In this document: in pieces, positions 1 through 64,000 of the stretch
Layout: the number at the start of each line of letters is the position of its first letter
Numbering within the stretch: the stretch's first letter is position 1
Assembly: GCF_963853765.1 (NCBI RefSeq)
Contig: NC_088857.1
Location: 1,240,001 to 1,304,000 of the forward strand
DNA length: 64,000 bases
Direction: 5' to 3'
Origin: Magallana gigas
Taxonomy: Eukaryota
Position numbers and translations under genes: made by a program
The notes under the pieces: generated by a model
Databases searched by the model: none
What the model was told of the DNA's origin: nothing
What the model saw: the letters and a program-made list of their open reading frames with translations, nothing else

Positions 1-151
1 ATATTTTATGTGATATCACATTATAAAGTTATAATGTAAGTTTCATCGTGGGCGACGGCTGCGGACATAGTTTTCTATTCAATTAAAAAACTTCTATGAC
101 GTCACCCATTGTATTTAGTCAACGTTTATTTTTACTATTCAACCAACAGTC

Positions 152-237
152 GTTGGATATATAAATATCCAACTGATGGGCAGTTGGATATTTTTAATAT
201 CCAACCGCCCATCGGTTGGATATTCAAAATATCCAAC
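152..237. repeat. Nested palindrome of three GTTGGATAT...ATATCCAAC hairpin units
   Basis: GTTGGATAT-n-ATATCCAAC occurs three times and the whole 86-bp block is itself an imperfect inverted repeat. ATATCCAACAGTGC (229-242) has an inverted partner GCACAGTTGGATAT at 836-849. Confidence 0.75.
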
Positions 238-901
238 AGTGCATAAAACAAAAAAAAAATGACAAAATGTTGAAACGTGTATTTCCAACATAAATCCAAC
301 ATACACAGAATCCTGTCATCCATAAATGTAAATCCGATTAGCCACGAATGAAATTTCAGCAGAAATATCTCCTTTTCTTAATTTTGATAGATTTGGGATC
401 ACATATAAATCACTTCCATAAACACTTGTAGACTTCCTCTTTGAACCTTGAACCATATAACTCCTTTTCCTTAGTTTGAACAATTTAAGGAATATTGTCG
501 CACTACGACTTCATAAGACTCCTATCAACATTTTTAACGAATAATCGTCTGTTGATTTTTTGTCAAATTTCTGATTTGTCCTTTCTCCTTGCAAGTCTAA
601 AATATCATTCAAATGGTATCCGCGTCTTTCCCGGTAGTGTAGACCTCTATATACATTGAATGTACTTTGCGTTAAAAAAATTCATCATCTAAATTTAAGT
701 CTGCTCAGTACAGCGGAATGGTTTACTTTAACATGCGCACCTGTTCACTCGTCCATGAATAAAGGGTGTGTTTGGTTAGGCTATTGTGTATGGTACTATT
801 TAAATCATAAATGAGCTAGATCCTTTTGTATTACAGCACAGTTGGATATATGAATGGGTCAATGCTTCTTTGAGGTTCAATGGGGGAATTTTATTAAGTA
901 A

Positions 902-1098
902 GATAAATAACTCGATAGTGTTGAATAGTTTAGAGAAAACATCCCCTTCTACAAGCAGAATCTGCCTTCGGCCCTCGGAGGGAATGTTTTCTCTAAACTA
1001 TTCAACACTATCTCGTTATTTATCCATTACATAACCATTGAAAAATTACTATTCAACACTATCTCGTTATTTATCCATTACATAACCATTGAAAAATT
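902..1098. repeat. Central-hairpin non-autonomous element fragment with a 51-bp tandem duplication
   Basis: Arms 902-942 and 984-1024 are reverse complements (39/41). Segment 997-1047 is repeated at 1048-1098. Confidence 0.8.
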
Positions 1099-1324
1099 GG
1101 TGTCGTATGTTTAGTTTCAAAGAAAATACGGGAAAATGCACTTTTCATGACGTCACAATTACCATTGTGAGAATATAATCAGGTTATAATTTATAGATTC
1201 TTAATCTATTGGTATTCGTGTTTAAAAAAATTAATGCAACATTTCATTTTCTCGTGATACTTTTTAAAATTACCTAAAAACAGGGCAAAATATGAGTGAA
1301 ACTATACCTTGTTCATTATTTTAT

Positions 1325-1679
1325 TTATAGCGAGCGCAGCTCGCCGGCGCGCAGCGCCGGCTAGCGAAGCGAGCTCTAAGAACCAGTGTGCGCGGGAAAA
1401 AGAACGAGCTAAACCTACAGTTCATCGAACAAAATTTTTTGTCTACGTCCCATAATGCTCTCTAATGTTTTCACCCGTGGTGCTATGCCAAAAATGGCCG
1501 ACTTTTAACTCGTAATTTAAGGTGTCTTAAGGTTTGAAGACACGTTTTGAGTACCGCATTAGCTTTGGCGAGACTCAGAAGATTTGTTACATGCTTCCAT
1601 ACCTTCGTATTGAGTCGAGAAACGTAAACAAAGACGAACAAAGTCATTGATGACGTCACACTGCACTCGCGCTATATTT
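1325..1679. mobile_element. Putative MITE/HINE with a GC-rich triple-hairpin end
   Basis: Hairpins GCGAGC-GCA-GCTCGC, GCCGGCGC-GCA-GCGCCGGC and GC-GAA-GC at 1330-1370. Imperfect inverted copy of the left end (ctgcactcgcgctatattt) near 1661-1679. Confidence 0.4.
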
Positions 1680-2023
1680 CCCGCGATAAATTTAGAGGTG
1701 GATCAAACATCTGTAATGAGTCTACTGGCTATTTCAGTATAGTCTCCGACACATGCCTCATTGACATATCTTTTTTTAATATAGAGATTTTATATATATA
1801 TATATACTAGCAAGAGCCATACTTTACTGCCATATTGATCCATTTTTAAACTAATTGTGCATGCATGTACAGTAGGCAGGTAAGTATATGAGTAGGGAGG
1901 AAATAAACAATAGGACATTTTGAACTAAATAAAAAGGAATAAAAAAAAAAAATAAACAAGTAAAAAAATTATGTAGATATTGCATATATTCAGACCATTA
2001 AATTTAAAAGTGGGAAATTACAC

Positions 2024-2159
2024 NNNNNNNNNNNNNNNNNNNNNNNNNNNNNNNNNNNNNNNNNNNNNNNNNNNNNNNNNNNNNNNNNNNNNNNNNNNNN
2101 NNNNNNNNNNNNNNNNNNNNNNNNNNNNNNNNNNNNNNNNNNNNNNNNNNNNNNNNNNN
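2024..2159. other. Assembly gap
   Basis: Run of N. Confidence 1.
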
Positions 2160-2517
2160 TATGTATCATAACCATTAAAATTAGTACCTTTGGCATACTT
2201 AATGTAGAGCAATACTCTCTCAAAAATTCTTTGACGTTCGTTGATACCTAAAACTATAAGTTGACAATGATGCAAGGTACAGTATGTGTAATTCTTGCTG
2301 CGCTCGCCAGAACGGTAGCACCGTAAAACATATTACTCACAATCTATAATAAAGGTATGGTATGTGCAAACAAGGTTCGTGTAATACTTCATCAACGTGG
2401 ATTGAATATATATATATATATATACTACGTTACATATTAGTCATTTGTACATAACTGCCTGAAGAGCCAGGAATGGCGAAAACGTTTGCGGTTAATAGGA
2501 TCAATTTGTGATTTTAT

Positions 2518-2646
2518 NNNNNNNNNNNNNNNNNNNNNNNNNNNNNNNNNNNNNNNNNNNNNNNNNNNNNNNNNNNNNNNNNNNNNNNNNNNNNNNNNNN
2601 NNNNNNNNNNNNNNNNNNNNNNNNNNNNNNNNNNNNNNNNNNNNNN
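2518..2646. other. Assembly gap
   Basis: Run of N. Confidence 1.
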
Positions 2647-2894
2647 TCATCAAAAACCCAAATCATTAGCGAAGTAAGGAAGCTACAGAAAACACACAGT
2701 TCACCAAGTAAACCATCACAACAAAAAAGCATACAACATTCAGAGAAACACACTTCTCTTCAAAAATACACCAGCAGTGATGCATCTTGTGAAGAACAAG
2801 ACAATGCCATTAATATCAGTCAACAGAATGGTACTACGACAAAACCATCCAGTCATAAAGTTAGTAACCATGCATACCAAACAAAGACGCGCAG

Positions 2895-3417
2895 ATGCAG
2901 AATAGTCCTTCAGTAACGTATGCAATGGTGGTGAACAGCCCTCAGGAAAACAAATCTTGTTCGGAATCCGAACAATCACATTCGTATAATGCGTTTACCG
3001 CGGATTCAAAACAGAAATCGTCCACGTTAAACAACGTGTTTACGAACCAGGATCGTGCTTCAGAGGTTGATACTGATGTTGCTGCAAAGGATAATACTCC
3101 AAACTCCTTCAAAGGATATACTTTTGTCCGCAAAAAAGCATACACCCTCGAAACGTGTGGTCCTTGCCAATATCAAGGCACGTGATACCACTTTCGAAAA
3201 GGTTAAAGAAGATATCGTCAGCTGGTGCCACAATAAAAATGTCAATGTTTTTAGCATCTTCATTTTGGCAAATCGCTCTGCACGACGATACCCAACATTC
3301 GTTATCCGTGTAAATATTGACGAAAAAGATTATAACAAAACTCTAGAGCCTGATTTCTGGCCAGATACAATATCAGCCAGAGACTGGATTGTAAGAAATG
3401 AAACCACGAACAGATAA
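2895..3417 (+). pseudogene. LINE ORF1 remnant (frameshifted)
   Basis: C-terminal ...FVIRVNI...LEPDFWPDTISARDW resembles the conserved FWP-x-G/T-I-x-x-R-x-W tail of invertebrate CR1/L2 ORF1. Split over two frames. Confidence 0.65.
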
Positions 3418-3449
3418 AGGTTCCGTCGTCCTCATATTTATCAATTTTA

Positions 3450-6400
3450 ATGATTCTCTGTACATGGAATATACATGGGGCATTTAGTGGCATAGCTGAA
3501 CTTAAACAAGTAGTCACGTTTAGCGACATTGTATTTGTATCAGAGCACTGGCTCTCTAAAAACTGTCTGTCAATTCTAGAGACCTCTTTTGATAATAAAG
3601 TTACACTTTTCGCAAAACATGGTGTTACCACAAATAATACTACCAGAGGAGGCGTGGCTTTTATCGTTAAACAATCTCAAGACTACATCATAAACCAGAT
3701 GAATTATGTAATGAACGTATTCTTGCAATCAAATTGACACTCCGACGAAGTCATGTATATATCATTGGTTGCCTACTTTCTTCGACAAACCTGTCTTTTA
3801 AAGTTTACAAGGATGTGCTTCTTGAACTCTTTGATCTCTATGACGAGTTATGCGAAAACGGGCCTGTTATTATATGTGGAGATTTTGATACAGACATAAT
3901 AAACAAACGCAGCAGCTTGAAATCTAAACTACTCATTGATTGCGTCATTGAACGAAACTTGTGTAATTCGTTTGAATCCGATGAAGTGTTTTCGTATCAA
4001 TCAAAAGATAGAAAATCCCAAACGTTATTGGACTATATTTTCGTACCGGAATGGCTAAAATCAAAAATTATGTATAAAGAAATTTACTCAGAATTCAATT
4101 ATAACATTTCAGATCATTTTCCAGTATTTGCAGAAATTGACTTTGAACAAGCTTTTACACAAACTTCTTTTGATTCATCGAGAATTATACCCAAATGGAA
4201 TGTTGCAAATTCCCATAATCTGAATTCCTACAAAAACAAGTGTGACAACTATCTGTGCATATTACAGGAAGATACACACCGCAAAAATGACATCGATCAA
4301 CATCTGATGAAAATTACAGCTTCTCTACTAACAGCATCCGACCAACATATTCCACACGGAAAGTTTAGACATGACTTAAAACCATATTGGAAAGACAGTG
4401 GTCTCGACCAAGCTCACTATGACATGAGAGATGCCCGCCGATCATGGAAAGCTGACGGGTCACCGAGATCAAGAGATGCAAACTCGTTTTTAAACTATAA
4501 GAAAGCAAAGCGAAACTTTCGAAGATTACACCGACAGACGGCAAAACAATGGCAGCAATCCGTATTTGATGATATCGACAAGGCAACAGAAATGGACCTA
4601 GGAACGTTCTACAAGACGGCATGGAAAAACATGAAATGATCCTCATCCAAACTCCCTAGTTCATTATCATATCAAGGCAAGTCCGCAAACAACATACCTG
4701 ACATGTGTAAATTGTTGAAAGACCATTACTCAAAACTAGCAGAGGAAAATCAGGACCCGACTAAATTCGACAAGTTATTTTAACAGCATATTGACCAGCG
4801 TGTGCACGATATCGACAATGATCTCAACTCAACATTAGATTCAAAAAATTAAATCAAGAAATTCAACATCATATTAAATCATTATCCAAGGGAAAAGCAC
4901 CTGGTCCAGATTTTCTCACGTACGAACATATCATTTTTGTGGCGATAAAATTGTTGATGAATTATGTATTTTGTTTAACTCGATACTTAGACATGCTCAT
5001 GTTCCCGAAATGTTTAAAGTTGGAAAAGATAAATCAGTTTTCAAAGGTAAAAACAAAGATAAAAGTAATCCTACAAATTATAGAGGTATAACTCTAACAT
5101 CAGCACTTAGTAAACTGTTTGAGAAGGTTTTTCTGTCTCATATTGAAAATGATTTATTAGATAGACAAATTTGTTTTCCACATCCATTACAATTTGGTTT
5201 TAGAGCTGATCATGGTGCTGTCCCTGCCTGTTATGTTATAAAAGAAATCATTGTTTATTATAATAGTAGAGGTTCACCAGTTTTCTGAACATTTCTTGAT
5301 AACGAAAAGGCTTTTGATAGAATATGGCACAATGGTCTCTTGTATAAGTTATATGAACTTGGAATTGACAATACCTTGTGGAAAATTTTAAAAAATTGGT
5401 ACTATGATAGCAAATGTTTTGTATCATTTGCTGGAGTCAATTCTGAACTCTTTAAAATATCTCAAGGTGTTGGCCAAGGTAGGGTGCACAGTGCCTTTAT
5501 GTTTCTTGTTTATATTGATGACCTATTGTATGAACTATGTACATCTACCAATGGTATACTGATGGGCAGTTTGCATATTCCAGGGATTCTGCTTGCCGAT
5601 GATACAGCGCTAATAAGCAACTCGCCTCGATCTCTTCAAGAATCATTATATGTTGTTGAATTATATGCTTACAAATGGAGATTACATTACAATCCAAATA
5701 AAAGTGTCTCTATTGTTTTCAGCAAACAGTCACATATTTCATTGAAACTTGATGTTCAACTCTTTGACAATGTGATACCCAATTGCAATGATGTTATTTA
5801 TGCTGGCTGTTTATTGCAGGCTAATCTGAAAAGTGATAGACTTGTAGAACGAGCTTGCAAAAATGCAAGAAGTAAAATTCATTCACTCCATCCTGTTGGC
5901 AATAATAATTACCAATTCAAACCAGCTGTGTCAGCCAAAATTTGGAAAAGAATTGTTCTTCCTTCTTCTCTTTATTCATGTGAACTTTGGACTGATATCA
6001 CAAAAAAGGACCAGTACAAACTGGAATACACCCAACGACATTTTTCAAGAATTGTGCAAGGACTCTCGAAATACTCACCTTCTCTATCCTGTACATCAAA
6101 CCTGGGCCTGTGGTCAGTAAAAGGATATATAGACAAATGCCGCCTTCTATTTCTCGGTAGACTAATGAGAGCGGACAAAACCACTGTTCATAATAAAGTT
6201 CTTATGTTTTTATCTTCCGAGGATGTTTCAGATAAATATATTGTTACGAAGACTATTCAAAAGACATCAATTGAGTATGATTTGTCTCTTAATGTTAATA
6301 CAGATTGTGTGTACAATAAAGCTATATTTTCAAAACAAGATGTCAAGAATGTGTTTATTGAAGAGGAAACAAAATGGAAACAATTGTTGTACAGCACTCC

Positions 6401-6830
6401 TGAAATGTCAGTATATAGAAATATTCATTGTAAATTAAAGCCAATTCATTTATGGGCAATTTTTAAAGAAAACCCTGGTCTAAGAAAATATTTTAATCGA
6501 TTTATTGCATTATTGTCTATGAAAACGGTTCCCAAATTGTGTATTCATTGTAAAAGAATGGAAAACAATTTTAACATGCACATTATGCTCAATTGTTCAT
6601 TATTTATGAATGAGAGAGACAAACTTTTATAAGATTTATTAGATATTCTAGATGTATTTGAATATGTTTTTTTGATTTGCAAGATTCCGAAATCCAATAT
6701 TTGGCTCTATTAGGGTGCATTGCAAATACCAGTTTTGCCCAAATTACATTTGAAAAGTGGAAAAAATTATAATTTGTGTATCGAAATTCGTATTTTTATT
6801 GTGGGATCATTTTGTTATTGATTGTAGAAA
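3450..6830 (+). pseudogene. LINE ORF2 (AP endonuclease + reverse transcriptase) with several frameshifts and stops
   Basis: EN motifs TWNIHG, SEHW, GGVA, GDFD, LDYIF, SDHFPV. RT motifs NYRGITL, QFGFR, AFDRIW, GVGQGR, VYIDDL, LLADD. C-terminal C-x2-C...H...C. Fragments 3450-3737, 3734-4639, 4971-5288, 5340-6632. Confidence 0.9.
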
Positions 6831-6983
6831 AATCTAAAATAATACTGTTTTCTCCTGAACTGATTGTAAATATGTTTGCATTTATGTTTATTTTTCTCCT
6901 ATTGTTTTTTGTTATTTAGTTTCATGTTAAACATCATAATACTCTCCAATAATGTGGAGGAAATAAAGAATATCTTATCTTAT

Positions 6984-6985
<2 letters not shown>

Positions 6986-7058
<73 letters not shown>
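6986..7058. repeat. (TA)n microsatellite
   Basis: About 36 TA units directly after the LINE tail. Confidence 0.98.
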
Positions 7059-7061
<3 letters not shown>

Positions 7062-7379
7062 TTACAAAGATTTCCTTTGCTTTTTTTTTTATTTGTCATT
7101 TCTCTTACTGCATTTTAATTATGAACATATGAAATGCTTTATAGTGTTTGTCACATCTCAGTTTGGTTTTCATTCCTCTGTCTCTTTAGTGAGCAGAAAT
7201 TTTCAAAGTCATCTACATGTCTAAAGTTTACCACGTGCAAAAATTGTGATGGTGTTATTACTACTATGAAATAAATAATATTTTAAAGTTCTATGATAAG
7301 GCAATGACGTATCTTTTTAAAAATTATTAATGGTTTAAACCAAAGATGACAGTTACTTGTACTTATTTTTCATGCTTTT

Positions 7380-7620
7380 TGTTAGACCGTACTTGAACAC
7401 CTAATTGCCTACGGATTTTCTGTTTTTATCCCGAAGTGTTCCCGCTGTGTTCCCAATGGGTATACACCGTGGATGTGACTGGTCGGCAGAGGATGTTCAC
7501 TCCTACAGGGCACCTGATCCTGCCTCTATCTTTTTAGAGGTCCAAGTTGCTCTGCTTTGAATTTGTTTTTCGTTTTATGGATTTTGGAGATGGTTGACGG
7601 TTTGTTGTTGACATTTTTTA
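7380..7620 (+). mobile_element. 3' UTR fragment of a Penelope-like (Naiad-type) retroelement
   Basis: GTGACTGGTCGGCAGAGGATGTTCACTCCT...GGCACCTGATCC is shared with 8935-9060 and, inverted, with 14330-14470. Confidence 0.65.
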
Positions 7621-8699
7621 TTGTACTTATTTTTGAATATATATTCAATTAAAGGTACCTTAATACAACACTTGTATTATTTACATTTTCCGAAAGCATA
7701 TAATACAATGCCAAACTTAAAATTGTTTGATAATTTGCATCAATTATCTTATATGTGAATAAATTATTTCCAACTTTAAAAGTCTCTAATTGTGTTTACT
7801 CACAGTCAGCAATGGCTTCTCCTCCAACATGGCGGACGTGGATCGTTATCACAATCAGCGCAGTGAGGGCAGACATACACAGCAACATCATCTACACAAT
7901 ATGATATGAAACATGATATACCTATGTATGGAACAGGTGTACTTATACAAACGATCTAATGGTACATCATACGGTTTTAAAGGCAAAAGAGACCATTTGA
8001 TCTGCAATTACTTTCTGTTATATATTGAACTATTATCCAATTGTTTCCAATATTAAGTTCAGAAAGTAAAAATAATAAAAGTTTGTTCGTGTATAGTAAA
8101 ACTATACCAAGGGGTATAAAATGTGCTACCCATCCCTTAGAATGCTATCACTCAAAGTTTGACTTTCATTTTTAAAAAAACATGACGTTAGCGATTGAGA
8201 TCGAGTCATATACTGAAAACATCAATGAATTTATTTTGCTAAATATTGAACATACGGATTTTTTCCTGTTGATTACAACTCGGCAGTATAAATGTTTTAA
8301 TGTATATCATAACAAGACAGTTGAAAATTAACCCGTTTACCGCTTCTATCACATTTAGTTGAATTTCTTAATGAATAATTATAACTGTCAGTGAAAAATT
8401 ATTGAAGTCAATATATGACAAAATAATTCCTCTTTCAAACATTCCCTCTTTACCGGAGAAATACATGGGAACAAAAATTCTTTTTTTTAAAAAGAGATTT
8501 AGAATGGGGAAATCTTTTCTCTATCCAGTAATTTTCAGGTCATTATATTATGTATTTCTAGTTTGAATTGATCTGACCTATAATCCTAAATCCAATTTAC
8601 TACACAAATTTTTATATAATGTACATTAGCTAATAATTGTTAGTATGCATGGACACCAGATTGTATAGTTAATTTTTTAGTACGTAAATCTTATTGTTT

Positions 8700-9077
8700 T
8701 TATTATAGTGACGTTTTGTAACATTAGTTTGCCACTGATAAACAAGTTGTTTAAATCGAACTATCAACAGTCTCAATTGAAATCATTTTTCCGCAAGATC
8801 TATCGTCAGTACAACGATCTTGTCAGCAAATAAAATCTTAATCGCATGCTGAATGACGTCTTTTATATTTATTGTTAAACCATAATTAGTCACCAAATTG
8901 TCTACGTTTTCCCGATAAGGACAAAGAGCACACGGCGGGTGTGACCGGTCAGCAGAGGATGCTCAATCTTCCAAGGCACCTGATCCTATCTTTAAGTTTT
9001 TTTAGGGGTCTGTGATTGCTCTGCTCCTGTATTGTATTTTTTGGACTTTTCATTTTGAACAATGTTCGTTATCACCC
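8700..9077 (+). mobile_element. 3' fragment of a Penelope-like (Naiad-type) retroelement
   Basis: Degenerate end of the RT ORF (LLTNKL...QQSRLKS.FRK.Y..YNDLVSKY-like) plus the same 3' UTR as the other two copies. Confidence 0.7.
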
Positions 9078-9579
9078 GTGTCATGCAAAATCTGAAGTTT
9101 TGTAAATAGTAAGAAGTATCTGCTTCATGAGTTTAAGATAACAATATACTTACCTTTAGAGTAAGGTCTCTGTTGAAAGACAAAACCTACTGGCTGCCCA
9201 ATGATCCCTCTCAATCAAAATAACTGTACCAATGGACAGAAGTATCGCCAGTCAATTATTGAACAAAACCATTTTAATTTTTAAACGGTGACACATGCTC
9301 CAACTGTTCCTTATTTGTAAGTTTAATTCAGAAATCAATTTATATTAACCCTGTCGGTATAAAACTCCAGTCGATACCGCACATGCAATGAAATAATGAT
9401 GACATGGTAGAGATGAAAATTACTGGGTTGTCAATGTGATGTTAAGAATTTCTTATGAGATGTGATATCCACTCAATTCACAGAAAAACAAGAGTAACGC
9501 CGTCTTTCTTCTATGAGCAGTATTCATAATCCATTATTCAACCCTGAAATGATAAACACAACCTATCAAGAAAAACGGG

Positions 9580-9802
9580 TACTGTGGAATCATTAGAATT
9601 CGTGGTGGCTCAATTTTCGTGGTATTCGTGGGTAGCCCTTCCCCACGAAGTTACATTCTCGACGAAAAAAAATTAAAGAAAGAGTATTCTTTCTTACTGA
9701 AACTGAAAACTGACGCACCCACGAAATAACATCCCCACAAATAAGCAAAAAACCAACAATCCACGAAAATTGACCCCCACGAATTTAAATGATTCCACAG
9801 TT
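9580..9802. mobile_element. MITE with CTGTGGAATCATT terminal inverted repeats (Tc1/mariner-like, TA target)
   Basis: TA-CTGTGGAATCATTAGAATTCGTGG at left and CCACGAATTTAAATGATTCCACAG at right. Repeated internal CCACGAA/TTCGTGG motifs. Confidence 0.75.
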
Positions 9803-11189
9803 CTCTAAATGCAATATTTTGCCCGACTAAAGTTCAACAGCTGGTATTTGTCATAAATTACCGGTATTAAAAATCTTAATTCAATATGCTCAAAAACTTC
9901 TTATCTTGAAAACTGTAGGAGTTATCTCTAAAATTGGGGTACCCTATATGCAATATTAATATGACCAACTTCAACTGCTGGTATTCTATCATCATTATCA
10001 AAAGTTTAAATCTGTGTTATATGAACATCTCATATATTTGTTAAAATGATCTACAAAACAACAACTTCCTATCTTGAAAACTGTAGGAAAAATATTGGTT
10101 ATATTATAATCATATCATATATCCCGTGAACTCTACAAACGTAGGAGAGGTACCAGAAGACCCATCCACGTGGACGTGAACAACATCGGATATACACACA
10201 TTCCATATTAAAAGAGATCACCTATGGCCCAAATAGCTAAAGAAGAAGACAGTTTGGAAATTAATATTGGACAAAATATAAAGAAAATGAGGTAATATAT
10301 CATTTGAATGTAACACACACCGAATAGTTACCACCTTTGTATCCAAAGAAAATGTATAGGAAAGACAATTTTGAACAAAAGTACAAATTCAAATTAATTA
10401 CTATCGCAGTCAACATTTTATTCAGAATGAAAATATTCATATTTAATTTTATTTGTTAATTGATATTTGGCTAAATCTGAATACCGTATACACATTGGAA
10501 AATTAAGTTCAATTTATTCTCCCAGACCATAAAATTGATACGAGGTACAGTGTAAATGTACATACATTATTAAGAGGCCGTCCAAGCAAAGTTCAGGCAA
10601 GATTTTGCCTATGCTATGTCTGAGATTTCAATAAATTTTTGTGTAACACTACATTTTAACATGTTTGTAATTTATGTGAAAGAAAAAAATTCTATATCAA
10701 TTTGGAACATGTTTAGTGCAAAATGTCACAGAAGTTGTAAAACTGTTGTGAAGTTTGAAAAGTTTCATTTAGACTGCTTTTAAAGTATAAAAATATTTCA
10801 AACAAAAACATATGCCTTATAAAAGTTCGTGTATATTTCTGAAAACAAATCTGGTATTTTAATGTAAATTTAAAATTTCAATAAAATCCAATACATTTTC
10901 ATGAAAGGACAAAATGGGACATCTTTATAAACCTGAATAATAGAATTATGAGAAACAAAAATGAATTCAGTGGGAACAGCATCAGTTTTGTAGTTTGTCC
11001 ATGCAAAACATGTGCAAAGACAGTGAGTGACAACGTTCATGTCATAAATATTGACTATATTTTAATACATACTTATAAATATCTTTATAGAAGAGAATGC
11101 ATAATGGTGAAAGAAATATTGATCAACATTTTTCACAATTTTAAATGCAATTAAAATTTTTAAGAAAATTTTACCGCTTTTATATAGGA

Positions 11190-11471
11190 ATAACGTGTAA
11201 TAATTCTACAGCGAACCGTATGCGCATAATTTTCGCGCATGTAACATTTTTTAATGTTACCCGTTGCCAAGTGCGTTGCTAACGCTGAGGGTAATAGTAA
11301 ATATTATTAACTGTGTCTTAACCAATCAGATTTCAGTATTTAACATGAAAGTTTAACAATTTTTAATGTTACCCGTTGCCAAGTGCGTTGCTAACGCTGA
11401 GGGTAATAGTAAATATTATTAACTGCGTCTTAACCAATCAGATTTCAGTATTTAACATGAAAGTATAACAA
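11190..11471. repeat. Dispersed repeat fragment (same family as 37555-37925) with an internal 112-bp tandem duplication
   Basis: Near-identical to 37730-37925. The segment TTTTAATGTTACCCGTTGCC...AACAAT is present twice with period 112. Confidence 0.85.
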
Positions 11472-11879
11472 TAGATATTAACAGTGGGTACTGTTGTACT
11501 AATTAATATCTTTAATTATATTTACTCAATACCTTGAATACCATTTTTACATACAAATTAACCAGGCTAGTATAAATTACTTTTATGGTATGACAAACAA
11601 CCATAACAGATGACGATATCAAAATAATTTCATTGAAATTGAATTAGTTATCTTAGAAAATGTGCAGTAACAATTTGAAATAAATAGAGAATAAACGAAT
11701 GCAAGATAACACATTTATTGAGCATTAAAATGCTAGATGATAACATGTATACAGTACATGATGCATGAAGACAAGTTCATTCATCTCTCTCTCTTTCTCT
11801 CCCTCATGTGGTCAATCTGGCAAACTTCAAAGCATCTTATTTAAGTCTTGTTTGCATCCTTTATTCATATACATGTGCC

Positions 11880-12666
11880 AATGAGTAAATTGTGAAAAAG
11901 AAACTCCGAGTAATATTTTCTGGACATTCAACAACTTCTTAGGAAAACATTACCAAAAACTGCAAAGCAATTGTTAGAAATTGATAGAAATGTTTCCCAA
12001 AAATTCAAAGACAATTAGCAAATATTTTTTTCTGGTGACGAAGCATCGATTCCCTATTTTAAACCAGTAAGAGAGACTGGAAACAAAATATGGATACCTG
12101 AACTCGGTAAAAGACCTTTTGTTGCCAAGAGAACCATTAGCACAAAAAAATTTAATTTCTTTATTGCATTTTTTCATGTGATGATATAGCCGTACAAATT
12201 TCGGTGCTAAAAGGCAAAGGTGCTACAGGTTGGTTTTACAGAGAAAAAACTAAAGAAATTTTATCAGTAATGACGCCTTGTAACAGGATTTAGGCATATT
12301 CGTCTACTGAATCATAATGTTCCATAACTGATAACATAGTCTAACTTCGTAAATTCTAAACATGCTTTTGAGATCTAGACAAGTACGGCTTTTTTTCCTT
12401 TTTTCAAAAGTTTAAATTTCTTGTCTGGTCGTCACAAGTCCCGACAAGCCCTTGTCTCAGCCATCATCAGTAAGTGCCTCAAAGGTCTTTGTTAATCAAC
12501 GGACTTTAATTCGCATTCAGGCGCATTTCAGAAATGGATTCAAAGAATGTAATTATGTACTTCCAACCGCAGAGAATACTTTGAAGGGAAGTAAAGTTCA
12601 TTTTGCTATATGAGTCGAATGCTTTTGAGATGTCGTACAACTCACATTGCATATTGAACAACCGTA
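11880..12666 (+). pseudogene. Mariner-type DD34D transposase fossil with right TIR
   Basis: Piecing frames together gives GDE (12034-12042), KPVRETGNKIW...KRPFVAKRTISTKK, RLL(H)xNxP, FFLF...LSGR..KSRQAL, FQKWIQR and NR.EYFEG, then a TTGAACAACCGTA end. Confidence 0.8.
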
Positions 12667-14315
12667 TATATTAGTTATACATAGATATTTTCAAGAAGTG
12701 GACAGAAATCAGGGCAGATTTTGTTATAAATAATCTGGGTAAGTTTTCGCAGCAATATTCTCATTATCAGTTGACATATAAAAGAAAGCAATTGACATAT
12801 ACTATTTTATTTACAAAAAAAAAAGACTAGAATTGTTTGATAGTATCAGCTAGTTTGGCTGATTTTTTTTTTTAATTTACGAAGACTGAAAAAGGTTTGA
12901 ACAATATCAAATGGAAAATATCATGGCTAAAATGTTTTTTCATCTCTTACGAAAGATAGAGTAATTCAGTCGAAACTCTGAATACAGATATTTAAATATA
13001 TATCAATGTGGAGAAAGACATTAAATATAATACAAGATCAGGTTTTACTGAAATTTGTCAAAACAGTGTTGTATTTCATATCTAATGTATAAAGTAGGAA
13101 TTGTGAAACGCAGATAATAGATGTAATGTCAAAATATTATTAAAGTATCAAAAAGAACGATATATGAAATTAGTCAAATTTGGCCCCCATAATTTGATAT
13201 TTTTAAAGTGATTCAGGTACAATAATTTGTTGTGTTATTTTATAAAAGAGTTGACATAAAATATGTTTTTCACCGATTTATTTGATTTATCACTATTTAG
13301 CACTCACTGGCAGTATATGACGTCAGAAGTGACGCTATTTTTATGATTCAATCAAAATCAGTCAAAAATTAACATTTTTCTTATCTTTTTTCGAATTGGA
13401 AATATAAAGCGACTCTTTGAACAAGAACGAACTGATATATCTTTGGTGAAAATATTTTGTTTGTTCAATCAGTTGCTCAATGTTTCCTTAAAGGAGAACT
13501 GCTTCAAAACAAGCCGTTTTATATCAAAAATGTAAAAATGGCGGGAAAAGGTAAACTTTTTGATGTAATATTTTTAAGTTGTGGGCAGTAAAATGAAAAT
13601 AAAAATTGTGAAAAACTTCAAATGTATATTTGTCCAAATAAAACAAAGAATTACGGTAAAATGACAATGTTCATTTAAGGGGGCCGTTTTAGGCTCAAAC
13701 CATATATAGCCCTTTATGTCATGTGGTCTTATTTCTGTGGTCTTATTTATCTCACTCATATTATCTTTTTACTCTCTCCTTTAAAACTGGTATATTCTAT
13801 GAGGTTAAAATTGACAAACAGAAAACCAGATACAGAGTAAAAACGTATTCGAGAATTAATCAAAGCCGTTTAAAAACCTTTACAAAACAACGAAAATGAT
13901 GTTTTTGAATAGATATCTCAGCCACCAGGAAGTCTTTCGTATTATTTATGATTGGATGAGATTGAAATTAGGATTTAATTTGATCTGACCAAAGACATAA
14001 TATAAAAAAAATTTAAATGACCATTCATTTCATTTTTAGTACTAACTAGATAAAAAGGCAAATTCTAACAACTTAAAGTCAAAAGAACCAAAACTATGTA
14101 ATACTTGGTAGTCAGTTTAAAGCAGTGTTTTAACTTTCCGACATTTCCCTCTTCATTTTGTCCTCTAATAGGTCATATTTTCCCAAATATATTTACCGTT
14201 GTAAACAGGTTATGTAGGGAGGAATGAAGATATTCCGACTGGTGAGTCGATTTTCTTTCTTAAGTAAATTATTGAAATTATGTTGTTTATGTGATATACA
14301 TTGAAAGAAGGACGT

Positions 14316-15030
14316 GATGATGACGAACAAAGTTCACAATCAAAATCCCAAAGAAAAATACAAAACAGGAGCACAGCATGCACGGACCTCTAAAAATATT
14401 AGAAGTAGGAGCAGGTGCGCTGGAGGAGTGAGCATCCTCTGCTGACCGGTCACACCCCCGTGTGCCCTTTGTCGTAATCGGGGAAACAAAAAAAATCCGA
14501 AGAAAATTAAGTTATTAATTATAGTACAACAATAAGTATGAAAGACAGCATGCGACCCAGTAGAAGATTGTATTTGCTGACAAGGTTGTTGTGTCGACCA
14601 TAGAACTTAGGCAGAAAATGATGATTTTAATCGAGACTGTTGATAATCGTGTTTATCAACTTGTTTGTCAGTAGCTTGCCTCGTCTTGGAAATTTTTCAT
14701 ATATAGAACATGCCCTTTGTATCGAATTAATTGAGAGACAAAAACTTCATATGCAGGTGATGAAAGTATATTGCTACATAAGTAAGGATATAACTATAGA
14801 AAATTGAAGTCGTCACGTTTATCATTAAGTTGTGTTGTTAAGTTACCATTAATGTCCCTTTTCAGTAAAATATCCAAATCTGAGACTATGTGTAATATTT
14901 TATTTCAAGTTCACTGGAATACATCGAGTCGACGTAAGTATGGAAATAACAGTTGTGAATAGATAATGCGTCGTCAATATCCTGAATGAAGAGTTGTATA
15001 TAAGACATAATGCTGAAAATAAAATCATTT
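14316..15030 (-). mobile_element. 3' half of a degraded Penelope-like (Naiad-type) retroelement
   Basis: The reverse strand encodes a decayed (Y)IDDALSI active-site region, TTQLNDKRDDFNF and SQLIRY.RACS.YE.F.RRGKLLTNKL. The RT ends the ORF with no C-terminal GIY-YIG and is followed by the shared 3' UTR. Confidence 0.8.
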
Positions 15031-17402
15031 TCCAAATATTCTAGTTCTGTAGAAACCGTAGTATCGATTTTATTTCAAAATTAAAATTTTATATTCTGTA
15101 GGGGTCTTGCCACACATATTCATTTATTTTCTTACTCTTTAAATATTCAAACATAAATATAACTATGAGCAACAAGAGCCCAAATGGTTGCCTGGAATAA
15201 CTGGTGTCATGCTAACATGGCCTAAAAATGGGAAAAATCAATTCCCGTTGCCGTGGTAACAAATTCTCACTAAGTAATGTTATTTTGATGTTTCATGACT
15301 TTAAGGGGGGACACATTTCACGTGATTACCATTGCAATGCTTTGATATTCTAACCCTATTATGACGTCATATTTGATTTGATTATATAATGCTATGATGT
15401 CATTTATTCATTATGACGTCATACAGGATTTGATAGATCTTTTTTCCGTACTAAGTAGGCCTAGTCATTTTCACAACAGCTGATTGAAATTTAACATTCT
15501 TAATTTCAGAAATGTAAATTTACAAAATCATAATCGGTTGATATAATCAGATATATATTCTGATAATGATCAGTTCATGTTTATTGATAAATCTGTATAA
15601 TGCAATAGGTTTTTTTTTATTTATTTGTCAATAAAGATCATAATTCCAGAATAAGGGGTAGGGGTGACTCCTATTGTGGTCTCTTAAACGCCAAGAAGGT
15701 TGCCATGAAAATTTTATGTGTTTTAAAGCACATGCTAAGGTTGATTTACGAATTTTTTATTTTTTAAAAATTCATTGACAATTTGTTATGTACCATCACA
15801 TTTTAAAATTAATGAATGTGATTTGAAAATAAATACCAGAAAAAAAAATTATCACCGAAAATTGAAATTCATAATGCCAGCAAGAAGGGGTAAATTCCTA
15901 TTACAATATTTCTGTAAAATAACTGTATTTTTTCACCACATACCACAAGAAGCAATTTTACGCCACGCAGAGGTACTATCGAATTAACGCAGCATAGAAA
16001 ATCACACAAAGCTTCTAACCTTGAGAAAACTCAAAAGCTATGCCATTATTAGTTGAATACTTATCAAACCGTGTTAAACCCTAGGACATACATGTGCACT
16101 TCATTTTCCTCAACGAATATCAAAGATTTATTTTCTATAAAGTATTCATTCATAAAACCATTTTAAAATAGCATTGTCGTTGTTTTGTCAGCCTGTTACC
16201 ATAGAAACGAATTTCTATGTTAATTTTTATTTTATTTTCTGTTCAGTAAACGATCGTACCAAGTTGCAAATCATGGCGACACAATGACTATAAAATATAA
16301 CAGCAAAATTACTAGTAAGGTACGAGCTTTGTTTACAAAAAAACTTCTAACTAGGTAACTTGCTTGCAACTTGACTTTTTAGGTCAAAATATCAGTATAT
16401 GTGTAGATTAAAATTTTATGAATATCAAGTTAACCGTTCAAGATATTAGAATGGCAAAAAATAGCTTTAATGTCCATTAAAAATGAAAGTTTGTCCATTC
16501 AGTTTTAAAGTTTTACCCGCATGAAATCAATTTTGTCAACTACTAAACAGGAATCGCTTATTCGTGTTATTTTGAAAGAAAAATATGTATGCCGCACAAA
16601 CCACCTCTAGCACCTTTGAACCATTTAACCAGGAACGGTCTATTCATTAAATACTTTTATTCACTTAAGGTTAACAACCATCTATAAAATTTTCAAACTT
16701 AATAAGTCGGATACCTTAATATCATTTTTTCCAGAAATTATCCCTGTCTTTTAAAAGGCTCAAGTAAACTTTTATTAATATCTTTTAATCCATAATTCTA
16801 TCAAAACACCACTTTATCATTTTTTACTTTAAAAAATCTTTTATTGGTGAAACTAGAAAAAATATATTGGTGTCATTAATTGTGGGATTTTTTATACAAC
16901 GTTGTTCCTATCTGCTCTAAAGCTTACAAACTATACTACGGGTATTCTTCTTAACACTGACTTTTTTTGTAGGGGTGGGGTTGTTGGATGTTTGGGTTTT
17001 ATTTATTCATGATTAGCTTGAACAAATTTCACACATTTATAAATGAGTATGCATAAAATGATTTTTAAAATGAGGAATGTTTTAAAAAACCCCTTTTTAC
17101 TGAAACTCATAAAACTATTGTATGATATAAATGGGAATTTTCATAAATATGTTTAAAAACTCACATGTAATTGCAAAAATAGAATAGCGTTTTGTAGACA
17201 CAAAGACATATGTTAACCTCTCCCTCAAAAAATACCACAAAGACAACAAATGCTTTCTTTATTCAAAGTAAAAAAAATTGAAATGTTTTATAATTCAAAG
17301 AAAGTTCACCTATTAAAGAACAGACATTTTTGATTTCTTTGGTTGGACATAACTTATTAACATAGTTCTCTTCCATGAACAATTCCTTTTGATCTCTCCC
17401 AG

Positions 17403-17837
17403 CTACCTTATTTGACAGAGGACTTCGTATTCTTTGTTGGTTTGGTGCTCTTTCAGCCCATATCCCACGTAAGCTAATTTGTAGCGAGTGCTTACTTTAC
17501 CCGGAATCAGATCGTTAGCGTAATTGAACCGTGCAACATACAAATCTGTGTCCGTTTTAAATGCGTTGTCGGGGACTTTTCCGCCGGATGCTTTTCTCCA
17601 ATCCAAGAATCCCACGGCGTTGATCGGACATACAAGAACGTCATAATCTTTGAAGATAAATTCCTTACCATCGTAAGGGATGTAGGCGCCATCGTAATAT
17701 GGACTGCATTTTCCGGGGGTCCATGTGCCTTCCTTATTTGCCTGGGCAATGAACAGAGGATTTCCGTTTTCCTCGTACCCGGCACGGATCGCATTATCTG
17801 GAATTTTGCATCCAGAAGTTTTTACCCACTCAGCNNN
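17403..17837 (-). CDS. DM9-repeat (two DM9 domains) mannose-binding lectin-like protein, CGL1/DM9CP family, ~144 aa
   Basis: AEWVKTSG..IPDNAIRAGYE...LFIA...WTPGK...GAYIPY.GKE....YDVL and a second repeat VPDNAF...LYVAR...LIPGK...AYVGY..KE...EYEVL. Visible sequence ends at 17834; the ATG is inferred at 17835-17837 inside the gap. AATAAA on the minus strand at 17258-17263. Confidence 0.9.
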   Translation of the reverse strand, partial: XAEWVKTSGCKIPDNAIRAGYEENGNPLFIAQANKEGTWTPGKCSPYYDGAYIPYDGKEFIFKDYDVLVCPINAVGFLDWRKASGGKVPDNAFKTDTDLYVARFNYANDLIPGKVSTRYKLAYVGYGLKEHQTNKEYEVLCQIR

Positions 17838-17964
17838 NNNNNNNNNNNNNNNNNNNNNNNNNNNNNNNNNNNNNNNNNNNNNNNNNNNNNNNNNNNNNNN
17901 NNNNNNNNNNNNNNNNNNNNNNNNNNNNNNNNNNNNNNNNNNNNNNNNNNNNNNNNNNNNNNNN
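17835..17964. other. Assembly gap covering the DM9 start codon and splice acceptor
   Basis: Run of N immediately 5' of codon 2. Confidence 1.
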
Positions 17965-20900
17965 TGAATGGTTGAATAAATATTATAAATGAGTTCAAGT
18001 ATTATTGCTTCACCCATGCGATCCTAAATAAGGAACCTATTTATAATATGTTTACCAAATCAAATGATAAAAATATTGTAGTATTTTTATGTTTAAAACT
18101 TATCTTTCACTCTTGGAATCTGAGACTGATGGTCTTGCACGAATAAATTTAATATTTTCGAAGTCAAAAGAGATTACAAGGTTTAAATATATTATGGCTC
18201 CAATTCCGAGTTTTTATGAGTTAAATTCGTCATCAGAAATAATCTAACACCTATAAATAAAAACAAAGAGCCGACTGGAAAAATTCAGGTACAATGTTTA
18301 TGCTATTCAGAACAGAAGTCACGTCGCTCTCTACTTCCCGGTATAACGAAACAAAAAATTAAGATCATAAATTTTGTAAAGTAGTATAGATGAAAACAAG
18401 TGCATATATCGATAGATACTTGACCGTAGAAAATTTTGAAGAAAAAAAAAACGGAGGTTGCGTTAAATACAAAATTAAACATTTTATTAGATATTTTGCA
18501 TTCAAAAATTGTAATGATGAGATCATAAAATGTGTTTGGTATATCAATACTTTTTATTGAAGTACCAAGGACAATTCCTTTATAAATTTTCATTATGCAA
18601 TCAAAACTACTTTCGGAAATTTCAAAATATACTGTTTATTATTAATCTTGTAAATTGTCAATTTTATCTTTTCGTTAAGTATCAAGTGATTTTTTTTTTA
18701 GAATATTCCTCCTCTCTTTTAAAAGTTAATGAGTTAATGAATATAACGCATGTTTTACTATTATTGCATGCTCTTTAACACAGACTCTAAATTATTCCGC
18801 ACATTTTGAAGTTTTGGTAAAAGGAAAAACAATTATATGATTAATATTGCCTACCTCTCAAAGTAAAATCTCTTCAACTTAAATTGGTAGTTGCCCTTTC
18901 ATGAATTCTTAGAAGGAGTTTGAATCACAAAGGGTGCACTAGCATATATAGTGATTTTGGCACATGCCTCCTCCCTTTAAATTGTTCTAACCAATCAAAA
19001 TAGCGAAATAATGATAGCCTGTTATTTTTAAGTCGGGAATGACTTAACATATTATCATTTTTTTATCTGCAACTTGTTATGACTACAAATACGTTTTAAA
19101 GTAAATGTGATCCCTGTAATTTAAAAAACTCCTCAAAATATATATTTTTAACTGCTGTTTCAGAATCGACTTCTGACTAATGAAAAATATCTCGAAATAT
19201 ACATGTATATTTAAAAAAAACAAGTCAGTTTCATTGTTGACAAAACGAATTAACGAATTAAATGAATATGATTTTAAAACATGAAAAAGAAAACATTTAG
19301 AATATAACCCATATTATTGCAGGTATTAATATTACAAAAGTACAACTGCATTATGATATTCAATTTAAGCTCAAAGGTTAATGGAACGTGATGAATGATG
19401 ACTAATATAAATAATAGAAAGAAAAACCAACAAAGTGTTGTTCAAATATAAAACAAGAGCAGCAAATACAAGATACAAGAAACGGTATTTAGATCTCTTG
19501 AATACTAACAAATAAGGAATTCGAATCTATATGAACTAAACATGTTTCTTCTTCCAAACTGAAGAATGTTAAGTTGTTAAGGATTGAATTTGATGTTTCT
19601 CACAATCTGTAATCAGAAAGGTATGTATATCTATAGGGGTCTTGATTTATTGCATGATAACGTGTGTTTTTGTGATCGGCTTATTATTATTGAGCACGAT
19701 GATTGTTAATTACACGTATTATAGATAGCATAAAAATTATCACTTTAAAGAAAAGACTTAGTGTAAACTTCCAAATTAATTAGTGGTGCAAGATCTTTAC
19801 TTTGACAACATTGAATATACATAAGGATGATATTTTTGAGATAACATCGTGAAGAAAGAAAATATTTTGGAGTCATCATCCGTGGGCTCCTCTCTCTCTT
19901 TTTTTTAACAAACATGTTAATATTTTTATGCAATTAAAAAACTGAATATAGGAATGATATGAATAAAAAAAAAAAGTCAAAAAAAGAAGGAACAAATCAA
20001 GAGAACAATTGAAAATAGAAGACAATTTTAATTTATTTTGATAAATTAAGGACAACAAGAAATTAGGAGAAGCGTTTTGATATACCTGTATCAATTTTTT
20101 GAATATTTAGTCTTTTTTTCGTTGTATAAGAAACAAATTAAGCTCATATCTTTATTTTTACAAAATTTATTTTTATTCTTACTGAATGCTTATGAGTGAA
20201 CAAAACATCCTTGAAGTAAATCTAAGGTGTAATATCCCTCTGCTATTGATTTTACCATAGATCAAAAAAAAAATTCGTATTGATTTTCATCAACGCCAAT
20301 ATCAATAGATTCAAATAAAACAAAGATGAAGTGATGAAGCGCTGCTAGATTTCTCAAAAATTGATAATGTGTCTAATCATGATATGAAGAATATTAGGCT
20401 TAGTGATTAGAAAATGTAAAATTTTACCATCGCAGCATAAAATTAAAAATATTACCTCTTTATGAAAATAATATATATTTATACACATGGCCAATTCATA
20501 TTACAAAACATAATGAGGCGCTACTTTTAAGTTGAGAATAGCACTTTGTTGTATAGGTTTGTAACAAATATTGCTTCAATCAGCAAGAGTTATTGTGTTC
20601 TCATTTACCTCTGTGAACGAGCTATAAAGAGAGAAATAGAGATTTTCCACCCAAAGACAATATGGCCTAAAACATCAAACATGTACTGATCATGTACTGT
20701 ACTAGTACATACAATTCAGTTAAATTTTAACAAAAAATTTTGGGGGATATAGATATTGTCCCAAAAAGATTGATCAATATAATAACTTTCTTGTAATTTT
20801 TTGTAAAATTTAATTTTTATACTTTTTTGCATACCAAATGATAACCCATCTAGTCAAAAAGGATAAGGGTATTAAGAGAATAAAAATAAGAAAAAAACTA

Positions 20901-20973
20901 GAGCAAAGCTCGTTGCAAAGCAACGAGTGGGTCTTCCGTTAATGTCGGAAGTAAAGCTGGAAGTTCCTGTAAG

Positions 20974-21320
20974 AAGCAGAGCTCTAAAACCAATAACAAG
21001 AGTAACTAAAATAAAAAGATGAAAAAATCGAATTATTCCTGGTACGACTTAACAAAATCCGAATGATTTTGAGTACGAATTAACAAAACCTTTCCGATTT
21101 CAAGAACGACTTAATTAAAAAAAATCCGAATGTGTTCAAGTACGACTTAACAATTATTTTATTCAAGCAGAGCTCTTGAACCAATAACAAGAGTAACTAA
21201 AATAAAAAGATGAAAAAATCGAATTATTCCTGGTACGACCTAGATTTCAAGAACGACTTAACCAAAAAAAATTCGAATGTGTTCAAGTACGACTTAACAA
21301 TTATTTTTGGTACGAGTTAA
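20974..21320. repeat. Helentron 3'-subterminal repeats: 191-bp duplication containing ~8 GTACGACTTAAC-like motifs
   Basis: AAGCAGAGCTCT starts at 20974 and 21165, and the second copy has an internal deletion. The G(T/A)ACGA(C/A/G)TTAA motif recurs about every 20-40 bp. Confidence 0.85.
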
Positions 21321-21359
21321 CTTTACTTTAAACATTACGCTATTTTTTAAACCAAGGAC

Positions 21360-21720
21360 GCAGAAACAAAATTTCCGGAAAAATCAATTTTTAAACCCCG
21401 ATATCTCTTTAATGCATTGTCCGATATTAAAACGGATTTCAGTGTTAGATTCAGCTTGATAAGCTTAATAAAACACATATTCATTTTTGATTTGATCAGA
21501 AAATTCATTTTTTCGAAAAATTTGTTTCACTTCCGGTTTCGACCGGAAGTGAAAGATTTTTATTTTCAGCCTTATTGCACATGTAAATTGCCAAATACAT
21601 AACCACAGAAAATTTCAAGACTCTATCTTAAAGCATTTTAGAGAAATGTCGCGGACAAAATTACTTTTTTTAAAGTTTAGAAATGACGTAACGTCAAAAC
21701 GGAAGTGACACTGAAAAGTA
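21360..21720. repeat. Subterminal direct repeat A, homologous to 39080-39440
   Basis: CCGGAAAAATC.ATTTTTAAACCCCGATATCTC, the palindrome CACTTCCGGTTTC.ACCGGAAGT and AAATGACGTAAC...AAACGGAAGTGA all recur at a constant offset of 17719-17720 bp. Confidence 0.85.
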
Positions 21721-22053
21721 AAGCGATATGTTTTAGTTATTATATAGTAAAATCTTCTTCTCTATTCGTTAAAAATCATATGTTCATATTTTTTAAACAG
21801 AACCCGCTTGGTACTTGCACCTTTATCAAATAAAAGATTATTAGCGCCTTATTTGACTTTTTAAAGAAAAGAACTTTCCATTTTTGCCAAATTGTTCAAA
21901 ATTGCGAGGAATCATAAGAATATAACACAATTTACCGCTTAATGCAGCAATTATAAATTGGTAAAGTTGGAAGTTTGGATAAAAATTTTCACGATGAAAC
22001 TTTCCCGATTAATTATACTTCTTTGTTCTTGGTCTTATAAGACGTACTTTATT

Positions 22054-22690
22054 TCAGAGAAATAGAGCTACAGCCTCATGATAACTGTAAAAAGTGGAGA
22101 TTCTTGCTGTGTGTGCGTGGATCGGGTTTGAGATATAAACATGATCTAAGGTGGTTCCACCTTCTGTTGTGAAAAAATTTACTATCTGAGTGAACCCGTT
22201 GTTTTCCATAAAAGTTTGTATCGGTCCTTTCGTTTGTGTATCTTCGTTGAAATCTCCTAGGAAAATGCAAGTCTCGCCTTGTAATTTTACTGTGTCTACA
22301 AGAGATTTTAAAGATTGCAAAAACGTGGTTACGTTTAATGTAGGCGGTCGATACAAATTGACCAATACTATGTTTTTCCTCAAAAGCTTGACAACAATGC
22401 TTTCAATGTTTTTGATCGAATGATGAATAATGTGTTTTTTATCATCATTTTCTTTGAGATAGAAAGCAACTCCGCCTCCTTTTGAATTGTGCAACAGCCT
22501 TGTGTTCTCATCGTCATTGTTATATGCCTGTGTCCTTGTAAGATGGTGAAACTTAAAGCCATTTAGATTAAGCTGTGTGATTTCCTGGTCAGGTTTTAAC
22601 CATGTTTCTGTTAAACAAATCACGTCTGCCTTTGTAAATCGCATGTCGACCTTAAAGTGTTTAGGCTTTGAATGTTATGAAATACAACTA
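22054..22690 (-). CDS. Helentron C-terminal AP-type (EEP) endonuclease, separated from RepHel by a one-base frameshift
   Basis: HNIQSL ends the long ORF. The shifted frame then gives DVICLTETWL, GGGVAFY, NLYRPP, LGDFNED, TTLDHVY and YSYHEAV. Confidence 0.85.
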
Positions 22691-25600
22691 TTGTGCTATT
22701 GCTGTAGATATCAAAAGGTCCGTCAAGTGGTAGTTTTTGCATGTCTTCCATGGCTGGTTTGACATCTGGGTCAGCATACAACTTGTTTGTTAACTTTGTT
22801 CTGTCGGTTGTTTCGATGAATAATCCTTTTTTTGATGTTACTCTTGTTAATGCCACATAAGCTTGACCAGGAGCAAATGTTCTGTCAAGGTTGACAACAA
22901 CTTTTTCTACAGTCATACCTTGTACCTTGTGAGCTGTACAGGCCCATGAGAGTTTTAATGGAAACTGTTGTCTAACTATTGAGATCGAACTTCTGATAAC
23001 TATTTCTTCCTGGATTCTTTCAATCAAAACCAGATTTCCATTTTTTGTTCGTTTTCCAGTTTGTTTCCCTACATTTTCAGAGTCAAATACAACAGCTATA
23101 GCTTTGACATTTGTTTTGTCTGCATCTCCATGTTCAAAGTGCGAAATGTATCCCATAACTCCATTTACTAAGCCATCTTTGACATCGCAATTCCTGGTCA
23201 ACATGACACGAGCATTAACTGCAAACAGTAATGAACTTGATAAACTCTCATTCTTCGTTTGGCATGGTTTGTCTCTGAGGCAGAGTTTTCCTGTGGTTTT
23301 ATCTTTTCGATAATCTTTTGCATCAATCTGTTTTAAATCTTTGCATTTCTGTTTCAACATGTCCAAATTGTATGTGTTCACCTCATCATTTGTAGAGTAT
23401 ACATGAAGAACATCTGCGGGGCCTTCTCTGATGCATTCATTAACTGTGTTCATTGTTTCAGCTGCTAGAGGTTCTTCTAAAGTTCTTGTGCGCAGCAAAT
23501 TCAAAGCTGTTGCAAATGGGACATCATCGCGTTGACGCATAATTTCAGTCATTTCTACTTCGTGGAACAATTCTCGCCAGAAATCGATGGGATATGCTGC
23601 GTTATCTTTGTACAATCTCTCGTCTTTTCTTTGTTTTACAGGTGGAAGTTGAAAGAAATCACCAACAGCTATTACACTAACGCCTCCAAACGGGTCTTTG
23701 CATTTTTTAATTTGCACCAATCGTTCATGAATGTAGAATAAAAGCCTTTTGTACACCATCGATACCTCATCAATGACAAGAATCTGCAAGTCTGCAAGTT
23801 TCATTCTTATTTCACTCAAAGTTTGCTCCTTTAATGGTTCGTATGGCAGAGGCAAGAATTTTGTCAAAGAGAAAACGCTATGAATTGTATTGCCACCAAT
23901 GTTGAAAGCAGCTGTGCCAGTAAACGCTGTCAGCAAAACTGACAAAGCTTCAGGTGAAGACAAACTTCTAGAGAAAAGACGTGATGCCTCGAAATTGATA
24001 GCTTTTACAATTTGGCTTTTTCCAGTACCTGCACCTCCAGTAAGAAATATATGAAATGGAGCTGGGTTTTCATTTACAATTTTCCTTATACACCAGTCTC
24101 GCACATAGTAGAACACTTTTTGTTGGATTTCATTTAGATTCTGTACTATGTTCAACATTTCTACATTTGAGACGCTGATTTGTTGTACGTGATATAAGAC
24201 ATCAGCTTTTTTCATGTCATTTTCTATGTCTGGAATATTTTCGACAAATTCATCTGAGTTTTGCCGCTGAGACTTTATCATAACACATTCATCTCTATCA
24301 CGTTCTGTTTCGGGGCACAAATTTGCCCATGCATCTTCTGCTTCTCCTATGTTTTCATACATTTCCTGAGCTTCATCTATAACTTTTTCATTTTCAGCAT
24401 ATCGAGCATGATTTGATTCCACTATAACTTTGACCGGTTTTACACATCTTGTGTCTTGCAATTTTACAAAACCCTTATTATAAAATGCCTCGTACAAATC
24501 GAACGATTCTGGTTTCAATTGTGTTTCATTCTGGTACGGAAGGAAAAGCTGTAGTCGAGATTGATAAAATCTCTCTGGTGTTTTCTCTGCACTAAATCGA
24601 GGATACCTCACAACTGCTTGTTTTGTTCTTGTTCTCTTTTGAACAAATCCCTTGGAATTTTGAAGTTCGAAAACGTTTTCGTTGGTTCCCTTTGGAACTT
24701 GGGATTTAGCAAGTACGCGATATTCAGAACAGAACTCAGCTAGACACATGTTATTGAACGTAATGCTGTTTGGTCGGTTCTCATACCTTTCCACAATGTT
24801 TGTCATGAAAATTTCGTCATCGTCGTCTTCCCCTTCTAAATCATCTTCTGGTAACTGACGTTTCGGTTTCATTTGAGAAAGGGGCTTTGTCATGCGAGTA
24901 GGGTTTTCTCCAACTGGTATAAATATTACTTTTCTTGAAGCTTCTTTCATTCTCAAATTACAAACTCTGTACACAGCTTCTTGTGCGGTAACTTCCCTGT
25001 GTGTCATATATGCAGATCCTATTTTTTTCATTGTTTGTTTGGCATCAAGATTTCCTTCTTGGGCTTCAAATTTTGTTTGTTTCAATAACATCCCCATTTC
25101 TCTTTCAGATTTCGATATGTACGATACTATGTATACAATGCAACTAAAGGGATCTAAAACATATTGTATGTCCATATTTGCATTCCAACATTTAAGGAGA
25201 CATGGATTGTATTGGTTTGTCCACATTTCATTTGGGTGCCTTTTGAGAACAACTGTCAACTTTTTAGACAAAACATTCAGTGCATTTTCGTACATTTCTT
25301 GCGTCAGAGAAAGATCATCGAAAACTTCATCTGTTGTTTTAAATTCATAGGATTCACTTTGAATCTTATTCCACACACTCAATAACATTTCTTTTGCTTG
25401 AGACTTGGTGAGATACTGATTAGAATTCTGTTGGTGCAAATCTGGAGTTTCTGCAATCTCATCATTATCATCGTCGTCATCATGCACTTCTGTTATAAAA
25501 GTACGCTGTGATGGTGGCCTAGGGAAGTTAAATCTACATTCTGATCCATTTTTTCTGCACGACTTTGAGTGATTCTTACTGTGTTGTTGAACATCTAGTA

Positions 25601-37065: not shown

Positions 37066-37554
37066 GTACATTCGAAAATCGGTTCATGTTGTTTTTTTTT
37101 ACATCAAGATCGATAACTCTTCTCAATAATCAGTTTCATACATTTACGCCCAAGATGACACGCAATAATTCAAACTGTGATATCGAAAGCTACTAACAAA
37201 GCAATGACAAAATGATTGCCCAGTTAAAGGTATATTTATTGGATTTTTAAAACAACTATCGCTGAAATCTCACTAACACGAGTAGACCTATACCAAACAC
37301 GTGACCTGTTACAAAACAAACAAAAACTTACGATTCTTTACTTGTTTGCGCTGATAAAACAAAACGCAGGGAATACGTAATGCTGGAGTTTGTCAAACCA
37401 TATATCTATGTTGTTATTCTTCTTTCAATTTCACATTCTTTAATCGATGTTCAATCAAATAAAGGGAATGCACAATCTAGTAACTTTCCGATGTGACGCA
37501 GCTTTCTCGACCTTCACCTTCAACGGTTGTTTGCAGGTGTCACTACAGTATTAT

Positions 37555-37925
37555 ATAAATAGTGCCTGTTTGGGAGGGTAACAGTTGAAATTGACACCCC
37601 GAGAAAACCATTGTCAACCGACGCGAAGCGGAGGTTGACAATGGTTTTCGAGGGGTGTCAATTTCAACTGTTATCCTCCCAAACAGGCACTATTTATTTT
37701 GTTATACTGAATGTCCTTTTTAAAATTTTTAAGGAAATTTTACTGCTTTTATATAGGAATAACGTGAATTCTACAGCGAACCGTACGCGCATAATTTTCG
37801 CGCATGTAACATTTTTTAATGTTACCCGTTGCCAAGTGCGTTGCTAACGCTGAGGGTAATAGTAAATATTATTAACTGCGTCTTAACCAATCAGATTTCA
37901 GTATTTAACATGAAAGTATAACAAT
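37555..37925. mobile_element. Central-palindrome non-autonomous element (Crypton-like by structure; family not confirmed)
   Basis: About 65-bp arms 37555-37619 and 37633-37697 around GACGCGAAGCGGA. The right part is homologous to 11190-11471. Confidence 0.6.
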
Positions 37926-39079
37926 AAATTTTACTATATATTCTTACCAAAATTGCACAACTTTACATACAGATTAAAAATTCAAAACGAACTTCTGGAA
38001 AAAATCCTCTTGACATCTTTTTAAACAACGCTTCATTTACAATTTTCTAGCAAAATACACACGTGCATCCAGCAAGGCGTGAGACTTTGTTTACCTCGAA
38101 GTTACACATGTGCTTGAAAATCAAGCCCGGGCCTTTTCACCCCCCTCCGGAAACAACACGCATCAAAAATTCAAATGACCTCGCATTATTACAAAAATGG
38201 GATAGTTAGACCTCTTACACATTGTTTTTCAGCTCATAAAAAAAATCAGCTCCTGTCGCGTGCGGAAACGCCCCGAATTCAAAGGAAAATTCGGGAATTA
38301 TTTCGGCTCAGCCATGTTTTGACGTGAACCTTCAGTGAAATACTGTTATGACACCTGCACAGTGAATCGTACGATAATTATTTCGAGTAAAACAAACATG
38401 TTTGTGTTTGATACGCAAATTACAGTTTATCATAAATTAATTACATTCGTTTTTTAATCAATAAAATTATATCTTCATACTTGAAATCTTTACAAACTCT
38501 TCATTCAATATGTCCAATGCAATATATGATCCAATATTATGTACGTGTTGTTCGATCATTCATAAAAATAACCAATCTCCGACAATTAGACTCGGCTTAA
38601 TATTGCGATTTATGCTTTTACCAGCACAGTCTTCGTTAACTATAATGAGTTTTCATTAATTTTCACCAATAAATTTTTTTACAAAATCTGCATTCAGTGA
38701 TGTACGGGGTGATTTATGTTCGATTATTCGATTATTTAACAACTAATTTAAATAATTTGCAACGATTAGGCTTTTGCGATTTGAATATGCTTTTACCAAA
38801 TTTCAGAAACGACTATCAATCGCTTTTTGCTGTTAAATCGGGATCTATGTCTTCCACCTGCTTCGTTTTTCTTTTTATTCCAGCAGAGAAATTGTTCATT
38901 TTTCTCAAATTAGAAGCACATATTCAACATTCATGATCAGTCAAATTAAAGAAATCGTTTTAATTCACACTATAATTAACTATTTACAACCAGGGTTTGG
39001 TTTAATGACCAGTATCAATTGTTTACAGTAAGAGTTAGTTTCGTTGAGAATTGTACACTATTTTCTTAAAGCTTACCTG

Positions 39080-39440
39080 CGGAATAAAAAATTCCGGAAA
39101 AATCGATTTTTAAACCCCGATATCTCAGCAATGCGTCGTTCAATTTTAAAAAGAATTTCAGTTTCGTTTTAGGTTTTATAAACTCTATTATATGCAGTTA
39201 ATGTTATTATTTGCACAAAAAATTGAAATTTTCGATAATTTAAAATCACTTCCGGTTTCAACCGGAAGTCACGAAATGCAATTTTTAGTTGAAATGCCAT
39301 TAGCAAATCGGTACTTTTACATTCACAGAAAATTTCAAGTCTTTATGAATAACCATTTAAGAGAAAAGTTGTGGACAAAATCACTTTTTGAAAATTTTGA
39401 AAATGACGTAACTAGAAAACGGAAGTGATGTAACTTATGA
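39080..39440. repeat. Subterminal direct repeat B, homologous to 21360-21720
   Basis: See repeat A. Same motif order and spacing (168 and 157-158 bp). Confidence 0.85.
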
Positions 39441-39689
39441 AAGTTTAATACTTTTGAGGGACAACAATCGTCCATACTCCCAGAAAATTTCATGCAAATC
39501 GGTTTAAAAGTTTTTGAGATATAAAGCCAAAACGGAGTCAGAAGGAAAAACAAGAAGAATAATAATAATAAAAAAAAACAATAGAATAACAAGAGGGTCT
39601 TCCGTTGAAAACGGAAGACCCTAATAAGTTACAACTATTTGATTTCGCAATCTTCCTTAAATTTTCTTTAGAATTTACAAAAAGATATT

Positions 39690-39880
39690 ACAAATTTTGG
39701 AGTAATTTTTTTGTGAACAAGATTTTTATTAAACATATTTTTCAATATAAATTCCTTTAGTGAAATTCAACCTCCAATCCTATCTCCTATTGTTGCCTCA
39801 CCAAACTCCCGGAATTCATTATTTGAACAAACTTGAATCTACATAATCTAAAAATGCTCCCACACAAGTTACAGATCTTG
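39690..39880 (+). repeat. Degenerate oyster Cg170-like satellite monomer
   Basis: TTTGAACAAACTTGAATCTACA...ATGCTCCCACACAAGTT matches my recollection of the ~166-bp Crassostrea satellite. Not verified by search. Confidence 0.55.
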
Positions 39881-40277
39881 TAGATTTATATCTAAGGATG
39901 ACGTTTACTCAGAATATAAAAAAGATCCACTGATGATAATGAAAAACCAACTATTGGGTGTTATAGACCTTACATGGTAGTGTTATTCTTCATTTTCAAA
40001 TAATTAGGTCAATGACCTACTTTTTGAGTTAATGGCCATTGAATATTTTTTGAAAATTTAAGAAAAATGCATAAAAATTTTACACTATGATTAAGATTTT
40101 CTTAATTGTGAAAATAATACAAATTGCTTAACTGTTTAACAAATGAAATACAGTATATGAATGGTAGTGACATTAAATGGATATGTAACATAAATGGTAA
40201 ATGAAAATGGGTGATGAGTACCGAGAGACACTCTGAAGTCGCTAACGCCCGATTCTTTGATTGTTCCGAGTATCTCA

Positions 40278-40367
40278 GATCACGTGATCAAAGGGTATAA
40301 ATACGAGATGCCGTGAGTCAGCAGTCAGTCGCAGTGTAGACGCTGAAGTGAATACTTCAAGGTAAGC
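40278..40367 (+). promoter_or_regulatory. LTR core promoter and splice donor
   Basis: GATCACGTGATC (E-box palindrome) 40278-40289; TATAAATA 40296-40303; TGAGTCA 40314-40320; Inr TCAGTC 40325-40330 (A is 31 nt after the TATA T); AAG|GTAAGC donor with GT at 40362. Confidence 0.7.
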
Positions 40368-40670
40368 TTATTGTTCGTAAGTCAATATTGCTCAGCGATT
40401 TGCAGAACAATAATACTGGCGTATAGAAGCAACTTGTCTTCGTGAGCGTTGCTTAGATTCAGCGAGTTGACATTTGTTATCAGTTACGAGGGTGCTTCGT
40501 GGGGTTGCTTTGAAGTGACCGACAGAAGCGACGGGTTGTTTGAAGCGACCGATATAAGCGACGGGTCGCTTGAAGTGACTGATAGAAGCGACGGGGTGTG
40601 TCGGAGCGACGCATAGAGTTCGGCTACGGCCCATATATTCAAGTATATATAATTAATTGAGTTTTGAATC

Positions 40671-40676
40671 AATAAA
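40671..40676 (+). terminator. LTR polyadenylation signal (functional copy expected at 47334-47339)
   Basis: AATAAA in both LTRs. Confidence 0.55.
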
Positions 40677-40806
40677 AGCTAGGCAAGCGATAAGGAAAAT
40701 TATTATATATCTTAAACAATTATCATAAAAATCAAACACCTCAGCAAGGTATCTGAGGGGACCCATTATAAATATTAGCGTGTTTAGGCAGACACGTTAC
40801 AAAATT

Positions 40807-40824
40807 TGGCGCCCAACGTGGGGC
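40807..40824 (+). promoter_or_regulatory. Primer-binding site complementary to tRNA-Lys(CUU) (Lys1,2)
   Basis: TGGCGCCCAACGTGGGGC, the 18-nt Lys1,2 PBS known from several retroviruses, 5 nt after the LTR. Confidence 0.9.
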
Positions 40825-40892
40825 CACGTTTGATTGTATGATTTTTGTCCATTAAAGTTTTTAAATAATAATCTCGTGTTTTTATTGTAAAA

Positions 40893-43800
40893 ATGGCATT
40901 GGAAAATATTACCGAGGAAATACAGAGAATTGAAGCGGAGCTTGAGGAGCTTAACAGGACGACGTTTGAACACTCGATGAAACTTAGAGAAGATATGAAA
41001 CAGCAGACCTCGACTCCAGCACATCAAACTGTTCGGAAAAGCGACTCTGGAATTATGTCTGAAGGTCCAACAGAAATCAGATTCAAAAGAAGAGAATATA
41101 ACCAAATGTATGACCCTGAATATCCAGAGGATCTCGATTTAACGGCATCGCCGAGGTTTCGTGAGAAGAATCGAATAGAAGTAAGGGAAAATGAACCGCG
41201 AATTACTGTCAGGCGACAACGACCGCTTGAAGCGCCCACAGAAAAAGATGAGGGAGGATATAAAAACCCCGATACTTCTTTTAAGAAGCCATCCAACTAT
41301 ATAAAGCCAGCGACATTTGATGGCAGCGCTTCGTGGCTAGATTACAAATCGCATTTTGAAGCGTGTGCAGCCTTGAATGGATGGACAGACAGGGAAAAAG
41401 GTCTCTACTTAGCAGTGTCCTTAAGAGGAAACGCCCAGGGAGTGTTAGGCAACCTTGCTGGCGAATTAGGTAGAAACTACAATGAACTCGTAAGGGCTTT
41501 AGAGGATCGCTTTGCACCTGCAAATCAAACAGAGCTATATAGAGTTCAATTGAGAGAACGTAGACAGAAAGCAACAGAGACGCTCCCAGAATTGGGCCAG
41601 ACAATAAGGAGATTGGCACATTTAGCTTATCCAACGGCACCGAATGACGTGAGGGAAACGCTCGCAAAGGAACAATTCATTGATGCTTTGGTGGATGCGG
41701 ATATGCGCCTTAGAATCAAACAGGCCAGACCACAGAGTCTAAACGATGCAATAAGGCTTGCAGTAGAGTTAGAGGCTTTCATAAAGTCAGATTTCGGGAG
41801 AATAGAACAGAAGTCACACTTGCGTGTGGCTAATGGTGACTCCTCCAGAAATGATGATGCCGACAACACCGATGAATTGACGAAGTGTCTAAAAGGCTTA
41901 CAAAGCTCTTTGAATGAGCTTAAGTCGGAAATACGAGAAATGAGAAAGCCTGATGATTCAAGGCGATCAGCCCAAAATGGCAGTAAGCAAAGACACTTGC
42001 CGAAAACAATAAAATGTTACAATTGCCATGAAGAAGGACACATAAGCAGACAATGTCCATCAAAGCAAAAGAATAGAAAACGTCCAGTAGAAAGCAACTA
42101 TGGTCCTAAAGCGCCACGTCCTGCATCAGTTAGTGCAGCAAAAACTAGACCAGAGGAAGAAGTTAAGCAACCTTCAGTGGCATTTAATAGACCGAGTGAG
42201 GCCGGAATGTATGCCGTTGTCTGCATAGGCGGAACTGAGATAAAAATGTTGGTAGATACAGGAGCAACTGTTACTTTGCTTTCGGAGAGAGCTTATAACA
42301 AAGTTCAACAATCAAATGGCACCTCTGCTATAGACAAAGTAAAGCAAGAGATTATGACCGCTGAAGGCAGATCTTTGAAGGTGTTAGGAAAGATCGTGGC
42401 CAATATTCAATTGGGTGATAGGGAATATCTTTCACAAATAGTAATATCAGACATTACTGTGGATGGAATCATTGGCTTAGATTTCATGACTGAACATAAA
42501 TGTTCGTTAGATATACCTAACAAGGTATTAAGCATCGGCGGAGAGAAACACTCGTTGTTGCTCGAAGGTACGCTAGGATGTTACAGAGTTGTTGCTTCAG
42601 AATCGTTCGTTGTTCCAGCTAGAAGTGAAATCGTCACAACTTGTGATGTGTGCGTGCCAGATGGGGTAAACCTTTGCAGTGGTTTGGGGATCGTAGAGCC
42701 AAAGGACTGTTTGATTACGACTAATAGAAGTCTGGTGGGGAGGACTTTAGTAAACAGTGAAACTAGAGTACCTGTTCGGTTTATGAATCTTTCACAAGAT
42801 CCTCAAACTATTTATAAAGGGACTAACATTGGACAACTTTGTCCAGTCGAAAAAGTGTTAGAGACTACAAAAGCGACCGACCACCAAATGACTTGGTCAA
42901 GGGAACTTGAAACTCTGAGTGAAGTCACGAAATACAGGTTGAATCAAGAGCAAAGAAAGTCAGTGGATAAGCTTATTGAGAACTATGCCTTTTTGTTTGC
43001 TAGTTCAGATAACGATCTCGGGAGAACAAACGTAGTCAAACATAAAATTGACACTGGAGATGCTCGTCCTATAAAGCAACCACCAAGGCGACTCCCAGTC
43101 CACATGAGGGAAGAGGCAGATAAATTAGTAGACGATATGCTACGGCGAAATGTCATAGAGCCGTCTTCGAGTCCCTGGGCCTCTGGGGTTGTTCTTGTCA
43201 AGAAGAAAGATGGTTCTACACGCTTCTGTGTAGATTACCGGCGTTTAAATTCGGCAACGTTAAAAGATGCGTACCCTTTGCCGCGCATCGATGACATGCT
43301 CGATAGCCTGAGCGGTGCGTCATGGTTTTTAACTCTCGATTTGTGCATGGGGTACTGGCAAGTAGAAATGGAGCCTGAGGATAAGCCGAAAACAGCCTTC
43401 GCGACAAGAAAAGGTTTATTTCAATTTCGGGTAATGCCGTTTGGTCTCTGCAATGCTGGAGCAACATTCGAGAGGCTTATGGAAACCGTACTTGCCGGGT
43501 TGAACTGGGAAATTTGTTTGATTTACTTAGATGATATTATTGTCATCAGCAAAACATTCGAAGAGATGGTAGAGAATCTTTCAAAAGTGTTTGGTCGGTT
43601 GGCTGGCGCTGGACTAAAATTGAAAGCGAAGAAGTGTTCTTTGTTCTCTAGGTCTGTAGAATATCTTGGGCATGTCATATCCGACAAAGGAATAACTACA
43701 GACAGCAAGAAAGTAGAGGTAATCAAAACAATGAAAGCACCAGCCAATGTCAGCGAACTTCGCTCATTCTTGGGCATATGCGGATATTACAGGAAGTTTG

Positions 43801-45899
43801 TTAAAAACTTTGCCGGTATTGCAAAACCCTTACACAAATTGACAGAGAAGAACAACACTGATTCTTTTACATGGAGTACAGATTGTCAAACTGCCTTCGA
43901 TCAATTGAAAACCGCCCTGATAAGCGCCCCAGTACTTGCACATCCCGACTTTAACAAGTCGTTTATATTGGACACCGACGCAAGTAATTTTGCAATGGGG
44001 GCTGTGTTATCACAGGTTCATGAAGGTAAAGAGAGGGTAATTGCTTATGCTAGCAAAGTTCTATCAAAGTCGGAAAGGCAATATTGTGTGACAAGGAAAG
44101 AACTCCTGGCTGTGGTGTATTTCACAAAGTATTTTAAGCATTACCTCTATGGGAGGAAATTCATTCTGCGGACAGATCATAGCTCATTAAGATGGTTGAC
44201 TACTTTCAAGAATCCCGAGGGTCAATTAGCTCGGTGGCTTGAAGTGTTGTCTACCTTCGATATGGAAATACAACACAGACCAGGAAAGCAACATCTGAAC
44301 GCAGACGCTTTAAGTCGTCTACCCTGTAGGCAATGCGGCTATGATATTGATGATGACAAAGAGCCGCATGTTCGAAGGGCAAAAGCAGATGGTAAAGATT
44401 TAGCTTTTGACGAACCTTACATAAAGACAATACAAGATAATGACAAAGAGCTTAAATTAGTCAAAGAATGGATGGGCAAGGAAAAGAAGCCAAAGTTTCG
44501 CGAGATCTCTAGTCAAAGCGTATTTTTACGCTCACTATGGTCACAGTTAGATATACTTACTATAGAGAACAATTTGGTTTGCAGACGAGTAAAAGACACG
44601 GACACAGGATTAGAGAATTTACAAGTTGTTGTACCTATGTCGGAAAGGAGGCGCATCTTGCTGGATTGTCATGACAAAAGAACAGCGGGTCACTTGGGGA
44701 TAAATAAAACGATAGCTAGGATACGAAGTAAGTTTTATTGGCCCGGCCTGAACAAGGATGTTCGAAAATACGTGAACGGTTGCGAGGTTTGTGGGAAAAG
44801 AAAACCTTCGTTCGCTGGACAGAGAGCGCCGATGCAGATTGTGCAGAGTGGGTTTCCAATGGATAGGTTAGCAACGGACATAATGGGTGAATTGCCCGTG
44901 ACAGATTCAGGGAATAAGTATATTCTCGTGGTATCCGATTATTTTACTCGTTGGACTGAATGTTTCGCTATGCCGAACATGGAGGCTAAAACAGTGGCCC
45001 AGATAATAGTGGAGGAGGTTATAGTAAGATTGGGGGTACCATACACTATCCATTCGGACCAAGGGCGTCAGTATGAGAGTGAACTGTTTAAGGAGGTATG
45101 CAACCTTTTGCAAGTAGAGAAAACTCATACTACACCTTACCATCCACAATCCGATGGTATGGTGGAACGGTTTAACAGAACACTGGAGGCCATGTTAAGT
45201 TCATGTGTAAACCAAAACCACACCGATTGGGACAAGCAGCTACCATACCTCATGATGGCGTACAGATCGGCGGAACACGATACTACTGGGTTCAGTCCAA
45301 ATTACCTTATGCTCGGTAGAGAAGCAACGACCCCGTTAGATCTCGTATACGAAATGGAAGTGCAACGAAAACCTATTCCACAAAATCGATGGGCGTGGTT
45401 GCTCCAAGAGAGACTGGAGCAAGCTCATCGCATCGTACGAGAAAACACAAAAGCAGAAATGTTGCGACAGAAGCGTTACCACGACAGAAAGTTAAAGTGG
45501 CAGATATTTTCCCCCGGAGATAAAGTTTACGTTTATTTTCCGCGAAGAAAATTAGGTACATCGCCGAAACTAACAAGCTTTTGGCAGGGCCCGTTTTTGG
45601 TCCTCGAAAAGTGCTCGGAATGCACGTACAAAGTTTCGTGTGGAAGCAAAGGTTCTCCTCAAGTGATACATGTAGATAGAATGAGGTTGGTTAAGTCTCA
45701 GATTTTGACTAATGAAGAGGAGGTCCCTAAGTTAGAGTCAAATTTCGATGAAAGAGAATCTGGTGATCAGATAGATGATGAAAATGATAACAAGTTGGGT
45801 TTAATTAATATTGAAGCTGAACAAGAGTTACCGCAAAGATCTGTTAGAAACAGACGCGCTCCTGCTTATTTGTCAGACTATGTGTTAGGTTTTGATTAA
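40893..45899 (+). CDS. gag-pol: Gypsy Gag-Pol polyprotein, 1668 aa, single frame
   Basis: Gag KPATFDG..W; CCHC knuckle CYNCHEEGHISRQC; protease LVDTGA; RT RFCVDYR, MPFGL, YLDD; RNase H LDTDAS, KELLA, TDHSSL, NADALSR; integrase H-H-C-C, ATDI, SDQG, VERFN; GPF motif. Confidence 0.97.
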   Translation: MALENITEEIQRIEAELEELNRTTFEHSMKLREDMKQQTSTPAHQTVRKSDSGIMSEGPTEIRFKRREYNQMYDPEYPEDLDLTASPRFREKNRIEVRENEPRITVRRQRPLEAPTEKDEGGYKNPDTSFKKPSNYIKPATFDGSASWLDYKSHFEACAALNGWTDREKGLYLAVSLRGNAQGVLGNLAGELGRNYNELVRALEDRFAPANQTELYRVQLRERRQKATETLPELGQTIRRLAHLAYPTAPNDVRETLAKEQFIDALVDADMRLRIKQARPQSLNDAIRLAVELEAFIKSDFGRIEQKSHLRVANGDSSRNDDADNTDELTKCLKGLQSSLNELKSEIREMRKPDDSRRSAQNGSKQRHLPKTIKCYNCHEEGHISRQCPSKQKNRKRPVESNYGPKAPRPASVSAAKTRPEEEVKQPSVAFNRPSEAGMYAVVCIGGTEIKMLVDTGATVTLLSERAYNKVQQSNGTSAIDKVKQEIMTAEGRSLKVLGKIVANIQLGDREYLSQIVISDITVDGIIGLDFMTEHKCSLDIPNKVLSIGGEKHSLLLEGTLGCYRVVASESFVVPARSEIVTTCDVCVPDGVNLCSGLGIVEPKDCLITTNRSLVGRTLVNSETRVPVRFMNLSQDPQTIYKGTNIGQLCPVEKVLETTKATDHQMTWSRELETLSEVTKYRLNQEQRKSVDKLIENYAFLFASSDNDLGRTNVVKHKIDTGDARPIKQPPRRLPVHMREEADKLVDDMLRRNVIEPSSSPWASGVVLVKKKDGSTRFCVDYRRLNSATLKDAYPLPRIDDMLDSLSGASWFLTLDLCMGYWQVEMEPEDKPKTAFATRKGLFQFRVMPFGLCNAGATFERLMETVLAGLNWEICLIYLDDIIVISKTFEEMVENLSKVFGRLAGAGLKLKAKKCSLFSRSVEYLGHVISDKGITTDSKKVEVIKTMKAPANVSELRSFLGICGYYRKFVKNFAGIAKPLHKLTEKNNTDSFTWSTDCQTAFDQLKTALISAPVLAHPDFNKSFILDTDASNFAMGAVLSQVHEGKERVIAYASKVLSKSERQYCVTRKELLAVVYFTKYFKHYLYGRKFILRTDHSSLRWLTTFKNPEGQLARWLEVLSTFDMEIQHRPGKQHLNADALSRLPCRQCGYDIDDDKEPHVRRAKADGKDLAFDEPYIKTIQDNDKELKLVKEWMGKEKKPKFREISSQSVFLRSLWSQLDILTIENNLVCRRVKDTDTGLENLQVVVPMSERRRILLDCHDKRTAGHLGINKTIARIRSKFYWPGLNKDVRKYVNGCEVCGKRKPSFAGQRAPMQIVQSGFPMDRLATDIMGELPVTDSGNKYILVVSDYFTRWTECFAMPNMEAKTVAQIIVEEVIVRLGVPYTIHSDQGRQYESELFKEVCNLLQVEKTHTTPYHPQSDGMVERFNRTLEAMLSSCVNQNHTDWDKQLPYLMMAYRSAEHDTTGFSPNYLMLGREATTPLDLVYEMEVQRKPIPQNRWAWLLQERLEQAHRIVRENTKAEMLRQKRYHDRKLKWQIFSPGDKVYVYFPRRKLGTSPKLTSFWQGPFLVLEKCSECTYKVSCGSKGSPQVIHVDRMRLVKSQILTNEEEVPKLESNFDERESGDQIDDENDNKLGLINIEAEQELPQRSVRNRRAPAYLSDYVLGFD

Positions 45900-45999
45900 T
45901 TTTGAATTGTTGTTTTATATGCCTGTGAGTTAAGAGTATTCATGTCTCGGACTAGTAAATATATTAAATTGGTTTTTGTATCCTTTCAGAACCAAACCC

Positions 46000-46665
46000 A
46001 TGGCTAATACCAAGTTAACTAAAGCGAAGCAACAGGAAGGATGTCCTTTCTGTGACAAGCCAGTAAACGAGCCTTGGCAAGATCATGTTATCTTATGCTC
46101 AGGCCAAAAACACAAATGTCTGACGTGTGGAGTTCGCTTTAAGAAGAACAGCTATCTTCTAAAACACATGAAGAGACACGCTCAACCAGCTACAGTAACG
46201 CCACCGGCGAAAAAGCAGAAGTTAAGTCCCTCTCAGTCTTTAGAGAAAGCCCCAGAAAGGATCGAACCCACACTCACTACACCAGGTTTAGAAGAGGATG
46301 ACAGCCCGAGTGAATGGGAAACGCAAGATCCTGGCAACCTGGAAGAAGTTCTATTGGGATCGTGTAGTGGGACAGATGAAGAGGAAGAGTCAATGGCAAA
46401 AGATGAAGACAATGATCTAGAAATCGGAAGAATAGTGAGGAAGAAAACTCAACCTGTCTTGTTCACTGGTCGCAGATCCGAAGAAACCAATCGAGATCAA
46501 AAAGTTCGTAACGAAAGTAGCAATCTGGGGCCATCTACAAGGGATGTAGCCGTGCAAACAGAACCAATTTTGTATGTACACTCCACGAAGAAAGTAACAA
46601 CCAAGTGGGAGAATGGAGTGAAAGTAAAGGTGATTGAGAAGAAAAAGAGCCTGAATAAGGTGTAG
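46000..46665 (+). CDS. Accessory 221-aa zinc-finger protein of the Gypsy element (C2HC + C2H2 fingers, NLS, acidic region)
   Basis: CPFC-x10-H-x3-C and canonical CLTCGVRFKKNSYLLKHMKRH; PPAKKQKL; D/E-rich middle. Acceptor TTTTTGTATCCTTTCAG ends at 45989 and is followed by CCCATGG. The ORF-track start at 45976 is a TTG inside the acceptor. Confidence 0.8.
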   Translation: MANTKLTKAKQQEGCPFCDKPVNEPWQDHVILCSGQKHKCLTCGVRFKKNSYLLKHMKRHAQPATVTPPAKKQKLSPSQSLEKAPERIEPTLTTPGLEEDDSPSEWETQDPGNLEEVLLGSCSGTDEEEESMAKDEDNDLEIGRIVRKKTQPVLFTGRRSEETNRDQKVRNESSNLGPSTRDVAVQTEPILYVHSTKKVTTKWENGVKVKVIEKKKSLNKV

Positions 46666-46827
46666 AGACAGTGGGTTTGTTGTACGAAAATGGTAGATAA
46701 CCATTTCTTGTTGTGGAAAACTTTTTGTTTAAATATATTGTTAAAGATAATCTACGATCATTGTAAATAAGAAAAATTGTATACACTGCTTGTTTGTTTT
46801 TATTCCTGGATTCAAGCGAGGACGCTT

Positions 46828-46846
46828 GAGACGGAGGCGTGGGTAA
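46828..46846 (+). promoter_or_regulatory. Polypurine tract
   Basis: GAGACGGAGGCGTGGGTAA immediately before the 3' LTR. Confidence 0.7.
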
Positions 46847-47464
46847 TGTAACATAAATGGTAAATGAAAATGGGTGATGAGTACCGAGAGACACTCTGAA
46901 GTCGCTAACGCCCGATTCTTTGATTGTTCCGAGTATCTCAGATCACGTGATCAAAGGGTATAAATACGAGATGCCGTGAGTCAGCAGTCAGTCGCAGTGT
47001 AGACGCTGAAGTGAATACTTCAAGGTAAGCTTATTGTTCGTAAGTCAATATTGCTCAGCGATTTGCAGAACAATAATACTGGCGTATAGAAGCAACTTGT
47101 CTTCGTGAGCGTTGCTTAGATTCAGCGAGTTGACATTTGTTATCAGTTACGAGGGTGCTTCGTGGGGTTGCTTTGAAGTGACCGACAGAAGCGACGGGTT
47201 GTTTGAAGCGACCGATATAAGCGACGGGTCGCTTGAAGTGACTGATAGAAGCGACGGGGTGTGTCGGAGCGACGCATAGAGTTCGGCTACGGCCCATATA
47301 TTCAAGTATATATAATTAATTGAGTTTTGAATCAATAAAAGCTAGGCAAGCGATAAGGAAAATTATTATATATCTTAAACAATTATCATAAAAATCAAAC
47401 ACCTCAGCAAGGTATCTGAGGGGACCCATTATAAATATTAGCGTGTTTAGGCAGACACGTTACA
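46847..47464 (+). repeat. 3' LTR
   Basis: 618-bp copy of the 5' LTR. Confidence 0.97.
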
Positions 47465-49799
47465 GATACAAAGCATTAAGTTTTCATTCACAATTTTTAT
47501 AGATATTCTAGTCCGAATTTCCTCTATCAGTTTTCAAAATACTACCCAATTTTGATTCAAAATATCAAAAACCTGAATGATGATAATGCTAAAACATTTA
47601 TAGTAATAAACTCAGTATATTGACCTCTCTCTGCTGGCAGAAAATTTATATGAGGTCAATGATCAAAATTTTGAGATATGGTGTCTTTTATCATTTTTAA
47701 GCATTTTTCAATATTTTTGTAGTGTGTGCTATACGGTTATCTAAACGAAAAAGCAAGATAAAACCAACAGAAAATGTGCAAAATTATGTTGACTAACAAA
47801 TAAAATCTTAACTTTTGATATTATAGTACTACCAAGAATATTTCAGTAGAAAACAAAATCTGAAAAATTTATTTATATCTAATGAATGATTATCAACATG
47901 TTGTTATCTTATTAATATTCATATGAATGTCTATCAATTATAGCATTGTATTCATTCGGCTTTAGTTGAGTATGAAACGGAAAAATCAAATGTATACGAA
48001 TTGTGAAACATTAACATGATTAAACGAGAAAATTAGCTATAACTTTTTACTTATTTTTCTTATATGGTATTGCTGGCATATCAGCGTAACGTACGCAGTT
48101 AGTGAAAGCGTTGTATGCGTGTTTTGAGTATTTTTATATTTTAAATATGATGTACATGTATATACTTACATCAAAATTGAATTTTCGCTGTTCTAGACGA
48201 TCTTTTATCATACAGACGATACAGTATCATTGAGATGGAAGAAAAAAACCGTAGGATTGACGACATTAAAGATTAAAATACAGTAAACATTAAAATACCC
48301 GGTAATTTGTGAAACTAGTAATTTGTGAAACTAGTATTTTTAGCAATGCAATTTTGTTTACGTTTGCATTACTTATGATCCGAATAGAAAGCTCTAGACG
48401 TTGCCTGGTTTGATTTTCCGATTATATATTGGGACTATAGTCTGTCGATCCTAAGATATTAATGCAGCACATTTGGACAATTTATAATGGAAAATGTTGA
48501 CATCTTTTCTCCATTTGGAAGTCACTCAGAAGACCTTGCACAATTTTTCAACACTATCATCCGGGTCTGTTGAAATGCAAAACCCCGTAGACTTCTTTAT
48601 TTATAGCAATGTATTTATACCAGCTGATAAGCTAGAGAGGACGTTTTAAAGAAAGAATAATGAGAATGTTTAATGCTTCTGAAAGAGAGTCGCTTGAACC
48701 CTGAGGTATATATAAATATACAGCAAAAAGTGAATCGAGGATATTTTGGGACAGAATATAGTGGTCAATGCATGTACTGTTAATTTTGAGGAAATAAATA
48801 TTCTTGAATAAATAATCTAATATTGCTAATCTTTCAAAAAAAATTAAGAAGGTACATAAAGTATATCGTTTTAGCATGATTAACAAATCTATGAGGTAAA
48901 TAACATTAGATAAGATTTTCCGTTTTCCCTTCCGTTCCGTTTTCCGTTCCGCGTTTTAGCAACACCCATGTATGTATACACGTGAACCCATCTAATCGAA
49001 AAGCTGGGTAAAACTAGTACCCGCAAATGAGACATGCAGACCTGTGTTGTGTACGTAACTTCAGACAAAGATCATTCATTTGTAACATGCATGCATTTTT
49101 ATGACCTATTCTTCAAATCCACTTGCACTATTTTATTAGGTAAATAACAGCTTTAAGGTGGTGCAGGACACCTGCATATTGTGATGTACATGTATTCTTT
49201 CTATTGAGATAAACAATATTAAAGTATATTAAATATTGATTAAATATTTACCCCCCAAATAATGTTACCTAACATTGAAGCGCAATGGGTTAGAGCGTTT
49301 ACATGTCTGTAAGAGCATTGGGGTCAAAGGTGTATTTTTGGTATGGTAATTTTACAATTGATTTAAATGAATTTTCATGCGGAGGGGGGGGGGGTCTGGA
49401 CCCCCCACTCCCACCCTTTCTCTGAATCTGTGCGCACGATGATGTACCTGTAGGCACACAGAAGCAATTCTAAGACCGGCAACCGCCATGCGGAGGGGGC
49501 ATAATTTAATTTTTAATTTTGTTTGTAATAATTATATAGACCATTATACTTTCTATGACATGAAATGTTAAGATTATTGAAAATTACTGAAAATTCACTG
49601 CAAATAGTTCAACCCCAAATTGCACATAAAGTGCTGCTCATGTGTATTGTCATATGGGAAGGGATCTCATCCTTCAGTTATGAAAATTATAATCTTTAAA
49701 TGTATTACCGGAGCTTGCATGTGGCCTTCATTTTTAATTAAACTGGTACAAAACAGTGTTATTTAGGGGCAAACACTTGGTGCGGGTATTACTGTCTAA

Positions 49800-50410
49800 T
49801 GACAGCATCTAGTTTTATTTACGAAGATCGACAAAGGTTTCTACAAATACAAAACAGGAATATCTCATGGCTAAATTGCTTTATATATCTTTAACATAAT
49901 ACAGAGTAATACAAAGTATACCAACGTGAAGAATATTTTCTCACAAAAATTGAATGAATAAGCGCTGGAATTTTAGTTTTGTTTGTAACGTGAAGGGCAT
50001 TGATTGATTCTCATAGAAAAATATCTAAGATTAAGTCTGTCAAATAAATGTGGATTGTATTTCATATAATACAGTGAAGTAGAAAATGCCCAAAACGTCA
50101 ACATTTCATATTGCGATTTATTAGTTGTATTCAAATCGCAGATAACAATTCCATGTCAAAATACAATTTTATGTCCTGTGGTCTATATATGTATATATAT
50201 ATATATATTCAATAGGTGTCAAACTTGTTCAAAATTAAACACGACGAGTAAAACTAGAAAATAACTAATTACCACCGTTTAAAGATCTTAACAAAGTTAC
50301 AAATATAATGTTATCAAATGGGTTTTACAGCCACTAGGACGTCTTCCGTATGACTTCTGATTGGATAAGATTTACATTAGGATTTAAATTGATCCGACCA
50401 TCGAACATCG
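49800..50410 (+). repeat. Old segmental-duplication homology to 12840-14000 (3' flanks of DM9 copies)
   Basis: Collinear blocks ATTTACGAAGA..AAAGGTTT, TCATGGCTAAA, TTGTATTTCATAT, CGCAGATAA...ATGTCAAAATA and GCCAC.AGGA.GTC...ATTGGAT...TTAGGATTTAA.TTGATC.GACC. Confidence 0.7.
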
Positions 50411-53400
50411 ACAGAGAAAACACAGTTTTCTAATATCTAAATATCTTGATTGAAATTTTACTTAGCGGTGGAAGAGTACTTTCAACGAAATTTTGATGTT
50501 TTTTTTAATTTAAAATCAATTCCTTTAAATTAACATCTTATTAGGTCTTTCCACCTTTCATGTGATATACCTTTTGTATTCTTAATGTTTTTTTCTTCTT
50601 AGAATATATCAAAACAACTTTTTCTTTACGTAATAAATGAAAACAAGAAAAAGAAAACGCCAAAACATAACTAGGTAATGTCTGTAGGTTACTATATTCT
50701 TTTGTAGGAATCCTGTAGAATTACAAAGCTTGTCAAATGAATGGTGTATCGGTTTGTTCCTTTTATATTGAGTCCGTCTTACTCTTCAATATCAAGCCAT
50801 ACTTGTCATAATTTCATGAAGCCGCCATGAATGATTTTAAGAAATATTTCGTTGCCCAGGACAGACAAGTGGACCCTTCTCCTTTGAAAAGCTTGGAATG
50901 GTCCAAGATGCCTCGATATTAGTTTACAGAACTCCAAACTTTAAAGAACTCTTTCAGCATGAAGGAATTTATGCGTTTCTATGATCATTTTATGGCCGCT
51001 GCATTGTCGAAATAGCGCTATGTACGTCTGAACAAAATGAGTGACAAGATGAAGTGCATATGTAGAAACTCCTTTTTTGTACTGTAGCAACACTATAACT
51101 GGTATCCAAATTTTCTTAAAATTTTCTTATAATACCGAGGCAACGACCAAAAAAATTTAATTTGGTTTTTGATTATTTTAGTGTCAAAATCGGGAAAGTT
51201 ATGCCTTGTGTGAGTAATAAAACGATTTTAAAAATAAGCGAAGATATTATTTATGTTGAAAACCTCAATTTTCTAAAGATAAATGGTTTGAATTATAGCA
51301 ACACTGCTTCTACTGTCATAGGTGAAGCAAGAATTTTAAAAATCTGTGATATAGTCTGTAAGTTGTTGTTGTTTTTTTTTTTACAATGCAATGGCTTTTC
51401 CTGGTGTTTTTTCGGGAGTAAACAATTTTTTTTTTAGTTTTAATATTTCTTTGGTTTTCTCTTTGTTTTATTCATAACGTGCTCAACAAAATTCTCACAC
51501 ATTTATTATAAAATGTGAATAAAATTTTTAAGGTTATCTGAGTCATTGAGGTGACCTATAGCAATAACTTTTGTCTGTTGTCGTATTTCGTGCATAGTGT
51601 GTCCTGATTTAGCAATTGAACTTTTTCAATTTCTTAAAAACTACATGTACATGGTCAATGCTTTTTATACGGTATGGTATATCTTTGTGGAAAGAGGAAT
51701 AGATAATACACGTGAATTTTGTCTAACAGAGGGTTCAGGATGCAGTACCAAAAACAAATGCGAGATAATGTGTAGACCTTTTGTTTATCATACTGTTCTA
51801 TATTATCTTTTGTGATATAAAACTCCTACATAAATCCTGCACAAGAATCAATGTCATCGGATATATAAGTCAAACAATATTATTTTACTAATCGAATATT
51901 TCGGGACTTTTGTGCAGTTAAATCAATGTCTGGAGCATTTTGCGGTATATTATTCAATGTTTGCAATAAAACATTTGTACAAAATATGTTTTCCTGCTTT
52001 ATGCTGTCAAATTTTAATGATCTTTAAAATATAAGGTTAATCTTATTCAAACAGATGATAAAATATATACCTCATTTTTTTCTTTATGTATGATTTTTTT
52101 TTAAAATAAAAAGAATACCAAGAAATGCCTTTACTGATGACAGTGTCTTTGTAATTCATTAAAAGTTTCACATATAACAATAGACAATGCTTAACATTTT
52201 ATGAAACATCAAGCGATTTTATTTACGAAACAATTTCTTGTATAGATATGTGAGATTGTCATACATATATATTTTTTGACAAATGAATAAAAAGTCAGGT
52301 TCAGAAAATAGTAATCATTCGAAGCTCAAATCATTGACTCTTTCTACTTTATTATTATAAAAAAAAACAAGCACGGAAAAATTATAACATCTTTATGTGT
52401 TCACACAAATGGTAAATTTGTAATATTAAAATGATTTGTGAATAAAGAGGTAAAGATGTTTTTTGTTTTTGTATTATTATTATTAAGCTTTTTTTATTTA
52501 AAACGTAATGGGAATAGAAAGATCAATTTCAGGCAGATATCAGACTACAATTCTTTCAAAACACATTTCATAAAAGGTGTTCTTTACTTATTGTAAAATT
52601 CGTGCAAGATGAAAACATACATGTACCAGTCACAATGAAAATTCATTTCAAAAAGTACCATCTCATCTGAATTCTTCTGTGTAAAACTTTGTATTTTCAT
52701 TAGTCCACAAGCATTAAAACACGGAAACGACTTTGCAATTAATATAAGGTGTTGAAGTATATAAATTATTTTCTGCCTATTTCTGGTCTATTTTTATTGC
52801 TCAGGACAAGCGAGGTAATTCTAAGTTTGATCATTGAAGTTTTGAACAGTTTCAGTAAACTGGTATTGATACCAGCGCCATATGGAATACTAAAATGGGG
52901 GGTAGTAGGGGTGCACGTCAAACAACACCTTCCCACTTATCCTTATTTATAAGTAATGTTTGTGTGATAAAGAAGTTTATGTTAAATTTTAGATAGGCAA
53001 TTAGCATTTAAAATCATAAAATACATGTGTACCTTTCCTCAACTTTCATGCATATAGTTTATACAGTATTGTTTGAATTGTTTAATTAATGGTTATTTAT
53101 CAGTGCAAGTTTTAGAACATTGAATCAGTGTTTTTGTTGTTCCATCATATATGTGTGGTATACATCAAAGAGAGTAGCCCTTATTGTGGGTTATGCAAAA
53201 AGATGGACAAGAACATATTTTAGTGTTTAAGAAATGGGTTGGTCCAAAAAAGTATATTAAAGTTTCCTCACAAATGATTTTGATTTAACTGGAAATCTGA
53301 TAAAGCAATGTCAATATAATTATGTACGTGGCAAACAGGAGGCTAGACATGGGCGTTGATATGTGATGAATTTATGCTTTGATCGAAAGAAATCACCAGA

Positions 53401-53559
53401 GTACATATTTAAACTGATGTATCAACATAAAAGTAAGAAAGATAGGAAACAAGGCACCATTAAATGTGGTTCCAACAAATGTTTAATGGAAGCCTGGGCC
53501 TTGATTATATATAAATAAGATTTTGTTGAATCATTAAGAGTTTTGGTTGTTAAAAACCC

Positions 53560-53785
53560 AGGAATCCCACAGCGTTGGTTGGATATACGAGAAAGTTTTG
53601 ACGATAATTCCCTTGCCACTATATGGAATGTAGGCTCTTTTGTGTTCTGGAATCAATTGTTTGGAGGTCCAAGGGCCTTCCTACTTTGCCCGGGCAATAA
53701 TTAGAGGATGTTCGCTTTCCTCGTAACTGACACGTATGGCATTATCCGGAATATTACTTCCAGATGTTGATACTCACATTGCCAC
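53560..53785 (-). pseudogene. DM9 lectin pseudogene (not in the ORF track)
   Basis: The reverse strand reads V(GTG)AM*VSTSGSNIPDNAIRVSYEESEHPLIIARAK*EGPWTSK, aligning to MAVWVSISGSHIPENAIRAGYEENGNPLFIARAKKEGTWTPGK. Homology continues to about GFL at 53560, then fades. Confidence 0.88.
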
Positions 53786-54599
53786 TCTATTTGTCTGTAA
53801 TAAATAATTATCGATTGTTATTATCCTTTCATTTGAAGCTTTAGAAAAAAACATTTTTTAAGGAGAGAAAAACATACAGTAAATCTTGTGTAAAAGTACA
53901 GTGTAACTAGAGAATGAAATTGTGCTTAATGGTTAGTCGTGTTGCTGACGGAATGCAAAAATGACTGTGTACCACATGACTGGAGGCATTTGACCACGCT
54001 TTATTTATTCAGCCTATTTTGTTGAATTCCTATTCTATTTTCTTTGTTGAATTTCTTTATGTTTTGTAATGTTTGCAAGTTTAGCCGGGGCTAATTTTTT
54101 CTGCCCTAGATTTTTGAATGAAATTTTTTACAAGAATTTCTAGTGATATAATAATTATTTTAAGATAAAAAAAAAGAAGACATTTAACACACCGTTTGTT
54201 TAAGGGGTCATCTCAAAGTTTGTTAATTTTTAACATAGGACCCTATGGGATTTTGCTTAAAATGTACCAAATTTGCACATTTTTTAAACTTCTGCCCTAG
54301 GGATTTCTTTTTTTGTTCTACATATTAAAGTTATTGCTAAAAGGTATCAAATTGTCAAATAAAAAAAACCTTTTACCTCCTGGTTTGTTCCAGGGGTCTT
54401 ATCAAAGTTATTTTTTGTACGCCCAATTTCCAAGTTTGTCAGATAATTGCTATTTTTTATTCGACAAAGACGGAAATGGTGATCTTTATTGTGTTATTAA
54501 AACATTACGACATATTTAAGTAATAAATCAATATATAACATCACATATTAAGGGTAATTAATATAAAATACATTGTTAATGTCTTGAAATAAATGAATG

Positions 54600-54700
54600 A
54601 AGCGATATTTAGGCGGGTTAAGAAAACGTGACAGAGGGTTAGGCTTGCTGAACCCTCTTCACGTTTTCGACCCGAGCCCAAAAATAGCTTATACTTCGAG
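54600..54700. repeat. Central-hairpin element (long imperfect palindrome)
   Basis: GAAAACGTGACAGAGGGTT-AGGCTTGCTG-AACCCTCTTCACGTTTTC with further outer pairing. Confidence 0.65.
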
Positions 54701-55190
54701 ATATTTATGTTTATTCCACAATATAATATCAATTTTACACATCAAACGAGCTATTTTCAACAAATTTCGCGGAATATCTGTAGTTGAAACTATCACGCCA
54801 TGGCGTCAACAAAGCAAAAAGATGACGTCACAATACAAATGAAACGCTGCGCGAAAGCGTGCGTACTCGTTCTGTACTCGGCCTCGTTAATATAGTGTTG
54901 TTCTTAATTTGTCATTTATATCTTTTTTTTCTCAGCTAAATAACTCTCAAAATAAGTAAACGTAATTGTCGTTATCTTATTGTATAACCAAAAGAGGTAT
55001 ATCACATGACACTTTTTTACCACTATTTCGCATACACTTGAGTTTGAACGAAAAGAAACTTTTTTTTACTTAAAAATATGTCAAAGTTCATACATTTATA
55101 AAGCTTATAAACTGGTTTGTCATTAATTCGGAAAACCTTCATCTTCATTTTATTATGTTATAAGTGGAAAAAAAAAGCACAAAATTTTTA

Positions 55191-55253
55191 TGCTTGGGGA
55201 AATCGATCCAGCGACGCAAAAATCAAACCCACGGTTACCATTAGGCCACGCAT
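55191..55253 (-). repeat. Degenerate tRNA-derived (A/B-box) repeat head; paralogous copy at 61057-61123
   Basis: Minus strand TGGCCTAATGG (A box; TGGCCTAGTGG in the paralog) and GGATCGATT (B-box-like). No complete cloverleaf. Confidence 0.45.
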
Positions 55254-56713
55254 ACATTTAATTATTAAGATGACTTTTTAATACCTGTGGCTATATACAT
55301 GGATGTTTAAGAAAAGTCACTGTTGAAATAGTTGTCTAGATACCAAGTTATATCAAATTCAAATCAATGTACATGCACATTGATACCCGTACAACATAAT
55401 TTTAATCCGATTGTTTTGGTTTAAAGAGGTTCCAATGTTCAAATATCTAACTGTTTTTGCTTATTAACTATTTTCCGATATATTTCCAACAAAACCTTAA
55501 CACTTTATTAATATAGTGTAGAATATCTAGGACTCATTTAAGTTGTTGATAGTGTAATTTATGTTATTGTTTTTTAAATAAATTCAAATAAATATTGTGT
55601 CAAATTTAAAAGGTCTCATTTTTTGCAAAAGCGCTACAATGTTTGCGAAATTGTATAATAAGTGCGTTATACCCTTTTCTGCATTGATTATTTTTAATCA
55701 GAACAGCATAGTGTGTCCTGCTTTAGCAGTTAAACATTTTTAATTTCTTGAAAACTAAATGTACATTGTCAATTCTGTTTATATGGTATTGTGTATCTTT
55801 GTGGAAAGGTGGTCCAGGATGCAGGACAAAAACATGCAAGATAAGATGTTGACCTTTTGTTTATCATACTGTTTGTTATTATCTTTTGTAATAAAACCCC
55901 TTAACAAATCTTGCACAAAAATCAATGTCTTCAGATATGTATAAGTTAAACAAGCATTATCTTTCTAATCGAAGATTTAGGGACTTTTGTGCAGTTAAAT
56001 AACAAATGTTTGGAGCATAATGTGTTATATTCTTCAAAGTTTGCAATATAACATTTGTACAAATTAAGTTTTCTTATTTTATAAACGGTCAAATTTTAAT
56101 CATCTTAAAACTATGAGTTTTATCAAATTTAAACAGATGATGAAATATAAAACTCACCCGGTGAGTTCTCTTTTTTTGAAAAAGAAAAAAGAAAACCAAG
56201 GATTGCCTTAAATGATGACAGTGTCTTTGTGATTCATTAAAAGTTTCATATATAACAATAGACAATGCTTAACGTTTAATGATATATCAAGCGATCTGAT
56301 TTTCGAAACCATTCCCTGTATAGCCTTGTTAGATTGTTTTACATATATACGATTTTTTTCACAACTCCCATATTCCTGAATTCATTTCATTTAAAAACTA
56401 AATAAGTGCACCAATATTCATCAAGGTGGCTTACCCATAGTTAAGAAATCTGCAAAATAAATAAAAGCCATCTTACTGCTTTAAAAAACCTAAACAAGCA
56501 CCAACTTCAGACAACGATAGCTAATTGCCAACATATTTCTTGCTAGAGAAGAAAATTTATCCACGCACAGGTTCAAAAACATTAACATTTTAAAAGCATT
56601 CGGCGTTCGGTTCACTATAAATAGGGGATATATCGTGTGAAATTTACCTCTTATTAGCCAACTATTACGACTGACAACTTAAGCCCTTGTGTGTTCTGTT
56701 TCAAAGATACCTG

Positions 56714-58473
56714 CAGGCATGTCCACGAAGCTATCTTAGGACTATTTTATATCCTAAGTACATCTTAGGATACGTCTTAGTCTTAAAGGGGCATGGTCAC
56801 GTTTTTGGTCAAAAATCATTTTTTGATTTTAATGTTTACAATGCCCCAGTAAGGCTTTTTTAATAGGCAAGCAAAATTTGAGAGTCATTTGTTGAGTTAT
56901 AAGCGAGTTACAGAGCTTACGATTCTTCGCTATGTAAACAAATCTTTTGTTTACATTTTGAGTATTGAAGTGAAAATTCCCGTTTTAAACCTAAAATGAA
57001 TGTTTTAATGGTTAGGAACTGTTTATTTATGTTTAAAATGAATAAAAAGATAGACAAATCAGCTTGAGAAAAACTTTTTACTAGTATATTGAACCTATGT
57101 AAAAAAAAAAAATACAGGACACGAGCCTTGTTTACATGACGAAGAATTGTAAGCCCTGTATCTTGCTTAAAACTCATTGACTGGCACCCTTTCATTTGAT
57201 TATTAGAAATGCATTTCTAAAGCATTTTAGATAATAAAAACAGAAAAATAAAATTTGACCAAAATCGTGACCATGCCCCTTTAAGTCTGTTTCTCGAAGC
57301 TATCCTAAATTTAGGAACCGCCATAACTTTGCCCTAACTTTAGGACATAACTTACCTTGTCCTAGGACCATCCTAAGGCTGTAAAATCAAATTTTTGGGA
57401 ATATTGGGACTGTTGTAAAGATTTTTTGAAGACCGGCAGAATAAAGCAATATTTTTTAAAGTTCCAGCATATCCGAAAAAACTCAAACTCCCAATCCGGG
57501 AGAAGGGGGGGGGGGGCTAAGTCATTTAGTCTATCATGTATGCTCATTTTAACAAAATTATGTGGAGAGAGACCCCAAACTCTCATCCCCCTTCCCGTTG
57601 CTAAATGCCTGCCTTTAAGCAATTTATTTTAACGCATGCGCAAATACTGTCTCTGTATTCTTAACATCTACAATGTACACTACGTGAGATACATTTTTTG
57701 TTTTGATTCTTTTGTTAATTTTTCAAATATCCTTGCCTAAAAAGTAAATTTACATCGGCTAATTTTTATCACTTCATTCAGAAAAAAAAATCTGAAAAAT
57801 TTCGTTGAAATGTTGAAAACACTGAATTTATGTCTTTTGGAGATATATTATGACTTATTTCTTATTTAATATGTTCGTGTATTCTATTTTTTGCAGATTA
57901 AAGGGAAAATGGTTGTGTTTGTACATGTGTTTATTCTACATGTAACGTTAAATTCTAAGACAAGCGCGTATTTATGTATTACATGTACTTGAATGACATG
58001 ATTATCAAATGTTGATTTACACTCAACGAATGCACAGGTGTTGTTTAAATAATTACTTGCTTTGTAAGCTATTTCTGTCCGGATACATATTTTCTTTTTT
58101 TTTGTTTTTTTTTTACTAAATTGTTATTAGACACTGATATATATATATTTAAGTATTTGTAAATTTTTAAAAATGTATACATTAAACTTACTGGTTTTAG
58201 ACATATTGTTTTAACTACCGACACTTACACTTTTCTATGGCAAACTGGTTAATGATTTATCTCCACAAAAGTCTCTCAAAATCGATCTATATAAATAAAA
58301 ATGTAAAGTAAGAAGGTTAGGATATCCTAACATAAGATGTTCCTATGTTACCGTCGAGCTACATTTCAAGACGTGTTCTAAGTTGATCTTAGGACGTTCC
58401 TAACTTTTTTCCTAAGTCATATCTTAGGAACACACTTAGGTCATATCTTAGGAAAGTTTCGTGAACATGCCTG
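56714..58473. mobile_element. Non-autonomous DNA transposon with CAGGCATGT(C/T)CACGAA TIRs and 3-bp CTG TSD (PIF/Harbinger-like)
   Basis: CTG at 56711-56713 and 58474-58476. The paralogous empty site AAAGAAACCTGATATT near 63362-63377 has a single CTG. Confidence 0.85.
56787..57280. mobile_element. Kolobok-type MITE (TTAA TSD) nested in the CTG element
   Basis: TTAA-AGGGGCATGGTCACG...CGTGACCATGCCCCT-TTAA. Confidence 0.85.
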
Positions 58474-59774
58474 CTGATATTTATCGGCTCATAAATTTGA
58501 TTTGTCATCGCAAATGATTCTAGGAATAAAATTGAAAAAAAAATGCCTTAGTGTCAATTTATTGAAATTTTTCTGTGAATAAAGTTGCTGCAGCTATATT
58601 CAACATTGTTCAGCTATACTGTGAGCGAAAAAAAACCCGTTAACCTGAATAATGAAAAGTTGAGAAATTATATGATAAATATAATAAATTTTGTTTAAAC
58701 AGATAATCATTACCTACCTTAACTAAAACCTGTGTTTTTATTAGCATTTATATGGTTAAACCTATCATTTTAAAAGTTTGATAGGTTTTTTTTGTAAGTT
58801 TTGCATGGCGTATTGTGTCCAGTTTTAGAGTTCGTAAGGAAGTGTAATATGTTTTAATTAATTTTTATTAAATGATCACGTATTGATGATTTTTTAAAAG
58901 TGAAGAAAAACTTCTTTCTAACAATATTCTGAAATAAAAAGGGAATTCTATATAAATTGTCCTTTACATTGCTACGTTTTGTAAGCCATGTACAATGCTT
59001 TAGGAAATGAGAGTGAAAGATGTGCCTCAATTGTACTATGTACGGTGCATATCCAAAAATTTGACAAGAGTACTATTTGCTTCTATCTTTCGTCGGTTTT
59101 TAGAATGATGAAACTAGCACATTCCTTTTATTGGGATGTGTTTTTTCTCTATGTAGATTGCAAGAAGGTGATGATGAACTTCTGGGACGCATTTATATTA
59201 TACGCCTCAGACACTTTACCTAGTGTAATCGACTTTTAGGATATACAAGCTATGATACGTTTAAATTATGTATGACAGTGAAAACACACGCATGCTTTTT
59301 GTTTTCTTACGTTACACATAAGCTGTAAGTTATTTATTTTTCTCCCAGGACAGAAATACCTTTTCTAAAAGCAATATATCTTGTGACATTAAATGTTTTA
59401 TCAAAATTTGATTGTTACAAGCGAAATACAAATGTAACAAATATTTATAAGGTTTACAAAGTTCGAGAAAAAAAGCTCTATGTATATAATGTGTTATTTT
59501 TAATTTAATAGGCCGTATACAAACACTTTTAACTTTTTCAATATTTTCAATGATATAATTTACAAACACTTAAAGAAAACTTTTAACCTTTTTCATTTAC
59601 AGCGTAATGTTTTTTCTTCGCACAATGATATGCAAAAGAATCTGAAACTTTAGCCATTTTTATTTTGTATATCAAATGTATTGATATTGATGTCTGCTTT
59701 TTTATTTGGAAGAGCATTACTTATGTAATTAAGATAGTTCTTTTCCTTAAACAATTCCTTTTGATCTCTCCAAG

Positions 59775-60206
59775 CTACTTGATTTGACAGAGGACTTCGT
59801 ATTCTTTTGTGGTGTGCTCTTTCAGCCCGTATCCAATGTAAGCAACCTTATAGCGAGTGCTAATTTTACCCGGAATCAGACCTCCGGCGTGATTAGCCCG
59901 TCCCACGTACAGATCTTTGTCTGTTTTGAAGGCGTTGTCGGGGACGTTTCCGCCAGATGCTTGCTTCCAATCTAAGAATCCCAGGGCGTTAATCGGATAT
60001 ACGAGAACCTCGTAATCTTTAATGATGAATTCCTTGCCGTTGTAAGGGATATAAGCTCCTTCAAGGTGAGATCCGCATTTTCCGGGGGTCCATGTGCCTT
60101 CCTTCTTTGCCCGGGCAATAAACAGAGGATTTCCGTTCTCCTCGTATCCGGCACGTATGGCATTTTCCGGAATATGACTTCCGGATATTGATACCCACAC
60201 TGCCAT
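59775..60206 (-). CDS. DM9-repeat lectin, CGL1/DM9CP-like, 143 aa, intact single coding exon
   Basis: Two DM9 repeats; PGKCGSHLEGA and EVLVYPINALGFLDW.QAS.G.VP closely resemble oyster CGL1. AATAAA on the minus strand at 59701-59706. The 3' UTR is homologous to that of the 17.4-kb copy. Confidence 0.95.
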   Translation of the reverse strand: MAVWVSISGSHIPENAIRAGYEENGNPLFIARAKKEGTWTPGKCGSHLEGAYIPYNGKEFIIKDYEVLVYPINALGFLDWKQASGGNVPDNAFKTDKDLYVGRANHAGGLIPGKISTRYKVAYIGYGLKEHTTKEYEVLCQIK

Positions 60207-62230
60207 TCTTTTTCTCTGTAATATATAATTAACATTAAAATTCGCACTGTTGTAACTATCTTTGCATTGTAGTTGTAGAAATAAATGTATTCAAGGCAAA
60301 GTAAACATCAAATAAATTTTGTGTTAAGGTAACCAGATTTTCTACAAACCTTCTTCCTAATAAATACTTACGAGAGAATGAAATTATGCTTAATGATTAT
60401 TCATGTTGATGACTGAATGCGAGATTGTCTGTGTACCACCTGACTTGGGATATTTAACCCCGCTTAATTTCGTTGTATTCCATCGTATTTTCTTTTTTAA
60501 TTTTGTTATGTTTTTTAATATATGCAAGGTTCGTTTGAATGGAGTGTTGTTGGCTTATTTCTTCATTTTTTGGGATCATATATCTCTTATTTTCTTTCAG
60601 CTAAATAACTCGCAAAATAAGCAAGCGCAACGTTTTTTGATGATCTTATTGTAAACCATTGTAATAAAAAGAACGTCCAAAAACGATATATCACATAGCG
60701 CCTTTTACCGATACTTCGCATACGCTCGTGTACAAAAAAATAGATTTGGGTTATTTATTCATTCAGAAATTGTATCATAATTTCAGGGAACCTACATAGA
60801 GAAATGAATGGAGAGAAGTCTATATAAAGTTAGTTGATATTCTGAACCGCGATTACTTCTAGCAAAATGCAATGAATTTAAGTGAAGACAGAATGTAGTG
60901 TTATTGGAGAGATGTTTTTGTATTTATGCGATCATACTCAGAATTATACAATAGGATTTGATATTTTAAAAAACATCAAAGCAGCAGATAAGATAAAATT
61001 ATCATGAACTTTCTATTCTTATAATGTTCTGAGTGAAAAGAAAAAATATATTAACTACTTGGGAAAATCGATCCAGCTATCGGAAAATCAAAATACCTAG
61101 GCGTTACCACTAGGCCACGCATGCATCACATTATTAGGATTAACTTTCAATAAATGTGGCTATATACGTGAATGTTTTAGAAAAGTCATTAATTGGAAGA
61201 TTTATATTATTACAATGTTACGACCGCCCAAAATTAATTCTAGGTTAACGTCACTTCAAAATACCAAACCTTTGCCGTAGGGAAATAAAACTAAAACAAA
61301 CAAAATTTTCAAACAATTGATTTCTTTTCATTTGCATTTAAACAAATACATTGCGTATTCAAGCTACATACAGACTACCTCAGTCTTTAATAGTTAACTT
61401 TCTTATTTAATCCTATTGAGTATCTGAGTTATAGTCCATAATGTGCTCTAAACATTTGAATTTCTACAGATTACAGTATTTCAGTACAATTAAAGTTGAA
61501 ACGATCAAATTAAAATGGTGGTTTGTTTGAGTTTTTTACACCAAATTTCTCCGCCTGAAGGTTACGTTAAAAACAGAATTAAATTTGGCCTTAACCAAAG
61601 GCAATTCAATGAAAATATGTACTACAATACTCGTAGAACATAATTTTAATTGTATTTCTTTGGCTTAAAGTGGATCCAAATACTCAAATATCTTACTCTT
61701 TTCATTACATACTATTTTCCTATATATATATTTTTTTATCAAAACGAACATTTTATTACTCTTGTGTGAAACAACTATGACTCCTTTAACCTAATAATTG
61801 TGTAATTTTATCTTTCTTTAAATAAATCAAATTAAATATTGTATAAAATTGAAATTGTCTCATGTTTGCAAGAGCGCTATAATGTTGGCGAAATCGTACA
61901 TAAAGTTCGCTATACCTCTCTCTGGATTGATTTAATTTTTATCAAAACAGATTTAAACATAGTTTCTTTTATCCCCACTCCCATATTTTTAAATTCATTT
62001 TATTTTAAAACTACCTATGCATCTAAATAATCACTGAAATAGCTTACCTGTAGTTTATAAATCGGAGAAACAAATGAAAGATACCTTACTGCTTCCACAA
62101 ACCAAACAAATATCAACTACAAAGTTATCTGAATGTGGAATGTCATTTTGGTCACCTGACAATTGCAATTGATCATTGGTCCGAGCACTTAAATTTCGTT
62201 CAAATTTATTACAATTGTGAATGTTTATTA

Positions 62231-62741
62231 AGGGACTTAGACACGATTTTACTTAACATTTTTAAATTTTATTTTTCCATTTCTAATGTTTATAGCGATA
62301 AATACAGATGTTTATAATGCTATGTCAAAATTAGGAAGTTAAAGATCAAGTTAGAAGCAAGATACAGAGTTCATAATGCTTTGATTTATAAACAAAGCTC
62401 GAATATTGTCATTTTTACATATGTGTTGTATTAGTGTAAGTTTGAATGAAATGTAATTTTCTTTTTTAGATAATAGTCTTTATGAAGATATTGAATTAGT
62501 GTAATTTTTTTTATTTGTCATTTTATCTAAGAAATGGCAATTTTCTACATTACATTATCTGTAAACATTTATACGACTCGAGCTTGGTTTACATAACAAC
62601 CAATTTTTACCTCTGTATCTCGTCTGTAACTTGACTTTAACATTCGATATTTTTGTCAATCATCTAAAATGCACCTGTAAACCATTTTATACATGAAAAA
62701 TAAAAATAAAATTTTTGATCGCAAATCGGGTCCAAGTCCCT
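62231..62741. mobile_element. Second Kolobok-type MITE, in the predicted DM9 intron
   Basis: TTA-AGGGACTTAGACACGATTT...AAATCGGGTCCAAGTCCCT-TTAA; internal similarity to 56787-57280. Confidence 0.7.
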
Positions 62742-63075
62742 TTAAAAGGGGGTTGAATTATTGTTTCAATTTTCCCTATTCTTAGTCGACTAAAAAGATA
62801 AACAAATTAACCTTCTGTTTTTCTGTTTTGATAAAAACTAAACGAGATGTGTTATTGCAAGTATATCTAGTTATAACATTAAAAAAAGTTGTACACAAGT
62901 TTAGATTACAAATTTTCTTTTTGCATATGAATTGACACCAACAGAACACACGTACATGATTTTGATAAGTATATTTTTGTAAAGTTATACGATTTTTTAT
63001 CAGAACTCTCAATTGTCTGAATTAATTTCATTTTAAAACTAATTAAGTACCTGAATAATCATTGAGCTAACTTAC

Positions 63076-63186
63076 CTGTAGCTGAAAAATATGCAAAACA
63101 AATGAAAGACTCCTCACTGATTCTACGAACCAAGTACAAACTTCAGACAAAGTTAGCTTAATGCAGAAGGATTTCTTGCTATATAA
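63076..63186 (-). promoter_or_regulatory. Predicted TATA box and untranslated exon 1 of the 59.8-kb DM9 gene
   Basis: Minus-strand TATATA at 63185-63180; donor CAG|GTAAGT with intron starting at 63075; acceptor TTACAG at 60217, 10 nt before the ATG. The donor is conserved in the paralogous unit (56434). Confidence 0.55.
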
Positions 63187-64000
63187 GAAGACTTGCCCAC
63201 CTGACTATACCCCTCACAAACTTTTTAGCACAGGTTCAAATAAATCAACATTCGCATTCATCTTTAGGTTCATTTTAAATAGGGGATATATCGTCTGGAT
63301 TCTCTCTCATTTTAGCCAACTATTACAACTGACAAATTAAACCCCTGTTTGTCCTAATTTAAAGAAACCTGATATTCATCCGCTCATAAATTTGATGAGT
63401 AATCGCAAATGTTCCTAGGGGAAAAAATTAAGAGAAAAAAAATTGCGTTTGTACATTTTGTACATTTACAAAATATTGAAATTGTGTTGTTTTTTTTCAA
63501 TTATGTCGCCGCAACTATATTAATTTTTTGAAACTTTACTGTGAGCGAAAATAGAGCATAAGAATTTTTTGAAAAGAATAAAAATATATAAAATTTTACA
63601 ATATAATAAATCTAGTTTAAAAATTAATGATTACCTTGAATTAAACCGGTGTTTTATCATCATATTAGTTTTACAGTTCTTAACAAAGTTTTATACGTGT
63701 CAACTAAATGTTTTATTCACTGACAACATATTGGGAAAATTTATTATATCAATATTGTAGAATTAGGGAGTACAATGCAAATTGTCCTTAACATTACAAC
63801 GTTTTTTTTTGGCCATGTACAGTGCCTTAAGACAAGGAGAGGCGAAGCTGGTCCTTTATTTTGCTACGTACGGCGCAGATCTAACATTTGACAGGGATAA
63901 CACTTGCTGCTGTACGGGAGGATGGTTTATCTCTCGTCAACATTACGATAGCGAAAAATACCCGATTCCTTTTATTCAGATGGGTTTTTGCTTTGTAGAT

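Follow-up and report, generated by a model that had tools for sequence, protein, structure and literature searches.

We describe ORF3, an accessory gene in the env position of a bivalve gypsy retrotransposon clade. There is hardly any doubt that ORF3 is borne by these elements, is under selection and is largely co-inherited with pol. As to what it does, we give an even chance to the reading that its product is an LC8-dimerised, DNA-binding factor that acts in trans to activate its own elements or to protect them from silencing.

Anatomy of the element

Positions 40184-47464 of the window, the whole 64,000-nucleotide stretch of oyster DNA analysed here, hold a complete, young LTR retrotransposon whose LTRs, target duplication, primer-binding site (PBS) as well as polypurine tract (PPT) could all be located. 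Its features are as follows.

40184..40801 (+): 5' LTR, TG...CA, 618 nt, identical to the 3' LTR
40280..40287 (no strand): E-box-like palindrome directly upstream of the TATA box; its 7-mer recurs in the U3 of other families
40296..40301 (+): TATA box, predicted promoter
40325..40361 (+): predicted non-coding first exon, 37 nt, without ATG; start placed from an initiator-like motif
40362..40367 (+): predicted splice donor, GT at 40362; top of 43 GTs in the LTR
40807..40824 (+): PBS
40893..45899 (+): gag-pol in one frame, 1668 aa
45965..45989 (+): T-rich tract and predicted splice acceptor, AG ending at 45989; top of 510 AGs in the element
46000..46665 (+): ORF3, accessory protein, 221 aa, ATG at 46000, between integrase and PPT
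46811..46830 (+): short hairpin with purine loop, upstream of the PPT; present in ORF3-less families too
46833..46843 (+): PPT
46847..47464 (+): 3' LTR, 618 nt, with a polyadenylation-type hexamer at 47334

A 4-bp target duplication, GATA, lies outside the LTR pair. The gag-pol frame follows the gypsy order of capsid-like gag, CCHC knuckle, protease, RT, RNase H and integrase, and among solved structures the RT is nearest to that of Ty3 (E 1e-49, against E 2e-17 for foamy virus RT). LTRs, target duplication, PBS, PPT, domain order and the Ty3-like RT all fit Ty3/gypsy (Metaviridae), to which the element belongs. Its PBS, which we take to be of the tRNA-Lys type, differs from that of most sister families, a primer switch inside the clade.

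The original prediction had placed a 221-aa same-strand ORF between the pol stop and the PPT, and the coordinates 46000-46665 are confirmed; the gap from the pol stop to the ORF3 start is 100 nt. The start had been given as CCCATGG; the ATG at 46000 stands, but a C rather than a purine occupies position -3.

Homologues, selection and co-inheritance

A search of the same genome with ORF3 returned 45 matches (112 candidates scored), ranging in identity from 100% to about 28%. Among the best matches, 30 have loci, and 29 of these sit directly behind an integrase; among those 30 loci, L027 is the second piece of the copy in L008, and L023 is without integrase. We took 140 stretches, 40 via an ORF3 match and 100 via an integrase match, and since the integrase search scored 137 of 1724 candidates the resulting family sample is a biased lower bound. 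With the window included, 139 of 141 stretches have an integrase match, and at least 84 of the 139 have an ORF3 match behind it, always in sense and never in antisense orientation. Clustering at 90% integrase identity gives 38 families, at least 20 of them with ORF3, which bears out the earlier claim of an element-borne accessory gene in the env position. Twenty-four families are at least 53% identical to the window integrase; ORF3 is present in 19; of the five ORF3-less ones, two are young and multi-copy, and three are represented by a single decayed copy each. Every family has few copies in this sample (1-16 stretches). Both LTRs are present in 64 ORF3-bearing copies; where their gag-pol is intact, so is ORF3 in 22 of 26, and where gag-pol is broken, ORF3 is still intact in 20 of 38. 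Far from being broken in most sister copies, ORF3 is intact in most of the young ones.

Named homologues, drawn from 20 protein clusters examined, come from four oyster genera (Magallana, Crassostrea, Saccostrea and Ostrea), the pearl oyster Pinctada and the scallops Mizuhopecten and Argopecten; in a profile search of representatives, host proteins with many fingers crowded the results. Homologues measure 205-270 aa, and the Magallana records, at 98% protein length, share a 90% cluster with ORF3. A contig from a metagenome collection (L173) carries pol, acceptor, ORF3, hairpin, PPT and an LTR with TATA-like box and donor. One homologue is filed in a bacterial symbiont bin and is probably host DNA; a prokaryote genome scan with P0218 gave no match.

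Within families, 30 copies compared with their reference copy (2 skipped) give a pN/pS of 0.33 (98 synonymous and 119 non-synonymous distinct changes, p 2e-15), well away from the value near 1 that would have spoken against a selected gene. Between families (12 pairs), synonymous sites are saturated (pS 0.75-0.92), with pN at 0.27-0.49 for ORF3 and 0.10-0.22 for integrase. ORF3 and pol trees of 19 families have 8 of 16 splits in common, against a mean of 0.24 and a maximum of 3 in 2000 random trials. The common splits are mostly shallow, patristic rho is just 0.30 and deep branches agree poorly; ORF3 thus travels with the element at least at shallow and middle depth.

Could ORF3 be a captured host zinc-finger gene, or a chance ORF without a function for the element? 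The databases do annotate homologues as host genes, under the names 'uncharacterized', 'RE1-silencing transcription factor-like' and 'HIVEP3-like'. However, the top matches of ORF3 are other element copies, 29 of the 30 best lying behind an integrase, the gene is under purifying selection and shares splits with the pol tree, and the annotated 'genes' are often near-identical multi-copy sets. Loci, selection and co-inheritance refute this reading, whose probability is next to nil. Conversely, the bivalve genes so named in these clusters are likely to be retrotransposon ORFs, a misannotation that affects bivalve expression studies and zinc-finger gene counts.

Splice signals and expression

Splice sites were scored with simple matrices made for this analysis. 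As had been predicted, the window element has a strong acceptor before ORF3 (rank 1 of 510 AGs) and a strong donor in the LTR just after the TATA box (rank 1 of 43 GTs). Both signals recur in comparison. When all 431-553 AGs of an element are ranked, the one lying 0-17 nt before the ORF3 start comes first in 14 of 19 families and within the top 6 in all 19; no more than two non-coding AGs (3' UTR and LTR) score as high. Because the spacers are T-rich, the 80 nt before each ORF3 start were shuffled as a control, and the acceptor beats the shuffled spacers at p<0.05 in 16 of 19 families. The best LTR donor falls at TATA+40..130 in 13 of 18 families where 2.84 are expected, an interval prompted by the previously noted site and by inspection of the same data. 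In the remaining five the donor ranks 2-3 in three and 7 in one, and one has no clear TATA box; L034, whose TATA box was misplaced by the first-match rule, counts as a donor miss. Predicted first exons are enriched in purine-rich words, which are typical of splicing enhancers.

Four of 24 listed RNA runs were sampled, two consisting of raw polyA reads, of which about 1 in 100 was used, and two being contig sets. On the element landed 58 and 80 raw reads, mostly in the LTR, with an ORF3 depth below 1 in both raw-read runs, and the window element looks nearly silent in the sampled RNA. Two RNA contigs span the acceptor unspliced. The expected junction of 40361 to 45990 does not occur among these four runs, whose very low depth lets them speak neither for nor against splicing and in which the sole joint is that of PPT into LTR. 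Of the earlier proposal of spliced expression, the donor and acceptor signals are supported by comparison; on those signals, ORF3 is likely to be made from a spliced, LTR-driven mRNA. Since the PBS lies inside the predicted intron, such a spliced RNA could not be reverse-transcribed by the element.

The ORF3 protein

Motifs were counted in 55 homologues with a mean column identity of 21%. The parts that stay constant are an N-terminal K-x-T stretch, fingers 1 and 2, W-DPG, RKxTxP, the TQT-type motif and a C-terminal strand pair. In the window protein the features lie as follows.

46042..46098 (+): finger 1, C2HC, C15 C18 H29 C33
46117..46179 (+): finger 2, C2H2, C40 C43 H56 H60
46201..46224 (+): SV40-like basic stretch, not conserved across families
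46315..46335 (+): acidic tract, W106 and DPG motif; 48/55 homologues, 0.2 expected
46438..46455 (+): RKxTxP motif; 49/55 homologues, 0.4 expected
46543..46563 (+): LC8/DYNLL-type motif around Q186; 53/55 homologues, 9.3 expected
46573..46656 (+): C-terminal beta-hairpin, residues 192-219, predicted by AlphaFold2

The two fingers were rightly read as C2HC and C2H2 (C-x2-C-x10-H-x3-C and C-x2-C-x12-H-x3-H). In the helix of finger 2, K/R stands at -1 in 52 of 55 homologues, N/Y/D at +3 in 51 and R/K at +6 in 54; these are the classical C2H2 base-contact positions. Finger 2 fits the spacing and contact residues of a classical DNA-binding C2H2 finger, with a Pfam zf-C2H2 score of 20.3 bits, under the cut-off of 25.2. 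A TGEKP-type linker is absent, the fingers being joined by 6 residues, or about 10 in some families. The SV40-like nuclear localisation signal, PPAKKQKL, is present in the window protein, but with the pattern in just 9 of 55 homologues (3.4 expected) we rejected it as a family feature. A leucine-rich export signal (NES) was likewise rejected, its loose pattern occurring in 14 of 55, under the 23.4 expected.

That ORF3 is not an Env protein holds throughout. The window protein has no hydrophobic segment (top 19-residue hydropathy 0.33), this measure exceeds 1.5 in just 2 of 55 homologues, and no env family is found among the 25 Pfam families listed for homologues. The acidic W-DPG tract appears activation-domain-like, and RKxTxP presumably resembles a basophilic-kinase and 14-3-3 site.

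AlphaFold2 models two fingers and the hairpin at 192-219, with the remainder unstructured (mean pLDDT 68, pTM 0.24). Fold searches gave no match at E<=0.001 or Z>=5 and barely covered the C-terminal hairpin. The weak matches are mostly DNA-bound C2H2 pairs, and the top row is the ubiquitin-binding finger pair TAX1BP1 UBZ1+2 (Z 3.9, rmsd 7.5, 62 aligned), within the noise range. In the Atlas the fingers matched generic C2H2 clusters only, and residues 95-221 had no match.

The LC8-type motif lies in a region without secondary structure in the model. It has D at -4 in 30 of 55 homologues, while 53 have Q at 0, 49 have T at +1 and 46 have D/E at +2, and it matches the LC8 anchor preferences, including D at -4 and D/E at +2, given in the available sections of PMC6607443, which also record that many TQT peptides fail to bind LC8. 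One such motif is present in 41 of 55 homologues and two in 9 of 55. An LC8 gene is present in the same genome, and LC8 dimerises disordered clients (PMC12017986, available sections).

Loss and fusion of ORF3

In one family, 11 copies have the same ORF3-deletion junction, beside 5 ORF3-bearing siblings; 10 of the 11 have the same further loss, the gag-pol of 4 exceeds 1600 aa, and in 2 the LTRs are identical. A common ORF3 deletion also unites 3 copies of a second family. These derivatives replicated after losing ORF3, so the gene is not needed in cis; it is either supplied in trans or an optional booster. Two sister multi-copy families, of 5 and 7 stretches, are without any ORF3 and have young copies, which makes ORF3 dispensable for some lineages. 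One of them, the L097 group, has neither a good donor near the TATA box nor a post-pol acceptor. In the other (L095/L096/L100), the rank-1 acceptor lies about 155 nt past the pol stop and is followed by no ORF, and one of the two copies that were scored retains a strong donor.

Of the 4 L134-family copies, 3 have ORF3 running on in the pol frame as a fusion to the end of integrase. The fused protein (L134, L136, L139) keeps the fingers, R-x-x-T-x-P and several QT-like motifs. The splice signals are gone: donors in the LTR reach no more than 0.1, and within 150 nt no acceptor does better than 1.1. Retention of the protein motifs without the splice sites fits a job unrelated to splicing.

Candidate targets in the LTR

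No LTR motif is common to all families. The top U3 word is the E-box 7-mer, found in 7 of 17 family U3 regions where 0.1 are expected, and the E-box-like palindrome is likely to be a host factor site. Many LTRs, including that of the window element at 40500-40610, carry family-specific short repeats downstream of the donor, one word being common to L049 and L136. Tandem repeats reach p<=0.05 in 6 of the 12 ORF3-bearing LTRs listed and are strongest in the ORF3-less L096; as candidate ORF3 response elements they are not specific. The pre-PPT hairpin was rejected as the ORF3 target, for it occurs in ORF3-less and distant families too. The hairpin (46811-46830 and its equivalents) has a 4-9 bp stem and a G-rich loop of 3-4 nt, 14-23 nt before the 3' LTR. 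A simple scan found it in 16 of 19 ORF3 families and 7 of 9 others, and its stems vary between families yet stay paired. It is likely to be a general plus-strand priming or packaging element.

A model for ORF3 function

We propose that a single LTR promoter would yield an unspliced gag-pol RNA and a spliced RNA in which the short ATG-free exon is joined to the acceptor 0-17 nt before the ORF3 start. This two-RNA scheme, for which the conserved signals argue, we consider very probable. Host LC8 would then bind the TQT-type motif and pair two ORF3 chains. The motif itself is observed and the predicted binding is probable, a shade less so than the splicing. By pairing two chains, LC8 would make two weak two-finger units act as four fingers, and the beta-hairpin would assist binding by the paired fingers. 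Activity or location would be under the control of phosphorylation at the RKxTxP threonine, a switch which, judged from the motif, may or may not operate with equal likelihood. Finally, the dimer would attach to element DNA and, by way of its acidic W-DPG segment, bring in a host factor, and this recruitment would raise transcription or counter silencing; overall, the chances for this last step are evenly poised. Such a product could be shared with sister copies, and this would let ORF-less derivatives spread.

What else might ORF3 do for its element? The predicted intron has strong ends and takes in everything from the PBS through gag-pol, which means that full-length RNA has to evade splicing. 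The Cer1 element solves the same need through CERV, a phosphorylated multimer made from a spliced mRNA (PMC10309623, available sections). This precedent makes RNA export a serious rival: ORF3 protein would bind unspliced genomic RNA and promote its export or shield it from splicing, as a feedback switch between spliced and full-length forms. C2H2 fingers are able to bind RNA, and the ORF3-less L097 group is without both splice signals. However, the integrase-fused L134 family keeps the protein motifs in the absence of splice signals, the other ORF3-less family keeps its acceptor and, in one of two copies scored, its donor, the loose NES pattern is less frequent than expected, and the architecture of ORF3 is unlike that of CERV; a role in RNA export thus seems unlikely to us. 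We are more doubtful about a cofactor role in the particle or in integration, in which ORF3 would ride the pre-integration complex, its fingers and LC8 tethering cDNA to chromatin or aiding nuclear entry like a detached chromodomain. The in-frame fusion in 3 of 4 L134-family copies is consistent with this, and chromoviruses carry a chromodomain at the same position (PMC12440569, available sections). Yet ORF3 is a separate ORF in 19 of 20 ORF3 families, where no signal for targeting to particles is evident; ORF3-bearing and ORF3-less copies alike show assorted target duplications, for the most part AT-rich 4-mers; and LC8 is now viewed as a dimerisation hub more than as a cargo adaptor (PMC12017986, available sections).

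The motif evidence that suggests an activator would equally suit a self-repressor, a dimer that binds the LTR and damps transcription to control copy number. All sampled families are low-copy, and ASCIZ, whose activity is tuned by LC8 according to the accessible literature, offers a precedent. Long purifying selection, however, is probably easier to explain by a gain for the element's own replication, and the ORF3-less families are no more numerous here, at 5 and 7 stretches; self-repression strikes us as improbable. Still more improbable is a host-directed decoy that disturbs the silencing or ubiquitin pathway through LC8, 14-3-3 or ubiquitin contacts and dispenses with nucleic acid. The Drosophila PICTS silencing complex cannot do without LC8 (PMC7861614, available sections). 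The top structural row is a ubiquitin-binding finger pair, and 4 of 55 homologues weakly match the autophagy-receptor finger family PF18112. Against a decoy, that structural score is within noise, finger 2 has basic residues at its base-contact positions, and LC8 is presumably too abundant for easy titration. An LC8-dimerised activator or anti-silencing factor is the reading that we find most economical. About 20 natural ORF3 variants coexist in one genome, together with deletion lineages and an integrase fusion, and this makes tests of cognate against non-cognate LTRs straightforward.

Other env-slot ORFs and other features of the window

ORFs of other types occupy the same slot in other gypsy elements of the sample. 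More distant families (L144, L146, L157 and L138) have a different ORF of 151-316 aa behind integrase, with an acidic N-terminus followed by two zinc fingers and with acceptor ranks of 23, 3, 1 and 2, respectively. A third type, of up to 462 aa, is found in L147, L156, L159, L150, L153 and L149. Its fingers are N-terminal and its middle is rich in Ser and Pro, while a conserved C-terminal block that matches no Pfam family is accompanied by QT motifs at the end; the acceptor ranks 1-2 in the two scored. In a single copy, the gypsy integrase is followed by a 313-aa ORF, L154:1907-2845 (-), in which a BTB/POZ domain is recognised (PF02214, E 8e-16).

Elsewhere in the window lie a Helitron at 22054-30008 (-), whose 2462-aa ORF has herpes-tegument-like, OTU protease, Rep and PIF1 helicase domains and is followed by an AP-endonuclease in a different frame, and a broken non-LTR retrotransposon with an RT domain at 3031-6632 (+). 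Three related segments, at 17403-18023, about 53500-54000 and 59775-60290 (-), of which at least one encodes DM9 repeats (PF11901, E 5e-37), are likely to represent a small lectin-like gene family.

Relation to known systems

Spliced or nuclear gypsy accessory proteins are already known from the accessible literature (CERV, sORF1/2), as are accessory genes in the Tat and fungal chromovirus clades. A description of ORF3 itself was not found in a literature search that included mollusc and annelid transposable element surveys and that excluded Repbase, GyDB, subscription journals and supplements. In the available text of one mollusc survey (PMC6238403) the words 'zinc' and 'ORF' are absent, and in another (PMC10294476) so are 'zinc finger' and 'C2H2'. 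Repbase contains many C. gigas gypsy families and may annotate ORF3 (PMC10886601, available sections).

How does ORF3 compare with the accessory proteins of other retroelements? Like errantivirus and retrovirus env genes, it takes the slot between integrase and PPT and would be expressed by splicing from an LTR donor to a 3' acceptor (PMC12440569 and PMC2774666, available sections); unlike them, it encodes no signal peptide, transmembrane segment or env domain. CERV, a 517-aa protein that exports the genomic RNA of the C. elegans gypsy element Cer1, is likewise an accessory protein of a gypsy element with single-frame gag-pol, and its spliced mRNA, dependence on phosphorylation, predicted multimer and cysteine cluster can be likened to features of ORF3; it differs in its five exons overlapping gag, C4-type loop, M ring and G-like domain (PMC10309623, available sections). 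ORF3 lies wholly 3' of pol and combines C2HC and C2H2 fingers with an LC8-type motif, an architecture that sets it apart from CERV. The sORF1 protein of the Drosophila MDG1 group, which is nuclear, can be likened to ORF3 as an accessory protein of an env-less gypsy element with a predicted DNA-binding fold and low dN/dS, but it is encoded upstream of gag, is unspliced, measures about 110 aa and is helix-turn-helix-like (PMC11952523, available sections). ASCIZ/ATMIN shares with ORF3 N-terminal zinc fingers, a disordered tail and a TQT-type LC8 motif (PMC6607443 and PMC12017986, available sections). In contrast, it is a host transcription factor with many LC8 motifs, and as far as the accessible accounts go its homology to ORF3 is seen at the fingers alone.

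Two systems serve as models for the proposed activity. Tas/Bel1 of foamy viruses is a small acidic transactivator encoded just before the 3' LTR. ORF3 is also small and acidic, also precedes the 3' LTR and is proposed to be a DNA-directed activator; the foamy virus PBS, moreover, is of the tRNA-Lys type, like that of the window family, whereas most sister families have another PBS. Tas, on the other hand, falls outside the C2H2 proteins and makes use of an internal promoter, and the window element has a Ty3-like RT and no env. We rejected the idea that the element is itself a foamy virus, because its RT is far from that of foamy virus (E 2e-17) and env is absent. VANC proteins of Arabidopsis VANDAL elements are element-encoded, act in trans on their own family and provide the model for the anti-silencing reading, but they belong to plant DNA transposons with family-specific tandem target motifs, and the oyster LTR repeats are not tied to ORF3 (PMC6719617, available sections). 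Taking these parallels together, we tentatively suggest, as a view that is rather less likely to be right than the activity itself, that this widespread bivalve gypsy clade consists of 'complex' retroelements with their own LC8-dimerised, phospho-switched zinc-finger factor, an animal counterpart of Tas and VANC that would activate or unsilence LTRs in trans, be exploited by ORF-less cheaters and represent one of several independent env-slot accessory genes in oyster gypsy lineages.
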